Shown here: positions 1 to 64,000 of the stretch, piece after piece
Layout of the letters: every line of letters starts with the position of its first letter
Numbering within the stretch: position 1 is the first letter of the stretch
Source: Minisyncoccota bacterium
GTDB lineage: Bacteria > Patescibacteriota > Microgenomatia > UBA1400 > PJMF01
Assembly (NCBI GenBank): GCA_012515515.1
Contig: JAAYYE010000011.1
Coordinates: 1,723-65,722, forward strand
Length of the DNA stretch: 64,000 nt
Direction of reading: 5' to 3'
The notes under the pieces: generated by a model
The model's database searches: none
Told to the model about the DNA's origin: nothing
What the model saw: only the letters and a program-made list of their open reading frames with translations
Made by a program: the position numbers and the translations under genes

Positions 1-576
1 GTCATCATCTCCAGAAACTAGGCTCCAAAATTCTTGACCGCATAGCTTGTAGTAGCTCCGATCACCATCGCCCTTCAGTGGGTGGTTATCTTTTCCGTAC
101 ATGCAGCCATTAACAGCAATAATTTCGTTTTTGGTTGCTTTAGAAAGCAACTCTCTAGCCACGATAAAATTATTTATCATTCTATCTACCTGATCTTTGT
201 TTCCCCAAGCTGGTCCGGATTTTATGCCGACAATATAAGTTTTTTTGTCTCGATCAAAAATAAGGTCAACGCTTTTATATATACCTTGCTCAGCTTTGTA
301 CCCACCAAACACTCTTTTGCATACATAGACTGCCAAATCCTCCATGAGATTTCCAAAAATAGTTTCTTCTTGAGAGGATAAAAAGGCATCCAAAATATAT
401 TTAATCATTTCTTCTGCTGTTTGAATATTCTTTGCCTTAAATAAGTAGGGGTTCTTTCGCCTCAACACAGAGTTAAGTTGCAAGGACTCTAATTTACTTA
501 GACGCTTCTCATAAAAAGGAGAAATGACGCTTTGAGATATAAAAATTTGAATTTCTTCTTGATCTAGTTTGTCCAT
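1..576 (-). CDS. Probable Type II restriction endonuclease (PD-(D/E)XK-like), 3' end beyond window edge
   Basis: Minus-strand ORF not in the track because it has no stop in the window. ATG at 576..574 gives MDKLDQEEIQIF..., and 192 codons stay open to position 1. The segment VDLIFDRDKKTYIVGIKSGPAWGN looks like a nuclease core. The start overlaps the last 13 nt of the upstream MTase gene, which is typical R-M operon architecture. Confidence 0.45.
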   Translation of the reverse strand, partial: MDKLDQEEIQIFISQSVISPFYEKRLSKLESLQLNSVLRRKNPYLFKAKNIQTAEEMIKYILDAFLSSQEETIFGNLMEDLAVYVCKRVFGGYKAEQGIYKSVDLIFDRDKKTYIVGIKSGPAWGNKDQVDRMINNFIVARELLSKATKNEIIAVNGCMYGKDNHPLKGDGDRSYYKLCGQEFWSLVSGDDD

Positions 577-1553
577 AGTAGTTCCAGCTGACTATTATTT
601 GTGCTCGGTGTAATAATACCATTTTCTACCTTAATAGTTTTAGTGGTAGTTTTAATTATGGGTTGTTGTGTGTCGTGTGCAAAACGTTGAAGAGCGATGG
701 CATAGTTTTTATCTACAATCTCAATACCTATAGAGTTTCTTCTAAGTAAGGAAGCGGCTACTGATGTTGTTCCACTTCCAAGGAAAGGATCAAGCACCAC
801 ATCACCCTCTTGTGTAAAGAGCTTTATAAACCACTCTGGTAGGCCAATAGGAAAGGTCGCACTGTGATTTTTATTTGCACTTTCAGTGGCCATATGCAGG
901 ACGTTTGAAGGATATACAAGTTCTTTGCCAACCCATTTGGAAACATTTTTCCCAAACCCACTTCCAACTCGAGAGTTGTCTCGTTTTTTATCGGTTTCAC
1001 TGAGGTTTTTGAGTCGAGTTTTAGACCAGTCCCCAATAGGTACCTTCACACTGTCTTGGTACATGTTAAATTTTTTATTTTTATTAAACTGTAATAATCG
1101 TTCCCACGCATCTCTAAATCTATTAGGCCATTTCCCTGGATAACAGTTTTTCTTGTGCCAAATAAATTCTTCGGTCCAAAGCCATCCTTGTTTTCTCATC
1201 TCAAGTATCAACTCCATTACGTAGGTGTGTCGCTCTCCACCAACTACTTTTTCTTTAATATTTAAGATAAATGTTCCAGTGGGTTTGGTTACTCTTAATA
1301 ACTCAGCGGTGATAGGCAAAAACCATTTTACATATTCATTGGGATGAATTCCTCCGTATGTATTTTTTCTTTGGTCAGAGTAGGGTGGCGAGGTTATAGT
1401 GAGGTCAACACTATTGTCAGGAAGCTGTTTTAGGACATTCAAACAGTCTCCTAGATAGAAAGTGGCTTTAGTGTTCTGATAATTTAGAATATCTTTTCTC
1501 ATGTTTATCTGTTTTTTATATTTTAACTTATTTAATTTTACAGTTGTCGACAC
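564..1553 (-). CDS. DNA amino-methyltransferase (N4-cytosine or N6-adenine), beta-class
   Basis: Motif IV SPPY (TITSPPYSD) lies upstream of motif I DPFLGSGTT, the order that defines beta-class N4/N6 MTases. Sits directly upstream of the REase-like ORF. Confidence 0.85.
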   Translation of the reverse strand: MSTTVKLNKLKYKKQINMRKDILNYQNTKATFYLGDCLNVLKQLPDNSVDLTITSPPYSDQRKNTYGGIHPNEYVKWFLPITAELLRVTKPTGTFILNIKEKVVGGERHTYVMELILEMRKQGWLWTEEFIWHKKNCYPGKWPNRFRDAWERLLQFNKNKKFNMYQDSVKVPIGDWSKTRLKNLSETDKKRDNSRVGSGFGKNVSKWVGKELVYPSNVLHMATESANKNHSATFPIGLPEWFIKLFTQEGDVVLDPFLGSGTTSVAASLLRRNSIGIEIVDKNYAIALQRFAHDTQQPIIKTTTKTIKVENGIITPSTNNSQLELLWTN

Positions 1554-1555
1554 AA

Positions 1556-2155
1556 TTATTCTGGTCTGATTAAACCAGCGAATATCCCTCTAATCTCAAG
1601 TTGCTTTGGGATAATTATGTCATATTTCTGATTCCTTGGTTTGAGGATAAATTGACCGTTTACGTTATCGAGGATCTTTAATGTGGCTCCTTTTTCTGTT
1701 ATACCAACAACCACATCTCCAACATCAGCAGTCATTTGGTGTTTAACTAGGATAATATCATTATCTAAAATTCCCATGTCAATCATGCTGTCACCTTTAA
1801 CTTTAAGAGCATAGTAGGAATTATTTTTGTTTAATTTTATATTTGTAGGAATCTGGACAGGCTTTGAGTTTTCAATCGGCTCTATAGGTGTGCCAGCTGC
1901 AATGTATCCCAGCATAGGTACAGTGTGTTTTTGTATAGCAGGAATTATTCCACGATTTTTATAAGGATCTCGTTTGAGATATCCTTTTTTCTCTAATTCT
2001 TGAATAAAATATTGCGCTGTACTAAGGTTTTTAGTTTTAAGAAAATGAGCAAGTTCCTTGAGGGAAGGAGAGTAACCTTTTGTAGCGATGAAGGAGTTTA
2101 TAAAATCCAAGGCTTCTTTTTGTCGGTTTGTAAGAGGCTTGACAATAATGGGCAT
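1556..2155 (-). CDS. lexA: LexA SOS repressor (wHTH + S24 peptidase)
   Basis: N-terminal LexA DNA-binding domain (QKEALDFINSFIATKGYSPSLKELAHFL). C-terminal S24 autopeptidase with the Ser in VKGDSMIDMGI and a downstream Lys. Its stop lies only 2 nt before the MTase ATG. Confidence 0.85.
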   Translation of the reverse strand: MPIIVKPLTNRQKEALDFINSFIATKGYSPSLKELAHFLKTKNLSTAQYFIQELEKKGYLKRDPYKNRGIIPAIQKHTVPMLGYIAAGTPIEPIENSKPVQIPTNIKLNKNNSYYALKVKGDSMIDMGILDNDIILVKHQMTADVGDVVVGITEKGATLKILDNVNGQFILKPRNQKYDIIIPKQLEIRGIFAGLIRPE

Positions 2156-2163
2156 ATTATGAT

Positions 2164-2200
2164 AACTTTATGATAAATATACAGTGGTGTCAAGTGTGAC
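2164..2200 (-). promoter_or_regulatory. Putative lexA promoter (TTGACA-17-TAAAGT on minus strand) with overlapping perfect palindrome TGTCA-N4-TGACA (2187..2200)
   Basis: On the reverse complement, TTGACA is followed by a 17-nt spacer and TAAAGT, ending ~5 nt before the lexA ATG. The -35 box is the right half of a 5-4-5 inverted repeat. That arrangement is expected for an autoregulated repressor. Confidence 0.35.
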
Positions 2201-2310
2201 ATTAAAAGAACATAAATAACTATGATTTCAAGAATTAACAAAATAAAAAATCTTGGATTAATTTTTAGTGATTATTATATTGAGGCTAGTTGTTTTCCTA
2301 GTTTTAAAAA

Positions 2311-2976
2311 ATGCAATCTTGGTTATGTGGAACGGAAGTGAAAAACAACTTTTTAAGGCTTTTGGATGCACCAAGTGGTGTTGATATAGCGAATCTAGAG
2401 TATGAAATAGAAGAAAAGAAAATGAGTAATAACATTCATAATAAAGATTTTGGAGTAATGAGTGACTTCTCTGTAGCTAGGAAAGCACAAAGATTTCAGC
2501 AAAAGAAAAAGGATCATGAGTTAGCTCAAATAGACTTTGACAAAATAGAACATGATTACTTTGATCTTTTGAAGAACTTAACAATTTTGTCAGGGACAGT
2601 TTTTGCTTCATCCATTGCTCTGGCCTCAGGGAGAGAAGTTAACTTGCTATTTTTTACTGGAGAGTTCTTTTTGTTTCTCTCGACTTTGGTTGGAATAATA
2701 TTTCTTTGGAGTCAACTTAAAGGAAGGGAGTGGCTTCATTTCTTTTTTCAAAAAAACTGTATGGAAAGTGATTTAAATTTGAATAAAGACATAATAGACG
2801 ACTTTGAAAAAAAGATAGTACAAGACACCTTAGGGCGTTATAAGAAAATCCTTGATAGAAAAGGTATCATTTACGTGTTCCTAAACATAGTAAAGATTGA
2901 TTCGATTCCTACGCTCTTTTTTGCTTGTTTAATTCTGGGGCTTACCTTTATTTTAGCTTTAATTTTTCCAATTTAA
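2311..2976 (+). CDS. Hypothetical membrane protein
   Basis: ORF with C-terminal hydrophobic helices and no recognisable domain. The true start may be the internal Met (MSNNIHNK). Confidence 0.4.
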   Translation: MQSWLCGTEVKNNFLRLLDAPSGVDIANLEYEIEEKKMSNNIHNKDFGVMSDFSVARKAQRFQQKKKDHELAQIDFDKIEHDYFDLLKNLTILSGTVFASSIALASGREVNLLFFTGEFFLFLSTLVGIIFLWSQLKGREWLHFFFQKNCMESDLNLNKDIIDDFEKKIVQDTLGRYKKILDRKGIIYVFLNIVKIDSIPTLFFACLILGLTFILALIFPI

Positions 2977-3129
2977 TATTGTTTCCCACCCACCATCAAT
3001 TTTGTGCTATCATAGCTCTCGATATGATAACCTTAACTACCAATGCTTATTATTGGCATTATACCTCTCAAAGGGAGGCTGGTAGTTTTGTGGTCTAAAA
3101 ACTAGATTTAGCAAGAAATAACTACTCAA

Positions 3130-3151
3130 CCTCCCCAACGGGAGGTTTTTT
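3130..3151 (+). terminator. Rho-independent terminator-like hairpin (CCTCCC-caac-GGGAGG + T6)
   Basis: GC-rich 6-bp stem, 4-nt loop and a T tract, 15 nt upstream of the aminotransferase ATG. Part of a leader with two more hairpins (about 3063-3078 and 3086-3110). Confidence 0.5.
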
Positions 3152-3165
3152 AGTGGAAAAAAGTT

Positions 3166-4242
3166 ATGAAAAACACCATAAAAAACACCATGAAAAACAC
3201 ACAACCAGCCAGCTTCAGAAACCTATACGCCTTTGCTAAAAAATTGCCGATAGATCTTTCTTTGAGCGAGAACCCCCTTGGCTGTTCGCCAGAAGTGGCT
3301 CTGGTTTTAAAGCGGCTTACTCCAGCTGATTTTTTTGACTACCCAGACCCAGATTGCAAGCAACTCAAAAAAGTAATTTCCGAGCGCTTTCAAATAAAAG
3401 CTGAGGGTATTTTTGTGGCTAATGGCTCAGAGGCTATCATCAAACTTTTACCCCAAGTCTTGCTTCGACCAGGAGATGAGGTCATCATTCCGAGCCTAAC
3501 TTTTCCACTGTTTAAAATAGCCTCAACAATGAGCGGAGCTAAAGTTATTCTCTCGGAAATGACGCCAAGCCTTGATATTAACTTGGCGGATATTCAGTCA
3601 AAAATCAGCAAAAAGACCAAACTAATTTTTCTATGCAATCCCAACAATCCGACTGGTCGAGTGATCCCTAGAAAAAATATTTTAGACTTTGTTAAAAGCA
3701 CCAAAGTTCATGTCATTGTTGACGAAGCCAATATAGAGTTTGGCGGGGAAACGCTGATTAGAGATACCAGCAGCCTTGCCAACTTAATTGTCATCAGGAC
3801 ATTTTCAAAAGGATTTGGTCTAGCAGGATTGAGGGTGGGTTTTTGCGCTGCTAATCAAGAGTTGGTTCAACAATTACAAAAAATGGGCCAACCCTTTCCC
3901 GTCTCGACTGTGGCTGAAAAAGCGGCCATAGCGGCCTTTGCAGATGCCGGGTTTATAGACAAAAGTAAAAAATTTATGCAGCAAGAGAGGAATTTCTTAA
4001 GCAGGGAATTAAGCAAGCGAGGTTTTGCAGTTGTTGAGTCGGAAGCAAACAACTTACTGGTTGTTATCCATACATTTCTGCCAGATTTGGTCAGTAAGTT
4101 GAATGAAAAAGGCGTGTCGGTGGTAGATGGCTTGTCATTTAATTTAAATAATGTTAAATTTATCAGAGTCAGCCCAAGATTAAGAGCGATAAATAGACAG
4201 TTTATTGCAATAATTGATCAGCTGCTTAAGGAGCAAGGTTAA
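3166..4242 (+). CDS. PLP-dependent class I/II aminotransferase, HisC (histidinol-phosphate aminotransferase) family-like
   Basis: Signature LCNPNNPTG plus the PLP-lysine region FSKGFGLAGLRVGF. The substrate cannot be assigned from sequence. Confidence 0.75.
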   Translation: MKNTIKNTMKNTQPASFRNLYAFAKKLPIDLSLSENPLGCSPEVALVLKRLTPADFFDYPDPDCKQLKKVISERFQIKAEGIFVANGSEAIIKLLPQVLLRPGDEVIIPSLTFPLFKIASTMSGAKVILSEMTPSLDINLADIQSKISKKTKLIFLCNPNNPTGRVIPRKNILDFVKSTKVHVIVDEANIEFGGETLIRDTSSLANLIVIRTFSKGFGLAGLRVGFCAANQELVQQLQKMGQPFPVSTVAEKAAIAAFADAGFIDKSKKFMQQERNFLSRELSKRGFAVVESEANNLLVVIHTFLPDLVSKLNEKGVSVVDGLSFNLNNVKFIRVSPRLRAINRQFIAIIDQLLKEQG

Positions 4243-4308
4243 ATTGCGCTTTAAGCATTGCAAAGGCTGTTCTAAGATCTTGTAAGCTCAAATTATTTAA
4301 TTTTATAA

Positions 4309-5046
4309 TTGCGGATTTTTATGAAAAAAACATATTTTGAAAGCATCAACAACAAACAAGTTTTTTGTATTTTGACTGAGCCAGAGCCAAGTCAAAAGAA
4401 AATTGTCATCATGAGTCACGGTTTTCGTGGGAGTTCTACGGGTCCAGCCAGAACCTTTGTTGATTTTGAGAGTTTACTCTTAAAAGAGGGTTTTTCTGTT
4501 TTAAGATTTGATCAGCCATGCGGAGGCAACTCTGAGGGTGATTATTTAGACTCTTCCTTTAATGAGTGGATCCATACAACTTCGTATTTTGCTCAAAAAT
4601 ATTTGGATCTTGGATACCAAGTTGCTTTATTCGGTCAAAGCATGGGGGCAACAACTACCATGGTCGTTGCAGGGCAAGATAAATTTAAGGACCAAATTCC
4701 TTGCATTATTCTCTGGGTGCCTGATGCTAAAAGTAATATAAGTGTCGATCCTAACAAAATTTATGAAGAAGATGGGCAAAAATATCGGGGTAGTTTCTGG
4801 ACTGAGGCCGCAGCTGCTGATTTCTGTGGAGCATTAGACAAATACAATGGCGGGATTCATTTGGTTTATGGCGAACATGATAAGTATGTTGCTAAGGAGT
4901 TGCGAGAGAAAACCATTGCCAAAGTTCAAGCCAAAGGGCAGCCTTACATGATTTTGCCTGGTCAAGATCATAGCCCTTGGGATTTTGATCTGGCTCAACA
5001 AGTTTACCAAGAGGAAATTAGCTTTTTGTCTCAATACATTAAATAA
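4309..5046 (+). CDS. Alpha/beta-fold hydrolase
   Basis: Nucleophile elbow GQSMGA (GxSxG) and a C-terminal His. The start may be the Met at 4321, since a TATAAT lies at 4302-4307. Confidence 0.65.
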   Translation: MRIFMKKTYFESINNKQVFCILTEPEPSQKKIVIMSHGFRGSSTGPARTFVDFESLLLKEGFSVLRFDQPCGGNSEGDYLDSSFNEWIHTTSYFAQKYLDLGYQVALFGQSMGATTTMVVAGQDKFKDQIPCIILWVPDAKSNISVDPNKIYEEDGQKYRGSFWTEAAAADFCGALDKYNGGIHLVYGEHDKYVAKELREKTIAKVQAKGQPYMILPGQDHSPWDFDLAQQVYQEEISFLSQYIK

Positions 5047-5120
5047 TTTATTTGTGTTGATAGCTCCACTTTCAAGGTCAACAAATTCGCCAAAAAACAT
5101 GCTAAAATTTAAGTTTAATT

Positions 5121-5858
5121 ATGGAAACTCTTCTCTACATTTTACTGGCAACTTTTTTAATTAGTGCTGGGTCTTTACTGGGGATTTTTACTCTGGCCCT
5201 AAAAGAAGATAAATTAAATAAAATTTTACTTTTATTGGTGTCGCTGTCGGCAGGGGCTCTGATGGGTGGCGCTTTTTTTCACCTGCTACCCGAAGCTTCG
5301 GAGCAACTTGAGGCGTCTAGTGTTTACAACACGGTTCTTTTATCTTTTATTGCCTTTTTTTTCATTGAAAAACTTTTTCATTGGCGACATTGTCATAAGG
5401 GTCACTGCGAAGTGCACACTTTTGCCCACATGAATTTATTTGGCGATGCTCTGCATAATTTTATTGATGGGCTGATTTTGGCTGGGGCATTTATGACTGA
5501 TATTAAATTGGGTGTGGTAACCACACTAGCTATTGCTCTTCACGAAATTCCTCAAGAAATTGGTGATTTTGGGGTGCTGTTATACGCTGGTTTTAGCAAA
5601 AAAAAGGCACTTGTAGCCAATTTTTTAGTGGCATTAAGCGCTGTGTTTGGTGGTTTGGCTGCTTATTTTCTGGCATCGCTAGATCATTTTATTGCTTATT
5701 TATTACCTTTTGCTGCCGGTGGTTTTCTGTATATTGCTGCATCAGATCTGATGCCCGAAATTAGAAAAGAGCCCAGTTTAAAAAAATCTCTGGCTTCTTT
5801 TGCTGTTTTTCTGATTGGGGTGCTGATTATGTATTTAGTGACATTGCTTGAGCATTAA
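5121..5858 (+). CDS. zupT: ZIP-family divalent metal (zinc) transporter, ZupT-like
   Basis: ZIP signature HNFIDGLILAGAF ... ALHEIPQEIGDFGVLL, with multiple TM helices. Confidence 0.8.
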   Translation: METLLYILLATFLISAGSLLGIFTLALKEDKLNKILLLLVSLSAGALMGGAFFHLLPEASEQLEASSVYNTVLLSFIAFFFIEKLFHWRHCHKGHCEVHTFAHMNLFGDALHNFIDGLILAGAFMTDIKLGVVTTLAIALHEIPQEIGDFGVLLYAGFSKKKALVANFLVALSAVFGGLAAYFLASLDHFIAYLLPFAAGGFLYIAASDLMPEIRKEPSLKKSLASFAVFLIGVLIMYLVTLLEH

Positions 5859-5925
5859 GATTGGAAATAGCAATTTCAAAGGCAACAAAATTGTCAATAG
5901 GTGGTCCTGTTAATCATCAATCTAA

Positions 5926-7353
5926 CTACTGGTCGATACTACCATGTTTTTTCATTAATTCTTCTAATGTCATATCTTCGACTCGCACACCTAAGTGCTT
6001 ATAGAAGGCCACAACATAAGTCTTAAGTGTCGGGAAACTATTATCTAGTGCTGTTATTAGTTCTGGCTGATCCTTAAGTTTTATTGCTATATCATAGAGT
6101 TGAAGTGCAGTTTGTGGATCTGGTGATAATTTTTTAAGCAGTCCTTCATAATATGCTTTATGAGGACTATCTTGCCCATTAATTTTTTCGGAAATCCCTT
6201 TGAGAGTATTTCTTAAGAATTTTGTACCCAAATACTCAATTACAAGCTCAACCACACTCTCATTTGCAAGCATATCAACTAACCCTTCACCTCCACGAGG
6301 TAGTTGTAGGTGCTCTATCCCTCGCAACACAGCTTGTTGAATAAAATCAGGGCAGTCTAAAGGAACAATCTCTGTTAAAACATCACTGTCGAAAATAAAT
6401 TTATCTGCAGCATTGCAGCTATAACTGCCCATGAGATAGGGTTGAGGAGTTATGCCCTGCGTATCAACGCGAGTAGCAATATGTTCTCGTCGTTCTCTTA
6501 GTTCTTGAGGTTCTTGAGACTGTTCTAGCCCCCTATCATGGGGTGATCTTTCAAAGAATGTACTAAGTTGAAGTAAAGCATTCAGGTCTTGAGGAACAAG
6601 TCTATAATTCTCACCGCTTAAAACATCTACTTCTGCAGAATAAAGATTGCTTACTCGTGTAAGTTGTTCACTTGTTGTTATTTCAACTTGTGCGTGTGGA
6701 TCTTGTACTAGTTTTGCAACTGGGTCATCTGGTTGTGGAGGAGTAAGTTCTGCTGTTTCAGCAACCAGTTTGGGGTCTAAACGATAACTAGTACCTTTGC
6801 CCTCATAAAATCCGTAACGATGAACCATTTCAGGTGATAGTCCTGAATAACTAATACTTGCGCCAGTTTCTAAGTTAATAACTTTATAATCGGCGTTAGT
6901 TAGTGTTCCATCATTAAAAGGAGATTGTTGAATACCTCTCACTCGCTCCACAGCACGAGCAAATTTTTTCCCATCTACGTCAACAACTTCATACTGTTCA
7001 TACTGTCCCAATTTTTTCTCTACTGGCGCACTAGCAATTTTGCGTAGAAAATTAGCAAGTTGTTGGTGGGTTAATCCCAACCCCAAAACAGTTTCATTAT
7101 CATCAACAAGAACCTCTATAAGTGATTCATGGTTACCTAGAAAACCTGCTCCTGAACTAGCTCCAGGTCGCATAATATTTTCTAATTGGCTTATTGGCTT
7201 ACCGTTTAACGAGGTGAGTGAAAGGATAAGTGAAGTTTCATTTTCCCCATGAATTTTGAAGCCTTCGGGGGTTGTTATGATTTCTACATTATTGCCTTGT
7301 TCTTTTCCTCCTGAGGGTGAGCCACCTGTAGTTTCATCTGTCATATGTGGCAA
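5926..7353 (-). CDS. Hypothetical protein, 475 aa, no recognisable domain
   Basis: Long intact ORF. Composition differs from the AT-rich flanking genes. Confidence 0.5.
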   Translation of the reverse strand: MPHMTDETTGGSPSGGKEQGNNVEIITTPEGFKIHGENETSLILSLTSLNGKPISQLENIMRPGASSGAGFLGNHESLIEVLVDDNETVLGLGLTHQQLANFLRKIASAPVEKKLGQYEQYEVVDVDGKKFARAVERVRGIQQSPFNDGTLTNADYKVINLETGASISYSGLSPEMVHRYGFYEGKGTSYRLDPKLVAETAELTPPQPDDPVAKLVQDPHAQVEITTSEQLTRVSNLYSAEVDVLSGENYRLVPQDLNALLQLSTFFERSPHDRGLEQSQEPQELRERREHIATRVDTQGITPQPYLMGSYSCNAADKFIFDSDVLTEIVPLDCPDFIQQAVLRGIEHLQLPRGGEGLVDMLANESVVELVIEYLGTKFLRNTLKGISEKINGQDSPHKAYYEGLLKKLSPDPQTALQLYDIAIKLKDQPELITALDNSFPTLKTYVVAFYKHLGVRVEDMTLEELMKKHGSIDQ

Positions 7354-7421
7354 TTATAGGCGTTTTTGGTTTTGTTGGCAAGAGAGGGTGGTATATTAGA
7401 TGATTTCGCACCCGATGCCTT

Positions 7422-7449
7422 TTGACACATTAAGTATCTGTGTTACAAT
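7422..7449 (+). promoter_or_regulatory. Near-consensus sigma70-type promoter: TTGACA - 16 nt - TGtTACAAT (extended -10)
   Basis: TTGACA at 7422-7427 and TACAAT at 7444-7449, preceded by TGn. The ATG at 7458 is only ~8 nt downstream, so the mRNA would be leaderless or nearly so. Confidence 0.45.
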
Positions 7450-7457
7450 CTCTCCAA

Positions 7458-7784
7458 ATGACAAAAAAAGAAGAAGCCAAGCGAAATATTAAACAAATAA
7501 GTGACTTCTCTCCACCTATAGTTAACTGTAGAGGACCTAGTCCATGTGGCAGATTAACTAGTAGGGAAGTTGGCGATATTAAATCATTGCCCATAGCAAC
7601 AGATCTTAGAAAACAACAAGCTGTATCTAAACAATACGATTGCCCTAGGCAGGGTAATACAGAAATAGCTTATTTTCCAAAAGAAATGCTGCCAATTCTT
7701 GGAAGAAATCCTATTATTGCAATACAAGCTCTATGTTTAAATAGGACATGTAAATATAATTTGGGTTTGCCAGCGAAAAAATAA
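7458..7784 (+). CDS. Hypothetical small Cys-containing protein (~108 aa)
   Basis: ORF beginning MTKKEEAKRNIKQ, immediately after the strong promoter. No homolog recognised. Confidence 0.35.
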   Translation: MTKKEEAKRNIKQISDFSPPIVNCRGPSPCGRLTSREVGDIKSLPIATDLRKQQAVSKQYDCPRQGNTEIAYFPKEMLPILGRNPIIAIQALCLNRTCKYNLGLPAKK

Positions 7785-7906
7785 ACCAGCTTTAGCAATT
7801 ACTCCAATATTGATATACTTCAGCTCGTTTGTATCGAGAAAATTATTGTGGATAGCTTATGGGAAAAACAAAATTTGCCATTATTGCTTTTGCCTATCAA
7901 ACCAGC

Positions 7907-7975
7907 CATCAAACTTTAGCGGGCAACACTACACCAGACTAAACAGCACCTTCATCAAACTTTAGCAGGCAACAC
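7907..7975. repeat. Two 23-bp direct repeats (CATCAAACTTTAGC[G/A]GGCAACAC), 46-bp period
   Basis: The copies at 7907-7929 and 7953-7975 differ at one position. They lie in an ORF-free ~480-bp stretch. Confidence 0.6.
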
Positions 7976-8261
7976 CAAGCGCAAGCTAATTCTTGACAAA
8001 TATCCTATAATATATTATACTTAGACAATGTATTCTGACAGGGAAAATAGCAGAGTGAAATAAAAGCTATTTTATCTCTGCTTATTCTCAAGTCAGAATG
8101 CTCTTTAACTTAACAAATCTAATGATTGTCATTCTCCCTGCTTTTTCTGTGGGTAGCATAATGAGCATTTTCTAACTTGGAATGTTTATTATGCTACTCA
8201 TAGAGCTAGCAACTCCACTGTAAGTCCGCACCTTTTGGGCGGCCGTGGCGAAAGGAGAAAA

Positions 8262-8849
8262 ATGATATATAGTAATGTACCGCTATCAGCAAAAATTCGC
8301 CAAATGTCATTTGGCGAGCTCCGAGGGATTTCCCTCGGAGAACTTGGTCGAGGGAGAAAAGAGATCTTTCTCCCAGTACCATCCAACTGTCCCCCAAATT
8401 TCCCCGCGGGGGAAATAGTCCGCGGATTTTCCGTGGGCTATAGTAAAACCGGCCGTCCTCGCATTGTTGCTGAGGACGGTAATCTGTATTTAATACTAGA
8501 CTGCCAGGGGGTTTATACTAGAGGGACCCTGGGCGTGGTCAGCGGGCTGGTTGGTCACGAATACGATGTGATCGCCAACGCCTACGGTGCGTACGGGGAT
8601 GCCGGCAGGATCGGCAGCTGGTGCAGCACCATTTTCAAGGCGAAAGACGGAGACGTCTTTCGCGTGACAAAGTCTGGGGGGATGAGCAAAGTGGGACCAA
8701 GTATAGTGTACTTGGTCTCTGGAAAGAACGTCTACCACTGCGAGCAGCCGCTCGCAGAGGAAATGTTTGAAGCTCTCGGAAGAGAGCTCCCCTTCACACT
8801 GAATAGCAATAGTAGGGTTCTTTCAGAAGAATGGAAGAAGCTTATATAA
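8262..8849 (+). CDS. Hypothetical protein (195 aa), GC-rich coding sequence
   Basis: An AGGAG RBS lies 7 nt upstream of the ATG at 8262. Local GC is markedly higher than the surrounding genome. No domain recognised. A terminator follows. Confidence 0.45.
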   Translation: MIYSNVPLSAKIRQMSFGELRGISLGELGRGRKEIFLPVPSNCPPNFPAGEIVRGFSVGYSKTGRPRIVAEDGNLYLILDCQGVYTRGTLGVVSGLVGHEYDVIANAYGAYGDAGRIGSWCSTIFKAKDGDVFRVTKSGGMSKVGPSIVYLVSGKNVYHCEQPLAEEMFEALGRELPFTLNSNSRVLSEEWKKLI

Positions 8850-8879
8850 AATTCATTAGTCATTAGATTTTTAAGTTCA

Positions 8880-8916
8880 CCCCTCTCGAGGCTAAATTTG
8901 CCAAGAGAGGGGTTTT
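8880..8916 (+). terminator. Rho-independent terminator (CCCCTCTC ... GAGAGGGG + TTTT)
   Basis: 8-bp GC-rich stem with a 17-nt loop, followed by a T run. Confidence 0.55.
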
Positions 8917-9004
8917 ACTATTCTGCCCAAATTGTTTTCCACACTCTAACGAGCAAATAAAGGTATAATCAGCATTGATATTAATTGTTAATGAAGAGCT
9001 TTCA

Positions 9005-9637
9005 ATGAATAAAAATAATAATAACCCTGCCACTTTAGCGTCTCAAGATCTACTCAACGCAACGCTTCAAGCGCTTCAAGCAAAAAACATTCAGCCTACT
9101 GTGGTGAAAACTGCTGCCGAGGCTTTGGAAAAAATTAAAGGCTTAATTCCTGCAGGCAAGTCGGTCATGAATGGTTCCTCTATAACGCTTAAGCAAATTG
9201 GCTTTACAGATTTACTAAAATCTGGCAAGCACCCTTGGAATAATCTACATGCAGCAATTTTGGCTGAAAAGGACGCCGCTAAACAAGCTGAGCTCAGAAA
9301 ACAATCTGTTTTATCAGACTTTTATCTTGGCAGTGTCCACGCTCTCACCAAAGATGCTGAATTTATTATCGCTTCTAATTCTGGGAGTCAACTGCCGCAC
9401 GTTGTTTTTACTTCACCCAACCTCATCTTTGTGGTGAGTAGCAAAAAGATTGTCAATAGTTTAGATGACGCCATGAATCGTCTAGATAATGTAGTCGTGC
9501 CTCAGGAAAACGCCAGACTAATGGAAGTATATGGTGTTGAAACTTCTTTAAATCAAATTTTCATTTTTAAAAATGAAAATCCGATGATGAACAGAAATAT
9601 CCAGATGATTATTGTTGAAGAAGATTTAGGATTTTAA
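9005..9637 (+). CDS. LUD-domain protein (LutC/YkgG-like), putative
   Basis: The pattern LIPAGKSVMNGSSITLKQIGFTDLL ... ASNSGSQL resembles the LUD/DUF162 family. The start is taken at the internal Met (MNKNNNN). Confidence 0.45.
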   Translation: MNKNNNNPATLASQDLLNATLQALQAKNIQPTVVKTAAEALEKIKGLIPAGKSVMNGSSITLKQIGFTDLLKSGKHPWNNLHAAILAEKDAAKQAELRKQSVLSDFYLGSVHALTKDAEFIIASNSGSQLPHVVFTSPNLIFVVSSKKIVNSLDDAMNRLDNVVVPQENARLMEVYGVETSLNQIFIFKNENPMMNRNIQMIIVEEDLGF

Positions 9638-9821
9638 GTAATCATCGACCAACAAGTATTTTGACTAAGCTATAATTGTTTTATGAAAGTAACTCAGTAT
9701 CCAGATGTTAATGAAGTGTTGAGCTTGCTGTCCACTCAGCTCCAAGAAGTTGCTGGTAGCGAGCTTTAATAAACAAGTGTTTTGATAGGCAAAAGTAATT
9801 ATTTTCAATTAAAATAGCATT

Positions 9822-10460
9822 ATGTCAATCAAATTAATTGACTCAGCTGAAAGTCGGTCACCAATTCAAGAGATGCAACTATCTCAGCTCATGGCAGAAA
9901 CGCCGCAAGGAAACTTATATAGAAAAAGATTGTCTCCTTATAAAGCCGCCACTGTATTTCCTCAATTACATGAAAATGTTGAACAAATATTAACCGCAGT
10001 CGATCCACCTGCCAAAGAAAAACGCCGCATCTTAATGCGTAAATTAATTAGAAATGCCCCCAACAATTTCCCAATCATTGGCAAACCTAGTTCTTGTTTT
10101 GCCTTTCGTGATAAAGTTGGAAATATTTTTCTTGATTATTTGCTTGAAAGTGTAGACAAGGAAAGAGAAGGTATTACTTTACACACATTTTTACGAGAAC
10201 ATCCTTCATTAGCTCCAGCGTATCAATTAAAAAATCTATTTGCTAATTCAACTGAATCTTTAATGTCGGGTCACATTGCTGATATCACTCCAGAATACAG
10301 AACTAATGGACCAGCTCAAATTTTTTTAATTGACAAATTTTCTGCAAATTCAAAATTAACATCATTAGAAAAAGTGATGTTAAAAATAATCATCGGCAAC
10401 GGCATTGTTCCGATTGGTGGTGAAGGAGTATTAGTTGAGCCATTTAAACTAGCAGAATAA
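9822..10460 (+). CDS. Hypothetical protein
   Basis: Intact 212-aa ORF with no recognisable motif. Confidence 0.4.
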   Translation: MSIKLIDSAESRSPIQEMQLSQLMAETPQGNLYRKRLSPYKAATVFPQLHENVEQILTAVDPPAKEKRRILMRKLIRNAPNNFPIIGKPSSCFAFRDKVGNIFLDYLLESVDKEREGITLHTFLREHPSLAPAYQLKNLFANSTESLMSGHIADITPEYRTNGPAQIFLIDKFSANSKLTSLEKVMLKIIIGNGIVPIGGEGVLVEPFKLAE

Positions 10461-10546
10461 ATATGCATTATCAGGTGATTTTATGTGAGCCACTGTATAA
10501 TGCTTTAAATGAATATTCTCCAACTACTTTTAGCAAAAACTGAACC

Positions 10547-11092
10547 ATGCCAGATTTATTAGTCAAAGAAATTCAAGCAATTGTTCAAGAATTGAGTCAT
10601 TTGCCAGTGACTAATGAGTTTATTAGTCGGATACAACAAGCTAAATTAACTCGAGATGAAAACCCTCAGTCTCACTTTTGCGTTTATTTTGCCGCTTATG
10701 ATTTAGCCAATCAACAAATTTTTATCGGGCATCATAAAAAGTCTGATTTATGGCTGTTTAATGGTGGTCATATAGATCGTGGTGAAACTGCTAGCGCAGC
10801 CCTACTTAGAGAAATGCATGAAGAATGGGGCCTGCAGTTTGATCTGGAAAAAATTACTCCAGCAAAATTATTAAGCATTACTTCAGTTCTTAATCCCTCA
10901 ATTAAATGTCAAAAACACTATGATATTTGGTATTTTGTGCCTGTGTCGATGCAAAATTTCCTGCCCGATCAAGAAAAATTGGCCAGCGAATTTTACACCA
11001 CAGCCTGGAAAACGATTGTAGAAGCGAAACAGCTGATTAGCGATCCAAATACTTTATTGGCTATAAAAAATATTGAGGAATTGTTTAATTAA
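10547..11092 (+). CDS. NUDIX hydrolase
   Basis: Nudix box GGHIDRGETASAALLREMHEEWGL. Confidence 0.8.
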   Translation: MPDLLVKEIQAIVQELSHLPVTNEFISRIQQAKLTRDENPQSHFCVYFAAYDLANQQIFIGHHKKSDLWLFNGGHIDRGETASAALLREMHEEWGLQFDLEKITPAKLLSITSVLNPSIKCQKHYDIWYFVPVSMQNFLPDQEKLASEFYTTAWKTIVEAKQLISDPNTLLAIKNIEELFN

Positions 11093-11168
11093 ATTAATGT
11101 TTGGGCAATTGTTTAAAATTGTGCCAATAGCGAGTCCACTCATGTATGAGAGGTTTTTAGGTATTTTT

Positions 11169-11831
11169 TTATCTTTTTTTATGTAAATAGGGTATAAGCA
11201 TCGCTCCCAAGCTGTTACCCATTGTCATGACTAATAATAAATACCAGGCTGAAAAATTTTTAAAGGCCCCAGCTAGAGCGAAATAAAACATATTAGCCAC
11301 ACAGTGTTCAAAACCTGCCAAAATAAAGACCATAACGCAGAGGAAAATCCCCAAATAACGACCCACACCCTCTTCTTTTTCCTTGTAAATATCAACCGCT
11401 ATATACATCAACAAACCACAAAAAATAGATAAAATGAACAAGCTTAGAGGACTATCTGTTAACTTGGTTTGCACTAATATATTGGCTTTTTCGATCAATC
11501 CAACACTAGTGATGCTGTTCTGTGCTAACCTGGTGTTTTTTAGTAAAAAAGCCACAATGTTGGTACCTATTAAATTTCCCAGCCAGACGATGCCCAGAAA
11601 TTTTAAATAAGCGGCGTGTTTCTTTTTTTTGATCGCATCTGGCAAATAGCCGACTTTTCCAGTAAAAAGATTAAAAGCAAAAACGCAAATGGTATATAAA
11701 CCCAGAGCAAATAAAAAAGATCCGACTATTTTATTTTCCACGCTCAAATAAATACTGCCCCCTAGAGCAATCATTATTCCAGCCAAAATTGCTTCCATAA
11801 AGGATTGTCGATTATTTTCTTGCACTAGCAC
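11169..11831 (-). CDS. Formate/nitrite transporter (FNT)-family-like membrane protein
   Basis: Six predicted TM helices and a GFEHCVANMFY motif, matching the FNT signature (G-x-EH-x-[IV]ANMF). It is shorter than typical FNTs. Confidence 0.5.
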   Translation of the reverse strand: MLVQENNRQSFMEAILAGIMIALGGSIYLSVENKIVGSFLFALGLYTICVFAFNLFTGKVGYLPDAIKKKKHAAYLKFLGIVWLGNLIGTNIVAFLLKNTRLAQNSITSVGLIEKANILVQTKLTDSPLSLFILSIFCGLLMYIAVDIYKEKEEGVGRYLGIFLCVMVFILAGFEHCVANMFYFALAGAFKNFSAWYLLLVMTMGNSLGAMLIPYLHKKR

Positions 11832-11950
11832 CTTCCTAGAGAAATTAAATTTTTCTAATTTTTAAATTTTAGCACTTATCTAGGTGACGGCAAACGGCAG
11901 TTTAAGTTATAATTAGTACTTGCCATTATTAATTATGAAAGAATCCAACC

Positions 11951-12451
11951 ATGTCTGATCCAAAACAATCAGCAAAAAAAACCAGCGTTGAAAAAAATGG
12001 GGGTCTGTCAAAGAGCAAGCAATTACGGGCTAGTCGTAAAGGGCGTTTATGGCTCATTGTGATTTTGATGGCCATTGTTGCTATTTTATTTTTTGTTTGG
12101 GAAAAAGCTCGGATTGCTTTAGTGATCGTTTTTATCCTTTTAGCAACAGCGCTTGGATTAGAAGTTTCTCAAAACGATTGGGATTTGAAAACCCTGTGGG
12201 AAACTAAATCTTTTGAACAAGCCAAAGTTAGTCGTGATATGCAGGGTAATTTATTGTTTGATAAATCAGGCAATATTGTGACAGATAGCTCTATTGGCAA
12301 AGGAGCTGACGAATACAACTGTGACGATTTTACCACCCAAGAAGAAGCGCAATACTTTTTTGAAAAAGTTGGTGGGGTGGGGAATGATGTTAATCGCTTA
12401 GATGGCGATAAAGATGGCACAGCCTGTGAGTCTTTACCTAAAGCTAAATAA
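11951..12451 (+). CDS. Membrane-anchored protein with C-terminal Excalibur calcium-binding domain
   Basis: One TM helix, and a C-terminal DxDxDGxxCE motif ([15 protein letters not shown]). Confidence 0.6.
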
Positions 12452-12609
12452 TCGGCTTTTTGATCTATTTTTTTATTGCTCTAGTGGGGGTGTTTTTGTT
12501 GCTTTTGTAGAGGTATTTTTATGGCTTTCGTAGGGGCTTACATCTTATAATAAATAATTATATTTGCTTTTTCTGACATTTTTTGATATACTTATTAGGT
12601 ATTTAGATA

Positions 12610-12668
12610 GATTGTCTTCTATAAAAACATAGCGTTTTTGGCGAGGATAATCTAGCTCTTTAACAATC
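12610..12668 (+). promoter_or_regulatory. Conserved ~58-bp upstream element, copy A (GATTGTCTTCTATAAAAACATAGCGTTTTTGGCGAGGATAATCTAGCTCTTTAACAATC)
   Basis: Near-identical to the element at 14275-14334 (~90% identity). It contains the inverted repeat AAAAAC-atagc-GTTTTT and lies ~120 nt upstream of the secreted-protein gene at 12787. Confidence 0.5.
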
Positions 12669-12786
12669 TCACATGCTTTTTGCTGTGCGCAAAAGTGAGG
12701 GTAATACTAAATCGCCTTCACCTAGCGCACAGGAATATTGTGGTGCTAGTTAATCCCAAATTGATCAAAGTTCAAAGGAGAACGAA

Positions 12787-13962
12787 ATGAAAAGAGAGGA
12801 TGTTGTAATAGTTATTGTATTGGTGTTTTTGATGTCCTTGTTTATGGGTGTGCTTGACGCTTTTGCGCAAACCCCTGAGCAAGAGGATGTCAGTATCAGC
12901 GGTTTCCAGCTTGCTGGAGACCGTACCACGGAGTTGTTGACAACCCCGCTTTCTATTAAGCCGGGGGATTGTGGTGCGCTCCCTCCTCCCTCGTTTGAGG
13001 GAGTAAAGAGGAACCTCGAGCTTAACGAGGACTCAACAAAAATTCAGGTCTACTATGACTCAAACAAGGGCATGGTATGTGCCCAAGTTTGGGGTACCTG
13101 GCCTGGAACTGTCAACAATGACGGAGTGCAAGAGTTTGACTCCGTCATGCGGGTGTATAAGGGTTACAATCTATTGGAGGTTCAAGACGAACCTTTGATT
13201 AAAAGTAATCCATTTACAGGTGGAATTCCCTTCCACTTGTATTCATTTAAGCTCCCCAAGGGGGGTGGAGAGTATTATTTTTTGTTTGATTTTTACCAGC
13301 AACAATTGCTGGGAAAAGACCGCTTGGGGATGCCTCACCGTGACTGGTCAGGCACCTTTCGTAGCGGACCGCATAGGATATTTCTTCCTATCATCATCAA
13401 GCCGGTGCCACCAACACCGCCACCTCCTCCACCACCACCTCCTCCTCCTCCACCAACCGATTGTCCAAGTTGGACAATTGAAGCGGTTGCGCCGGGATTT
13501 AGCATTCCGGCGTTAACTTACGAGAAAGGGGGTAATCATTACCCCACCATTGGATACTTGTATTTTGGACAGACGATGTCTGTCAAAATCAAGAACAATG
13601 GTGTTGTGTCCAATCTCCCCACGGGTGGGGAGACCACCGTGTACGACGGAGCGGGTAACGTTGTGGCTGAATATGGCCGCAATGGAAACTTCAGTGTCGT
13701 CGGGGGTCAAGGTGTCTTTGGTGAAGATTTCTTCACCTTTGACTCCTCCTTCCTCTGGCAAGGGGGAAGCTGTCGTGCCTCATTCACGATTTGGGACCCC
13801 GAACCGGTCCTGAATCATTTGGAGGCAGAACTTGGCGTGAGTCGTGAAGAGGCTATTAGCCTTTTGAACGACTATTTTAACGAAATCGCCACAACCACTA
13901 CCACCACCACTACAACCCTAACTCAGGATGTCTGGGATTGGGTTGAAACTATCAGCAAGTGA
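12787..13962 (+). CDS. Secreted protein with poly-Pro and poly-Thr linkers
   Basis: Sec-type signal peptide (MKREDVVIVIVLVFLMSLFMGVLDAFAQ), a P14 tract and a T9 tract. GC-rich codons. Confidence 0.55.
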   Translation: MKREDVVIVIVLVFLMSLFMGVLDAFAQTPEQEDVSISGFQLAGDRTTELLTTPLSIKPGDCGALPPPSFEGVKRNLELNEDSTKIQVYYDSNKGMVCAQVWGTWPGTVNNDGVQEFDSVMRVYKGYNLLEVQDEPLIKSNPFTGGIPFHLYSFKLPKGGGEYYFLFDFYQQQLLGKDRLGMPHRDWSGTFRSGPHRIFLPIIIKPVPPTPPPPPPPPPPPPPTDCPSWTIEAVAPGFSIPALTYEKGGNHYPTIGYLYFGQTMSVKIKNNGVVSNLPTGGETTVYDGAGNVVAEYGRNGNFSVVGGQGVFGEDFFTFDSSFLWQGGSCRASFTIWDPEPVLNHLEAELGVSREEAISLLNDYFNEIATTTTTTTTTLTQDVWDWVETISK

Positions 13963-13970
13963 GATGTCAA

Positions 13971-14013
13971 CCAGCTGCCCGCTTTTTAGCGGGCAGCTGG
14001 AAATCTTTTCTTT
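13971..14013 (+). terminator. Rho-independent terminator (CCAGCTGCCCGC-ttttta-GCGGGCAGCTGG + T-rich)
   Basis: Perfect 12-bp stem directly after the stop codon, followed by a T-rich tail. Confidence 0.65.
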
Positions 14014-14274
14014 ATTTAAATATTTTAATTTACTGCACTTTTGTGTAGTTTTTTTAGTAGCTAAAATTTTAGAACAGCGCACCGTTATATAGTTTTTTTG
14101 CTGGCTGAAAAAAATAAAAAGGGAAAGTTGTAAGCGCAATTATCGTTTTTCTAGCAATTCTTATTCCATCAAAAAATTATAAGTAGCGTTTTATTATTAA
14201 TCATTGTCCCATAGAATATCTATATTGTATTGATTTTTTGATTTCTTTTGATACAATAATATCTGTTTTGTGAT

Positions 14275-14334
14275 AGATTCTCTTCTATAAAAACATAGCG
14301 TTTTTGGTGAGGATAGTCTAGCCCTTTAACATTC
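14275..14334 (+). promoter_or_regulatory. Conserved ~58-bp upstream element, copy B
   Basis: Copy of the 12610-12668 element, ~95 nt upstream of the ATG at 14428. Confidence 0.5.
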
Positions 14335-14427
14335 AAACATTTTGTGGACTTAAATTGACCCAACCAAAAGAGGACTCATAATAATCTTTTTTTGGTTGGG
14401 TCAATAGAAAAAAGAAAGAAGGTAGAA

Positions 14428-15408
14428 ATGATACAGACTTTGTGGGAATCACTGTTGCAACTTTTGTCCAATATAATTTTATTTATTGGGCAACTGTTTA
14501 CTGTAGGGGGCAAAATGATTGCCCTCCCAGGTTTTCTCGGCCTGGCAATTGGACTAATACTATTCGCAATTGCTTACAAAAAAACCGAGCATCTTTTAGG
14601 ATCACTCCTCCTACTGGGAGGGGCAGGTCTGACAGTATTTATAATAGTGTCGTACCTACTCTGGCCTTTTTTGTTTAAAGGGTCAGAGAACAGCGTCACC
14701 AGCTGTTACAAGGCGGCTGGAACAAATATAGCAGCCGTGTCAATCTGTGACAGCATTTCTAGTGGTTTTGTTCCCCCATCAACAACACCTGGTGAGCAAA
14801 CACCAGTTGTTGTCGTTCCCCCTACTGATCCTGATGATCAGCAGGTAGTTAGAACGTTCAAGGCAAACGCCTTGGAAATTTTAATCCTGGGGTGGAATCT
14901 AAAACCACCTGGTACGACTAATTTAATCAATCCTGCGGATGTTCCGCAGGGCATTATGTTGTCTTTTGAGTGTGACAATCCAATTGCTACACGTCAAAAC
15001 GAGGTCTGGAAGGTTACCATTTCTGGCATCGTGCCAGGACTAGGGCAAAAATCCCTAGTAATAGAAACAAATGGCTACTTCGCCAGGGACGGCTTTAAAG
15101 CTAAACCTGGCACAAGTGTTGTTGGAACAGGAACTTGGGAGGAGGTTTGTCCAAGTTGCTATACCGATGTGGTGGTTACCCCACCACCTCAACCAACACC
15201 CACTCCAGCTCCCGCTCCAGCAACGACCCAGGTCGCCTTTCCAGAACTCATTTGTGGGTACTGGGGGTGGCTTTTGCAGTCTGGCAATGCGCTGGTGGTT
15301 CCAACCACTGGTGGGCAGCCAGACTTTGCCCACGCGGTGTCCCAAGCTGCAGCCGCAGCGGACATCGCTAAGAGGTGTCCCGGCGAAACCTTGCCGGCAC
15401 CTCCATAA
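14428..15408 (+). CDS. Membrane-anchored Pro/Thr/Ala-rich surface protein
   Basis: AAGG RBS before the ATG at 14428. Three N-terminal TM helices, then a Pro-rich region (PPPQPTPTPAPAPA). Very GC-rich 3' half. Confidence 0.5.
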   Translation: MIQTLWESLLQLLSNIILFIGQLFTVGGKMIALPGFLGLAIGLILFAIAYKKTEHLLGSLLLLGGAGLTVFIIVSYLLWPFLFKGSENSVTSCYKAAGTNIAAVSICDSISSGFVPPSTTPGEQTPVVVVPPTDPDDQQVVRTFKANALEILILGWNLKPPGTTNLINPADVPQGIMLSFECDNPIATRQNEVWKVTISGIVPGLGQKSLVIETNGYFARDGFKAKPGTSVVGTGTWEEVCPSCYTDVVVTPPPQPTPTPAPAPATTQVAFPELICGYWGWLLQSGNALVVPTTGGQPDFAHAVSQAAAAADIAKRCPGETLPAPP

Positions 15409-15440
15409 AAACCATGAAATGTTTGAAGACCCAACTTCTT

Positions 15441-15470
15441 CCCGGGGTCCGCCTTTGTGTGGACTCCGGG
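15441..15470 (+). other. Stem-loop (CCCGGGGTCC...GGACTCCGGG), possible weak terminator
   Basis: 10-bp stem with one mismatch and no clear T tract. Confidence 0.3.
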
Positions 15471-15563
15471 AACTAAGGAAAAATTAAAATTAATACTATT
15501 AATAATATTTTTATTGAATTATTGCTAATTGCTAATAATTTAAAAAAACAAAACAAGGAAAAA

Positions 15564-16355
15564 ATGGCAAGAAAAGAAATACCAGGATTTAACGCTCCTG
15601 CTCCTGATAGCGATCGTCCTCGATCAAGAAAAGAAAAAATACCAGGATTTAACACTCCTGCTGATGATAGCGATCGTCCTCGATCAAGAAAAGGAAGTTC
15701 GTTTTTAAAAAACATGCTTAATGCTCCAGGAGTCGGTGTTCCTGCTGATGATAGCGATCGTCCTCGATCAAGAAAAGGAAGTTCGTTTCTAAAAAATATT
15801 TCTAATATACCAAGCATTGGTGTTCCAAATCAAAAGTTGCTTGAAGAAGAGGCCAACAAAAAACAACAAGGAGCGCAGAAACGAGCACAGATAGAAGCAC
15901 TCCAACAAGATAAAAAAGATGCAACTAATCAAGCAAAACTTGGTGCAGTTACAACAGTGGTTGGCTTAGCTATTGAGGATCCTCTAATGGCTACTGAGGG
16001 ATTTATAAATACTGCGGCAGGTGTGACTAAGAGGAAAACAGCTAAAGAACGGATTAAATCGGTGAAAAAAAATCCCAGAGCAGCCAATAGCGTTGGCTCA
16101 AGAACTGAGGATGGTGGTCAATTTAGTGGTGTAATTAAAAAAGCAGCTTCAGCCATTTTCAGTAAGATTTTTAGCAAAAAAAGTAAACCTGCTGAGACAG
16201 AACAAGCAACTCAAACGCCACCAAACGCATCAAGCAAAAGTGAGAGAGCTTATACTCCACCAAACTACTCAGATGATGAGGATATCATCGAAGGAGAGTT
16301 TACCGTCGTTGACGATGGCAAGCCCAAACAATTAACCAATGGTAAAAAGAGCTAA
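15564..16355 (+). CDS. Hypothetical protein with N-terminal 3x tandem repeat IPGFN.PA.DSDRPRSRK(GSSFLKN), no signal peptide
   Basis: Coding tandem repeats span 15585-15800. The start is taken at MARKEIPG, which has an AAGGAAAAA RBS. Confidence 0.5.
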   Translation: MARKEIPGFNAPAPDSDRPRSRKEKIPGFNTPADDSDRPRSRKGSSFLKNMLNAPGVGVPADDSDRPRSRKGSSFLKNISNIPSIGVPNQKLLEEEANKKQQGAQKRAQIEALQQDKKDATNQAKLGAVTTVVGLAIEDPLMATEGFINTAAGVTKRKTAKERIKSVKKNPRAANSVGSRTEDGGQFSGVIKKAASAIFSKIFSKKSKPAETEQATQTPPNASSKSERAYTPPNYSDDEDIIEGEFTVVDDGKPKQLTNGKKS

Positions 16356-16384
16356 TTATATAAAAACACTTAAAGAAAAATATT

Positions 16385-18397
16385 ATGTCAAAGGAAAGAA
16401 GAGGTATTCCTGGAATAACTCATCCGCCAGATGAGACTGACAGACCTCAAACAAATTATTCACGACCCGAGCCTAAAGATCATGGACTTGGTCAATTGTT
16501 ACAAGCTCCAAAAGACATAATAGTCACAGGTTTGCGAGCTATAGCTGGCGCTCTTACTATATCTTTAGCAAGAACTTTAGGCATTAGAGACTCTGTGTCT
16601 CGAGCTGAAAAAGATTTAGCCATCTATGAATCACAACTTAATAAAAGAAAAGGGAATACTGAGAAATTACAGGAAAAAATAGATAAGACAAAAGCTTTAC
16701 TGACTGAATTGAATAAGGGAGTTGAGTTGAGCGAGGCAATTTTAAATATTCAAGAAGACTATAACGAGTTATTGGCAGATGATGAACATCTTTTGTCATT
16801 GTTAGCTAAAACAATTGGCAAGGAAGGTTTAGAAACTATTAAAGGAAGTTTTTTAACTAATCAAAAAACTCAAGTAGGAGTTAAGTCCGTTACTGATGAG
16901 GAAATTAAATTAGCCCAAGAATTTTTTGCTAGAGCTGATAATGATGAAGAAAGAAGTAGCTCACTTAAACAACACATTCAACAGTTAGCCGAAACTAATT
17001 TAATTGTTTTAGGTAAACAGTTGGTTAATTTAGCAAAAATTAAAGAAATTGATGAAATTAATCAAGAGACAAATTTTCCTATTAACTGGGTGTCTTGGGA
17101 CGAAGCCTTAGCAGCTTCGGTAATGGGAGCTACGGGTAGAACTCAAGAATCTCTTCGGGGTGGTTATGGAGTGAATATGAAAGCGGGTGGATTGAATGTT
17201 TCTGCAGGACAGGATATAAGCCAAATTGGTCCTATGGAACAAATTGTAGTTCATGCTGATATACCACAAAATATTGAAGCTGCTAGATCGGTGGCAAATG
17301 GTGAGGTGCCTCTCTTTAGATCAGCAATTATTAAAAGTTTATTTAGAAAAGCTATGGGTGACCTTTCACTATTGCCTGGAAGAATTGATATTAATAACAC
17401 TGGTAATAATAATACTAAGTCATACCCCGCTTTAGATGTTAATCGTCAAATGAACAATATTACTTTAGTTCGTAAGGCTGCAATAGAAATGCAAAAAATT
17501 TTAAAAGGTCTTGAACAAATTGACCTTGGCAAAGATGATGATCAAGCAACACAAAAAAGCAAATTAATTACTGTTGGAAGTAGGGGGGCTTTAGCAATAC
17601 CAAGATATCAAGTTATTGTTGATTTAATGGAGCAAATAAGTGCAACAGATCCAGGAATTATTGCTAATTTAAGTGAGCAATATCGTGTGCTAGAGGAAGT
17701 GGCTGATGAAGACTTAAACGATCAAAATTTGGATGGCGAAGCGGATTTGGCCGAAGAACAACAAGAGGAGCAGGAAGATCAAGCTGATGAAGATGAAGAT
17801 CAAAATATTAATCAAAAGGAGAGAGATTTAATTGAAGCAGTATTTCCTCAGGGAATTGATCAGCGGAATGCAAGGCGGATTATTAACCGTCCAAAAATTT
17901 ATTTTGACAACTTCACTAAACGCTTTGGTCTAATAACAGGTATAAGAACCATGGTGGCTGTCGCAAAAGAAGCTAGAAGGCTGGTTGATACACAAAAGAC
18001 TGATCAAAACGAGGGTGATTTAGTTGAAGCAGTATTTCCTCGGGGCATTGATCAGCGAACTGCAAGGCAAATTATTAAACATCCAAAAATTTATTTTGAC
18101 AACTTCACTAAACGCTTTGGTCTAATAACAGGTATAAGAACCATGGTGGCTGTCGCAAAAGAAGCTAGAAGGCTGGTTGATCAGGAAGACAGAAGGATAT
18201 TAGAAGAAGAAGCTTTAAAACTAGCTGGTTATTTTCACGGGATGAGTATTGAACAAGCCACAAACTTTATAGACAATCTCCAAGCTAATCGTGAGAAATT
18301 ACGTAGGATGTATGGCACAAAAAAGGGCAATAAAACTGCTGATCTAATTAAAGAATTTGCTAAAAAAATTCTTGGGCAAGTGGGTAATTTTAAATAA
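16385..18397 (+). CDS. Large acidic coiled-coil-rich hypothetical protein (670 aa) sharing the N-terminal IPG..P.DE.DRP motif
   Basis: Begins MSKERRGIPGITHPPDETDRPQ. Contains an acidic EEQQEEQEDQADEDEDQ block and a 64-aa internal tandem duplication. Confidence 0.55.
   Translation: MSKERRGIPGITHPPDETDRPQTNYSRPEPKDHGLGQLLQAPKDIIVTGLRAIAGALTISLARTLGIRDSVSRAEKDLAIYESQLNKRKGNTEKLQEKIDKTKALLTELNKGVELSEAILNIQEDYNELLADDEHLLSLLAKTIGKEGLETIKGSFLTNQKTQVGVKSVTDEEIKLAQEFFARADNDEERSSSLKQHIQQLAETNLIVLGKQLVNLAKIKEIDEINQETNFPINWVSWDEALAASVMGATGRTQESLRGGYGVNMKAGGLNVSAGQDISQIGPMEQIVVHADIPQNIEAARSVANGEVPLFRSAIIKSLFRKAMGDLSLLPGRIDINNTGNNNTKSYPALDVNRQMNNITLVRKAAIEMQKILKGLEQIDLGKDDDQATQKSKLITVGSRGALAIPRYQVIVDLMEQISATDPGIIANLSEQYRVLEEVADEDLNDQNLDGEADLAEEQQEEQEDQADEDEDQNINQKERDLIEAVFPQGIDQRNARRIINRPKIYFDNFTKRFGLITGIRTMVAVAKEARRLVDTQKTDQNEGDLVEAVFPRGIDQRTARQIIKHPKIYFDNFTKRFGLITGIRTMVAVAKEARRLVDQEDRRILEEEALKLAGYFHGMSIEQATNFIDNLQANREKLRRMYGTKKGNKTADLIKEFAKKILGQVGNFK
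17825..18181 (+). repeat. Intragenic tandem duplication, 192-bp period (2 copies, distal ~100 bp identical)
   Basis: Both copies encode DL[IV]EAVFP[QR]GIDQR.AR.II..PKIYFDNFTKRFGLITGIRTMVAVAKEARRLVD. Confidence 0.7.
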
Positions 18398-18595
18398 ATT
18401 AAAAGATGTCGTTATTACTAATTAGCTTGAGGATTTTTTGATATTAGCATCAATCTAATCCTCCGCTCTTTAACAAAGCAAACAAAAATAATGGACACTT
18501 AGTGATCCTAACAAGATAAATATAGCATTTGTTTTGTTTGGGTCACTAAGTAGTTGAGTCATTAAACTAAACAATCATAAACCAGGAGGTGGTTA

Positions 18596-20368
18596 GTGAA
18601 ACGCAAATTGTTTTACACCACCTTGCTGGTGGTGTTGTTGACCCTCACCATAATGGTGGGGCCAGTTTTAGCTGGCGAAACGTGGTTAAATACTCCAGTA
18701 GTTGGTTCCATTCGATGTGGAGCTGGCTTTGGAGAAAGAAACCCGCTCGGCGGGCAAGACTTCCACAATGCCGTTGATATGGCATGTGGAATGTATCGCG
18801 CACGGGTGCTGGCAGTAGCATCTGGCGAAGTCGTTTGGAACACTTATTGGCCGATAGGCAGTGCGCCAAACGTGGGTCACGGTATTACCGTGATTATCAA
18901 GCATCATGATGGGCTCTATACCTATAGCGCTCATCTGGATGAAGCCGCGGTGAAGGTAGGTCAACAAATCGACCAAGGATCGGTAATTGGCCATGTTGGG
19001 AATACTGGGTATGTTATTAGCACTCCAGGCAATCCCAATTACCATTTACACTTTGCCGTAAGGAATACTGGCCCAGATGATGGTGGTTGTTGGGATGCCA
19101 CTTGTTGGCTTAATCCCGACAATTTTTTGGGAAAAAGTCCGGAAATTGCCAATCCGGATCCAGGCACTCCAAACCCAGAACCCAATAAGTTTAATTTAAT
19201 CACAACAATTGATGAAGTTGTTGCGATTATTAAACACATTCCAAAGTTTAAAGATTGGGATGAAAAATGGGAGGGGATTAAAGGATATATTCCTTATATT
19301 CCCTGGGTCTTGGCCGGGTTAACCTTACTGGTTTTTCTTGGCCTCTTATGGCTAATAAAACCAGTGTTGAACTGGCTCGCGAAAACTCACTGGTGGCGAA
19401 AAAGATATCATAATGTCGAGCTGTTTTGCTTAGCGTTAGGTATCAAGCTCTTTGGCGAAGGTCTCTATTGGGCACAAATGGCCCAATTCGCTTTTGCTGC
19501 CTGGGGCTTTTACTTTTCGGAGCAAATAATTGAAAGGTCTTATCGCCATTTTAATTATGATCCAGATGTTAAAAAAGACGGCCCTGGCAAAAGAGAATGG
19601 CTAAGAAAAATTATTAACATTATGTTCAACATCGCGTTAATAATGTCAATCTTGGCCTATTCATGGGGATTTTTCCTCATGAACTCAGATTTCCAGGAGC
19701 TTGTTGATGTCTGGGGGTGGTTTGATGATCCAGACCAACCAGATCAACCAGACCCACCAAGCCCGCCAGATCCACCAAGCCCGCCAGATCCAACCCCAAA
19801 GCCTCCTAATATAATTATAGGTGGAGGGGTGAAAATCGTCTTTGATTGCAATTTTAATGCAATCAAGGCTGGATTGGGACCAGTGCAGGTAGGCTGCGAC
19901 GCCCATGGTTTGCCAAAGTTTTTGATCACTTGGTGGAATGGTCAAAAGTTTAATTTCCAAATTCCATTGGAAATTTGGATAGCAGCCCTGGAGGCGGGCA
20001 ATACCCCAGAGCAAGTTTTGGGGATTATTGCCATTGCCAGTTCCGAAAGCACCGGGTTTACCAATTACCAAACGGAAAACCCCTATGGTGCCCTAGGCGT
20101 TTGGCAATTTTTGCCTGCCACCTACACTGCCTGGGCGGAACCAGGCTATGAGAATCCTGCATACCGCACCAACATCCCCATTGCTGCAAAGGCAGTTGGG
20201 AACATGATGGAAGGTGGCATGAATGAGATTTATCTCATGGATCACAGCAATTTTGTCTCCTGTTTTATGGGAGGGAACGGTTGCTGGACCTGGAACCAAC
20301 ATTCCGCGCAAGCGGATTATGCCTACCGCATCCTTTTTGCTTTAAAGGTCGCGGCAGGTCTCAAATAA
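18596..20368 (+). CDS. Bifunctional cell-wall hydrolase: N-terminal M23 (LytM) peptidase + C-terminal lytic transglycosylase (SLT)-like domain, with membrane segments and a PD/PS-rich linker
   Basis: GTG start with an AGGAGG RBS, then a signal peptide. M23 motifs FHNAVD (HxxxD) and HLHF (HxH). The SLT-like region SSESTGF ... GALGVWQF has a catalytic Glu-Ser and a GLMQ-like box. Three to four hydrophobic helices lie between the domains. Confidence 0.65.
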   Translation: MKRKLFYTTLLVVLLTLTIMVGPVLAGETWLNTPVVGSIRCGAGFGERNPLGGQDFHNAVDMACGMYRARVLAVASGEVVWNTYWPIGSAPNVGHGITVIIKHHDGLYTYSAHLDEAAVKVGQQIDQGSVIGHVGNTGYVISTPGNPNYHLHFAVRNTGPDDGGCWDATCWLNPDNFLGKSPEIANPDPGTPNPEPNKFNLITTIDEVVAIIKHIPKFKDWDEKWEGIKGYIPYIPWVLAGLTLLVFLGLLWLIKPVLNWLAKTHWWRKRYHNVELFCLALGIKLFGEGLYWAQMAQFAFAAWGFYFSEQIIERSYRHFNYDPDVKKDGPGKREWLRKIINIMFNIALIMSILAYSWGFFLMNSDFQELVDVWGWFDDPDQPDQPDPPSPPDPPSPPDPTPKPPNIIIGGGVKIVFDCNFNAIKAGLGPVQVGCDAHGLPKFLITWWNGQKFNFQIPLEIWIAALEAGNTPEQVLGIIAIASSESTGFTNYQTENPYGALGVWQFLPATYTAWAEPGYENPAYRTNIPIAAKAVGNMMEGGMNEIYLMDHSNFVSCFMGGNGCWTWNQHSAQADYAYRILFALKVAAGLK

Positions 20369-20387
20369 TTTTTGTTTGCTTTAAAGT

Positions 20388-20415
20388 GGCCCTCCTGGAT
20401 TTATCCAGGAGGGCC
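20388..20415 (+). other. Perfect 12-bp stem-loop (GGCCCTCCTGGA-ttta-TCCAGGAGGGCC)
   Basis: Immediately downstream of the M23/SLT gene. No T tract, so its terminator function is uncertain. Confidence 0.35.
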
Positions 20416-20432
20416 AATACACATTAAATTCA

Positions 20433-20441
20433 CCCCCCCCC
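20433..20441. repeat. Homopolymeric C9 tract in intergenic/promoter region
   Basis: Nine consecutive C residues, ~125 nt upstream of the surface-protein gene at 20565. Confidence 0.8.
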
Positions 20442-20564
20442 ACTAAGAGCTAAATAGCCTATCTAAAAAATGATTGCTAAATGACCCAACTTTTAGTGTT
20501 TGATATTGACTGATGATTATTAACACTGTTTAATGGATATAGTACTTTTAATATTCTTTTATAT

Positions 20565-22895
20565 ATGAAAATATCCTGCCCAAAAAAAACAATCTTTCTT
20601 GTAAGTGTTTTTGTAATTTTTTTATTGGTATTTTTTAGAAAAAATCCAAACTTTTTTGCCTTTTCAGACTCGACTAAAGGCAACTTTTATCTTAATCACC
20701 AGATGGTGAGGGCTAATGAGGACGAGTCTGATCCTTCTCCTGTCACAGTAGAATTAGATCCAGCGCCAAGCCTAATACATAATTTGACTCCTAGTTTTAG
20801 TGGCACAGCTACTACAACTAATGATTCATATATTGTTAGCGTAATGTACAGGATTGATGAAAATCCTCCAAAATATTGTTGGGCAAAAGATGAGGATTTT
20901 GATAGTGATTCTGAGGATTTCATTTGTCAAATTGATAGACCTTTAGCAAATGGGGAGCACACGATTTTTATTAAGGCTTGGGATGAGGATGAATCAGAAA
21001 GTGACCCTGAATTATCAAAAATTACTTTTACCATTAAAAATCCTAATCCCCCAGTCGCTGATTTTCCGCAAGTTGCTGGTGAAGTCTATGCCACTGCCGT
21101 GAGCGATGACGGCAAGACCTTATATATTGGTGGTGATTTTGAGAGTGTTGAAGATCCTGAAGGAACTCCAAAAGAGCGCCATAATTTAGCCGCTATTGAT
21201 TTAGAAACGATGTTGGTAACTGATTGGAATCCTTCAGATTGGTATTGGAGTGGTCCAGTTTATGACATTGAAATTGATGGAGGGTATGTCTTAATTGGTG
21301 GTAGTTTTTATTATAGTGTGGATGAAAATAATGTTAGTCAATTTGCTAAACTCCATCAAGAAACTGGCCTGATAGATGAAGCTTGCACGCCTAGGGTGCT
21401 GAGAACTGGAGATTTTCAGACATACACCATATATGATCTTAAGCTCACAAATGATTATATTTATCTTGGAGGAGACTTTGATGACATTGATGACACCAGA
21501 GTATATGGTCTCGCTAGACTTAATAGAGATACTTGTGCACTTGATACAACTTGGCTTCCTGAAGTAGGTGGCAGTGTGCAAACTATTGAAACAATGGGTG
21601 ACAGTGTTTTTATTGGTGGTGATTTTTGGGAAGTTAACGAATCAGAGCGCGAGGGATTTGCCAAAATTAGTGCCAGTACAGGCATTTTAGATAGTAATTG
21701 CATAAAAGAGTTTGATGACAACAATACAATTTATTCCATCAAAGCCGATAATAATTATCTATATGTGGGTGGTGAATTTGATCAAATTTATGATCCACCT
21801 TTAAATGCAACTTTTCAGCGCAATGGTTTAATTAGATTAAAAAATGATAATAGTTGTTTATTAGATCAGATTTGGGATCCCAATCCTCATTTTTATGATT
21901 TTGAAGATGATGATTGGTATCCTGGTGCTATTTACTCTATTAATCTTGATGAAACAGATAGTAGTATTTATGTTGGTGGTAGCTTTAGTAGTATTGGTGG
22001 TCAAAGTGGTAGTGAATTTGCTAAATTAGACATTGATACTGGTTTAGCAGACCTTAATTGGAACCCAGGAATTTGGGTGAAGGATGGAGGCGGAGGTTCA
22101 AATCCTGTTCCCAGCACCGTTCATTCATCAGTCATTACTGATAATTACTTAATTGTCGGAGGTGGTTTTGATCGAGTAGGAACTGAAGAAAGACACTCTT
22201 TGGCGGCTTTTCCCCATGAGAAAGCACTTGGTCCCACTCCAGAACCATCAACATCTTCTGCTGATAAAGCTAAAAAAGATCATCAAGACAAAACCGAAAC
22301 AGTGCAAATTCCCCACGCAGTTAAAAAACTTTTTGGCTTGATTGTGGCTAAACCGGTTAAAGACTCAAACACCAATGGCCAAGAAGTATTGAGTATTGTT
22401 TTTAAAGACACTTTAGATTTTGATGCTTATCTCTCGGTTAATCATACGCCGGTAGGCGATTTGCCAATGCTGAGAGAACAAAATAATCAAGCAAGCGCCA
22501 ATAATACAGCTGCTAATAAAGGTAATTTCCTAATTGCTGGTTGGCGGGGTCATCAATTAATGGGTTTTAAAGAAAATAAAACCATTTATTGGCAAATAGG
22601 CAATATTCAACAAATGTTTTATAAAGCCTATCCAGTTGCTGGAAAAGAAGCGCCCGTAATTATTCCAGAAATTCAACATAAATCTTCAATTATTGCGCTC
22701 AAATACAATAAGAGTCAGCTAATTCCACCTGGAGAGCCCAATACTAAATTTAGCGAATTAAAACTCAAACTTGCCCACTCAATGGATGGTGTCAACTGGC
22801 GGGTTATGCCCAATTCAGTTGTTGATCCGATCAATAACACTGTGGCCGTTATTGATAAATTGGGTGGTTACTACGTGATTGTTGCTAGTTATTAG
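20565..22895 (+). CDS. Delta-60-repeat (beta-propeller-like) surface protein, N-terminally membrane-anchored
   Basis: Reiterated motif of about 55-60 aa: LY[IV]GG.F ... FAKL/GLARL ... G.LD..W.P (for example GLARLNRDTCALDTTW and EFAKLDIDTGLADLNWNP). One N-terminal TM helix. Confidence 0.6.
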   Translation: MKISCPKKTIFLVSVFVIFLLVFFRKNPNFFAFSDSTKGNFYLNHQMVRANEDESDPSPVTVELDPAPSLIHNLTPSFSGTATTTNDSYIVSVMYRIDENPPKYCWAKDEDFDSDSEDFICQIDRPLANGEHTIFIKAWDEDESESDPELSKITFTIKNPNPPVADFPQVAGEVYATAVSDDGKTLYIGGDFESVEDPEGTPKERHNLAAIDLETMLVTDWNPSDWYWSGPVYDIEIDGGYVLIGGSFYYSVDENNVSQFAKLHQETGLIDEACTPRVLRTGDFQTYTIYDLKLTNDYIYLGGDFDDIDDTRVYGLARLNRDTCALDTTWLPEVGGSVQTIETMGDSVFIGGDFWEVNESEREGFAKISASTGILDSNCIKEFDDNNTIYSIKADNNYLYVGGEFDQIYDPPLNATFQRNGLIRLKNDNSCLLDQIWDPNPHFYDFEDDDWYPGAIYSINLDETDSSIYVGGSFSSIGGQSGSEFAKLDIDTGLADLNWNPGIWVKDGGGGSNPVPSTVHSSVITDNYLIVGGGFDRVGTEERHSLAAFPHEKALGPTPEPSTSSADKAKKDHQDKTETVQIPHAVKKLFGLIVAKPVKDSNTNGQEVLSIVFKDTLDFDAYLSVNHTPVGDLPMLREQNNQASANNTAANKGNFLIAGWRGHQLMGFKENKTIYWQIGNIQQMFYKAYPVAGKEAPVIIPEIQHKSSIIALKYNKSQLIPPGEPNTKFSELKLKLAHSMDGVNWRVMPNSVVDPINNTVAVIDKLGGYYVIVASY

Positions 22896-22973
22896 TTGAT
22901 TAATTTTATAAAAGCCCTGTTTTTTTACTAAAAGCCTTGTTTTTTACTAATAAATTTTGTTATACTGAAAGAC

Positions 22974-23780
22974 ATGCAAAATATCAATCCTGCCCCTTCT
23001 CAAAATAATTATAATCAGCCTTTAGTGGGCAATAGCAATCCTAATTTGCAAATCCCAAATTCTCAAACCCCAAATCCTCAAACACCGGTTGCACCCGCCC
23101 CAAAGCCTGTTATTGGTGAAACAATCAAGGTCACAAAAGCTAGTGGTTCGGGCAATACCTCAAACAAGTTGTGGATAATATTTTTAGTATTAGTTGCGCT
23201 GCTTGTTGGTTTTTGGCTTGGCTATTTTACCAATGATTATCTCTATCAAATGGCTGAGAAAGAGCGCCAAGAACTTCTCTCTGCAATAGATGAGCAAACA
23301 GCAAGAGATTTAGTCCAAGCACCCGATCTAATCGAAGTAGAAAAATCTTATATTAATTTTCGTGGTGAATGGAATTATATTGGCGATGCTTTAAATTTCA
23401 CTTCTGACCAAGAGTGTGTTGCCGATGAAATTGTCACCTTAACTGCCATTAACGATGATTTTGTCACAATTGAAATCAAGCACCCTGTTTTACAAGAAGA
23501 TTCTGGCGAGTACGTCATGGAGTTGGGCAATTATCTGCTTAGGGATCAAGAATGTTTAGTAGCCGAATCATCTTGTTTGGGAACTAGCATTGATCGCTGT
23601 TTCTCTCTAAAAAATATCGATGATGTTTGGCACCTGGATTATGATTTAATTGAGAGTACGACACCCGATCAAGCTGAAACAGTCGAAGCAGTTCAACCAG
23701 TCGTGCCAGTTAACACAGTCGTGCCAGTTAACACAGTCGTGCCAGTTAACACAGTCGAAGCAGTCGAAGCTGAAATATAA
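22974..23780 (+). CDS. Membrane-anchored hypothetical protein with C-terminal (VVPVNT)x3
   Basis: Gln/Pro-rich N-terminus, one TM helix and an extracytoplasmic domain. Confidence 0.45.
   Translation: MQNINPAPSQNNYNQPLVGNSNPNLQIPNSQTPNPQTPVAPAPKPVIGETIKVTKASGSGNTSNKLWIIFLVLVALLVGFWLGYFTNDYLYQMAEKERQELLSAIDEQTARDLVQAPDLIEVEKSYINFRGEWNYIGDALNFTSDQECVADEIVTLTAINDDFVTIEIKHPVLQEDSGEYVMELGNYLLRDQECLVAESSCLGTSIDRCFSLKNIDDVWHLDYDLIESTTPDQAETVEAVQPVVPVNTVVPVNTVVPVNTVEAVEAEI
23700..23753 (+). repeat. Perfect 18-bp tandem repeat x3 (GTCGTGCCAGTTAACACA)
   Basis: In-frame, at the 3' end of the CDS 22974-23780. Confidence 0.8.
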
Positions 23781-23816
23781 TTTTTCTTATTGAACTTGAT
23801 TGATAATTAATTTATA

Positions 23817-25160
23817 TTGCTGTATCTAGCTATGTTAAAAAAGAAATCTAGCTTAATTATTGCGATTGTTTTTTCTTTACTTGTTGGCGTGGGTGGTGGC
23901 TTATTGCTTAGCCACTACCAAGATCGTTTGCCGCTAATTGCTAATTTAATTAAGCAAGACTCAAAGCAAAATGAAGACAATGTTTATTTAGCTTTTTTAC
24001 AGGAGCTTCGCCAAATTATCTTAGAAAATTATTGGGACACCATTAATGAGACACAGTTTGTTAAATTACATGTTTTAGTGCTTGAACAAATAACGGGAAC
24101 AACTTTTGGTGATGCCATAGAAAATTTCACAGATTTAGATCAGCAAATTCTTGAATTACTTAAAGACTATCCCGAAGAATTGAAGCAAGAATTTACTGTG
24201 CAGTTGGCCGATTTAGTTTTAACTAATCTAGAGCCTTTTGGTCGCAGTCGACTTTATTCTCAACAATTAGAAGATGATTTAGCTGAACGGGTCAACAATA
24301 TCGATCCAGAAGCTGATCATTATCAGTCTTTAAATGTAGCTAAAGACGCTACCAGCGAGGAAATTAGTCAGGCTTTTGTAGAGCAAGAAGCTATTTTAGA
24401 AAAAGAGAATACTCCAGAAGCAGCAGCTCAATTAGCAGAAATTCGCCAAGCTTATCAGACCTTAGCCAATGAAGAAAATCGCCAGCGTTATGATGAGGCA
24501 GGGGTTAATCCTAGTATGGAATGGCGTTTGCTTAATTCTGCAGTTTTTTATGTGCATATTAAACAATTTACACCAAACACCGTTCAAGAACTTTTAGAAG
24601 TCAGCCAAAAAGTTGATGATCGAGGAGAAGAGTTGGACTCATTAATTCTAGATTTGCGAGGCAATATTGGTGGAGCTATAGACGGTTTGCCCTACTTTTT
24701 GGGGCCATTTATTGGTCAAAACCAATACGCCTATCAATTTGTTCAACAGGGAAAAATTACCGATTATAAAACTCGTAGCAGCTATTTACCCTCTCTGGCT
24801 CGTTATAAAAAAGTGGCTATCTTAATCGATGAGCAAGTACAATCAACAGCCGAAGTGATGGCCAGTGTACTGAAAAAATACAACGTGGGGGTATTAATTG
24901 GCACTAATACTATGGGTTGGGGCACAGTCGAACGAGTTTTTCCTCTTGAAAAGCAAATTAGCGAGAGTGAGCGCTATTCAGTTTTTTTGGTTCATCATCT
25001 AACTTTGCGTGAAGATGGCGTAATTATTGAGGGCAATGGGGTGGCGCCGGTTATCAACACTCAAGATGTGGCTTGGCAACGGCGTTTAGCTAGTTATTTT
25101 GGTGATTCAGCCATTGTGTCAGCGGTGACAGAGCAATTTGCTTTCCCAGAAGCAAATTAA
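23817..25160 (+). CDS. S41-family (C-terminal processing) peptidase-like protein with N-terminal TM anchor and degenerate J-like segment
   Basis: LDLRGNIGG matches the S41 DLRxNxGG box, and QSTAEVMA looks like the Ser-containing segment. The J-domain-like stretch (DHYQSLNVAKDATSEEISQAF...RQAYQTL) lacks HPD. Confidence 0.5.
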   Translation: MLYLAMLKKKSSLIIAIVFSLLVGVGGGLLLSHYQDRLPLIANLIKQDSKQNEDNVYLAFLQELRQIILENYWDTINETQFVKLHVLVLEQITGTTFGDAIENFTDLDQQILELLKDYPEELKQEFTVQLADLVLTNLEPFGRSRLYSQQLEDDLAERVNNIDPEADHYQSLNVAKDATSEEISQAFVEQEAILEKENTPEAAAQLAEIRQAYQTLANEENRQRYDEAGVNPSMEWRLLNSAVFYVHIKQFTPNTVQELLEVSQKVDDRGEELDSLILDLRGNIGGAIDGLPYFLGPFIGQNQYAYQFVQQGKITDYKTRSSYLPSLARYKKVAILIDEQVQSTAEVMASVLKKYNVGVLIGTNTMGWGTVERVFPLEKQISESERYSVFLVHHLTLREDGVIIEGNGVAPVINTQDVAWQRRLASYFGDSAIVSAVTEQFAFPEAN

Positions 25161-25240
25161 TGCCATATTTCAATTAAAACTTAACTTGTTTTCGATAAAA
25201 AAACTGGCTATACTGGAAGTGTTAATAAACTACTAGTTTT

Positions 25241-26905
25241 TTGTTGAAAAACCTGCCTTTAATGCTCAGGATATTTAATTTACTTTACCAGAGAAAAACA
25301 AAATTCATTTCCCAAGAGGTTTATTTTTGTGAATATGCCGGCAGCGTTTATCTGATTGTTCAAGATAAAGAGACGGGCAAAATCATTAAATCAGCCAAAA
25401 GTAAAGATGGTTTTTTATTTCGTAAGGTGAGAATTAAGGAAGCTGCAGTTAAGCAATACCCCCCCTTTAAAGAAAAAAGACGCAAATTTATTCAAGATCG
25501 CTATGTCGGACATTTAGCTCCATCCAGTGAATTCATTGATAAATCAAAGATCGCTGTGCAAAATGCTTTTAGCACTCCCGATGGCGTCTTGTTGTTTTAT
25601 CATTATCACAATCATCAATCTTTTCAGGTGGGCGTGGCAGGTTTTACCCATGGCAATAATCCGCAGTTAATCTGGCGCCACCACCAGCCAGTTTGGGAAA
25701 TGTATGATCAGATCGCGGATAAAAAAATTGAATTTATAGATTTAATTGAAATTCGGGGTCAGTTAATTGCCTATTGGCTAGTAGAAAATGAAGCGGTTTG
25801 GGCAACTGTTTATCCTAATTATCGCATTACTGAGCAAATTGAAATTGTTAAAGGTTCACAGCTTGAGCGACCCAGTGGCAATCCCCTAATCAGTCCAAAT
25901 CCTAGCCACGATTGGGAAGCTTTTACCACTTTCAACCCCGGTGCCCTCTACGACGCCGGCAAAGTTCACTTGCTTTATCGTGCTCAAGGTTATGACTATG
26001 TGTCTTCGATTGGTTATGCCAGTAGCACTGATGGTGTGCATATTGAGCAGCAATTGCAAAATCCAGTTTTTATTCCCACTCAACCCTTTGAAATTCCGCT
26101 CCAACCAGGCAAAGTCAACATGAATTTTATGTCAGCTGGTTATGGTGGTTGTGAAGATCCGCGCATCACTAAAATTGATGACCGGATTTATATGACTTAT
26201 GTAGCTTTTAATGGTTATTCAGAACCTAGAATTGCCATGAGCTCGATTGCTGTGAAAGATTTTCTAGACCACAATTGGTTGTGGACTCATCCCGTTTTGA
26301 TTTCTCAGCCTGGAGTGGTAACCAAAAGCGCTTGCATTTTACCGGAAAAAATTGATGGTAAATATGTGATTTTTCATCGAGTTTTTCCTGATATTTTAAT
26401 TGATTATCGCGATGATTTAGATTTTAGCGACGGACAATATTTAACTGCGCAAAAGAAAATCAGTCCTCGTTCGGCATTATGGTGGGATAGTCGCAAAATT
26501 GGGGTGGGCGCTCCACCGCTAAAAACTCGAGATGGTTGGTTATTAATTTATCAATCAATCGATGACAAAGCTGGCTACCCCTATAAAGTTGGAGCCATGT
26601 TGCTCGACTTAGCAGATCCAAGCAAAGTTTTGCATCGTTCTCGTCAGCCAATTCTTGAACCACAAGAGTGGTATGACAATGATGGTTTTAAAGCAGGAGT
26701 AGTTTATCCCTGTGGAGCAGTAATTATTGATAATACCCTGTTTGTTTATTATGGTGGAGCTGATTCACGAGTCTGTGTGGCGACTGCCAACTTAGCAGAG
26801 TTTTTAGATCAGCTCAAAAAAGAAGGCGATGCTCGAGTTGAACCGACTGTAATTGCCAAACTAGATCAAGAAAATTTAGCCAAAAAAGGGTTTTTTCATC
26901 GGTAA
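25241..26905 (+). CDS. GH130-family-like glycosidase/phosphorylase (PH1107-related)
   Basis: GCEDPRITKIDDRIYMTYVAFNG motif. Paralogous to the next gene. The track start is TTG at 25241, and the first ATG is at 25262. Confidence 0.6.
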   Translation: MLKNLPLMLRIFNLLYQRKTKFISQEVYFCEYAGSVYLIVQDKETGKIIKSAKSKDGFLFRKVRIKEAAVKQYPPFKEKRRKFIQDRYVGHLAPSSEFIDKSKIAVQNAFSTPDGVLLFYHYHNHQSFQVGVAGFTHGNNPQLIWRHHQPVWEMYDQIADKKIEFIDLIEIRGQLIAYWLVENEAVWATVYPNYRITEQIEIVKGSQLERPSGNPLISPNPSHDWEAFTTFNPGALYDAGKVHLLYRAQGYDYVSSIGYASSTDGVHIEQQLQNPVFIPTQPFEIPLQPGKVNMNFMSAGYGGCEDPRITKIDDRIYMTYVAFNGYSEPRIAMSSIAVKDFLDHNWLWTHPVLISQPGVVTKSACILPEKIDGKYVIFHRVFPDILIDYRDDLDFSDGQYLTAQKKISPRSALWWDSRKIGVGAPPLKTRDGWLLIYQSIDDKAGYPYKVGAMLLDLADPSKVLHRSRQPILEPQEWYDNDGFKAGVVYPCGAVIIDNTLFVYYGGADSRVCVATANLAEFLDQLKKEGDARVEPTVIAKLDQENLAKKGFFHR

Positions 26906-26969
26906 AAATTATTCAATTATGCGCATTAAAATAATTGCGCACATCAAAAGAGCTTTCTAAAAGGTAATT

Positions 26970-28922
26970 ATGAAGCAAGATCAGCAACAAATACAATTTA
27001 AAAGACATCCAAAAAATCCACTTTTTTCTCCTCTTAGCAATAAGCTCACAAATCAAGAATGGCAAGCCAAAGCGGCTTTTAATCCTAGCCTAATTAAAGA
27101 AACAGCAGATAGTTATCACATGTTATATCGGGCCGTGTCTTTAGAAAAAGAGCATGCTGGTCAGTGGATGAATTTATCTAGCATTGCTTATGCAGAAAGT
27201 CGCAACGGGCTAGATTTTGAGCACTCACGCCAGTTAATTGTTCCAGAATATGATTGGGAAAAATTTGGTTGTGAGGATCCGCGAGTGACCTTTATAAATG
27301 GTCAGTATTATATTTTTTACACGGCGCTTGCCGATTATCCACACAGCGCCGATGGCATTCGCGTGGCAGTGGCTATTAGTGATGATTTAAGAACTATTAA
27401 AGAGAAACATTTGGTGACGCATTTTAACGCCAAAGCGATGGCCCTTTTTCCAGAAAAAATTAATGGTCAATATGTAGCAGTTTTAACACCCAACACCGAT
27501 CAGCCACCATCAATGATTGCTGTAGCTAGATTTGACGAGCTAGAAGATATTTGGTCTCCAGGATATTGGGAAAAATGGTATCAATGTGTGGGGCGCCACC
27601 AAATTAATTTAGAGCGCATCGACAGCGATCAAATTGAAGTGGGCGCAGTCCCAATCAAAACGAAGGATGGCTGGTTATTAATATATGCTCATATTCAAAA
27701 TTATCCCACCGAAAACAAAAGAATATTCGGGATTGAGGCTGCTCTAGTAGATTTAGCAGATCCACGAACAATAATTGCTAGAACCAAAGGGCCACTGCTC
27801 ACACCAGCAGCCGACTATGAAGGCGACGGCATGGTACCCAATGTTATTTTTCCCTCATCAGCTTTAATTGAAAATGATAAATTGCGTTTATATTATGGAG
27901 CCGCCGATACCCATTGTGCTGCTGCAGATATTTCTTTAGCAGAGCTGATTAAAGACATGAAAGCCAATCCCTTTAAAGAAACTTATCACTTAGTTAAATA
28001 TCGACGCAATCCAATTTTAAGCCCGCGTAGTGAGAACTTTTGGGAAGCAAATTCAGTTTTTAACCCAGCAGCAGTGCATGTTGGAGATAAATATTACTTG
28101 GTGTATCGTGCTCAATCTCCAGATAATACCTCAACATTGGGTTTAGCAGAAAGCGACGATGGTTTTAATTTTAAACGCTATCACGAGCCAATTTATGTGC
28201 CACGCAAAGCCTTTGAACAAAAAGCTGAACCTGGCAGATTATCTGGCTGTGAAGATCCGCGCATTACTCGCATGGGCGATGAATTTCTGATGTTTTATAC
28301 TGCCTATGATGGTATTAATCCACCCAGAGTGGCACTGAGCTCGATTGCTGTCAGTGATTTTGTTAATCATAATTGGCAGTGGTCAGAGCCGATAGTTATT
28401 TCTTCACCAGAAATCGATAATAAAAATAGTTGTTTGTTCCCTGAAAAAGTCCGCGGTCGCTATGTCATTTTACATCGTATGGCTGGCAAAGAAATTGCCA
28501 TCGATTACCTTGACGATCTCAGTCAACTGCAAAACGAAGGCGTTTGGTTGGAAAAAGAACAATCAATTTCTCCGATTACAGAACACTGGGACGGTCTTAA
28601 AATTGGTATTGCTGGCCCCCCTTTACTAGTGGATCAAGGCTGGCTGTTGCTTTATCACGGTGTGTCAGATATCGATCATCATTACCGAGTTGGTTTTATG
28701 CTTTTGGATAGAGATGAGCCTGGAAAAGTTTTATATCGCTCACCTTATCCAATTTTACGACCCACCGAACCCTTTGAGCGCATTGGTGATGTGGACAATG
28801 TTGTTTTCCCCTGTGGAGCAGTGATTGTTGATGGCACCTTGTTTGTTTATTACGGTGGAGCAGACAAAGTAGTCTGTGTGGCCACAGCCGATCTCAGCGA
28901 ATTATTAGCCCAAATTAAATAA
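26970..28922 (+). CDS. Tandem two-domain GH130-family-like glycosidase/phosphorylase
   Basis: Two copies of the family box (FGCEDPRVTFINGQYYIFYTAL and SGCEDPRITRMGDEFLMFYTAYDG). The C-terminal 45 aa nearly match the C-terminus of the previous gene. Confidence 0.65.
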   Translation: MKQDQQQIQFKRHPKNPLFSPLSNKLTNQEWQAKAAFNPSLIKETADSYHMLYRAVSLEKEHAGQWMNLSSIAYAESRNGLDFEHSRQLIVPEYDWEKFGCEDPRVTFINGQYYIFYTALADYPHSADGIRVAVAISDDLRTIKEKHLVTHFNAKAMALFPEKINGQYVAVLTPNTDQPPSMIAVARFDELEDIWSPGYWEKWYQCVGRHQINLERIDSDQIEVGAVPIKTKDGWLLIYAHIQNYPTENKRIFGIEAALVDLADPRTIIARTKGPLLTPAADYEGDGMVPNVIFPSSALIENDKLRLYYGAADTHCAAADISLAELIKDMKANPFKETYHLVKYRRNPILSPRSENFWEANSVFNPAAVHVGDKYYLVYRAQSPDNTSTLGLAESDDGFNFKRYHEPIYVPRKAFEQKAEPGRLSGCEDPRITRMGDEFLMFYTAYDGINPPRVALSSIAVSDFVNHNWQWSEPIVISSPEIDNKNSCLFPEKVRGRYVILHRMAGKEIAIDYLDDLSQLQNEGVWLEKEQSISPITEHWDGLKIGIAGPPLLVDQGWLLLYHGVSDIDHHYRVGFMLLDRDEPGKVLYRSPYPILRPTEPFERIGDVDNVVFPCGAVIVDGTLFVYYGGADKVVCVATADLSELLAQIK

Positions 28923-29027
28923 TTTATTCTTGGCTTGCCAGACAATTATCTTAATTTTATATTATAAATATATGTAGATATATCCACTTATACATATATA
29001 TAAGTTTATTTTCACGGATAAAAAGAC

Positions 29028-29055
29028 TTGCACAAGTCAATAAGTATAGTAAAAT
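29028..29055 (+). promoter_or_regulatory. Candidate promoter TTGCAC-16-TAAAAT for the giant surface-protein gene
   Basis: Hexamers at 29028-33 and 29050-55, in an AT-rich region upstream of the ATG at 29133. Confidence 0.3.
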
Positions 29056-29132
29056 AAGGGCAAACACTCGTTGATTATGTGTTAATTAATTGGTCTGTTG
29101 CAACACGACGAGTAGTACAAAAGGTATCTATT

Positions 29133-32100
29133 ATGAAAAAACGCACCCGCGCTCTCTTTCTTAAAGTAATTACTTTTTTCCAAATTTTCTCTCTCATTTT
29201 TCAACCCCTAAGCTTATTATCTTTGTTAGTACTTGATCCTGTCGTGGCAAGAGCTCAAGATGAAGTTGTACTTGAGGAGCAGATTTCTGTAGAGCCAATG
29301 GCAGAAGCCAATGTTCAAGCAGAATCAGTAGTGGATGAAGATGCCGAAGAGATCATTGAGCATGAAGACGCAGATGATGATCTAATAGATATTGAAGAAG
29401 ATCTTGAAGAAGAATCTGAAGAAGAGTCTGAAGAAATTCCAGAAGAAATTCTGCCAGTGGCAGATGAAGAAGAGCCTAGCGAGGATGATGCTAGTGCTGA
29501 AGCAGATCTAGAATTATCAATCCCAGAACCAACTTTAACTTTAATTCCTACCCCGATGCCAACAGAGTCAGTAGCTGAAAGTAAGGAAGACAATTCTTTA
29601 ATGCTGGGTGATTTTATGTTTAGTTTAAATTCCGAAGGAGCAGGAGAATACACTATTTCTGGTACTAGTGGTATTTGGACATCAACAAGTAATAATAACA
29701 TCGTTAGTGGTAGAAATACTAACTATATAAAATGGCCAACATCTGGTAATCAAAGTGGTCTTCGCTTTACAGGGGTTAGTAGCTTTAACTTTAACGAAGA
29801 GCAGACTTTTTCTCTAGGTAAGTTGGAGCATTTTAACTATCCTGTAAGTAGTGCAATAACGAAAGCTACTCTTAGTGTGGATATAAATATATCTAATCCT
29901 AACTTAGGTACAAAAACTTTCGAATTTGAAATGCTTATTGATGAAACTGATAATGTTGCTGGGAGATGTCCTAGTTGGCATACGTATGGCCACCCCGCCT
30001 GTGATGACAAAATTACTTTTCCCACATCATACGCTAAACAAACCTTTGACATGGGTGGGAAAAAATATACATTAGAGATAACAGGATTTATTAATTCTTC
30101 TGGAACTAAGGTTAATGAATTTATTACAGAAGAGAGCAAAACAAATGAGGCTACATTAGTTGGTAAGCTAACATCTGTAGATTCCGAGGTAGCTATTTGT
30201 CATGCAACTGGAGATGAATCTAATCCTTATCAAAAAATTACTGGTGTTGATGCAAATGCTACTGTAGGTGATCATGATAGTGACAATGGAGATGCTTGGT
30301 ATCCTGGGATTACTGGAACTTGGGGCGATATTATTCCTAGATTTTTGTATTTTGATGGAAGCGGTAATATTCAAGCATATGAAGGAAAAAATAATGATGA
30401 ATACGGTCTTTCCCTTTTAGCAAATAATTGTGAACTTCCTAGTGGAGAAATTGAAGTAAAAAAGGTTACTGTTCCAGAGGGAAACAACACATCTTTTGGT
30501 GTTACTGGAACTGGTGTAGCTTCTATTTCTAACTCTCCAGTTACATTTATAGATGGAAATACAGGAACTATTTCAGCGACAGAGTCAAAAACATTCAAAG
30601 TATATCCAGGTAAATATTCATTTACTGAAACTCTACCCAGTGGTTGGATACAAACAGGTAATACTTGTAATAATATTGAAATTGAAAATGATGATGAAAA
30701 GTCTTGTACTATTACAAATACTCTTCAGCACGGAACATTAACACTCGTTAAAAAAGTTGTTAACAATAATGGGGGACAATCATTAGCCTCTGCTTGGACA
30801 TTATCTGCTATTGGAAGTGAGGAAAACTTAAGTGGTAAAGGAACTCAAGATCAAAATGAAAATAAAGCCGTACTGGAACTAAAAAATGTTAAAGCAGGAA
30901 CATATACTCTCTCAGAAGCAGGTCCTGCTGGATATGGTGCAAGTGATTGGAGTTGTAAAGATGATGATACAGGAAATGATGTAGCTCACCCAGTTACATT
31001 AGCAGGAGGCCAAAAAGTCACCTGTGCTATTACTAATGATGATATTCAACCTAAGCTTACTGTGACAAAAATAGTTGAAGGTGGAAATAAAAATGTAAGT
31101 GATTTTAAACTCTATGTCGGAAACACTGAAGTAACTAGTGGTCAGCAAACAGGGTTTAATGCAGGAACATATACTGTTAGAGAAGATACCGATTTAGATT
31201 ATAAATCTGTCATAGGAGATGATTGTGCTTCAAATGGCAGTATTACTCTAGCCCCAGGAGATGTTAAAGAGTGTACTATTACTAATACTAGAAAAACTGG
31301 ACAAGTCTCCTTTACTAAAAATGTCACATACGGTGATGCACAACCAAGCAATTGGTCTTTTGCTGTGTATAAAGAAGGTGTGTTGGTGGGTACGTATGAT
31401 CACAATAGTTCAGTGGCATTAGCTACAGGAGTATATACAGTACAAGAAGTGGGTTCCACTTCTTCTTTACCTTACTATTTAGATAGTATAGGAGGGACAG
31501 CATGTAGTGGAACTGTTTTATCTGGAGTTGCACAACTTACAGTAACAGAAAGTGGAGGTACCTGTATATTTGGAAACTCAAAGAAACCTCAGCTTACTGT
31601 TATCAAAGTAGTAGAGCCTACGGATAGTACAGATATCTTTGGTTTTACAATAACTGAAAGTGATGAAGATATAAGTGAATTTACTTTAGGTCATAGCGAA
31701 CCAAAAACTGTAGATGTTATGCCTGGTTCATACACTATTACAGAAACAGGAGCTACAGGATACAGTACTAAAATAGAGTGTACTGATGATCTAATTCCTA
31801 CTTTTGCTACTGCACGCACTATTTCATTAAATGCAACAGAAAATAAATTCTGTAAATTTACTAATACAAAATTAGGTTCTATCTCTGGAACTAAATGGAA
31901 CGACATAAATGGTGATGGAATTAAAGATGAGGGAGAAGAAGCTGTAGAAGGAGTACAGATTTGTATAGATGCAAATGCAAATAGTGTTTGTAATGAGGGT
32001 GAGGTTTCTGTAGCTACAGATGCTTCTGGAAGCTATACTTTTTCTAACCTCTTACCTGGTTCATATACCATTATTGAAACACTTAATTCGGGTTGGGAGC

Positions 32101-35100
32101 AGACATATCCAGCAGGAAGCCATACGGTTGTACTCTCGGCTGGAGAGGTTGAGACTGATCATAATTTTGGCAACTGGAAACTTAAACCAGGAATTAATGT
32201 GGTTAAAAAATCAACCACAGAATTTGTTACGGATGCCGGTCAAGTAGTGCCATATACTTTTACTGTTACTAACATTGGAAATCAGATTTTAACCGGAATT
32301 ACTGTTTTAGATCTAAACTGTGATGTTGCACCTGCTTATCAGTCAGGTGATACAAACGAAGATAGCGAGCTTAATTTAAACGAAACTTGGATTTACACCT
32401 GTAGTCACACTGTCACTCAAGATGAAGTTGATGTTGGTGGCGAGCTTCATAACAAGGTCACTGTCGATTCTAGCGAATCAGAACCTGAAGAAGATGAGAA
32501 AGATATTCCGATCACACAAAGTCCTAAACTATCTATAGAAAAGACTGGAGTATTTGATGATGGAACTGATGGCATTACAAATCCAGGAGATTTAATTACC
32601 TACACCTTTAAGGTAACGAATACGGGTAATCTTACTTTAACGGGAATAACTGTTACAGACCCATTACTAGGAGGTGCTATTACATCTTGTTCAGCTACCG
32701 TTCTAGCAGTAGGTGCAGATATGACCTGTACAGCAACTTATGCAATTACCCAAGCAGATATTGATGCGGGTAAAGTAGATAACACAGCAATTGCAGATTC
32801 AGAAGAATCAGAAGAAGCAAAAGATGATGAAACAGTTGAATTAGAACAAAGTCCTGAATTATCTATAGTTAAAACAGCAAATCCTATTACATACAACAAG
32901 GTTGGAGATAAGATATCTTACAGTTATGTTGTAACCAACACAGGTAATGTTACCTTAAAAGGCCCATTTACTGTTACAGATGACAAAACAGATACGAGCT
33001 GTCCAGAACCAGAAAGTTTAGCACCAAACGGATCTATTACTTGTGGTGCAACTTATACTATCACTCAGGCGGATCTTGAGAGCCAATCGGTTACCAATAT
33101 TGCATTTGCTTCCAATGATAAAGTAACTTCTGATAAAGATAGTGCAACAGTAACTTCTGTAGCAGGAAAAATAATAATTGAAAAACAAACTCTTCCTGAT
33201 GGATCTGCAGAATCATTTGAATTTAATCCAACTTGGAGTGAAAGTAACTTTAATCTAACAGATGGAGAGAAAAACGAAAGCGGATGGTTAGCTGCAGGCA
33301 CATATTCAGTTTCAGAAATTGTCCCAAGTGGTTGGCAATTAACTGATATTGAGTGTGATAGTGAAAACACTACATCTACTGTAGGTTACAATACAAACTC
33401 TGCTAATATAACTCTTGGAAATAGTGATATTGTAACATGTGTATTCACTAACTCTAAAAAAGGTACTCTTACAGTAATTAAGGATGATAATATCGATAGT
33501 GGTCAAGAATTTACATTCTACGCATTACAAGGAGGAGCACAGAGAGAAACCCGATTCACCCTGTCTGATGATGGAAGTAATAATGCTGAAAAGAATAGCA
33601 AAACATTTGTAGGATTAGTATCTATTCCATACAAAGTAAGAGAAGTTGTTCCAACAGGATGGAGTGCATCTTTGGTAAGCTGTACATCTAACAATCCAAT
33701 GCCTAACCCAGATAACAGCTTGGGAACCGGAGAAATGAGTATTTCATTAAGACCAGGTGAAAATATTATCTGTACCTTCATAAATACTCGAGACACAGGT
33801 TCTATAAAAGTAAATAAATATACAGATATAAATGGAGATGGTGATTGGAATGATAGAAACGAAAAAGATAATTCTAATGCAAATAAATTAGGATTTAGAT
33901 GGAGTATAGATGGTGGAGACGAGAATAAAATGGGAGATAAAGTATCTGGTATACATACAGGAACATATTCAATAACGGAATCAATGCCCGATGGCTATCA
34001 CTTCGTTTCTTGGTACTATACTAAGGAAAATGGCAAATCCTGTACTAATCCAAATGGAACAACTTTTCCTTCTTCACTTGATGTTACAAAGGGAAACACA
34101 ACTGAAATCACAATGTGTAATGTAAGAGATACGGGTACGGTTACCATTATTAAAAATTCTGTCAATGAAAGTGGACAAGACTTTTACTTTAAGACAGATT
34201 TCCCTTCTGGAGGATTTTTCTTAGAAGATGATGGGCGTGATAATCATGGAACTCCCAATCAAAGAACATTTACCCTGCCAACGGGTGAGTATTATGTCGA
34301 TGAAAGAGAATATACTGGTTGGCAATTAACTGATCTGGATTGTGAGGGAGATGCTGAGTCTGTAGTTGATTTGGCTACGGGACGAGTAGATATCAACTTA
34401 CAGGCCAATGAAGAGATTACCTGTACCTTTACCAATACCCAATTAGCAAAAATTTGGGGATATAAATATAATGATAAAAATGGCAACGGCTCTTGGAATT
34501 TGGGTGAATGGGGTTTGGGTAACTGGAGAATCTTTTTAGATGAGAATGGTAATGGGATATATAACAAGCCAGAAGCCAGTACCCTCACCAGCAATTTCCC
34601 ACTGTTACTCACTTTGGGATATTACCAATTCGACAATCTATTACCAGGAGATTATACAGTCTGTGAAACACAAAAAGCTGGCTGGAGCAATACAAGTCCG
34701 CTTTGTAGAACCATCACTTTAAAGCCTGGTGAAATTGCTAATGTGAATTTCTTCAATATTCAGTATGGGCAGTTAAGCGTGCACAAGTATTATGACCAGA
34801 ATGGTGATGGACTTTTAGACGAGGGCGAGCAAGGATTAGAAGGCTGGGAGATGAATGTCTACAAAGGTAATAATTGTTGGGGCGAGCCAATGGCTAGTGA
34901 TCTTACTAATGATCATGGTTATGCAGTCTTTGAAAACTTAGTGCCTGGACAATACTCTGTTAAGGAAACTCTAGAGGATGGTTGGGAAACAACCAGCGAT
35001 GTTTGTACTACTATAAAAGTGGACCCAGCAAGCCATAAAACTGTTGATATTGGCAATCGATTGATCGATAGTCAATTAATGATCGAAAAAACCAACGATG

Positions 35101-36692
35101 CTTGGCCAAACGATCAAGAAATTGGTGACGAGGTGACTTATACCATTAAACTTATGGCAACTGATGGCCCGGTTTATGATGTGTCACTCTTTGATTTACC
35201 ACCGCATGCTTTTAGCTATGTGGCAGGTAGTTATACGGCTGACTCTTCGATTGCTGGTGATTTAAGTCTCTCTGAACCCAATTATGCTTCGCCAGGAGAA
35301 TGGCAGCTAGGTGATTTAGCCAAAGACGAAATTGTCACCGTGAGCTATAAAGCGATTATTGGTGATGAGGCTGACGCGGGTATTTACCCAGATGCAGCTT
35401 GGGCTACTGGCACTAGCGCTGAAGCTCAATATTTTGGGAAAAAAGCAGATTTATTAGCTTTGTCTGATCCAGACTTTAAGGCTGATAATGGTGAAGTGGC
35501 TTTCCTAGGTGAGCAGGGTCATTATGGCGAAGAGCATTTTGTTGGCACTCGGGTGGCAGTGGTCACTGATGAGACGCCAAGCGCTAAATACAAGGTTGAG
35601 AAGATTAAAGAAAAAGAGGGCGCAGTGCTCGGTGCGATTTTACCAGCAACTGGTGCCAACTTCTGGCTCAGCCTCTTAGCCATAATAAGTATTTTAACTG
35701 GTACGGGCTTACTCTTAGTGCCCAATCGTAAGCGTCGCCAAGGAAAGGTGCTAATGATGCTTTTAATGCTAGGTTTAGGCTTATTAATGGCCAAACCAGT
35801 TCAAGCGCTAACCTCAGTTAGACTGGCTCAGCCATATAATAGCAGTGCTGAGCTTGATCAAGATGCGATCACTAATCAAGACGAATTCCGCATTGATTTT
35901 GTGATCCTCAATACTGATGGTGCAAGTCTTACTGCTCAATGTCAGCAACAAGAAGATGGTGGAGCTTGGACTAATATTGACACTGTTTATACGGCGAAAG
36001 CTGGCGGCAATTCTGGTTATTGTGAGGCTAAAGATTTAGCTAACAGCAGCCAATATGCTTTCCGAGTCTTAACTAGCGACGGAGAAGAAAGTCAAAGCGT
36101 CAAGGTTGGTCTAGAAACCGATCGTCCTAAAAAACCAGTCAGTTACGAGAAGCATGAAATCAGTTCTTGTAAATATGAAATTAAATTTAAAACGGCTGAT
36201 GATGGACGAACCAGCAAGGTTGAGGTCTATCGTAGCGATGACAATGTTTCATTTACTGCTAAAGCCAGTAGTCGCATTAAAACGATTACGATTGGCTCAG
36301 ATGAAAAACACAGTTTTGAAACAACTCGACCTGATTGCGACAAAGATTATTATTATGCTATTCGCGCTTTTGACCAGTATGGCAACGCCTCAGACTTAGT
36401 TGGTGATCGGGAAGTGAAGACGGTCATTGTTGAAGGCACTGAAGCAGAAGAAGCAGGCGCTCTTGCAGTCACTGAAACCGTCGTTTTAGACGGAGATGTA
36501 GGTGATGCTGGCGTCCTCAGCGAAGGTTTACTTGGCGAAGAAGTGGCAGAAGACGAAAAAGGGACAATTTTAGGCATAGATACAGAAAGTCTAGTGTCCT
36601 TTTTAACCAAAGTTGCTTTACCAATTTTAGTCTTTGTTACCATCGCGATTTTAGTTTATCGCTTGGTCATTGCGAAGCGTAATGAAAAATAA
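29133..36692 (+). CDS. Giant (~2,500 aa) surface adhesin: signal peptide, acidic region, multiple DUF11 and SdrD-B/CnaB-type repeats, internal LPATG sorting signal, then FN3-like module with C-terminal TM anchor (possibly two genes, see findings)
   Basis: MKKRTRALFLKV... signal peptide. Acidic DE-rich block. DUF11 repeats (VTNTGN.TLTGITVTD). CnaB/SdrD-B-like repeats (GTKWNDINGDGIKDEGE...). LPATG at 35640-35654 followed by a hydrophobic stretch and NRKRR. The frame then continues into a second signal-peptide-like segment and FN3-like domains. Confidence 0.7.
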   Translation: MKKRTRALFLKVITFFQIFSLIFQPLSLLSLLVLDPVVARAQDEVVLEEQISVEPMAEANVQAESVVDEDAEEIIEHEDADDDLIDIEEDLEEESEEESEEIPEEILPVADEEEPSEDDASAEADLELSIPEPTLTLIPTPMPTESVAESKEDNSLMLGDFMFSLNSEGAGEYTISGTSGIWTSTSNNNIVSGRNTNYIKWPTSGNQSGLRFTGVSSFNFNEEQTFSLGKLEHFNYPVSSAITKATLSVDINISNPNLGTKTFEFEMLIDETDNVAGRCPSWHTYGHPACDDKITFPTSYAKQTFDMGGKKYTLEITGFINSSGTKVNEFITEESKTNEATLVGKLTSVDSEVAICHATGDESNPYQKITGVDANATVGDHDSDNGDAWYPGITGTWGDIIPRFLYFDGSGNIQAYEGKNNDEYGLSLLANNCELPSGEIEVKKVTVPEGNNTSFGVTGTGVASISNSPVTFIDGNTGTISATESKTFKVYPGKYSFTETLPSGWIQTGNTCNNIEIENDDEKSCTITNTLQHGTLTLVKKVVNNNGGQSLASAWTLSAIGSEENLSGKGTQDQNENKAVLELKNVKAGTYTLSEAGPAGYGASDWSCKDDDTGNDVAHPVTLAGGQKVTCAITNDDIQPKLTVTKIVEGGNKNVSDFKLYVGNTEVTSGQQTGFNAGTYTVREDTDLDYKSVIGDDCASNGSITLAPGDVKECTITNTRKTGQVSFTKNVTYGDAQPSNWSFAVYKEGVLVGTYDHNSSVALATGVYTVQEVGSTSSLPYYLDSIGGTACSGTVLSGVAQLTVTESGGTCIFGNSKKPQLTVIKVVEPTDSTDIFGFTITESDEDISEFTLGHSEPKTVDVMPGSYTITETGATGYSTKIECTDDLIPTFATARTISLNATENKFCKFTNTKLGSISGTKWNDINGDGIKDEGEEAVEGVQICIDANANSVCNEGEVSVATDASGSYTFSNLLPGSYTIIETLNSGWEQTYPAGSHTVVLSAGEVETDHNFGNWKLKPGINVVKKSTTEFVTDAGQVVPYTFTVTNIGNQILTGITVLDLNCDVAPAYQSGDTNEDSELNLNETWIYTCSHTVTQDEVDVGGELHNKVTVDSSESEPEEDEKDIPITQSPKLSIEKTGVFDDGTDGITNPGDLITYTFKVTNTGNLTLTGITVTDPLLGGAITSCSATVLAVGADMTCTATYAITQADIDAGKVDNTAIADSEESEEAKDDETVELEQSPELSIVKTANPITYNKVGDKISYSYVVTNTGNVTLKGPFTVTDDKTDTSCPEPESLAPNGSITCGATYTITQADLESQSVTNIAFASNDKVTSDKDSATVTSVAGKIIIEKQTLPDGSAESFEFNPTWSESNFNLTDGEKNESGWLAAGTYSVSEIVPSGWQLTDIECDSENTTSTVGYNTNSANITLGNSDIVTCVFTNSKKGTLTVIKDDNIDSGQEFTFYALQGGAQRETRFTLSDDGSNNAEKNSKTFVGLVSIPYKVREVVPTGWSASLVSCTSNNPMPNPDNSLGTGEMSISLRPGENIICTFINTRDTGSIKVNKYTDINGDGDWNDRNEKDNSNANKLGFRWSIDGGDENKMGDKVSGIHTGTYSITESMPDGYHFVSWYYTKENGKSCTNPNGTTFPSSLDVTKGNTTEITMCNVRDTGTVTIIKNSVNESGQDFYFKTDFPSGGFFLEDDGRDNHGTPNQRTFTLPTGEYYVDEREYTGWQLTDLDCEGDAESVVDLATGRVDINLQANEEITCTFTNTQLAKIWGYKYNDKNGNGSWNLGEWGLGNWRIFLDENGNGIYNKPEASTLTSNFPLLLTLGYYQFDNLLPGDYTVCETQKAGWSNTSPLCRTITLKPGEIANVNFFNIQYGQLSVHKYYDQNGDGLLDEGEQGLEGWEMNVYKGNNCWGEPMASDLTNDHGYAVFENLVPGQYSVKETLEDGWETTSDVCTTIKVDPASHKTVDIGNRLIDSQLMIEKTNDAWPNDQEIGDEVTYTIKLMATDGPVYDVSLFDLPPHAFSYVAGSYTADSSIAGDLSLSEPNYASPGEWQLGDLAKDEIVTVSYKAIIGDEADAGIYPDAAWATGTSAEAQYFGKKADLLALSDPDFKADNGEVAFLGEQGHYGEEHFVGTRVAVVTDETPSAKYKVEKIKEKEGAVLGAILPATGANFWLSLLAIISILTGTGLLLVPNRKRRQGKVLMMLLMLGLGLLMAKPVQALTSVRLAQPYNSSAELDQDAITNQDEFRIDFVILNTDGASLTAQCQQQEDGGAWTNIDTVYTAKAGGNSGYCEAKDLANSSQYAFRVLTSDGEESQSVKVGLETDRPKKPVSYEKHEISSCKYEIKFKTADDGRTSKVEVYRSDDNVSFTAKASSRIKTITIGSDEKHSFETTRPDCDKDYYYAIRAFDQYGNASDLVGDREVKTVIVEGTEAEEAGALAVTETVVLDGDVGDAGVLSEGLLGEEVAEDEKGTILGIDTESLVSFLTKVALPILVFVTIAILVYRLVIAKRNEK
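35640..35654 (+). other. Internal LPATG sortase recognition motif (LPxTG + hydrophobic + RKRR tail) not followed by a stop codon
   Basis: The sequence ILPATGANFWLSLLAIISILTGTGLLLVPNRKRRQGK then continues in frame. An AAGGAAAGG RBS lies 5 nt before the in-frame ATG at 35754. Confidence 0.6.
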
Positions 36693-37308
36693 AAAAGCTT
36701 GCCCTAAGCTAAGGCTGGTTTTGGCCAGCCTGTTGATTATCGCTGGGTTAACGATTTTACTGGTGGCTTATGGGCCAATTTTAGTGGCTGAACTGCGCTT
36801 TGTTTTTCGCCAGCGTAATTCTCAATTAATTGACAATGGTCAAGCTAGCTCTCAATTTACCGAAATCAAGCCTGTCGACGAGGACTTTAGCATCGTAATT
36901 CCCAAGATTAATGTGAATGCCGCCATCGTCCAAGATGTTGATCCTTATAGTTCTTTTGAGTATCAGCGGCAGTTGGCTAAGGGTGTGGCTCATGCGGCAG
37001 GCACCGCTTTGCCCGATGAGGAGCGCAGTATGTTTTTGTTTGCTCATGCTAGTGGCGATATTTTGATGGCGCGCCGCTATAATTCAGTGTTTTATTTGTT
37101 GAACAAATTGGAGGCGGGCGACCAGCTGCTGATTTACTATCGCGGCGCGCCCTATCACTACCAAGTTATCTCTAGTAAAGAGGTTGCTCCTGATGCTATT
37201 GCTTATTTAGAAAACAATGATGAAAGTGATCTAATTTTAATGACTTGTACGCCTCCTGGAACTACTTGGCGTCGCTTATTGGTTTTTGCTGATAAAATTT
37301 CTCCCTAG
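36682..37308 (+). CDS. Sortase-family transpeptidase (class E-like)
   Basis: One N-terminal TM helix. The catalytic segment LILMTCTP matches the sortase TLxTC motif. The ATG at 36682 overlaps the 3' end of the adhesin ORF by 11 nt. Confidence 0.6.
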   Translation: MKNKKACPKLRLVLASLLIIAGLTILLVAYGPILVAELRFVFRQRNSQLIDNGQASSQFTEIKPVDEDFSIVIPKINVNAAIVQDVDPYSSFEYQRQLAKGVAHAAGTALPDEERSMFLFAHASGDILMARRYNSVFYLLNKLEAGDQLLIYYRGAPYHYQVISSKEVAPDAIAYLENNDESDLILMTCTPPGTTWRRLLVFADKISP

Positions 37309-39990
37309 TTTATAAAGCTCGCCAACAACTAACACCAAGCTCGATAAAAGAAGGGCTCTAATCACTTCTACACTACTTAGATTGGTAAATCTTAGAAGGC
37401 TAGCCATAAAACTATTGCTTATGGCAAAATATAATAGTCCTAGGGAGGCTAGTACAGCTATTACTAAGGATTTATTGCTGAAAAAACCAATGCTAAATAC
37501 AGATCGATCTAGAGAGCGCATATTAAAAATATTCACCAACTGAGTTAAACAAAGTACTAGGAAGGCTCCTGTTCTAGCTTTTTCTACGCCCTGAGGTAGC
37601 AAATCAATAAACATCCAGAGGGAACTGGCAACCATACACAACATAATTGGTGTTAAAAATCCCAGCATTTTTACTGATAAGATATTTTCATCTTTGGCTC
37701 TTGGCTTTTGATTTAAAACATCACCGTGTCCTGGTTCGACTGCTAAGGGCATATCAATCAATCCATCGGTTACCAAGTTAACCCATAAAATTTGTGAGGC
37801 AAGTAGGGGCAGTGGTAATCCAAAGACGATAGAAATCATGATTACTAGATATTCAGCTAAATTTGTTGTAATTAAAAAGGCGCTAGCTTGTCTGATGTTA
37901 TTAAAAACTACTCTGCCTTCTTCAACTGCATCAATTAGAGAAGCAAAATTATCATCGGCTAAAACAATATCACTTGCTTCTTTCGCAACATCGGTCCCTA
38001 TTTGGCCCATGGCTATGCCAATATTGGCTTTTTTAAGGGCTAGAACATCGTTAACACCATCGCCAGTCATGGCTACGATGTGTCCAAGTTCTTGCAATCT
38101 CTCTAAAATCCTTAGTTTCATTTTGGGTGTTAAGCGTGCAAAAACAGAAACTTGTTCAATTGCTTGATCAAACTCTTGGCAGCTTAATTTTTCTAAATCA
38201 GCTTCAGTCATCACTAAGGAAAATTCAGTGCTTACTTCTTTTTCGTCAATAATCCCAACTTGCTTGGCAATTGCTAAGGCTGTTTCTTTATGATCGCCAG
38301 TTTTCATAATGACTCTGACGCCAGCTTTTTTGGCTTTTTTAATTGCTTCAGCAACGCCTTTGCGAGGAGGATCAATCATGCCGACAAAGCCAACAAAGAC
38401 TAAATTATTGAGTGAATTGGTTGAAAGCTTGGCAGTTTCTTCGTTGCTTTTTTTATAAGCATGAGCAATGACCCTCATGGCTTGGGTAGAAAACTCTTTG
38501 ACTTTTTCTAACAACAGTTCCTTATCTTTTGCGTTGAGTTCAATGACTTCTTTATTTAGCAATTGTTTATGACACAGTTTAATAATTGATTCTGGAGCGC
38601 CACTCACATAGATTTCTTTTGTGTCATTTTCTTCTATGAGTATTGCTTTTAACTTTAAATCCTGGTCAAAGGGTAATTGGTGTTCGATTTCAATTTTTTT
38701 TAATTGTTCGTTTAATTGGGCTTTATAGCTGAGCACAGTTGCAGCTCCATCAGTAGGATCACCACTAATTTGGTAATCGGGCTTATTTTTAGTACCTTTA
38801 TTAATTAAGCGAGCACGACTGTTGAGGCCGGCAATTGATATTAACTTTTTTAGGGCAAAATTATTTTGTGGATTAACAGCTTCTCCTTTTTTGAAAAATT
38901 TTCCTACTGGATTCCAGCCTGAGCCAGACACAGAAACAACTTGATTGTTTAGATAAATTTCTGTGATAGTCATGCTGTTTTGCGTGAGGGTGCCGGTTTT
39001 ATCGGTGGCAATAATATCGGTGACGCTTAGGGTTTCAGTGGCTGGTAGAGATCGAATAATGGCATTTTTTTTGGCCATTCTTCTGGCTCCAAAAGCTAAT
39101 ACAATAATGAGAATGATTGGTAGTCCTTCAGGAATGCCAGCCACCAAAGACGCCACTGTAAAAGTAAAAACATCAGCAAAACTCATTTGCTTGGAAAAGT
39201 AGCTGGTGACTAAAATAAACAAGGCGCCAAAAATTGAAATCAACGACATTTGTTTTACTAAGCGTTCGGTTTTAATATGAAAATGAGATTTTTCTTTTTT
39301 GATTTCTCCGAGAGTTTTAGCGATTTGCCCAAAGGCTGTCTGCACTCCTGTTTCAGTAACTAGGAATTTAGCAAAACCACTGACCACAAAAGTGCTCATC
39401 CACACATAATTATGTCGATCTGCCAATGGGGTTTTGTGTTTTATGCTTTCTGTTGTTTTCTCTACGGCAAAGGATTCGCCTGTTAGTGAAGACTCAATCA
39501 CTTGTAAATTGTGACTTTCTATTAAGCGACCGTCAGCGCCAACCTGATCGCCTTCTTCTAGTAAAACAATATCGCCAGGAACTAGGTCTATTGTTGCTAA
39601 TTCAATTAATTGACCATCACGATAAACTTTACTAGTGTCAACAACAATTTTCTTCAATGATTCTATAGCTCGATTAGCTTTATATTCCTGAATAAAACCA
39701 ATGACCACATCTGTTAATAGGGCAAAAATTATGAAATATGTATCAATTTTATGGTCGAGGAAATAGGTAATAATAGCCGCGCTCAGCAAAATAAAAAACA
39801 ACAGATTGTTAATTTGATCCCAAAGCAGATTAAGAATTAAGTGCTTGGGTTTATTGTCTGTAATTTTATTGGGCCCGTATTGTTTTTGGCGCTTGGAGGC
39901 TTCGACAGTGCTTAAACCATTAATTGGGTCAGTCTGCAGTTCTTCTAAAGCTTCTTGATAATCTACACTGTAATAGGGAATTTTTGGCAC
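37276..39990 (-). CDS. P-type cation-transporting ATPase, P2 (Ca2+)-type
   Basis: DKTGTLT phosphorylation motif, IPEGLP, GDGVND and TGES motifs. About ten TM helices. Confidence 0.85.
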   Translation of the reverse strand: MPKIPYYSVDYQEALEELQTDPINGLSTVEASKRQKQYGPNKITDNKPKHLILNLLWDQINNLLFFILLSAAIITYFLDHKIDTYFIIFALLTDVVIGFIQEYKANRAIESLKKIVVDTSKVYRDGQLIELATIDLVPGDIVLLEEGDQVGADGRLIESHNLQVIESSLTGESFAVEKTTESIKHKTPLADRHNYVWMSTFVVSGFAKFLVTETGVQTAFGQIAKTLGEIKKEKSHFHIKTERLVKQMSLISIFGALFILVTSYFSKQMSFADVFTFTVASLVAGIPEGLPIILIIVLAFGARRMAKKNAIIRSLPATETLSVTDIIATDKTGTLTQNSMTITEIYLNNQVVSVSGSGWNPVGKFFKKGEAVNPQNNFALKKLISIAGLNSRARLINKGTKNKPDYQISGDPTDGAATVLSYKAQLNEQLKKIEIEHQLPFDQDLKLKAILIEENDTKEIYVSGAPESIIKLCHKQLLNKEVIELNAKDKELLLEKVKEFSTQAMRVIAHAYKKSNEETAKLSTNSLNNLVFVGFVGMIDPPRKGVAEAIKKAKKAGVRVIMKTGDHKETALAIAKQVGIIDEKEVSTEFSLVMTEADLEKLSCQEFDQAIEQVSVFARLTPKMKLRILERLQELGHIVAMTGDGVNDVLALKKANIGIAMGQIGTDVAKEASDIVLADDNFASLIDAVEEGRVVFNNIRQASAFLITTNLAEYLVIMISIVFGLPLPLLASQILWVNLVTDGLIDMPLAVEPGHGDVLNQKPRAKDENILSVKMLGFLTPIMLCMVASSLWMFIDLLPQGVEKARTGAFLVLCLTQLVNIFNMRSLDRSVFSIGFFSNKSLVIAVLASLGLLYFAISNSFMASLLRFTNLSSVEVIRALLLSSLVLVVGELYKLGRNFISKNQ

Positions 39991-40079
39991 AATAATTTAG
40001 TTTAACAAAATTATCAAGTTGCAACAAGCTTTTAGTCTAGTGTTTCTGTTCACTAACTGCTAAACTATAGCGGTTAATT

Positions 40080-41927
40080 ATGCTAAAACGAATTTTAGAA
40101 TACGCCAAGCCTTTTCGTAAAACCTTAATTTGGGTTAGTTTTTTGATATTGCTGATGGCTTTGCTTGGTCAGGTTGAGCCTTTTATTACTCGATCTATTA
40201 CTGATAGTTTAGTGCAGAGTCAGGGCGATGGTCAGGGTTTATTTACTTATATTGGTATTTTGCTTTTGGTTTTATTGCTAGTGAAGCTAGTTCAATCAGG
40301 ATTGAATCGTTTGTCTTGGTTTCTTACTAATATTTTTGTGATTAAATTTGAGGCACATTTAAAATCATTGAGTTTTGATCATTTGATGAACTTATCTTTA
40401 TCATTTTTTAATCAACAAGAAAGCGGTAAGATCATCAGTAAGCTTGATCGAGGCGTAAATCGCTTAATTTCAATTATCAATAATTCAGGCATGCATTTTC
40501 TGCCCAATGTTATTACGGCTATTATTTCTTTTGCGATTGTTATTTATTATGAATGGCGGATTGGCGTAATTACGGTGCTGGCTTTTATTCCTTATATTGT
40601 AATCAATCGTTGGCGTTTTGAAAAAAATAGTAAATTGGAGCACGAAGAGCATCAGCTTTACGACAGGCACTATGCTCATTTTTACGAAGTTTTAAGCTCC
40701 ATGGAATTAATCAAAGCTTTTCGAGCTGAAGAATTTGAAAAAAAGAATCTGAGAACTTTTTTCAAAAAAGCTATTCGTCTTCGTCAAGAAATGGAAAACA
40801 ATACCAATCGATCTATGGTTGGTGATATTCTTTTAGAACTCCTCAGCTGGTTTATGTATGCTTATATTGTTTATATTACTTGGCAGGGTCAAATTACCAT
40901 TGGCACTTTAATTTTATTAGTTAGTTTAATTCAATTGATTAGGCAACCGCTTTGGCAGCTGAATTGGATTTTTTGGGAAGTTAAAAAAGCTCAAATTGGG
41001 GCAAGAGATTTTTTCAAAATTATGGATGCCAAGTCCGATGTTGTCGATCCAGTTAAACCTTTAGAGATTAAAGATGTTAAGGGTGAAATTGTTTTTGATA
41101 ATGTTTCTTTTACTTATAAACAAGACGCCTTTAACTATTTTGACAAAAACTATGATGAGCAGACTAAAAATGAACAACAAGACGAGGAGAGGCCCAAGCA
41201 AATCCCACGCAATTTACAAGTTTTTAAGGATGTGTCTTTTACGATTAAGCCAGGAGAAATGACGGCTTTTGTTGGTCCTTCTGGGGCTGGAAAAACCACT
41301 ATTGCGAGTATGCTGATGCGTTTTTTTGATCCTGATCAAGGAAAAATTCTCTTAGATGGTGTGGATGTTAAAAATTTTCGGCAACGCGATTTGCGCTCGC
41401 AAATTGGCTTGGTGAGTCAAAGTGTTTATTTATTTTCTAGTTCTATTGAAGAAAATCTGCGCTATGCCAAACCCAATGCCACTGAAGCTGAAATGTGGCA
41501 AGCTTGTAAAATTGCCCGAGCCGATGAGTTTATTGAAAAACTTGATAAAGGTTTAAAAACTACCATTGGCGAACGTGGGGTAAGACTCTCTGGGGGACAA
41601 CGCCAGCGCTTATCTTTGGCAAGAACTATTTTGCGAGATCCAAAAATTATTATTTTAGATGAAGCGACTAGCGCACTCGATTCAGAATCCGAAATGTATA
41701 TTCAGCAAGCCTTGACTGAAGTCTTAAAAAATCGCACTTCAGTGGTTATTGCTCATCGTTTATCAACGGTGCAGCGCTCTGATAAAATTATTGTGATTAA
41801 AGATCAACACTTGTTAGAAGAGGGCACTCATCAACAATTACTCAAAAAAGATGGTTTGTATGCAAGCCTGTTTAAGATTCAGTCTGGAGATTTAAGCAAA
41901 TTAAAAGAGTGGGATTTAGTGGGATAG
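40080..41927 (+). CDS. ABC exporter, fused permease-ATPase (MsbA-like)
   Basis: Six N-terminal TM helices. Walker A GPSGAGKTT, ABC signature LSGGQRQR, Walker B IIILDEATS. Confidence 0.85.
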   Translation: MLKRILEYAKPFRKTLIWVSFLILLMALLGQVEPFITRSITDSLVQSQGDGQGLFTYIGILLLVLLLVKLVQSGLNRLSWFLTNIFVIKFEAHLKSLSFDHLMNLSLSFFNQQESGKIISKLDRGVNRLISIINNSGMHFLPNVITAIISFAIVIYYEWRIGVITVLAFIPYIVINRWRFEKNSKLEHEEHQLYDRHYAHFYEVLSSMELIKAFRAEEFEKKNLRTFFKKAIRLRQEMENNTNRSMVGDILLELLSWFMYAYIVYITWQGQITIGTLILLVSLIQLIRQPLWQLNWIFWEVKKAQIGARDFFKIMDAKSDVVDPVKPLEIKDVKGEIVFDNVSFTYKQDAFNYFDKNYDEQTKNEQQDEERPKQIPRNLQVFKDVSFTIKPGEMTAFVGPSGAGKTTIASMLMRFFDPDQGKILLDGVDVKNFRQRDLRSQIGLVSQSVYLFSSSIEENLRYAKPNATEAEMWQACKIARADEFIEKLDKGLKTTIGERGVRLSGGQRQRLSLARTILRDPKIIILDEATSALDSESEMYIQQALTEVLKNRTSVVIAHRLSTVQRSDKIIVIKDQHLLEEGTHQQLLKKDGLYASLFKIQSGDLSKLKEWDLVG

Positions 41928-41991
41928 TATATAATCAATGAGTTATATTAATTATTACTTTAAAAGCAATATAAAAATAATTTAAAAACAT

Positions 41992-42429
41992 ATGAACAAA
42001 ACTAACAAAAATCTCAATATTATTTTAATTGTTGTCGCCGTAGCCATTGTTGCTTGGGTGGCTTTGGACTTGTTTGTTTTAAATGGTCAAGGACTATCTA
42101 AAAAAGCAGACAATGCCGAACAAGAATCAGTCGTAGCGCAGGTCGGAGAGCCAGTTGATAATGACATTTTTTATTGGGGCGATGGTTGTCCTCACTGTCA
42201 GGATGTTAAAGATTGGATGGCAGCCAATAAGGCTGAAGAAAAAATCGAAATTGAGAGTAAAGAGGTTTATAACAATCGCACTAATTCTGCCGAATTAACT
42301 GCTAGAGCGAAAAGCTGTGGCATGGATACTCAGCGTATTGGCGTGCCTTTTTTATATACCGTTGATGGTCAATGTTTAGTGGGTTCTCCACCAATTATTG
42401 AATACTTGACGGCCAAGATTGCTGAATAA
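41992..42429 (+). CDS. Membrane-anchored thioredoxin-fold protein with CPHC active site (DsbA/thioredoxin-like)
   Basis: N-terminal TM helix. WGDGCPHCQD redox motif. Confidence 0.5.
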   Translation: MNKTNKNLNIILIVVAVAIVAWVALDLFVLNGQGLSKKADNAEQESVVAQVGEPVDNDIFYWGDGCPHCQDVKDWMAANKAEEKIEIESKEVYNNRTNSAELTARAKSCGMDTQRIGVPFLYTVDGQCLVGSPPIIEYLTAKIAE

Positions 42430-42512
42430 AGCTGTTCCAAATAATTCTTTTTTTTGCCTGAGTTTTATCTGAATTTTGTAGTATATTATACTCAAGTTAA
42501 CGAAAGGATTTT

Positions 42513-43769
42513 ATGTCACGTCGTGATTTTTTCAAAGTTTTAGAAAAAGAGGTAGCCCGCATTGATGAGGCTAGTGTTACTAAAAGAAAAGAGCACTTAA
42601 TTGAGGGTTTTACCCAGGAAGCTTCACCCAAAGCTTTGATTAATGGCAAAACCTATCGGATTTTTAATTCCAACGACTACTTAGGTTTGCGTCATCATCG
42701 CAAATTAAAAAAAGCTGAGCATCAAATGACTGAATTATGTGGGACGGGTCCTGGAGCGGTGCGCTTTATTTCTGGATCTTTTAAAGTCCATCGTGATTTA
42801 GAAAAAGCTTTGGCTAATTTTCATGGTCAAGAAGATGCTATGGTTTTTTCCAGCGCTTTTGCCACAAATTTAGCTGTGCTATTTAGTTTAATTAAAGGTC
42901 AAAGCAAGGATTCTCTCCTACAAAGTGAGGCTTTAGTTATTTCCGATGAATTAAATCATCGCAGTATTATTGATGGTATTCGGGTGGCCAATTTAGCCAG
43001 TGAGCAAAAGGCTATTTTTAAACATTTAGATCCCAAATCATTAGAAGAAATTTTGGCAAAAAATAGTAAAAAATTTAAACGAGCCTTAGTGGTGACTGAT
43101 GGCGTATTTTCCATGCTTGGCGAATACCAAAATTTGAAAAAACTACGCACTATTATTAATCGCTATGACAAAATTTATCCAGAAGGAGTTTTGCTGGTAG
43201 TTGATGATTGTCATGGAGTGGGAGCCTTTGGCAAAACTGGTCGTGGGACTGAAGAAGTGTCTGGAGCTAAAGCCGATGTGATGATTAGTACTTTAGGCAA
43301 AGGCTTGGGTGCTGATGGTGGTTATGTGGCAGGTAAACAGGCTATTATCGATTACTTGCGAGAATCAGCTGCTACTTATATTTACTCTAACTCAATTTCA
43401 CCAGGAACAGCCGCTGCCGCTTTAGCTGCGGTCAAATTAATTGACACTGAAACTGGAGCTAAATTGTTAAGGAATTTAGAAAATAATTTGGCTTATGTTA
43501 AAAAAGAATTATTAGCTTTAGGTTTTCAATTTGCCGCTGAATCTATTCATCCCATTCAAGCCATTTTAATTGGCGATACAGCAAAAACCAAAGCTCTCAC
43601 CCAAAAAATGTTTGAGCGCGGTTTCATGTTAACTAATATTAACTATCCTGTAGTGCCTAAAGGTAAAGACGAAATTAGAGTGCAAATTAGTGCCAGCCAC
43701 AATAAAGCAGATTTAAAAGCCTTCTTAAAAAATATTAAAGAAGTTGGCAAAGAGCTAGAAATTATTTAA
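42513..43769 (+). CDS. Alpha-oxoamine synthase family PLP enzyme (KBL/BioF/serine palmitoyltransferase-like)
   Basis: The PLP-lysine segment STLGKGLGADGGYVAG is typical of the 2-amino-3-ketobutyrate CoA ligase / AONS / SPT family. Confidence 0.75.
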   Translation: MSRRDFFKVLEKEVARIDEASVTKRKEHLIEGFTQEASPKALINGKTYRIFNSNDYLGLRHHRKLKKAEHQMTELCGTGPGAVRFISGSFKVHRDLEKALANFHGQEDAMVFSSAFATNLAVLFSLIKGQSKDSLLQSEALVISDELNHRSIIDGIRVANLASEQKAIFKHLDPKSLEEILAKNSKKFKRALVVTDGVFSMLGEYQNLKKLRTIINRYDKIYPEGVLLVVDDCHGVGAFGKTGRGTEEVSGAKADVMISTLGKGLGADGGYVAGKQAIIDYLRESAATYIYSNSISPGTAAAALAAVKLIDTETGAKLLRNLENNLAYVKKELLALGFQFAAESIHPIQAILIGDTAKTKALTQKMFERGFMLTNINYPVVPKGKDEIRVQISASHNKADLKAFLKNIKEVGKELEII

Positions 43770-43817
43770 TTTCTTTACTTGGCTTATTTGTTTTTTGCTA
43801 ATAGAATTAAATTAGCT

Positions 43818-44942
43818 ATGAATAATTTTTTGCAAAAACTTCTTATTGTTTTGATTCTTTTAGTCTCTTTTTTCAGTCCAAAGCATGTTCAAGCCCAAGA
43901 AATTAGGGGAGAAACACTCGAGGGTCGAGTCACAGACATTATCGAAAGTGGTGAAAAAATCATCGATGACCAGGCTTTTCCTTATCAAGTTTTAGAAATT
44001 CTTCTCAATAAAGGGAGTTTAGCAGGTTCAAAAATTCAAGTCGTCAATGAATCTAGCCTAGAAGCTAATAGTCTTACAGTAGTTAATTACCGCGAATATA
44101 AACTAGGCGAAAATTTAAGAATTTATACTGATTTTAATTTAGAAGAAGAGCGTTTTTTTGTCATTGAGGGTTTAGTTAAAAGACAGGCGCTCTTGTTTTT
44201 ATTAATTTTATTTGTGGTGGCAGTGTTGGTGGTGACGGGACGCTTGGGTTTATTTGCTTTGCTGAGTTTATTCCTTTCTTTTTTTGTCATTAGCAAGGTC
44301 TTAATTCCGATGATTATGGCTGGTCGTCCTCCTTTATTATCGGCTTTTGTGAGTTCCTTAATCATTATTCCAACTGGCTTTTATTTGGTTCATGGTTTTA
44401 ATAATAAAACTCATAGTGCCGTGATCGGGACTTTATTGTCTTTGCTCATCACCATGTTGTTGGCTTTTTATTTTGTTAATTCAACTAATTTAACAGGCTA
44501 TGCTAGTGAAGAGGCTATTTTTGTGCGCAACATGAGTCAGGGAAAAATTGACTTATTAAGTTTGTTGTTTGCGGGAATCATGATTGCCGCCTTGGGCGTA
44601 CTAGATGATGTGACTATTGGTCAGGCATCAGTGGTTGAGCAACTCAAATTAGCTGATCCGAAATTAGATAACTCCTCATTATTTCTAAAAAGCATGAAGG
44701 TCGGTCGAGACCATGTCTCATCAATGATCAACACCTTAATTTTAGTCTATGCGGGATCAGCCATGCCTTTATTACTTTTATTTTTTGATGGTCAACATAG
44801 CTTTATTGATGTGATTGAATTAGAAATTGTTGCCGAAGAAATTGTGCGCACCCTAGTGAATAGCTTGGGCTTGATGCTGGCAGTTCCTTTAACAACTTTT
44901 CTCAAAGTTTTTGTCTTTGAGACTAAAGCGCAGTCGGATTAG
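43818..44942 (+). CDS. YibE/F-family-like polytopic membrane protein
   Basis: Signal peptide, an N-terminal extracytoplasmic domain, multiple TM helices and a GVLDDVTIGQ motif. The start is taken at MNNFLQK. Confidence 0.45.
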   Translation: MNNFLQKLLIVLILLVSFFSPKHVQAQEIRGETLEGRVTDIIESGEKIIDDQAFPYQVLEILLNKGSLAGSKIQVVNESSLEANSLTVVNYREYKLGENLRIYTDFNLEEERFFVIEGLVKRQALLFLLILFVVAVLVVTGRLGLFALLSLFLSFFVISKVLIPMIMAGRPPLLSAFVSSLIIIPTGFYLVHGFNNKTHSAVIGTLLSLLITMLLAFYFVNSTNLTGYASEEAIFVRNMSQGKIDLLSLLFAGIMIAALGVLDDVTIGQASVVEQLKLADPKLDNSSLFLKSMKVGRDHVSSMINTLILVYAGSAMPLLLLFFDGQHSFIDVIELEIVAEEIVRTLVNSLGLMLAVPLTTFLKVFVFETKAQSD

Positions 44943-45648
44943 TGCTTTGCGTGGCTAATTCAAAGATGATTTTTTTCTCGTTTCCTACGATGGTTGAGGC
45001 CAAACGACTATTAACTTCTAGATAAAGTTTTGTCCAGTCCTTTTTCTTTTTTTCTAAACTTTTAAATTTTTGACTAAACATTTCTCCATAGTCTTGCATT
45101 GCTTCCGTAATTTCAGGTGTTTCTTTTTGAATATCAATATTTGCTTGTTCTGCTTGTTGATATTGTTGCTTTTCTTCTTCAATTTTATTAAGTTCATTAG
45201 CTATCAGTAATTGAATTTGTCGAAGAATGAATTGTTCAAAGCGCTTAGCTAATTGATCGGTTTTTATAGCGCTCTCGCGGCTATCTTTTTTGGCCAAAAC
45301 CTCTCTTTGAGCTAATTCAGCAAAAACCGCTGATACTAATGGATCACCTGGAGGTCCAAATTGCTCTCTGAGATATAAGGAAGCAATTTGTTCTTCTTTT
45401 TTGTCTAGTAATTGGGCAATTTCTGTTTGGAGAGTGGTAATCATTGTTTCGCCAGTGAGACTGATGCTTCTAATTAAATTTTGGCTGGTATTGTCAACTT
45501 GCTCAGTCAAATTTTTCAAAAACTCAACGGGATTTTGCTCTATCATTCTTAAATCTACGCCATCATCTAGATGCGCAGAAACTTCTTGTTTCCAATTTTC
45601 TCCATACCAATTATTAGCGTATTCGCGGGAAGAAACATTTTCTTTCAT
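44923..45648 (-). CDS. Hypothetical coiled-coil protein
   Basis: Intact ORF rich in E, K and Q. No domain recognised. Confidence 0.4.
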   Translation of the reverse strand: MKENVSSREYANNWYGENWKQEVSAHLDDGVDLRMIEQNPVEFLKNLTEQVDNTSQNLIRSISLTGETMITTLQTEIAQLLDKKEEQIASLYLREQFGPPGDPLVSAVFAELAQREVLAKKDSRESAIKTDQLAKRFEQFILRQIQLLIANELNKIEEEKQQYQQAEQANIDIQKETPEITEAMQDYGEMFSQKFKSLEKKKKDWTKLYLEVNSRLASTIVGNEKKIIFELATQSTNPTAL

Positions 45649-45904
45649 TAAGCCTTTCTTAAGCTCTATTAGCTAAGTTCATGTTCAATGAACTTCAATT
45701 AATAATTGCCGTGGAAAAGCCTTGAAAAATCGTTTGATGCTCGTCAAAACTGATTTGGGCTGAAGATCGGACTTAGTTGCCTTGAGGACAAAATTACCGT
45801 TGCGGCACAGTCATGGAATTTCACCATGTTCCACAGCAAATTCAATTTAACAGAAAATTTTTATTAAGGCAATGCTTAATTTACTTTGGCTTGAGTTTGC
45901 TATT

Positions 45905-46015
45905 TACTTGCAGGGGCTATTCATTTGCAGTGCTTATCAGCAGCGGGGGCTTAATCTACAGCTATTCACCCGCAGGGATTTCACTTGTGGGGACTATTCA
46001 CCGGCAGGGGTTTCG
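45905..46015. repeat. Cluster of three degenerate ~18-bp direct repeats (G/A)CTATTCA(C)..GCAGGG
   Basis: The three copies are GGGGCTATTCATTTGCAG, AGCTATTCACCCGCAGGG and GGGACTATTCACCGGCAGGGG. They straddle the stop codon of the LCP gene. Confidence 0.4.
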
Positions 46016-47133
46016 CTGGCAAGGTTTTGTTGAATAAAACTTTGCAGCTCGCTCCAGTTGTTATGACCAACTTTAGGTATGAGCACAGAACCATTATTAC
46101 TCTTAGAACTCGTTAAAACGTTTTCAGTGCTAATATTAATATTTTTGATAGCAAAATCATTGGCGTTGATTAATAATGGAGCAAAATATTGAAGAATAGT
46201 TAAATCAAAATCGCTAGCCACATGTTGACCCACTTGTTTAAAAAAACGAGGAATGTTGCTTAAGGCATCTAAATCAAATAATTTTTTTCTAATACCCGTT
46301 AGTACCTCAACTTGACGACGACTGCGATCAAAATCACTTGAGCTGTGGCGAGAGCGAACATATTTTAAGGCATCTCCTCCCTCCATTTTTTGTGTTCCAG
46401 CCGAGAAATAAATTTTTTCATATCTACAAGCAAATTGTTTTTCTAATTCAAAACCACTTAAAGTTTCCGTTAAATGGGCTATTTCTTCATTACTATGCCC
46501 ACAAGGATCGAGTTGCCTGCCTTCAATCGGATACCATTGGTCAGCAAAGTCTGTTTTGACATCAACTTCTATACTGCCAAGCTCCTGACCAACCAAACGC
46601 TGAAAACCCACAAAATCTATGGCAATAAAATATTTGATGTTTAAATTGCTGACCGAAGACAATAAATTTTTAGTGACTTGGCCGGCATTTATTATCGGTT
46701 CTGAACCACTCATGTGTGAGCTAAATACCGTATTAATTTTACGATAACTGCCATCGTTTAGTTTTAATTCTAAATCTCTGGGTATGGAGATAAAGGCAAT
46801 AATTTTATTTTCAAAATCTATATGAGCAATTTGAATGAGGTCGGCTAACATGCCACCTTGATGACCAGCACCTCCATAGCCAATTAATAAAACATTCAGC
46901 TCTTTTTGATCGTCACTGGCAATTTGACTCAGATCATCATTTAACTGAGGTATTTGCTGATTTTCCTGAGCGACATCAGCTTTTTGCTCTTTTTGTAATT
47001 GACGAAAAGTAACAGCTGTTGAAACCCCAACACTCATGAGCAATAAAAATAAAAAAGTAAAAAATAATCTCTTCTGTTTTTTACTTAATCCTCGATATGA
47101 ATTTAATAATTTTTGTTTTAGTTTCTGTAGCAT
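45994..47133 (-). CDS. LytR-CpsA-Psr (LCP) family cell-envelope protein
   Basis: N-terminal TM helix, then the LCP core (LNVLLIGYGGAGHQGG ... ISIPRDLELKL ... KINTVF). The start is taken at the second Met (MLQKLKQK), because the first (47175) would overlap the divergent gene. Confidence 0.7.
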   Translation of the reverse strand: MLQKLKQKLLNSYRGLSKKQKRLFFTFLFLLLMSVGVSTAVTFRQLQKEQKADVAQENQQIPQLNDDLSQIASDDQKELNVLLIGYGGAGHQGGMLADLIQIAHIDFENKIIAFISIPRDLELKLNDGSYRKINTVFSSHMSGSEPIINAGQVTKNLLSSVSNLNIKYFIAIDFVGFQRLVGQELGSIEVDVKTDFADQWYPIEGRQLDPCGHSNEEIAHLTETLSGFELEKQFACRYEKIYFSAGTQKMEGGDALKYVRSRHSSSDFDRSRRQVEVLTGIRKKLFDLDALSNIPRFFKQVGQHVASDFDLTILQYFAPLLINANDFAIKNINISTENVLTSSKSNNGSVLIPKVGHNNWSELQSFIQQNLASETPAGE

Positions 47134-47173
47134 TTGCGTGATTTTAGTATATCTTAAATGATATAATAAACAC

Positions 47174-47893
47174 ATGTCAAAAAATTCTTTTTTTACTTTG
47201 CAAAATAATCAATTTCCTTATAATAAATTAAGATTTCCTGGTCAAGGTAGTGATGAAAAAATCCTATATGTGACGCGAGAGCATGTCATATTTTTAGTCT
47301 ATAAAATCCTCTTCATCTTATTAATTGCTGTAACGATTATTGTTGCTAGTGTGATGTTAAATAGAAGTTTTGGTCAAGTTTTTCATAATCAGCTTTTATC
47401 CAGCATCTTGGCGATTGGATTATTAGTCTTTTTTGTATTTATTTTATTGGGCGTGTGGTGGGTGTTTACCTTGTGGAAAAAATCAGTGGCCATTGTCACT
47501 AACAAGCGTCTAATTAAATTTATTTACACAACCCCAGTCAATCGTTACAACATGAGCTTACCCCTAGAAATGATCGTTGACACTAGTTATCACAACAAGG
47601 GTTTTCTTAGTTCATATTTAAATATTGGCAGCATTACTGCCCGATCTAGTGCCAGCAGTTCTGGAGTGGCAACAGATGATGTTACGCGAGTTAATAAAAA
47701 ATATTTTTATTTAGAAAATATTCAATATGCTGAAGATTTACAGCAATATTTAAATAAGCTTATCAATGCTTTACACAAAGATTCCTCAGCTTTAAATGAT
47801 TTGCGTCCATTTTTACCCAATTTAAAAGGGGAGGAGAGAGAAGAATTTTTAAGAGAAAATTATCCTCAATACGCAAAAAACGCAAAAAAATAG
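47174..47893 (+). CDS. Membrane protein with bacterial PH (bPH_2/DUF304-like) domain
   Basis: Two TM helices, followed by IVTNKRLIKFIY...LPLEMIVDTSYHNKGFL, which resembles YdbS/YdbT-type bPH domains. Confidence 0.4.
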   Translation: MSKNSFFTLQNNQFPYNKLRFPGQGSDEKILYVTREHVIFLVYKILFILLIAVTIIVASVMLNRSFGQVFHNQLLSSILAIGLLVFFVFILLGVWWVFTLWKKSVAIVTNKRLIKFIYTTPVNRYNMSLPLEMIVDTSYHNKGFLSSYLNIGSITARSSASSSGVATDDVTRVNKKYFYLENIQYAEDLQQYLNKLINALHKDSSALNDLRPFLPNLKGEEREEFLRENYPQYAKNAKK

Positions 47894-47931
47894 GCCAGTC
47901 AGACACTGCTTAAATCTGTTAAACTACCCTT

Positions 47932-49116
47932 ATGACTGCTGATTTTAATCAAGTGTTAAGTGATTTTCACTATCCCCTGGCTAAAGAAAAAATTGCTCAT
48001 CAGCCACTGGCTAAACGCGAGCAATCACGACTCTTAGTTTTTAATCGCCAAACGGGCAAATTTAGTGATCGGCATTTTTTTGAATTAAGTGAATTATTAA
48101 ATGCAAACGATGTTTTGGTCTTAAATGAAACTAAAGTTTTCCCCGCTCGGCTTTTGGGCAAAAAAGATACTGGTGGCAAAGTGGAATTGTTGCTTTTAAA
48201 AAAAACAGCGGCTAATGCTTGGCAAGCCATTAGCAAACCCGCACTAAAAATTAATCAGCGCCTATATTTTCCACCTAGAAATTTACTTTTAGATGAAGAT
48301 TATGATTTAGCTGATTTTTTACAAGCTCGAGTATTAAAAAATCAAGAGACTAGTGCGCTAGTCGAAGTTGAATTTAATTATGCAGCTGATAAATTGTGGC
48401 AAGCAATTGAAAGAACTGGTTACACCCCTCTGCCTCCATATATTAGAAATCAACAAAGTGAAGACTTGCGTCGTAGTGAATATCAAACCACCTTTGCCAA
48501 AAACATTGGTTCAGCGGCAGCTCCCACTGCTGGCTTACATTTTACCGATGAATTGTTAAAAAAAATAGCCGATCGAGGAGTGCAGATTGAAAAAATTGAT
48601 TTAGCAGTTGGTTTAGGTACTTTTGCCAAATTAACTCAAGAAAATTGGCAAAACCAAAGGCTTCATGAAGAACATTATCAAATTCAAGAAGCTGTGGCTG
48701 ACAGATTAAGCCAAGCCAAAGCAGCCGGCAAACGCCTAATTGCGGTTGGTACCACTAGCTTGCGAGCTTTAGAAAGCGCTGTTATTAATCCAAAAATAAT
48801 TAAAAAAAATAAATCAGAAGTGCCAAAAAATTCGCAAAAAAATCAAAAAAATGATTTGCTATTTAAAACTGGCCAGCAAAGCACGAACATTTTTATTAAG
48901 CCTCCTTATCAATTTCAAGCAGTTGACGCTTTAATCACCAACTTTCATTTACCAGCATCCAGTTTGCTCATGCTGGTGACGGCTTTTAGCACTCAGCCCA
49001 ATTCTCCCTTTGTTTTTAAAAACTTTTTAAGATCGCCTATCGGTCAAGCCTATCAACACGCCATTAATAATGACTACCGCTTTTTTAGTTTTGGCGATGC
49101 GATGTTGATTCTTTAA
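47932..49116 (+). CDS. queA: S-adenosylmethionine:tRNA ribosyltransferase-isomerase
   Basis: QueA motifs YTPLPPYIRN, GTTSLRALES and FHLPASSLLMLVTAF. Confidence 0.8.
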   Translation: MTADFNQVLSDFHYPLAKEKIAHQPLAKREQSRLLVFNRQTGKFSDRHFFELSELLNANDVLVLNETKVFPARLLGKKDTGGKVELLLLKKTAANAWQAISKPALKINQRLYFPPRNLLLDEDYDLADFLQARVLKNQETSALVEVEFNYAADKLWQAIERTGYTPLPPYIRNQQSEDLRRSEYQTTFAKNIGSAAAPTAGLHFTDELLKKIADRGVQIEKIDLAVGLGTFAKLTQENWQNQRLHEEHYQIQEAVADRLSQAKAAGKRLIAVGTTSLRALESAVINPKIIKKNKSEVPKNSQKNQKNDLLFKTGQQSTNIFIKPPYQFQAVDALITNFHLPASSLLMLVTAFSTQPNSPFVFKNFLRSPIGQAYQHAINNDYRFFSFGDAMLIL

Positions 49117-49145
49117 TTATTTCTTGCTAGGCTGAGCTAAATATA

Positions 49146-50339
49146 ATGACAAAAAAAGAAGAAAGAACCCTGCTTTTATCAGCTGATAAAAAAATTGTTT
49201 TAAAACAGATTTTACACTGGTTAGAATTTCAAAGCCAAAAACAGCCATATTTAACCATTGGTGGTTATGCTGGAACTGGTAAAACCACTTTATTAGCAGT
49301 CTTACGCCAATTATTGCACAAAAAGAATCCAAAATTAAAAGTGGCCTTTGCCGCTTTTACTGGGAAAGCCACTCAAGTTTTACAAAATTATTTAGCTGAA
49401 TTTAACCTGCTTTATGCCCAAGATTCAGTGAGTACCATTCATTCGCTCATTTATAGTGTAGTAGAAAACGAACAACAACAAATTGTTGCCTGGCGCAAAA
49501 AAGAGCGTTTAAAAACTGATTTGATTATTATTGATGAAGCCTCGATGCTTGATCAAGACATTTGGCTCGACCTGCTTTCTTACCATATCCCAATTTTGGC
49601 AGTTGGTGATCATGGGCAATTACCCCCAATTCATGGTTACTTCAATTTAATGAAAAAACCAATGTTGCGCTTAGAAAGTATTCATCGTCAAGAAATAAGT
49701 AATCCCATTATTGATATATCAATTTTGGCACGGACGCAGGGCCAGATTCCTGTCGCCAGTTATGGCAAAAAAGTTAAGAAACTCTTAAAAAGTGATCCAG
49801 ATACCGCCGAGCAAATTGAAAATTATTTGCAAATGGCTGACGAGGACACCCTCATAGTTTGTGGATATAACAATACTCGCTTGCGCCTCAATCAATACCT
49901 GCGCACTCTCAAAGGTTTTGAAACTGCAGAACCACAAGTCGCTGATCGCGTCATTTGTTTACGCAATAATCATCAAAAACAAATTTACAATGGAATGTTG
50001 GGTACAATTGAGAGAATTAGGCGGATTGATCAACATTTTTATGATATTGTAGTAAATTTTGACGACCAAGATCGAGTTTATGAGGGCTTAGCCTTAGCAA
50101 AACAATTTAATAGTGCCAGCACCATAAGTTATAACAGTCCCGATCGCCAACTGTTAAAAAAAGCTGATTTATTTGATTTTGCTTACGCCCTCACCGTCCA
50201 TAAAGCGCAAGGAAGTCAGGCGGCGCGGGTCATTGTTTTTGAAGAACGCTTTAAACAAATGAGCGATGAAGATTGGCGCCGGTGGCTATATACGGCCGTG
50301 ACCCGCGCCGAAGAGGAATTAATTATTATTGGTAATTAA
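49146..50339 (+). CDS. RecD/Dda-like SF1 DNA helicase
   Basis: Walker A IGGYAGTGKTT, Walker B IIIDEASML and the C-terminal ALTVHKAQGSQA motif. Confidence 0.7.
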   Translation: MTKKEERTLLLSADKKIVLKQILHWLEFQSQKQPYLTIGGYAGTGKTTLLAVLRQLLHKKNPKLKVAFAAFTGKATQVLQNYLAEFNLLYAQDSVSTIHSLIYSVVENEQQQIVAWRKKERLKTDLIIIDEASMLDQDIWLDLLSYHIPILAVGDHGQLPPIHGYFNLMKKPMLRLESIHRQEISNPIIDISILARTQGQIPVASYGKKVKKLLKSDPDTAEQIENYLQMADEDTLIVCGYNNTRLRLNQYLRTLKGFETAEPQVADRVICLRNNHQKQIYNGMLGTIERIRRIDQHFYDIVVNFDDQDRVYEGLALAKQFNSASTISYNSPDRQLLKKADLFDFAYALTVHKAQGSQAARVIVFEERFKQMSDEDWRRWLYTAVTRAEEELIIIGN

Positions 50340-50447
50340 TGAATGTTTGTAATTAGTTCGTTCTCTCGCACGCTTAATTTATGTTCTTACAAGCGACAAA
50401 ATTAATTTCAATCTTTCAAGATTAGCGTATATAATTAAGCATATTCT

Positions 50448-51200
50448 ATGAAAGGTCGTATTAATAAAATCTTGGCTGATTTGGGGCTAGCTTCTCGGAG
50501 AGAGGCTGATGCTTTAATTCAAGCTGGTCAGGTTCAAATTAATGGTCGGCGAGCTAAACTGGGCGAAAAAATTGATTTAAGTCATGATCAGCTCAAAGTT
50601 AAGGGTAAAATCATTGATGATGCTTTAATCCAAACTGTGGCCAGTGGTGAAAAATTTGAATATTGGCTATTAAATAAACCAAGAGCAGTAGTGTCAACAG
50701 TCAGCGATGAGCTTAATCGTAAAACGGTCATGTTCTTTTTAAAAAATAAAAGTCAGGCTCGTTTATATCCAGTTGGTCGTCTTGATTATGATTCAGAGGG
50801 TTTATTGTTAATGACTAATGATGGTGACTTGGCTTATCGTCTTACGCACCCCAAATATCAGGTAGAAAAAGAATATCTGGTGGAGGCTCAGGGAATTTTT
50901 AGTCAAGATAAAATTAGTCGTTTAGAAAGAGGCGTGCTGTTAGCTGGCAAGCGGGCTCGGGCAGAGCAGGTTGAATTAGTGGATAAAAAAGGTCGCGACT
51001 TAGTATTAAAATTTATTCTTCATGAGGGTCGCAAGCATGAGGTACGTCGTTTGTCTGCCAAAGTGGGCTGGGAAGTGACGCGTTTAACCAGAACGCGCCT
51101 GGCTAATTTAGAACTAGGCAACCTACAAGCAGGTACGGTAAGAAAATTAAGTGATGAAGAAATTTCGGCCTTAAAAAAGACCGTCCAATTAAGCAACTAA
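50448..51200 (+). CDS. Pseudouridine synthase, RsuA/RluB family (S4 domain + catalytic domain)
   Basis: S4 RNA-binding N-terminus (RINKILADLGLASRREA), and the catalytic Asp segment PVGRLDYDSEGLLLMTNDGDLA. Confidence 0.8.
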   Translation: MKGRINKILADLGLASRREADALIQAGQVQINGRRAKLGEKIDLSHDQLKVKGKIIDDALIQTVASGEKFEYWLLNKPRAVVSTVSDELNRKTVMFFLKNKSQARLYPVGRLDYDSEGLLLMTNDGDLAYRLTHPKYQVEKEYLVEAQGIFSQDKISRLERGVLLAGKRARAEQVELVDKKGRDLVLKFILHEGRKHEVRRLSAKVGWEVTRLTRTRLANLELGNLQAGTVRKLSDEEISALKKTVQLSN

Positions 51201-51202
51201 CT

Positions 51203-51841
51203 ATGTCTAATAATTTTAAATATTTAATTTTTGATTTTGATGGTACTTTAGCCGATACTGAGTTTATTCATCTTGAGGCTTACAAGCGGATTTATCGCCG
51301 TTTTGATTTGCCAAAATTTACCCAAGCAGAATTAGTAAAAATTAAATCAAGCAAGATTAAAGATTTGATTACAGAATATAAGATTGGTCCTGTTAAATTG
51401 TTAAAAATTGCTCAAGCTCTAAATCAAGAAACTGCTTCTCTAATTACTCAGGCGAATTTTTATCCAGAGATTAAAAAGATTTTACTGCAATTAAAAAAAG
51501 ATCATGTTTTAGGCATTTTAAGCTCGAACCAATTAAGCACTATTGAAAGTTTTTTTAATCAACAAAATTTACCCTTGGCTAGTCTGTTTACTTTTTGGCA
51601 CTGTGAAAAAGAAATATTTGCTAAAGATCGAGCACTTAAAGCCCTGATGAAAAAACATAAAATTCCACGCCAAGAAGTTTTATATTTTGGTGATCAAGTT
51701 AGAGATGTTGAAGCTTGTCAGAGAGCTGGTGTGGCAGTGGCAGCTGTTACTTGGGGTTTTGCTAATGAAGAATTGTTAGCTGGTGCTCAAGCTAATTTTT
51801 TGCTTAATCGGCCAAATGAAATTTTAGACCTATTATCTTAA
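51203..51841 (+). CDS. HAD-superfamily hydrolase (subfamily IA)
   Basis: Motif I LIFDFDGTLADTE. Confidence 0.75.
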   Translation: MSNNFKYLIFDFDGTLADTEFIHLEAYKRIYRRFDLPKFTQAELVKIKSSKIKDLITEYKIGPVKLLKIAQALNQETASLITQANFYPEIKKILLQLKKDHVLGILSSNQLSTIESFFNQQNLPLASLFTFWHCEKEIFAKDRALKALMKKHKIPRQEVLYFGDQVRDVEACQRAGVAVAAVTWGFANEELLAGAQANFLLNRPNEILDLLS

Positions 51842-51898
51842 TTGTCTGTTATTTTTTTGTTGAAAAGAGTATAATCTAGCTTTTGTTTTTAATAAATT

Positions 51899-53749
51899 AT
51901 GCAAATTCGTAATATAGCTATTATCGCTCATGTTGATCATGGTAAAACCACCCTGATTGATGGGATGTTGAAGCAAACTCATGCTTTTCGAGCTAATCAG
52001 GCTGAAATGGGACAAGAAACCATTTTAGATAGCAATGATTTGGAACGAGAAAAGGGCATCACGATTTTAGCCAAAAATACCTCAGTATTTTATCAAAGCT
52101 TAGCTGGAGAAGAATATAAAATTAATATTATTGATACTCCAGGACACGCTGATTTTGCTGGAGAAGTTGAGCGAGTAATTAGCATGGCAGATGGCGCTAT
52201 TTTATTAGTTGATGCTGCCGAAGGCCCTTTGCCTCAAACTAAGTTTGTTTTGCAACAAGCTATTCAGCAACAATTACCGATTATTGTTTTAATTAATAAA
52301 ATTGATCGCCGTGATGCTGAGCCAGCAAGAGTCTTACAGCAAGTTGAAGAATTATTTTTGAACTTAGCTAGTGACAGTAGTCAATTAGACTTTCCAGTTT
52401 TATATGCGGTGGGTCGCTTGGGAAAAATTTGGTCAGCATTGCCAGCGCTAAATCAATTGCAAGATTTGCCTCAAGCAACAGGTAATTTACAAGTCTTATT
52501 TGAAGAAATTATTCGCACTGTTCCCGCTCCTCAATGTGATACTCAGGCAGCTTTTAAAATGCAGGTGTCGACTTTGGACTTTGACTCATATAAGGGTATT
52601 TATGCCATTGGTAAAGTCACCCAGGGAGTGGTTAAAAAAGGCCAACGCTTAGTCATTTTGCAAGAAGAAGAAAAAGTGGGGGAAATATCTGTTAATCAGT
52701 TATTTGAAAGTGTGGGTTTAGAAAAAAAAGAAATTCAAGAGTCACCAGCGGGAGACATCATCGCTATTACAGGAGTGGAAAAAATTGCTATTGGGCAAAC
52801 TTTGGCTGCCTTGGGGGAAACAAAGGGTTTTCCTATGATCAAAATTACCGAGCCGACTTTAAAAATTGCGATTACTGCTAGTGCCTCACCCTTTGTTGGT
52901 AAAGAAAGTGAATTTTGTACTGTTCGACAATTGGCAGAGCGCCTCAAGCGTGAACAAAAAACCAATTTAGGTTTAGATATTCAACAAAAAGAAGGCGGAG
53001 TTTTTATAGTGGCTGGACGAGGAGAATTACATTTAGCTGTCTTAATTGAAACGATGCGCCGCGAAGGCTATGAAATGGAAATTGCTCGACCTCAGGTTAT
53101 TTTTAAAGAAATTGATGGTGTACAGCAAGAGCCAATCGAAGAATTAATTGTCGAAATTGAACAAGCTTATGTGGGAGTCATTACTGAAGAATTGGGCAAG
53201 CGTCATGCTCAGCTACAAAGCAGTTCAAGCAATAGCCGAGGTGTAAATCACATGCTTTATCATATTAGCAGTCGCAATCTCTTGGGTTTTCGCAGTGAAA
53301 TCTTAACAAAAACCAAGGGCAATGGCTTATTTACTAGCTCTTTTTTACATTATGCACCTTTGCAGGCCAGTAGATTAAAATTGAGAAATGGGGCTTTAAT
53401 TGCTACTGAAGGCGGGATGGTCACTGCCTATGCTTTGGAAAGCGTCCAACAGCGTGGTAAAACTTTTGTCATCCCTGGCGAGGAAGTTTATGAGGGGCAA
53501 ATTGTGGGTTTATGTAAACAAAAAGGCGATTTAGAAGTTAATGTTTGTAAAAGTAAAAAATTAACTAATTTTCGATCAAATGCAGATGTTTTGACAGTGC
53601 TCAATGCAAAAGTTGATTTAAGTTTAGAGCAATGTCTAGATTTTATTGAAAATGATGAATTGCTTGAAGTCACACCAAAAAATCTTCGTCTCCGTAAACG
53701 TTATTTAAGCAAGTTAGAACGCAATAAAAAAGCTCAAGCTCGGGATTAA
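51899..53749 (+). CDS. typA: Translational GTPase BipA/TypA
   Basis: G-domain motifs [18 protein letters not shown] and NKID. Overall colinearity with BipA ([18 protein letters not shown]...). Confidence 0.85.
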
Positions 53750-53836
53750 TAAAAGTCAAACTTAGGCTTAAGTAATGGTCAAGCATAAATCTGCTTGTTT
53801 TAGCCAATTGTTAAAAATGAGTGTTAGAATAGGCTT

Positions 53837-55027
53837 GTGTCTGATTTTAATGAACCTTTAGCCTCCCTACTGCGTCCCAAAAATTTAGCAGAATTTGTTG
53901 GTCAAAGCCAACTAGTTGGTGAAGGTAAACCCTTGAGCACGATGATTGCCATGGGCTCGCCCTTTTCCTTAATTTTTTGGGGACCTCCAGGAGTGGGAAA
54001 AACGACTTTAGCCAAAATTATTGCCCGAGAAACTGGTCGTTCATTTATTGAATTGTCGGCAGTATCAGCGAGTAAAGCTGATGTGAAAAAAGTCCTTGAT
54101 CAAAGTAAAGAACAAAAAAGCTTATTAGAATCTTATCAGGCGCCAGTACTCTTTTTAGATGAAATTCATCGCTTTAATAAAGCCCAGCAAGATTTTTTAT
54201 TACCCAGTGTTGAAAGTGGCCAAATAATTTTAATTGGGGCAAGTACGGAAAATCCTTCTTTTGAAGTGATCGCTCCCTTGTTATCAAGAATGCGAGTTTT
54301 TGTTTTACAGCCTTTGACAACTGAAGATTTGATCGCCATCACCAACAGAGCTTTAAAAGTATTAAAAATTAAAAAAATTGCGCAAGCTAGTCAAGAATTT
54401 TTGCTAAATTATGCTGATGGCGATGCACGTCGACTGTTAACCATAATTGATAATGCTTATGCACTTTACGGTAATTTAAAATTGTCCTCACTCAAAAATG
54501 CTCTCCAATCAAAACAAATACTCTACGACAAAAAAGGAGAAGAGCATTACAACATCATTAGTGCTTTTATTAAAAGTTTAAGAGCCAGTGATGTTGACGC
54601 TGCGCTTTATTATCTGGCTAGAATGGTCAAAGCTGGCGAAGATCCAAAATTTATTGCCAGGAGAATGGTAATTTTTGCTAGTGAAGATGTAGGTATGGCT
54701 CAACCAACCGCCTTAGTAGTAGCCAATGAAGTTTTTGATGCCGTGATGAAAATTGGTTATCCAGAAGCGCAAATTAGTTTGGCACATGGTGTGGTTTATC
54801 TTGCTTTAGCCAAAAAAGATCGGCGAGCCTATGACGCTTATTTTCGAGCTTTGAACGATGTCGAAAAACACGGCAGCTTAGCAATTCCTCTTAAACTGCG
54901 TAATGCGCCAACTCAATTAATGAGAGACTTGAATTATGGTAAAGACTATCAAATGTATAAGCCGGGAAAAGATAAAAAATTAGAAAGTTATTTACCAGAA
55001 AAACTGCAAGGCAAAAAGTATTATTGA
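53837..55027 (+). CDS. rarA: Replication-associated recombination protein A (AAA+ ATPase)
   Basis: GPPGVGKTTLA Walker A, DEIHRFNKAQQD and ARRLLT segments. GTG start. Confidence 0.8.
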   Translation: MSDFNEPLASLLRPKNLAEFVGQSQLVGEGKPLSTMIAMGSPFSLIFWGPPGVGKTTLAKIIARETGRSFIELSAVSASKADVKKVLDQSKEQKSLLESYQAPVLFLDEIHRFNKAQQDFLLPSVESGQIILIGASTENPSFEVIAPLLSRMRVFVLQPLTTEDLIAITNRALKVLKIKKIAQASQEFLLNYADGDARRLLTIIDNAYALYGNLKLSSLKNALQSKQILYDKKGEEHYNIISAFIKSLRASDVDAALYYLARMVKAGEDPKFIARRMVIFASEDVGMAQPTALVVANEVFDAVMKIGYPEAQISLAHGVVYLALAKKDRRAYDAYFRALNDVEKHGSLAIPLKLRNAPTQLMRDLNYGKDYQMYKPGKDKKLESYLPEKLQGKKYY

Positions 55028-55236
55028 TCAAAATTTTATAAAGAAGTTGGGGTAAATTCAGCAAGACATTCGGCAATAAGTTCAGCAATATACTCAACTG
55101 GGGCTACTTAAATTAAGAAACAAATTTTTACTCTTAAAACTTATTAAAGATTGATAAATAAATGTTTTTTGTTTATTGATTATTTTATTTTTTTTGTTAA
55201 ACTCAGAACACTAACTATTTAAACAGAAAGGTTTAC

Positions 55237-55983
55237 ATGTCAGAAAAAAAATTAAAAAATTGTTGTCCGGATTGTCCTTGCCGAGATTGTCAATGTCCCG
55301 AGCAGTGCAACAAGCATTGTGCTCAAAGCACTTCATCTTTTCCCTTAATTGGTGATCAGTTTCCTGAAATAAAAGTGCTAAGCACGCATGGCCCTCTTTC
55401 TTTCCCAAAAGACTTAATGGGCAAGTGGACGGTCTTATTTAGTCATCCAGGAGATTTCACTCCAGTTTGTACCACCGAATTTGTCGCTTTTGCTAAAATG
55501 GCTCCAGATTTCAAAAAAATTAATACACAATTAATTGGTTTGTCCATTGATCAGGTTTTTTCTCACATTAAGTGGACAGAATGGATTAATGATAAATTGG
55601 GCGTGAAAATTCCTTTCCCAATTATTGCAGATAGTATGGGTAGGGTTGGTAAATCATTGGGCATGATTCATGAAAAAAAAGGTAGTGACACCGTGCGGGC
55701 AGTTTTTGTGATTGATGACCAGGCAATTATTCGTTTGATTCTATATTACCCTCAGGAAGTAGGTCGCAACATGGAAGAAATTTTACGAGTAGTTAAAGCC
55801 CTACAATTTTCGACTGCTAATAAAGTAGCTATGCCAGCTAATTGGCCTAATAATGATTTTCTAGGTGATCATGTCATCATCCCACCTGCGAAAAGTGAGG
55901 CAGAGGCTGAGAAAAGACGTGGTAAAAAAGATTGTTTTGATTGGTGGTTTTGTCACACCAAAGTAAAAGAACAAAAAAAATAA
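55237..55983 (+). CDS. 1-Cys-type peroxiredoxin (Prx6-like) with Cys-rich N-terminal extension
   Basis: [12 protein letters not shown] peroxidatic-Cys motif. It is preceded by ~30 aa containing 9 Cys ([20 protein letters not shown]). Confidence 0.8.
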
Positions 55984-55998
55984 TTTCACTTGAAATCA

Positions 55999-56025
55999 CC
56001 CCTATTGAACTAGGGGCTTGTTTTT
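55999..56025 (+). terminator. Rho-independent terminator (CCCCTA-ttgaac-TAGGGG + CTTGTTTTT)
   Basis: Hairpin plus a T tract, directly after the peroxiredoxin stop. Confidence 0.55.
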
Positions 56026-56049
56026 GAGATAATAGGGACTTGAGAAAAA

Positions 56050-56126
56050 GCGCCCATAGCTCAGTTGGATAGAGCGTTTGTTTGCGGAACAAAAGGTCAG
56101 AGGTTCGAATCCCCTTGGGCGCACCA
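56050..56126 (+). tRNA. tRNA-Arg (anticodon GCG by hand fold), CCA encoded
   Basis: Cloverleaf folded by hand: acceptor GCGCCCA/TGGGCGC, a D arm and a TTCGAAT T-loop. Anticodon stem TTTGT/ACAAA with loop TTGCGGA. Confidence 0.65.
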
Positions 56127-56198
56127 TTTTCTACAATTTCCAAGAGTGAAGACGATTGCTTTGTTTTTTTTCGTTTATTGGTTTAGAATACACGCATT

Positions 56199-56366
56199 AT
56201 GCTAGAAAGAAAAAAAGACAGAGAAAAAGCACTAGATCAAGTTCAGCCTTTAATTGATGAAAAAGGCAGGATTTTGCGATTACAAGCCGAGACAGGAAAA
56301 AATTATTCTGCTGTACTAAAAGACCTTGATCAGCGGATTAAACAAGCTCTTCGAGGTAAAAAATAA
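56199..56366 (+). CDS. Small ORF (55 aa, Lys-rich, MLERKKDREKALDQVQPLIDEKGRIL...) between two tRNA genes
   Basis: Not in the ORF track because it is shorter than 60 aa. It is followed by a clean terminator. Its coding status is uncertain. Confidence 0.3.
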   Translation: MLERKKDREKALDQVQPLIDEKGRILRLQAETGKNYSAVLKDLDQRIKQALRGKK

Positions 56367-56412
56367 ATAACTGATTAGAAATATTTGTCTTTAAGCTAGA
56401 TTGAAGATAAAT

Positions 56413-56447
56413 AAAAAAACTGCTTGCGAGCAGTTTTTTGTTTTTCT
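56413..56447 (+). terminator. Rho-independent terminator (AACTGCT-tgcg-AGCAGTT + T-rich)
   Basis: 7-bp stem followed by TTTTTGTTTTT. Confidence 0.6.
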
Positions 56448-56473
56448 GGACTTTTCGCGTTAGAATTACAATA

Positions 56474-56557
56474 GGAAGGGTCGCATAGTGGCTATTGCAT
56501 CAGTTTCGAAAACTGACGCCCTTTTGGGCATCGTGGGTTCGAGTCCCGCCCCTTCCG
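56474..56557 (+). tRNA. tRNA-Ser (anticodon CGA), long variable arm
   Basis: Acceptor GGAAGGG/CCCTTCC, 3-bp D stem and anticodon loop TTCGAAA. A 16-nt variable arm, GTTCGAGTC T-loop and discriminator G. Confidence 0.7.
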
Positions 56558-56694
56558 CATCCATTTATTCTATTTTTGGTAAAATTACTCTAGACTGAGG
56601 ATTGAGGGCTAAAGCTACTCCATTACTAATTTCACCAAAGCCAATTAAATTCCTCAGTGCTGATAAATTTTATTTTTCAGTTATAATTTCCTTC

Positions 56695-57501
56695 ATGAAG
56701 CAAAAACAAAAAAAATTAGGTTTAGCGCTGGGTAGTGGCGGCTGGCGTGCTTTAGCTCATTTGGGGGTGATTAAGGAGTTGCTGAATAATGATATTGAAA
56801 TTAGCTATATCGCTGGTAGTAGTGCTGGAGCATTAGTTGGCGGTATGTATAGTGCTTTACTTGACATTAATCAGGTCGAAGAAATTTTTCGCCAAAACAT
56901 GAATTACCGAAGCTTACTTTACGCTTTTTCTGATCCCCGACCAGCTAGAGGAATTTTTAGGGGCGATAAAATGGAAGAGATTTTTGCTCATTATCTAGCT
57001 GGGCGTCGCATTGAAGATTTAAAAATTCCTTTTTGTGCGATGGCTTGCGATCTGATTACCGGTCAAGTTGTTGAATTGAAAAAAGGTAGTCTGAGTAAGG
57101 CAATTCATGCCAGCATAACGGTGCCTTTTGTATTAGAACCAGTCAAGCGGGGTAAAATGCGCCTAATTGATGGTGCTTCAGCTGTGCCGGTGCCGGTTAA
57201 AACGGTGAAACAAATGGGTGCAGAAGTGGTGATAGCAGTCAACTTACAAAAAAATCAATTTCCAATGAGCAATGACAAGATTTCTGCCTTGCGAACGGTT
57301 CTAAAAACTTCTCAGGTGATGTTGCATCATTTGGCCAAACATACACAAAAAGATGCCGACCTAGTTTTATTCCCCGATATCAAAGAAAGCGGTGAGTACA
57401 GTAATCCTTTTTCAGGGTTTGTGACACGAGGTGATGTCTTAAGTAATGGTCAAGCGGTTGTCAAAGAAAATATCGAAAAAATTAAAGAATTATTATATTA
57501 A
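56695..57501 (+). CDS. Patatin-like phospholipase
   Basis: GSGGWRALAHLG (GxGxxG), GSSAG (GxSxG) nucleophile and a DGA catalytic Asp motif. Confidence 0.8.
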   Translation: MKQKQKKLGLALGSGGWRALAHLGVIKELLNNDIEISYIAGSSAGALVGGMYSALLDINQVEEIFRQNMNYRSLLYAFSDPRPARGIFRGDKMEEIFAHYLAGRRIEDLKIPFCAMACDLITGQVVELKKGSLSKAIHASITVPFVLEPVKRGKMRLIDGASAVPVPVKTVKQMGAEVVIAVNLQKNQFPMSNDKISALRTVLKTSQVMLHHLAKHTQKDADLVLFPDIKESGEYSNPFSGFVTRGDVLSNGQAVVKENIEKIKELLY

Positions 57502-57517
57502 TTTTAAAAGCAAAAAA

Positions 57518-58267
57518 ATGGCAAAAATTGCTGATAAAATTATTTTAACTTTTAAAGAAGCAGCTAATCCGCAAAAAGCCCAACACTCTCAAAGATTTTT
57601 TAAAACTGCGAAGGGTGAATATGGTGAAGGCGATTTATTTTTAGGTGTAACAGTTCCGCAAGTACGAAGTATTGTTAAACAGTATCAGAATCAAGTTAAA
57701 ATTGAAGATTTGGTAGAGTTGGCAGATTTACTCATTATTCATTACCATGAAGTTCGCCTAAGCGCTTTACTACTATTGCTAGAATTATTTAAAGGCGCAA
57801 GCACTCAAACAGCTAAAAAACAAATTGTTGATTTTTATTTAGCGCACAGCGCTTATGTTAATAGTTGGGATTTGGTTGATTTATCTGCCGACAAAATTCT
57901 TGGTCAATATTTATTGGAGACAAATCAAAATAAACCCCTGCAACAAGCTCCCAGCTTATTAATTAACTTGGCTAAATCGGAAATGCTTTGGGAAAGGCGC
58001 ATCGCAGTTTTGTCGACTTTTGCTTTTATCAGAGCGGGGGAATTTCTGCCCACCCTAAAATTAGCCAAGATTTTACTTAATGATCAAGAAGATTTAATTC
58101 ATAAAGCAGTGGGTTGGTTGCTTAGAGAAGTGGGCAAGCGCGATGAAAAAAGCTTAATTAATTTCTTAGATCAATACACTTTGCAGATGCCTCGCACCAT
58201 GTTGCGCTATGCCATCGAAAAATTGCCCGAGAACAAAAGACAGTTTTATTTAAATAAAAAATATTAA
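57518..58267 (+). CDS. AlkD-like DNA alkylation repair (HEAT-repeat glycosylase) family protein
   Basis: The segment RFFKTAKGEYGEGDLFLGVTVPQVRSI resembles the DNA_alkylation family. Confidence 0.55.
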   Translation: MAKIADKIILTFKEAANPQKAQHSQRFFKTAKGEYGEGDLFLGVTVPQVRSIVKQYQNQVKIEDLVELADLLIIHYHEVRLSALLLLLELFKGASTQTAKKQIVDFYLAHSAYVNSWDLVDLSADKILGQYLLETNQNKPLQQAPSLLINLAKSEMLWERRIAVLSTFAFIRAGEFLPTLKLAKILLNDQEDLIHKAVGWLLREVGKRDEKSLINFLDQYTLQMPRTMLRYAIEKLPENKRQFYLNKKY

Positions 58268-58291
58268 GTAATATTGTGCTAAAGTAATGCT

Positions 58292-59857
58292 ATGTCTTTA
58301 ATTAATTTTTCAAACAAATTTAAACAGCGAATAGCCATTTATTTAATTTTTTTTATAGTAGGCGCTTTATACCGCTTTTGGCTTATTAGTAACAATAATG
58401 TGTTGTTTTGGTTTGATCAGGGTCGAGATGCAATTATTGTTAAACAAATGGTGGATGAAAAAGATATTAAAATTCAGGGTCCATCTGCGAGTGGCACAGA
58501 TGATGCTGTTTATCATGGGGTTTTATATTATTATCTAATTGCCCCTCTGTATGCGCTTGCTGAAGGAAACCCCCAGATTGTTTCTGGCTTATTAGGTGTA
58601 ATTAGCATGTTGGCCTTAATACCGATAGGCGAATTAGCTTGGCAGTTGTCGAAGTCAAAATATGCATTTGTTTTAACCTTATTTTTATTTACTTTCTCCA
58701 CCGATAGTGCACAACTAGGCACCTGGCTCTCTAACCCAATGATTGCGCTTATTACTATTCCCGCCTTTTATTATTATTTGTATCGGGTTTTTTGGCAAAA
58801 TAAAACTAATGAAGCTTGGCTATTAGCCTTGTTTTTAGGCCTGTCTCATCAGGCTATTATTTTTGCACTTTATCTTTTCGGAGTCTTAATAATAGCTTGG
58901 TGGTTTAGAAATAATCAGGGTCATAAATTAAGATTTTCCAGAAAAGAACTAATTAGCTCGGGGTTAATTTATCTGGCAAGCATCAGCACTATGCTTGTGA
59001 CTCAATTGCAATTGGCTGTAAGAGGCATTTTTAATCCTTTGTCATTTTTTAATAAACTCAGTTCTACTGGATTAGCTCCATCTGAAATACTTATTGGAAC
59101 AAGTAGTAATTATTTAAAAATTATTACTCAATCGCTTTTTCCAACCATGCCGCTTTTATCAATATTTTTCTTTCTTGGAATAATATGGTTTGTGGTGAAA
59201 AAACTCAGTAAAAAAAACGGATTTTTATTTTTACTATTTTTTCTCGGACCAATCATTTTATTTACTCTACAATATCGAGATTCTTACTATACCTTTATAG
59301 GTGTAGCTCCTTTATTATATGTCTTTGCCGCTTTATTTTTGCTGTTTATCAAGGACAAGCTATATCTAGGTAAATTTATTGTTTTTGTTATCTTAATGTT
59401 ATTTCTTATGACAAATATAAAAGAATTAAGATATTCAAACAAAACCGGTTACCATCCTGTAGCAATTCAGACAGGAACAATACTTAAAGATCAGCTTGAG
59501 TTAATTGATTACACATATCAAGTGGCCTCGTTTGAACCATTTAGCTTTTCCTCATTCACTGCTCCCTACGACTACAATACAACTTGGGCTTATTTATATG
59601 GTTGGTATGGTAACAAAACCTACTCTTATACCCCAAAATTTATTGGTCCGTCTCAAACTGGAATTTTTGGAGGGGATTTGCTAGAGGAAGATAAAATTCC
59701 GGATCAGGGTCCTCATTTTGCTTTATACGAGCCTCTCGGTGGTATTGCAGAACATTTATTAAAAAACTTTGTTGATAGACAAAATGGTTTTTCAATTAAA
59801 CAAAGTGAAAAACTATTCGGTTCAATGGCAGTCGAAGAGAGGTTGGTTTTTAACTAA
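58292..59857 (+). CDS. Polytopic membrane protein, possibly GT-C-fold glycosyltransferase (ArnT/PMT-like)
   Basis: At least 10 TM helices. The first loop is acidic (FDQGRDAIIVKQMVDE). This architecture is common in CPR/Gram-positive surface glycosylation, but the call is weak. Confidence 0.35.
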   Translation: MSLINFSNKFKQRIAIYLIFFIVGALYRFWLISNNNVLFWFDQGRDAIIVKQMVDEKDIKIQGPSASGTDDAVYHGVLYYYLIAPLYALAEGNPQIVSGLLGVISMLALIPIGELAWQLSKSKYAFVLTLFLFTFSTDSAQLGTWLSNPMIALITIPAFYYYLYRVFWQNKTNEAWLLALFLGLSHQAIIFALYLFGVLIIAWWFRNNQGHKLRFSRKELISSGLIYLASISTMLVTQLQLAVRGIFNPLSFFNKLSSTGLAPSEILIGTSSNYLKIITQSLFPTMPLLSIFFFLGIIWFVVKKLSKKNGFLFLLFFLGPIILFTLQYRDSYYTFIGVAPLLYVFAALFLLFIKDKLYLGKFIVFVILMLFLMTNIKELRYSNKTGYHPVAIQTGTILKDQLELIDYTYQVASFEPFSFSSFTAPYDYNTTWAYLYGWYGNKTYSYTPKFIGPSQTGIFGGDLLEEDKIPDQGPHFALYEPLGGIAEHLLKNFVDRQNGFSIKQSEKLFGSMAVEERLVFN

Positions 59858-59926
59858 AATTATTTACCCAATGCTCTAGCTTGATACTTCTAGCTTCGAT
59901 AAAAAACGTTATAATAAGAGTTTTAA

Positions 59927-60009
59927 GGAGGTGTCGCATAGTGGTCAATTGCACACGCTTGGAAAGCGTGAGCCTCACGGCTCCAAGGGTTCGAATCCCT
60001 TCACCTCCG
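59927..60009 (+). tRNA. tRNA-Ser (anticodon GGA), long variable arm
   Basis: Acceptor GGAGGTG/CACCTCC and anticodon loop TTGGAAA. A 14-nt variable arm and TTCGAAT T-loop. Confidence 0.7.
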
Positions 60010-60071
60010 CGTAAGTATCGAAAAGCTTTATCACCCTAGTTAATAGGTGTTTTTTCTCGTATACTAATTAT

Positions 60072-60584
60072 ATGAATCAGGGTTATATAACACTAATTCT
60101 ATGGATTGTCGTTCTCTTTTTTATTAGGTTTGTAATTTATACTTTTAAAGCTTTTACTAAGAAAACAGATTTCCGCTATAAAGCTAAAGGTCCTTACCTA
60201 CTTAGTAAAGGAGAGAAAATATTTTTTGATGCTTTAATGCAATCAGTTCATTCGGATTTATATATCTGTCCCAAGGTGAGAGTTGCTGATTTAATTGAAG
60301 TTGATTTGCCTAAGGGTGATAAGCGTTTTTGGACACTGTTTAATAAAATTTCTAAAAAACATGTAGATTTTGTGTTGTGTAGTCGAGTAGACTTTTCTCC
60401 TCAATTAGTTATTGAGCTTGATGGTGGTAGTCATAACACACGAGCTCGCTCACAAAGAGATATTTTTGTAGATGAAGTTTTTACTCAGGCTGGTATCCCA
60501 ATTTTACACGTGCCTGTGCAGAGTTTTTATGATCAAAACCAGATAATAACTCAAGTTCAAGATGCTTTGGCGAATAATTTTTAA
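60072..60584 (+). CDS. DUF2726-like protein (restriction-endonuclease-like fold), N-terminal TM helix
   Basis: The pattern HVDFVLCSR...LVIELDGGSHN...RDIFVDEVFTQAGIPILHV is typical of DUF2726/NERD-like nuclease-fold proteins. Confidence 0.45.
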   Translation: MNQGYITLILWIVVLFFIRFVIYTFKAFTKKTDFRYKAKGPYLLSKGEKIFFDALMQSVHSDLYICPKVRVADLIEVDLPKGDKRFWTLFNKISKKHVDFVLCSRVDFSPQLVIELDGGSHNTRARSQRDIFVDEVFTQAGIPILHVPVQSFYDQNQIITQVQDALANNF

Positions 60585-61288
60585 TTAAACAAACCCTCAT
60601 CATTGAGCAAGGTTAGATCTATTTTTTTATCGAGAGAGAGTAGGGCGTCTTTCATGCCTACCAACTTGTCTAAAGAGTTCAACTTAATTAAAAATAGAAA
60701 CTCAGCTTGATTATCTTTTTCATCGACTCGCTTTAAATCAATAAAGCTACAATATTGATCTAAAATATTATTGATCTTTTTTAAATCAATTTTGGCATCA
60801 GCTTTAATATTTAAATATAAAACTTCATCAGTTTTAAGGTTTAAAAAGTTAAACTTTTTCGCGATCAGGCTTCTTAGTATAATGACAAGACTAATTAAAA
60901 CAAAAAAGACAATTGCCACTTCCCGTTGACCGGCACCAAAAGCCAAACCCAATGATACCGCTAGAAAAATATATGCTAATTCTTCTGGCTCTTTGATGGC
61001 TGAGCGAAACCTAATAATTGACAAAGCTCCAACCAAACCCAAAGATAGGGCTAAAGATGATCTAATCACAGAAATGATCATCATAGTAATTAATGATAAT
61101 AAAACAAAATTTGCCGCAAATTTTTTACGATTGGATAGAGAATTACCAAATTTTTGATAAATTATTGACAATAAAAAGGAAATTAAAACTAAAATGCCGA
61201 CGTCTAAAATAAACTCATTTAATGAGCCGGTAATTTTACTATCGTCAAAGTAGGAACTTAAAAATTCCAGTTGATTAATTTTTGCCAT
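60581..61288 (-). CDS. DUF4956-like membrane protein
   Basis: TM helices and the segment LSLGLVGALSIIRFRSAIKEPEELAYIF. Confidence 0.4.
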   Translation of the reverse strand: MAKINQLEFLSSYFDDSKITGSLNEFILDVGILVLISFLLSIIYQKFGNSLSNRKKFAANFVLLSLITMMIISVIRSSLALSLGLVGALSIIRFRSAIKEPEELAYIFLAVSLGLAFGAGQREVAIVFFVLISLVIILRSLIAKKFNFLNLKTDEVLYLNIKADAKIDLKKINNILDQYCSFIDLKRVDEKDNQAEFLFLIKLNSLDKLVGMKDALLSLDKKIDLTLLNDEGLFN

Positions 61289-61361
61289 AAGCTTCTTTCT
61301 TTGCTAAGTGTTTATAATAAAGCAAAAAGAGGTGAATAAAAACACCCAAATACATTGCTAG

Positions 61362-62357
61362 CTAAGTATACTCTGACCAGGAACGGAATTTAAAAGGGAA
61401 ATCGATGCTTGTTTGGCCACTCAAAAAATCATATAAAAATTTAAGAAAAAAGAATAATGAAGCAGGAAATATGATAAAAAAATGCTTGATGATTGGCTCT
61501 ATTTTTTTAAATTTTCTTTTCAAAATTTCATAAATAATAAAAGAAAAGCTCCCATAAGCGCCAATAAATAAATATATTTGACCCAAATATTGCACGATCC
61601 CTTGCGTATTATGAATGCTGACTTCATTTTGACTATCAGCGTGTTGCAGAATTAGTTCCGGTGTTTGAAAATTAAAGATTCTTTGTCCCCAGGAGATTTC
61701 ATCGCCTGCTACAAATAATAAGACTAATCCGCCAAACAGGTAGAATAGAAAGTAGAAAGTGTTTTTTTGTTTTTGATGCAACAAGGCCAGTAAGAAGGCT
61801 AAGCCAGCTGAAAATATTACTACAAAAAATTGCAATGTTTCAATCAACTGATCTTCTTTATTAATTTCAATAAAGAAATTTACTGGAAAAGTATAGGTAA
61901 ATAAGCCCATTAATAGAAAAAAGAGAAATAAAGTGCTAATTAAAACATTAATTCTTTTTTTGAACCAATCCCAACAAGTTAATAAGCTTAGCACTGCCCC
62001 CTCAATAAAAAAGAGCACAAAATAGGCATGATTGATATGAAACAAGTTGTAAACATAATTTTCGTAGTGAATGAACTCTAAGTAAGAAAAGCCAAGCATA
62101 AGGATCAAGTTGATCAACAGGAAGGAAATGCTAAATCTTTTTAAAAATTTATTTTTAAAAAATTCTTTATTTTTGAAAAATAATAAAATTAAACTAGCAA
62201 TTAATAAAACGAATAGATACTTTGAATCCAGAAAAAAATGTTTTTTGAAAAAACCAGGATATTTATAACTGTCTAATAAGACAGTTAAATTAACAAAAAT
62301 AAAAAAAACAAAATAAAAAATATTAAAAATTTTTTTATTTATAATTATTTTTTTCAT
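61362..62357 (-). CDS. Polytopic membrane protein, hypothetical
   Basis: Eight to nine predicted TM helices. No motif recognised. Confidence 0.4.
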   Translation of the reverse strand: MKKIIINKKIFNIFYFVFFIFVNLTVLLDSYKYPGFFKKHFFLDSKYLFVLLIASLILLFFKNKEFFKNKFLKRFSISFLLINLILMLGFSYLEFIHYENYVYNLFHINHAYFVLFFIEGAVLSLLTCWDWFKKRINVLISTLFLFFLLMGLFTYTFPVNFFIEINKEDQLIETLQFFVVIFSAGLAFLLALLHQKQKNTFYFLFYLFGGLVLLFVAGDEISWGQRIFNFQTPELILQHADSQNEVSIHNTQGIVQYLGQIYLFIGAYGSFSFIIYEILKRKFKKIEPIIKHFFIIFPASLFFFLKFLYDFLSGQTSIDFPFKFRSWSEYT

Positions 62358-62365
62358 AATTATTA

Positions 62366-64000
62366 TTATTTATAATTAGCAATTAAATTAATATTGGCAT
62401 CAAGTAAAAAATTAATTTTCTCATTGTCCGACTCAATATCACCAGTCCAAGAAACAAATTTACAGCCGGCGCTTGAAATTGCTTCTACATCAATTCTAAC
62501 ATCATTAAAATATTCTCCAACCCAAGGCATTTGTTCTTTATCAATAACAATGCTATTGACCTTAATTGAGCCACAGGCAGGATTATTAGTATTAATGCTT
62601 ATATTGCTCATGCCTGAAAGATTAAAAAACTTGATTGTATGTTCTTTCATATAGATTGGTCGCCAGTAAGCATAGACTTTTAATAGTTCAACATTATTTT
62701 TCCATTCCTCATAAGAGCCTATGCTTTTAATTTTATCAATATTTTCTTGATTATTTATGATTCCTGGCCAAGTTTCTTTATTGTGCCAGCGCTCAATTTG
62801 TCTAGGCATTTCCGAGTCAATTGCGCCTGCCAACTCATCAATTTTTGCTACGACATTTTCATATTTAAAGGATGTATTTAATAAATCAGCGTATTGATTG
62901 ACAAACTCATTAGCAAAGCTGTAGTTATAAAATAAATTTCTAAAGGGGAAGTGGTCATCAACTAAACGATCTTGATAAGGATTGGCTCTGGCAGATCTTT
63001 GCATGTCTTCTTCACTTTGCTTGCCAGCCCCAAATCCTACATCTAAATCAAAAAGTAACCAGCGGAAGCGTCCATCTAAACCATAGGGAGCATTCGGTTC
63101 AAAAGCATTGGTTTCATAGCGCCAAAGTTTAGCGTTACCATAGGGCCAATCAAAATTATTAAAATGTAATTCAGTAATTAAATAATCGCGGTAATTAATT
63201 GGGTCCAGATATTGTTGTAAATTATTTAAGTCGGTGCAACTTTGGCAACTTTTTGTTTGATCAAAAAGTTTGTTATAAAGCTCAACGCCCCCGGTGTCTT
63301 TTCCCTCATCTAGTTTTATGCGACCGCGATCAACGCCAACATCATGAGGCACATAATAAATATTGACGCGTTTTGCATCGGCACCGTAGTGGTTGCTGAA
63401 ATAGTCTTGGTCATATCTTTCACGAATGTCATATAAACCCCAATATTGACCATTTAAATAGAGAACTGCTGGGCGATAGTCTTGTAAATCAACTGTTAAA
63501 TTAGCGTCTTCAACGATTTCTTGCATCAAGGCATCTCTTAAATGGGTATGACTCCAATCACCACCAGCATTTCTTAAAATAAAAGAATTAAAATTCTGTA
63601 CTTTGCCATCAGGAAATAAGGGGTACTTAAGAGTTTGATTATTTTCCTTATTAGTAATTAAAATCCGAAAAGATTTTTGCGGCAGTCCTCGTGTTCCACC
63701 ACCATGAATTCTAATCCCTACTTCTCGAGAAAATCCGCGTGTTCCATCTTCTTCATAAAAATTTATTACCCCATTTCTTTCCCACTCCTTACCCTTTTTT
63801 GCATAATTTTTTTCCGTATAGATGCCAATTTCTTCATCCCACAAATTAACTGGGTCTGTGGATAAAGAAATTACTGCTAGATCGTGCTGGGTATTAATAA
63901 ACACATCATGGGTTTGCACTGCCCCCAGCTGTTTGCCTTTTTTATAAAGGACAAATTTTAAAGTAGTGCTTTCCTTGATTTCAATGGGATTTTGGTATTT
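62366..64000 (-). CDS. CotH-family (spore-coat protein H-like kinase) protein, 5' end beyond window
   Basis: Core segments GIRIHGGGTRGLPQKSFRI ... PAVLYLNGQYWGLYDIRERYD. The reading frame stays open through 64000, so the N-terminus lies outside the window. Confidence 0.6.
   Translation of the reverse strand, partial: KYQNPIEIKESTTLKFVLYKKGKQLGAVQTHDVFINTQHDLAVISLSTDPVNLWDEEIGIYTEKNYAKKGKEWERNGVINFYEEDGTRGFSREVGIRIHGGGTRGLPQKSFRILITNKENNQTLKYPLFPDGKVQNFNSFILRNAGGDWSHTHLRDALMQEIVEDANLTVDLQDYRPAVLYLNGQYWGLYDIRERYDQDYFSNHYGADAKRVNIYYVPHDVGVDRGRIKLDEGKDTGGVELYNKLFDQTKSCQSCTDLNNLQQYLDPINYRDYLITELHFNNFDWPYGNAKLWRYETNAFEPNAPYGLDGRFRWLLFDLDVGFGAGKQSEEDMQRSARANPYQDRLVDDHFPFRNLFYNYSFANEFVNQYADLLNTSFKYENVVAKIDELAGAIDSEMPRQIERWHNKETWPGIINNQENIDKIKSIGSYEEWKNNVELLKVYAYWRPIYMKEHTIKFFNLSGMSNISINTNNPACGSIKVNSIVIDKEQMPWVGEYFNDVRIDVEAISSAGCKFVSWTGDIESDNEKINFLLDANINLIANYK

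Follow-up and report, generated by a model that had tools for sequence, protein, structure and literature searches.

A predicted membrane-embedded peptidoglycan hydrolase with M23 and SLT-like domains, encoded with three lineage-specific partners in a Minisyncoccota bacterium

The window analysed here, a 64,000-nucleotide stretch of DNA from a Minisyncoccota bacterium, contains a gene for a 590 amino acid protein in which an M23-type metalloendopeptidase domain and a divergent SLT-type lysozyme-fold domain are joined through a four-segment membrane module, an architecture and an assignment of enzyme classes that we hold with high confidence. The overall explanation that we favour (with a probability of roughly 0.6) is that the protein is a bifunctional peptidoglycan hydrolase that sits in the membrane of the cell producing it and would remodel that cell's own wall in conjunction with partner proteins. 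The features on which this account draws are as follows.

13971..14000, + strand: strong intrinsic-terminator-like hairpin (13 pairs, 10 of them G-C) closing the upstream gene
14392..15408, + strand: partner A (w338), a polytopic membrane protein whose external domain contains Cys (BLASTP, shared motif)
15522..16355, + strand: partner B (w277), disordered, carrying the repeat IPGF..P..DSDRPRSRK three times and IIEGEF as a C-terminal motif
16385..18397, + strand: partner C (w670), large and rich in coiled coils, with GIPGITHP..DETDRP as an N-terminal motif
18585..18590, + strand: ribosome-binding site AGGAGG, 6 nt ahead of the hydrolase GTG start (direct sequence reading)
18596..20368, + strand: hydrolase gene, 590 aa, M23 – 4TM – SLT-like, stop codon included
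18596..18676, + strand: predicted signal peptide, aa 1-27 (MKRK, hydrophobic core, VLAG/ETW at the putative cleavage site; hydropathy)
18683..19135, + strand: M23 metalloendopeptidase domain, aa 30-180 (Pfam PF01551, PDB matches, invariant columns)
19136..19291, + strand: Pro-rich spacer, aa 181-199, and conserved juxtamembrane stretch, aa 200-232, putatively an amphipathic helix; spacer and stretch predicted to be external (alignment)
19292..19681, + strand: four-segment membrane module, aa 233-362 (hydropathy, alignment)
19724..19831, + strand: acidic Pro-rich spacer, aa 377-412 (alignment, DNA repeats)
19832..19960, + strand: small beta-subdomain, aa 413-455, in which C418 and C434 are invariant (close family only)
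19961..20365, + strand: GH23/SLT-type lysozyme-fold domain, modelled as aa 441-590 (profiles, AF2, Foldseek, conservation)

The earlier note on this DNA, made without database searches, had described the gene as a fusion of M23 and SLT-like domains with membrane helices between them in one polypeptide, and the intact 590-codon frame, with its good ribosome-binding site, bears this out. The same gene call is found in an independent ENA assembly. Two separate genes in other strains, arising through a stop or frameshift, would have spoken for a different reading, but the hydrolase ORF is single and uninterrupted in all eight full-length homologues (43-86% identity) and in two GTDB species, with no split version seen among them. 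All the motifs that had been named are present, these being FHNAVD (H57, D61), HLH (H150, H152), SSES (E484, S485), GVWQF (501-505) and the linker DDPDQPDQPDPPSPPDPPSPPDPTPKPP, which corresponds to aa 378-405.

At the N-terminus, where a signal peptide and LytM-type motifs had been proposed, three K/R residues are followed by a hydropathy maximum (Kyte-Doolittle 2.28, aa 9-27), consistent with a signal peptide that would be cleaved on export. The adjoining domain matches the Pfam M23 family (PF01551, LytM/lysostaphin type) over aa 56-159 at 68.1 bits, well above the cut-off of 28.7 (E 8e-19), and M23 chains in the PDB are found with E-values down to 7e-7. HxxxD (H57/D61), the middle histidine H113 and HxH (H150/H152) are invariant in ten aligned sequences, and C41 and C64 are also conserved, so that the M23 head is apparently an active zinc endopeptidase, to judge from its residues. 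These five zinc/catalytic residues and the SLT Glu-Ser are invariant in the hydrolase and in eight of ten other close relatives. In two sister proteins, P0013 and P0014, the M23 head is replaced by a non-M23 N-terminal head whilst the remainder of the protein is conserved, so that the membrane module can occur without both chemistries.

The membrane segments and linker expected between the two catalytic domains were recovered as two strong hydrophobic segments (235-253 and 339-357), two weaker ones at about 275-312 and a Pro-rich spacer. The module can be laid out as TM1 (233-255), a K/R-rich loop A (256-274), a TM2/TM3 hairpin (275-312), a loop B (313-338) carrying a near-invariant (W/Y)RHFNYDP motif, and TM4 (339-362). 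TM2 and TM3 are only weakly hydrophobic in the 590 amino acid protein itself; homologues further removed show the pair plainly, with four hydrophobic segments in all. The module has no match in Pfam or the PDB. An identity with the Lipocone/VanZ group was considered and rejected, Pfam giving no VanZ-type match in the hydrolase, and the Patescibacteria operon described for that group differs from the hydrolase operon (PMC12419801). Loop A contains three to nine K/R against zero or one D/E in 11 of 11 members, TM4 is free of charged residues and is followed by the acidic spacer, and all six conserved cysteines lie inside the two domains predicted to be external. The acidic spacer is encoded by 9-nt and 18-nt DNA tandem repeats at 19730-19792 and differs in length between homologues. 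By the positive-inside rule, the even number of helices and the conserved cysteines, both enzyme heads would lie outside the membrane, a topology derived from hydropathy and charge bias with a custom script rather than a trained predictor.

In the C-terminal part, in which a Glu-Ser motif and a GVWQF box had pointed to an SLT-like domain, the assignment is borderline from the single sequence: against Pfam SLT (PF01464, cut-off 21.3 bits), the whole protein scores 18.5 bits and the domain alone 21.4 and 22.2. With the family profile and the predicted fold taken into account, it becomes solid. Of 34 domain relatives, 26 match this Pfam model, the best of them at 7e-10, and among 64 full-length relatives 37 do so, with a best value of 8e-19. 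When the profile of the SLT-like family is compared with the PDB, phiKZ gp144 (E 4e-5) and T7 gp16 (E 2e-4) are followed by Slt70, MltC, MltE and SltB, the significant and near-significant matches being nearly all lytic transglycosylases. The family SES aligns with the catalytic ES of those enzymes, such that E484 corresponds to E115 of gp144 and E37 of T7 gp16, which we take to be the catalytic residues of the two phage proteins.

Modelling of the SLT-like domain with AF2 from a deep alignment (pLDDT 97.7, pTM 0.92) gives what Foldseek recognises as a GH23/lysozyme fold, an outcome that agrees with the similarity proposed for this half. The top 50 PDB matches are all of GH23 fold, with probabilities reaching 0.99 and TMq values reaching 0.59, and LT_GEWL/SLT matches in the BFVD viral library agree with the PDB result; the Foldseek E-values are weak, at 0.06 or higher, or 0.01 or higher once the BFVD matches are counted, though the matches are uniform. 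This model replaced an earlier one (aa 405-590, eight-sequence alignment, pLDDT 81.5) in which the GALGVWQF loop was disordered. Foldseek searches with that model returned nothing meaningful (globins ranked top and lysozyme folds reached only TM 0.40), and a profile from eight close C-terminal sequences yielded only noise against the PDB.

The key residues of the domain are E484-S485, G501xxQ504F505, W566-N567 and Q572, together with an invariant pair of cysteines, C556 and C563. Across 71 domain sequences, E484 is conserved in 99%, S485 in 86%, G501 in 100%, Q504 in 97% and F505 in 99%, with no second conserved acidic residue; a single conserved acid fits but does not prove a lytic transglycosylase, which would yield a 1,6-anhydroMurNAc product, and the domain may instead be a muramidase releasing a reducing sugar, as the SLT domain of PrgK proved to be. 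Family-1 lytic transglycosylases carry an AYNxG motif. Here AYNxG is absent and F557-x-G...W566-N567-x-H...Q572-A573 is found in its place, indicating that the domain represents a divergent subfamily rather than a canonical family-1 member.

The subfamily is small, amounting to about 66 clusters at 50% identity, and 34 of 64 of its proteins also contain an M23 domain, often across membrane segments. The membrane module is found in only about six to seven representative clusters, and the exact layout of the hydrolase in about six clusters among 1.84 billion representative proteins and in two of 185,579 species genomes. The description of the architecture as uncommon thus holds for the exact layout but not for the combination of M23 and SLT, which recurs within the subfamily and is known from PrgK and phi29 gp13. 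What is rare and undescribed is the layout together with its three partner genes.

The three partner genes lie immediately upstream of the hydrolase gene. The hairpin at 13971..14000 is likely to mark the start of a unit running from w338 to the hydrolase, and promoter-like sites follow it at 14230 and 14355. The four-gene cluster is kept in five loci, with the hydrolase gene always last. By BLASTP, w338 matches the partners in loci L067, L001 and L066 with E-values of 1e-51, 7e-47 and 5e-10, and w670, which contains a recent 64 amino acid duplication and has 14 homologues, all unnamed, matches those in other loci with E-values of 7e-62, 3e-59 and 4e-8. Profiles of the three partner families did not detect the partners in locus L065. 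As only short common motifs link these to the other partners (one such motif is common to w338 and L065_243), the fifth locus rests on layout and motifs only. Sequence searches of Pfam, NCBIfam, PHROGs and the PDB returned nothing for w338, w277, w670 or the neighbouring w391, and the partner proteins are specific to the Patescibacteria (Minisyncoccota) lineage. The cluster adjoins chromosomal housekeeping genes (rpsB, tsf, frr) in a synteny that is kept in distant relatives.

Taken together, these features make a self-anchored autolysin acting with partners on the producer's own wall the most likely reading. In the mechanism that we infer, covering topology, enzymatic activities, self-wall target and regulation alike, export by the signal peptide would place the M23 zinc endopeptidase on the outer face, in a position to cleave stem peptides or cross-links. 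The chain would then cross the membrane four times, passing from outside to inside, through loop A, a short hairpin and loop B, and back from inside to outside. Beyond TM4, the acidic Pro-rich spacer and a beta-subdomain of disulfide type would lead to the GH23/SLT-type domain, which would cut glycan via E484. Tethered within ~10 nm of one membrane patch, the two heads could open the cell's own wall locally, and the protein would work with its partners, probably under their control through the membrane module and cytoplasmic loops. We put the self-wall, partner-dependent role at about even odds. Its purpose could be growth of the wall, the division or separation of cells, or the installation of some envelope structure formed by the partners, but since the partners are without recognisable function, the biological process is a guess.

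A more elaborate version of this scheme, which we consider doubtful, has w338, w277, w670 and the hydrolase forming a hitherto undescribed, Patescibacteria-specific envelope complex. Those partners that lack a signal peptide and share the motif IPG(I/F)..P..(D/E)(S/T)xRP would dock on (W/Y)RHFNYDP from the cytoplasmic side and switch both enzymes on or off across the membrane, with the four-helix module as transducer. Such a complex would parallel control of the FtsEX-EnvC type but need no ATPase, and might help these ultra-small cells to divide or separate, or open the wall where they touch a host.

Several other explanations can be weighed against remodelling of the producer's own wall by a bifunctional enzyme. 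It is unlikely, we consider, that only one head is catalytic and the other regulatory or binding, as in EnvC/NlpD. There is a precedent in PrgK, in which the LytM domain is degenerate and metal-free, the predicted SLT domain is in fact a muramidase and the M23-like and CHAP domains regulate without being active themselves (PMC11323569), and P0013 and P0014 similarly show the rest of the protein conserved behind a different head. Against it, the invariance of the catalytic residues of both heads extends to most close relatives, and the intact M23 site is unlike known degenerate LytM domains. PrgK also lends substance to the suggestion, made in the earlier note, that the protein punches holes for a trans-envelope apparatus, such as a Gram-positive T4SS for conjugation, type IV pili or competence: it is membrane-anchored, combines LytM, SLT and CHAP domains and is essential for conjugation in the DELTA-class T4SS of Enterococcus faecalis pCF10 (PMC11323569). 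The place of the gene in a conserved cluster, next to genes for membrane and coiled-coil proteins, would be in keeping with such a machine. From ~10 kb upstream to ~20 kb downstream, however, there is no secretion, pilus or relaxase family, and the sole protein with a P-loop, 20 kb off, is an ordinary ABC exporter. VirB4, VirD4, VirB6, VirB8, pilin, PilB/PilT, secretin and relaxase are all missing between 8235 and 41927, so that membership of a T4SS cluster was rejected, and the five related loci have no VirB4-, VirD4-, VirB6- or VirB8-like genes. Given also that the partners match no database entry, that the neighbours are housekeeping genes with no sign of a mobile element and that the layout of PrgK differs (one N-terminal helix, domains in tandem), a role in a machine of known type seems improbable.

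The second suggestion of that note, an attack on the wall of another cell by an episymbiont or predator, has the identity of the organism in its favour. Many Patescibacteria/Minisyncoccota are epibionts, and pairs of M23 and lysozyme-fold domains are typical of phage and bacteriocin-type lysins. The four helices, however, would fix the hydrolase in the membrane of its producer, and the heads sit on spacers of only ~20-36 residues, giving a reach of roughly 10 nm with the cell's own wall to be crossed first; for these reasons the proposal fits poorly. By eye, no immunity gene, toxin-delivery domain or site of processing stands out in the sequence or its neighbours, and the conserved cytoplasmic loops point to control from inside the cell, leaving a weapon as improbable as the machine of known type. 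Most improbable by far is a prophage or virion lysin, or a tape-measure or tail remnant, stranded in the chromosome. Phage proteins do figure among the best PDB and PHROG matches of both domains (for M23, endolysins and an internal virion protein; for SLT, phiKZ gp144 and T7 gp16). Against this, no significant PHROG match exists for any of the four genes just upstream (w391 to w670), and only the downstream, non-conserved w776 matches a PHROG, one of uncharacterised function; tblastn of the TM module and SLT part against 50,697 phage genomes found nothing, and no relative lies on IMG/VR viral contigs. Housekeeping synteny is kept in distant relatives, and a signal peptide with a four-helix module is unlike the layout of a virion protein. 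A prophage origin was rejected on these grounds.

In Patescibacteria (CPR), many canonical cell-division and wall-remodelling proteins are missing, and growth, division and host attachment are poorly understood. Here, a single membrane-embedded protein would attack both types of peptidoglycan bond and is always encoded with three lineage-specific partners of uncharacterised function, which makes the protein a specific candidate, open to testing, for part of the missing machinery. The chemistry is familiar and current understanding is not overturned, the main value lying in an entry to an uncharacterised operon; the definition of a distinct small SLT-like subfamily could also help annotation.

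Amongst known enzymes, Slt70, MltC/E, phiKZ gp144 and T7 gp16 share with the hydrolase a lysozyme-like fold, a Glu-Ser at a helix end and G-x-x-Q-(F/I). What sets the subfamily apart from family-1/GH23 enzymes is a YWNG beta-hairpin at the N-terminus and, where these enzymes have AYNxG, a C-terminal F-x-G...WN-x-H-x-x-QA-x-YVWRLW block. The tail-knob enzyme gp13 of phage phi29 (PDB 3CSQ) likewise has a lysozyme-like and an M23 domain in one chain (PMC9662197). It follows that gp13 can cut both types of peptidoglycan bond. Unlike the hydrolase, gp13 and those tape-measure or internal phage proteins that carry SLT and/or M23 domains are phage-encoded, soluble parts of the virion without membrane helices. 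The domain order in gp13, from the 2008 work of Xiang et al., is reportedly the reverse of that in the hydrolase.

A looser parallel may be drawn with the FtsEX-EnvC/PcsB/RipC systems, which, by analogy, resemble the hydrolase cluster in having a wall hydrolase outside, a membrane module with cytoplasmic parts and coiled-coil partners. Pfam and family sequence searches found no similarity between the two, and the cluster differs in having no ABC ATPase or FtsX-like permease and in building its membrane module into the hydrolase itself. A further counterpart is PrgK, whose inactive M23-like and CHAP domains show that a multi-hydrolase may look conserved without putting each of its domains to use. 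The N-terminus of PrgK is cytoplasmic, with one helix and then a LytM-SLT-CHAP tandem behind it, whereas the heads of the hydrolase flank a four-helix module, its M23 residues are intact, it has no CHAP match and no T4SS genes are nearby. Both, however, are single membrane-anchored chains that bring M23/LytM-type and SLT-type domains to the outer face of a monoderm membrane (predicted for the hydrolase), and both are encoded with a partner protein of their own system, a partner to which PrgK binds.

The 590 amino acid hydrolase is encoded by a single unbroken ORF (window 18596–20368, + strand) that starts with GTG, with an AGGAGG ribosome-binding site ending 6 nt before it, and the gene is called with the same 590 amino acids in a second, independent assembly of this organism at ENA (804-kb contig). 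The motifs picked out in the earlier note are all present: FHNAVD (H57, D61) and HLH (H150, H152) in the N-terminal half, SSES (E484, S485) and GVWQF (501–505) in the C-terminal half and, between them, the linker DDPDQPDQPDPPSPPDPPSPPDPTPKPP (aa 378–405), the DNA of which (19730–19792) is made up of 9-nt and 18-nt tandem repeats. The length of this linker/spacer differs between homologues. That the two halves are fused in one gene was borne out by the single ORF and by the relatives examined, none of which has a split or frameshifted version.

By profile score and by its zinc-binding and catalytic residues, the N-terminal half belongs with the M23 peptidases. Pfam Peptidase_M23 matches aa 56–159 with 68.1 bits (cut-off 28.7, E 8e-19), solved M23 structures are matched in a PDB sequence search (best E 7e-7) and H57, D61, H113, H150 and H152, the LytM-type zinc-binding/catalytic positions, are invariant in a 10-sequence alignment with identities down to 32%. 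Because this five-residue site is intact, unlike that of the degenerate LytM domain of PrgK (the wall hydrolase of the Enterococcus faecalis plasmid pCF10 type IV secretion system, T4SS), it is reasonable to read the domain as a predicted active endopeptidase.

Pfam scores for the C-terminal half are borderline. The whole protein reaches 18.5 bits against SLT (cut-off 21.3) and 22.1 bits against Phage_lysozyme2 (cut-off 28.2), all of its lysozyme-clan matches being sub-cut-off, and the domain alone is barely at the SLT cut-off (21.4 and 22.2 bits). Foldseek was uninformative for a first AF2 model, which rested on eight close sequences. When aa 200–590 were searched exhaustively with HMMER against 1.84 billion representative proteins, only 66 clusters came up at E ≤ 1e-3; 34 sequences taken from these, aligned over the helical domain, make up alignment A3. 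Significant or near-significant PDB matches of the A3 profile are nearly all lytic transglycosylases, headed by phiKZ gp144 (E 4e-5) and T7 gp16 (E 2e-4) and including a LysM-containing transglycosylase chain (8rhe), Slt70, MltC, MltE and SltB. The SES of the family lines up with the catalytic Glu-Ser of these enzymes (gp144 position 115, T7 gp16 position 37). Pfam SLT is matched by 26 of the 34 A3 members (best 7e-10) and by 37 of 64 full-length relatives (best 8e-19). A second AF2 model was built from A3 (pLDDT 97.7, pTM 0.92), and its 50 best Foldseek matches in the PDB are without exception GH23-fold enzymes. They comprise lytic transglycosylases and relatives (gp144, the 5o1j/6fpn enzyme, Slt70, MltE, MltF, Cj0843), a chitinase of GH23, Rpf and lysozymes of invertebrates; the highest probability is 0.99 and the highest query-normalised TM 0.59, with E-values of only 0.06–1. 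A viral structure library agrees (LT_GEWL, SLT, phage tail lysozyme, PRD1 transglycosylase). On the strength of the A3 profile, the SLT matches of the relatives and the AF2/Foldseek results, the domain falls within the GH23/SLT lysozyme-fold group as a divergent member, and the SLT-like C-terminus described earlier holds.

Across 71 domain sequences E484 (99%), G501 (100%), Q504 (97%) and F505 (99%) are conserved and there is no second conserved acidic residue. A single conserved glutamate fits a predicted lytic transglycosylase activity without proving it, since the predicted SLT domain of PrgK turned out to be a muramidase. The fold and the catalytic motif are those of the SLT/GH23 group; the family-1 AYNxG motif is absent, its place being taken in this subfamily by an F-x-G...WN-x-H-x-x-QA-x-YVWRLW block, and a YWNG beta-hairpin stands ahead of the domain as a further signature. 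Close family members alone carry an extra 43-residue beta-subdomain with two invariant cysteines, N-terminal to the SLT-like domain.

To derive the topology, we used a hydropathy script of our own. This predicts a signal peptide (aa 9–27, preceded by MKRK), a strong hydrophobic segment (aa 235–253), two weaker segments (~275–312) that are plainly hydrophobic in homologues at 43–50% identity and a strong uncharged segment (aa 339–362). The loop after the first segment has 3–9 Lys/Arg versus 0–1 Asp/Glu in 11/11 family members, the loop ahead of the last has a near-invariant (W/Y)RHFNYDP motif with 4–8 Lys/Arg, and an acidic spacer follows the last segment. The order predicted from the positive-inside rule is out–TM1–in–TM2/3 hairpin–in–TM4–out. 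Since the number of segments is even whether or not the middle pair spans the membrane, both catalytic heads would be external. Six conserved cysteines (41, 64, 418, 434, 556, 563) are confined to the two parts predicted to be external, which is what putatively disulfide-stabilised exported domains would show. The membrane module has no match in Pfam or the PDB and is found in only ~6–7 representative clusters.

The earlier note had called the architecture uncommon. This stands for the exact layout: a 5.8-billion-protein collection yielded 12 matches only, eight of them with the full architecture (43–86% identity), and the full-length gene occurs in just 2 of 185,579 species-representative genomes, one labelled Candidatus Paceibacterota. 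(The product of the neighbouring gene matches a protein of ‘Candidatus Pacebacteria bacterium’ at 100% identity, a lineage now placed in Minisyncoccota, i.e. Patescibacteria/CPR.) It does not stand for the pairing of M23 and SLT-like domains, which is a broader theme: a Pfam M23 domain is present in 34 of the 64 other proteins that carry the SLT-like domain, many running from a signal peptide through M23 and hydrophobic segments to the SLT-like domain, with unrelated membrane segments, while others are soluble with the SLT-like domain before M23. Pfam VanW is matched by 4/64. Two sister clusters (P0013, P0014) retain the membrane module and SLT-like domain with an N-terminal head devoid of any M23 histidine. 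The constant unit is accordingly the module with the SLT-like domain, and the second head appears, also from the VanW matches, to be exchangeable.

The hydrolase gene is the last of a common four-gene layout found in five loci.

Four-gene layout by locus (product lengths in amino acids; coordinates are those of partner genes A–C)
Window, 14392–18397: A 338 (w338), B 277 (w277), C 670 (w670), hydrolase 590
L001, 6800–9888: A 334, B 125, C 519, hydrolase 635
L067, 2–3129: A 338, B 134, C 518, hydrolase 622
L066, 6402–9815: A 362, B 233, C 480, hydrolase 652
L065, 3984–7346: A 243, B 189, C 560, hydrolase 773

Of the partners, A is a polytopic membrane protein, B is small, disordered and ends in (I/V)EGEF, and C is a large coiled-coil protein. 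All are lineage-specific, and searches of Pfam, NCBIfam, PHROGs and PDB sequences gave no match. They are homologous across the window, L067, L001 and L066 (E 1e-51, 7e-47 and 5e-10 to the last three in turn for the w338 family; 7e-62, 3e-59 and 4e-8 to the other loci for the w670 family), those of L065 having only short motifs in common with the rest. A strong terminator-like hairpin (13971–14000) followed by promoter-like sites lies upstream of w338, with no comparable terminator from there to the hydrolase gene (best ≤9 pairs, 6 G-C). The N-termini of w277 and w670 have in common an IPG(I/F)xxPxx(D/E)(S/T)xRP motif that looks like a docking peptide. Repeats and neighbouring genes in the window are as follows.

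15577–15826: three copies of this motif in w277, from 60-nt and 84-nt DNA tandem repeats
16385–16470: one copy at the w670 N-terminus; the motif is also present in the L001 homologues
17811–18181: 192-nt (64-aa) tandem duplication within w670, 93% identical (DLIEAVFP.GIDQR.AR.II..PKIYFDNFTKRFGLITGIRTMVAVAKEARRLVD), apparently recent since homologues are ~60 aa shorter
12787–13962: secreted 391-aa protein with a poly-proline stretch, a poly-threonine tail and no family match; homologous to a gene near the L001 operon (26% identity, E 4e-18), on the opposite strand there
20565–22895: directly downstream of the hydrolase gene, 776-aa protein with DUF5122/Rax2-type beta-propeller repeats, matching PHROG 5490 (unknown function, E 9e-35); kept in close relatives only and outside the wider operon
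23817–25160: DnaJ J-domain (aa 167–226) fused, unusually, to an S41 tail-specific/Ctp-type peptidase (aa 244–413); conserved in close relatives L003 and L004
25241–28922: two adjoining GH130 genes (beta-1,4-mannooligosaccharide phosphorylase family), the second with two GH130 stretches
29079–37308: 2537-aa surface protein with SpaA-type, SdrD-B and DUF7507 repeats, with an overlapping sortase gene directly after it; predicted to be a giant adhesin or pilus-like protein, anchored by sortase, of a kind typical among epibiotic Patescibacteria

On the best-supported reading, the hydrolase is an autolysin with two heads that anchors itself in the membrane: peptide cross-links would be cleaved by one head, glycan strands by the other. 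Spacers of ~20–36 residues tether both heads above one membrane patch, so that the wall they attack would be the producer's own, from its inner face. The same tethering to the producer's own membrane disfavours an attack on another cell's wall, one of the two roles put forward in the earlier note, though such an attack might still occur at a tight epibiont–host contact. The other role, hole-making for a trans-envelope apparatus, is unlikely for any machine of known kind, as no type IV secretion, pilus or competence genes surround the hydrolase gene. It would require the uncharacterised partners to form the apparatus. A phage origin is unlikely, phage genes being likewise absent nearby and sequence-level relatives absent from 50,697 phage genomes and from IMG/VR contigs; the surrounding genes are ordinary chromosomal ones (NUDIX, formate/nitrite transporter, GH130 enzymes, S41 peptidase, the giant SpaA-type surface protein and its sortase, P-type ATPase), and neighbourhoods of relatives include rpsB, tsf and frr. 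Both the conservation of the cytoplasmic loops and the obligatory presence of the partner genes hint at an autolysin that is positioned or gated from the cell interior.

The idea of two wall-cutting chemistries in a single chain is shared with the closest known systems. These are PrgK, where one anchor helix is followed by LytM (inactive/degenerate), SLT (a muramidase) and CHAP domains, encoded in a T4SS operon (PMC11323569), and the phi29 tail enzyme gp13, which joins a lysozyme-like domain to M23 (PMC9662197). The hydrolase groups with neither T4SS hydrolases nor phage lysins. It differs from PrgK and gp13 in that its heads flank a conserved, predicted four-helix module, its M23 site is intact and its gene lies within a lineage-specific operon of unknowns, and it is mostly this uncharacterised conserved operon, rather than the enzyme chemistry, that makes the hydrolase of interest.

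Follow-up and report, generated by a model that had tools for sequence, protein, structure and literature searches.

An internal LPATG sorting signal links a giant adhesin to a tandem-FN3 membrane module in a conserved adhesin-sortase cassette

Architecture of the fused reading frame

The locus described here raises the question of why a sortase sorting signal lies in the middle of a long open reading frame, and whether the uninterrupted frame is real. The frame occurs in a 64-kb stretch of DNA (the window) that probably derives from an uncultured, ultra-small bacterium of the CPR/Patescibacteria type. It occupies positions 29133..36692 of the + strand (2519 aa; possible starts at GTG 29079 or ATG 29133, stop at 36690-36692) and encodes, in order, an adhesin, an internal sorting signal, an internal signal peptide, a tandem-FN3 module and a membrane anchor. 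A JGI record, Ga0123334_1000001, contains an identical gene call with its start at 29133. An earlier note had reported a single frame with LPATG in mid-protein and no stop after RKRR, and had offered three readings: (i) two genes joined by a sequencing error or a recent stop loss, (ii) a real fusion, and (iii) a stop-codon polymorphism acting as a switch. We recovered all of the elements of this frame where that note had placed them.

The adhesin begins with a predicted signal peptide (29133..29255, +; MKKRTRALFLKV...VARA followed by QDE) in which a basic n-region, a hydrophobic core and an A-R-A site can be read directly from the translation, with the cleavage point placed by eye. The ectodomain (29256..35639, +) comprises an acidic N-terminal region and then a stalk of isopeptide-type and prealbumin-like domains. 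Pfam matches above the curated cut-offs were to DUF7507/CLIPPER_2, SpaA_2/3/4, SpaA, SdrD_B and DUF11. Along the + strand they include SpaA_2 (~30729-31031), SdrD_B (31887-32117), three copies of DUF7507/CLIPPER_2 (the best at 32520-32816), SpaA_4 (34140-34442), SpaA (34821-35051) and DUF11/CLIPPER (35076-35411). The acidic N-terminus and the DUF11 and SdrD-B-type repeats that had been claimed for this protein are thus present. CLIPPER domains are intramolecular isopeptide domains (bioRxiv 10.1101/2025.04.25.650565). It is plausible that this adhesin is a host-attachment factor.

The LPATG motif (35640..35654, +; residues 2170-2174 of 2519) lies 350 residues before the C-terminus. Next come a mostly hydrophobic segment of 24 aa (TM1, 35655..35726, +), predicted to cross the membrane from outside to inside, and a basic loop, RKRRQGK (35727..35747, +; net charge +5), predicted to be cytoplasmic. 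The annotation of 35640-35747 as a sortase-substrate signal was supported by the TIGR01167 profile (19.3 bits versus a curated cut-off of 15.9) and by the presence of the LPXTG pentapeptide, the hydrophobic stretch and the RKRR charged tail. The expected position at the extreme C-terminus is lacking, as 317 further codons follow RKRR. The first of these is CAA (35739-35741), which, as the note had pointed out, is one transition away from TAA. No other LPXTG-type signal was detected in the window.

The loop has a double function, providing both the sorting signal's charged tail and the n-region of a second export signal. The segment VLMMLLMLGLGLLMAKPVQA (TM2, 35748..35807, +) is predicted to run from inside to outside and contains an in-frame ATG at 35754. 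Taken together, positions 35727-35807 show the pattern of a type I signal peptide, RKRRQGK / VLMMLLMLGLGLLMAKP / V-Q-A, with a putative signal peptidase site at (-3,-1) read from the sequence; the segment is internal (residue 2199 of 2519) rather than N-terminal. In free-standing members of the family, the sequence that aligns with TM2 is the N-terminal signal peptide, which agrees with the earlier description of a second signal-peptide-like sequence after QGK. Also as described, a Shine-Dalgarno-like string, AAGGAAAGG (35740-35748, +), is found 5 nt before the ATG at 35754. In an AlphaFold2 (AF2) model, the two hydrophobic segments form helices (residues 135-155 and 164-180 of the modelled segment), and LPATG falls in a low-confidence, non-domain linker directly before this helix-loop-helix. 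The truncated DUF11 part of the model is poor (pLDDT <50), and the model was used for the junction and the module only.

The C-terminal part of the frame (YYYAIRAFDQYGNAS, then a membrane helix) contains two FN3-like beta-sandwich domains (~35811-36113 and 36138-36371, +), each with a conserved Cys pair and modelled at a pLDDT of 80-97. They are followed by a disordered acidic linker (36411..36581, +; module residues 220-276, pLDDT <50) and by a C-terminal membrane helix with a basic tail, ...ILVYRLVIAKRNEK (36582..36689, +; AF2 helix 277-311, also supported by alignment). The domains have the seven-stranded sandwich of solved FN3 domains, and a Foldseek search of the PDB matched the module to tandem FN3 pairs (E 1.5e-7 to 1e-6). 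The Pfam fn3 model gave no match, so the FN3-like domains proposed for the region after 35754 are confirmed by structure prediction and comparison and not by Pfam. We found no sequence family for the module in Pfam, NCBIfam or PDB-sequence searches, and Foldseek returned generic FN3 pairs with no functional lead. There is no LPXTG next to the C-terminal helix in the translation or the alignment. We refer to the module and its relatives as the adhesin-coupled tandem-FN3 membrane protein family, an uncurated family defined by our alignment, A1. The window sequence matches the A1 profile over its full length (E = 6e-104) and has the four conserved Cys, the C-terminal helix, the position between LPXTG and sortase, and the motifs IKFKTADD and YYYAIRAFDxxGNxS that are kept among 246 sequences.

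The next gene (36682..37308, +; 208 aa, ATG 36682) overlaps the fused frame by 11 nt and encodes a membrane-anchored sortase, as the earlier note had recognized. This annotation was supported by PF04203 (73.4 bits, cut-off 26.6), a TLxTC-type catalytic-Cys motif in LILMTCTP and a hydrophobic N-terminus, LRLVLASLLIIAGLTILLVAY. The protein scores below every NCBIfam cut-off for classes A-F: the best is class C (64.5 bits versus 160), followed by class D (49.1 versus 165) and class E (25.9 versus 160). It is the only sortase gene in the window. Earlier work noted a near-ubiquitous sortase family in Microgenomates-type CPR bacteria but did not describe its substrates or partners (PMC6744442).

Conservation of the open frame

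Could the frame be open through error, or through a very recent TAA-to-CAA stop loss that joined two genes? The CAA codon is a single step from a stop, the SD-like sequence and ATG persist at the window junction, and in distant relatives, L004 and L005 among them, an ATG begins 0-3 nt after an in-frame TAA. However, CAA and the open frame are present in six of six independent species-level sequences, including five independent assemblies from different runs (sortases 88-93% identical) that carry synonymous differences near this codon. Also fused are P0001/L003, P0160-P0162, L007, L002 and L073/74, along with all clade members down to ~46% identity. A metagenome scan for the exact junction with either CAA or TAA, in a collection that evidently lacks even the source contig in searchable form, gave no match; a protein-based scan gave only two loci, 54% identical and likewise fused. 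L002 counts for its junction only; at the end of the contig, the other strand encodes the start of its adhesin's last DUF11 domain, and the unreliable upstream region is probably a fold-back assembly artefact.

No TAA, TAG or TGA occurs at the questioned codon in the six species-level and ~12 clade-level sequences, an outcome of the comparison of orthologous loci that the earlier note had asked for. Between the window and L003 (79% identical), synonymous sites at the junction are saturated (pS = 0.76), yet no stop appears and amino acids are conserved (pN = 0.10); pN is 0.078 in the loop and second hydrophobic segment and 0.129 in the module. Judged from these substitution patterns, the junction is under purifying selection as coding sequence. 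Given also that fusions were found in 38 independent MAGs from many studies, we consider that an artefact or very recent event is almost certainly not the explanation. The earlier note had named an uninterrupted frame in relatives, combined with an LPATG inside a predicted folded domain, as the finding that would speak against its proposal. The first part of this holds; the second does not, given the position of LPATG in the AF2 model.

More broadly, the cassette of LPXTG-bearing adhesin, FN3 module and sortase was identified in 66 other loci, mostly labelled Microgenomates/CPR, and the family comprises 995 cluster representatives (E <= 1e-3). Among 68 readable junctions, 38 are fused and 30 are separate genes that abut or overlap; the real fusion envisaged as one of the three readings is thus far more general than first supposed. 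An LPXTG signal lies directly upstream of the module in all 68. Wherever the contig leaves room, a sortase lies directly downstream: in 60 of 66 cases by our distance rule, while in the other 6 the genes overlap further. The layout, which had been called atypical, is so by comparison with textbook Gram-positive bacteria, but it is the commonest form in this lineage. A literature search, mostly outside subscription journals, revealed nothing relevant, either on LPXTG signals inside proteins or on a sortase cassette in CPR bacteria. The fused layout is conserved and widespread, and it is apparently an undescribed gene arrangement.

Separate-gene junctions are of three kinds, one with TAA-ATG in frame and two in which the genes overlap in other frames. 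In a neighbour-joining tree, which is rough and midpoint-rooted, the fused or split state is fixed by lineage and at least five switches between states are required; Fitch reconstruction gives a fused root, but we do not rely on the direction of change. These patterns bear on the proposal that the codon at 35739-35741 is polymorphic and acts as a population-level switch between fused and two-gene forms. The family does include both states, and where the split genes share a frame, one substitution could turn either form into the other. In most separate forms, however, the two genes use different frames and their stop and start codons overlap, so no point mutation could interconvert them; the states differ between and not within lineages, and no variant with a stop was seen among the species-level or clade-level sequences. 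We give a stop-codon switch next to no chance of being correct.

Another possibility is that the FN3 protein arises mainly from internal initiation at the SD/ATG (35740-35756), read-through being a tolerated by-product. The string AAGGAAAGG and the ATG 5 nt downstream are kept in species-level relatives, and an ATG occurs near the loop in 23 of 38 fused junctions, often in a 'MAKK' or 'MKK' signal-peptide context. Against this, the SD-like string simply consists of the Q-G-K codons, and ATG is absent near the loop in 15 of the 38 junctions, with no possible start codon of any kind (ATG, GTG or TTG) in 11. The closest distinct relatives (L003, L007, L002 and L073) have no usable start before the hydrophobic core. 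Because these start codons are missing, translation as a fusion is, on sequence grounds, obligatory in many members. In addition, as there is no stop, ribosomes that reach LPATG must run on into the module. We regard internal initiation as a rather unlikely main source of the FN3 protein, although the SD-like sequence and ATG in the window and its species-level relatives could allow part of the module to be made independently.

It could also be proposed that LPATG is vestigial and uncleaved, in which case a three-pass membrane protein would display both the adhesin and the FN3 domains, and the sortase would have other substrates. Canonical sorting signals are C-terminal by definition, and to our knowledge no experiment shows any sortase processing a signal placed elsewhere; both points count in favour of this proposal. 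However, the motif is strictly kept. Long fusions make up 90 of the 159 family proteins examined, and an internal LPXTG-type signal, [LM]PxTG, is present in 88 of the 90 (LPATG in 46, LPSTG in 21 and LPGTG in 13). The sortase gene is always adjacent or overlapping, the LPATG is the sole sorting signal in the window, and its TIGR01167 score is above the cut-off. An uncleaved relic is very unlikely. The rest of the hairpin is also maintained across the 38 fused junctions: TM1 has a median length of 22 aa, the loop spans 3-35 aa with a net charge of at least +2, and a permissive (-3,-1) search found Ala at -1 with V/A/L/I/T at -3, 17-25 aa past the loop, in all 38.

A proposed route from one polypeptide to two proteins

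We consider it likely that the frame is a genuine, anciently maintained fusion that is made as one polypeptide and resolved by sortase and signal peptidase at a membrane hairpin. The comparisons show the architecture, how it is conserved and distributed, and its synteny; from sequence features we infer how the chain crosses the membrane, where it is cut, what the adhesin is joined to and what the FN3 module does. The N-terminal signal peptide would export the ~2100-aa isopeptide-domain adhesin until the sorting-signal helix halts transfer, passing from outside to inside. The RKRRQGK loop would remain cytoplasmic, and the second hydrophobic segment, acting as an internal signal peptide, would restart export from inside to outside, delivering the tandem-FN3 module, which the last helix would hold in the membrane. 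The co-encoded sortase is predicted to cut between the T and G of LPATG and to pass the adhesin to an acceptor, most likely a peptidoglycan precursor. Signal peptidase may cut after VQA, and a membrane hairpin of ~52 aa would be discarded. The end products would be the same as in relatives with stop and start codons between the two genes.

Because the sorting signal and signal peptide would form a topologically seamless hairpin, the presence or absence of a stop between them may be nearly neutral, which would explain the repeated switching between fused and split states. The coupling itself is invariable, whether by fusion, abutting TAA-ATG or stop/start overlap, suggesting that the adhesin and FN3 module are needed together. 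This implies that they are required in a ratio close to 1:1 and at the place in the membrane where the sortase sits.

Alternatively, the sortase could join the adhesin, through its LPAT end, to the FN3 module of the same polypeptide, instead of or besides peptidoglycan. The acceptor could be K133 of the module, by chemistry resembling that of the pilin motif, or the N-terminus freed by signal peptidase. In this scheme the sortase would drive a form of 'protein splicing' that removes the hairpin and leaves a fibre of two subunits held by the module's own helix, and fusion would guarantee a 1:1 ratio of donor and acceptor at one translocon. K133 lies in the inter-domain P-x-x-Y-x-K linker and is 93% conserved in 246 sequences. 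An IPV[TS][GN]-like motif ~55 aa upstream of the helix in most relatives, degenerate in the window, could be a second sortase site in the module linker for later transfer to the wall. We consider such ligation unlikely. Two other acceptors were evaluated. K146 of IKFKTADD is weakened as a candidate by column conservation below 85% in the 246 sequences (versus 93% for K133), and a conserved Gly/Ala nucleophile at the mature N-terminus is unsupported, as the +1 residue varies (L, V, F, A, G, I, M, E, S, Q, D, N).

If the preferred reading, resolution by sortase and signal peptidase, is correct, an internal sorting signal followed by a second exported domain in a large family would extend the C-terminal-only rule for sortase substrates, and would provide a natural bacterial envelope polyprotein resolved by a transpeptidase and signal peptidase. 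The cassette of giant isopeptide-domain adhesin, tandem-FN3 protein and unclassified sortase occurs mainly in Microgenomates-type CPR bacteria. An attached life on other cells is assumed for these organisms, which makes the cassette a prime candidate for an attachment apparatus. The coexistence of fused and split forms amounts to a natural evolutionary test of why joint production of the two proteins is needed. In genome annotation, a frame that runs on past an LPXTG signal should not be 'corrected'.

Comparison with known systems

With canonical LPXTG signals (TIGR01167; sortase A substrates such as protein A), the window shares the LPATG, the hydrophobic segment of ~20 residues, the basic tail and an adjacent sortase. 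Canonical signals end the protein, whereas here the frame runs on through another export signal into an anchored, folded ectodomain.

SpaA-type pilus and adhesin clusters are similarly compact, and also combine an adhesin with SpaA/CnaB-like and CLIPPER domains, a dedicated sortase, and a small protein of two beta-sandwich domains whose C-terminal tail is flexible. However, the window sortase only resembles class C, its best match, at a sub-threshold score, and there is no major pilin. The fold of the small protein is FN3 and not CnaB, and this protein has no LPXTG at its helix and no recognized pilin motif. The locus thus lacks the combination of LPXTG pilin, pilin-motif lysine and class C sortase that defines a SpaA-type pilus locus. 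Fusion or translational coupling of the adhesin and small protein is also not seen in known pilus loci.

Elsewhere, sortases are known that presumably depend on a small membrane protein encoded by a linked gene. SafA of Actinobacteria is a tiny transmembrane sortase partner with an FPW motif (PMC9282373), and among the SipA/LepA-type pilus chaperones, SipA is signal-peptidase-like (PMC4049620). Our module, built of a tandem FN3 ectodomain and an anchor at the C-terminus, has no sequence or fold likeness to these proteins.

In flavivirus prM-E-NS1 and alphavirus E2-6K-E1, signal peptidase cuts a polyprotein at internal signals that follow stop-transfer anchors. The window's protein is bacterial, has no sequence relationship to these polyproteins, and differs in that one of its proposed cuts is a sortase transpeptidation; what it shares with them is the same order of ectodomain, stop-transfer helix, short cytoplasmic loop and internal A-x-A signal peptide.

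The fused reading frame and its parts

The window encodes, on the forward strand, a fused open reading frame of 2519 aa that runs from an ATG at 29133 to 36692; an in-frame GTG lies upstream at 29079. LPATG (35640-35654) is followed by 24 mostly hydrophobic residues and RKRR, after which the frame stays open through CAA (Q; 35739-35741), continuing as GGA AAG GTG CTA ATG ATG and a hydrophobic run ending AKPVQA. A Shine-Dalgarno-like string, AAGGAAAGG (35740-35748, +), precedes the ATG at 35754 by 5 nt, and the sortase ORF (ATG at 36682, +) overlaps the end of the fused ORF (stop at 36690-36692) by 11 nt. An earlier note had described the fused ORF, LPATG, CAA, the Shine-Dalgarno/ATG pair and the sortase overlap, and the ORF listing and translation bear out every detail. 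The window falls within a 692-kb JGI metagenome contig (3300009671, Ga0123334_1000001), and the gene calls in that record are identical.

The upstream 2200 aa match, above curated cut-offs, DUF7507/CLIPPER_2 (three copies), SpaA_2/3/4, SpaA, SdrD_B and DUF11/CLIPPER (for CLIPPER nomenclature, see bioRxiv 10.1101/2025.04.25.650565), and make up a stalk-type adhesin built from isopeptide and prealbumin-like domains. With the LPXTG-anchor model TIGR01167, the score of the junction exceeds the curated cut-off. In an AF2 model of the fused ORF's last 480 residues, LPATG closes a stretch of low confidence that belongs to no domain, and two helices joined by an 8-residue loop come directly after it. 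This goes against the refuting case named in the earlier note, in which the motif would lie inside a folded domain. The C-terminal 312 aa (the module) have no relative in Pfam, NCBIfam or PDB sequences. In an AF2 model (13-sequence alignment) they form two beta-sandwich domains of high confidence, and these are followed by an acidic linker that is disordered and by a helix at the end; the model matches tandem FN3 pairs (Foldseek, E about 1e-7). The overlapping downstream ORF encodes a sortase (PF04203) that scores below every class-specific threshold (best class C, 64.5 bits versus 160).

Conservation and distribution of the open frame

The earlier note had offered three readings of the missing stop: an artefact or recent stop loss, a real fusion, or a stop-codon polymorphism acting as a switch. 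Free-standing module homologues (~320 aa) carry their own N-terminal signal peptide, and the closest module homologues start with LPATG or the sorting-signal helix. Among species-level relatives found via a sortase search (88-93% identical), CAA and the open frame are present in 5/5 assemblies from five sequencing runs; neighboring synonymous positions differ from the window, so these sequences are independent. More distant clade members, down to ~46% identity, are all fused. Compared over 56 junction codons with L003, a related locus 79% identical to the window, pS is 0.76 (saturated) and pN is 0.10, with pN lower in the loop and second hydrophobic segment (0.078) than in the module (0.129). 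Given the invariant CAA, the fused distant clade and saturated pS with low pN, the sequence data rule out, to the extent that such data can, a sequencing error, a stop loss of recent date and a stop polymorphism segregating in the population. The artefact and switch readings thus find no support, and a real fusion is favored by the conserved junction, the fused clade and the family-wide count, in which 38 of 68 junctions (window included) are fused in frame and 30 are separate.

Scanning one genome per species with a profile yielded 67 loci, with informative record titles naming Daviesbacteria, Gottesmanbacteria, Roizmanbacteria, Shapirobacteria, Collierbacteria, Levybacteria, Pacebacteria, Chisholmbacteria, WWE3 and other Patescibacteria. 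Every readable junction has an LPXTG sorting signal directly upstream of the module, and a sortase gene lies directly downstream or overlaps. Separate junctions show three geometries: an in-frame TAA followed by an ATG within 0-3 nt, or an overlap of stop and start in either of two other frames. A rough neighbor-joining tree of modules requires at least five switches between the two states. When 1.84 billion cluster representatives were searched exhaustively with HMMER, 995 family members were recovered at E <= 1e-3 (527 at E <= 1e-30). The module ends a long protein (up to 2789 aa) in 90 of 159 family proteins examined; in 88 of these 90, an [LM]PxTG signal with its hydrophobic stretch lies 250-460 residues from the C-terminus.

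'Gammaproteobacteria' and 'Pseudomonadales' titles on loci L006 and L007 and many 'TPA_asm' loci bearing the CPR-type cassette (one from isolate HK-STAS-PATE-15) are probably taxonomic mislabels; NCBI also assigns the L007 sortase to 'Pseudomonadales bacterium'. In locus L002, the adhesin's last DUF11 domain has its start (LYIEKLNDAWPNDQ) encoded on the opposite strand (1-360, -), beside the LPATG-proximal region, probably as a fold-back artefact at a Logan contig end, or else as a real inversion.

Motifs and neighboring genes

An A-I-P-V-[TSGA]-[GN] motif (IPVTN, IPVSG, IPVTG and others) is conserved in 115/145 representatives of the module family, ~40 aa beyond the YYYAIRAF strand and ~81 aa short of the C-terminus. 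It resembles a sortase motif, is set apart from the membrane helix by ~55 aa of disordered linker, and may serve as another sortase site or as a pseudo-substrate. The motif occurs in related proteins P0004-P0159 and loci L004-L072, and is degenerate in the window (GALAVTE, about 36459-36479) and its clade. Nearly all family adhesins have G-x-V-L-G-(A/E)-S-T directly before LPXTG (GEVLGASTxLPATG; window 35610-35639), and VLG/ILG copies recur in the disordered linker (GTILGIDTE, 36560-36580), so the module's tail may derive from a degenerate sorting signal. The inter-domain linker, P-x-x-P-x-x-Y-x-K (36138-36160, module residues 125-133), is conserved across 246 sequences (P125 100%, P128 96%, Y131 92%, K133 93%) and is loosely like the YPK pilin motif, the lysine of which is the sortase acceptor in pili.

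A 590-aa protein encoded 9 kb upstream of the adhesin (18596-20368, +) has an M23 peptidase domain (68 bits) and a weak phage-tail-lysozyme-like region; this candidate cell-wall-degrading enzyme fits an epibiotic or predatory lifestyle. A 447-aa protein (23817-25160, +) combines DnaJ (J) and S41 (tail-specific) peptidase domains, both above Pfam cut-offs, an unusual pairing. The adhesin is immediately preceded by two neighboring genes of the GH130 family, mannoside phosphorylase-like (25241-28922, +; precomputed Pfam). A LytR-CpsA-Psr (LCP) family protein (45994-47175, -) points to a wall of Gram-positive type that carries attached glycopolymers, and this fits sortase anchoring. In some relatives a second sortase gene precedes the adhesin, and some also encode, beyond the cassette sortase, a conserved CAP-domain protein together with a small ORF of 84-87 aa (extra genes at 465-1061 and 11012-12262 of locus L004 and 11571-12670 of L005); these are absent at the window's locus.

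Proposed processing and comparison with known systems

The 38 fused junctions share one anatomy. A first hydrophobic segment (median 22 residues) leads into a loop of 3-35 residues (median 6.5) with net charge >= +2, and the second segment can be aligned with the cleavable signal peptide at the N-terminus of free-standing homologues. In 38/38, Ala at -1 and V/A/L/I/T at -3 occur 17-25 residues after the loop, a few residues before the module's first beta-strand. We predict a membrane hairpin in which the sorting-signal helix runs out to in, the basic loop is cytoplasmic and the signal-peptide-like helix runs in to out, consistent with the positive-inside rule and standard Sec logic. Predicted cuts by sortase between T and G of LPATG and by signal peptidase after VQA would yield an adhesin linked to the wall and a tandem-FN3 protein anchored in the membrane, with a small hairpin peptide left over. 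The two-gene arrangement would give the same two products, which would make the stop codon dispensable and explain the repeated switching.

Near the loop, 11/38 junctions have no ATG, GTG or TTG, and 15/38 have no ATG. The window's nearest distinct relatives (L003, L007, L002 and L073) are among those that lack a usable start, and in such organisms the module can be made solely within the fusion. In the window, the Shine-Dalgarno-like string and ATG may permit extra independent initiation and cannot block read-through. Strict coupling (fusion, or abutting or overlapping stop and start), together with the neighboring sortase, argues for a functional partnership of the FN3 module with the adhesin-sortase pair.

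The fused layout is real, conserved and widespread. One sortase family was reported to be near-ubiquitous in Microgenomates, in a study that left its substrates undescribed (Méheust et al. 2019, PMC6744442). The full-text literature searched, coverage of which is incomplete, describes neither internal LPXTG signals nor this cassette. A large family with non-terminal sorting signals would surprise specialists, and the cassette, with its putative processing and function, is a good candidate attachment apparatus of a major uncultured radiation. In sequence, the window's signal has every feature of an LPXTG anchor apart from the C-terminal position that defines one. A parallel hairpin logic is followed by viral envelope polyproteins that signal peptidase cuts. 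The locus has neither a pilin bearing an LPXTG of its own nor a pilin motif, its small protein does not have a CnaB fold, and its sortase does not reach a class C score. It is like a minimal pilus or adhesin island in combining an isopeptide-domain adhesin, a small two-domain protein with a flexible tail and a dedicated sortase.
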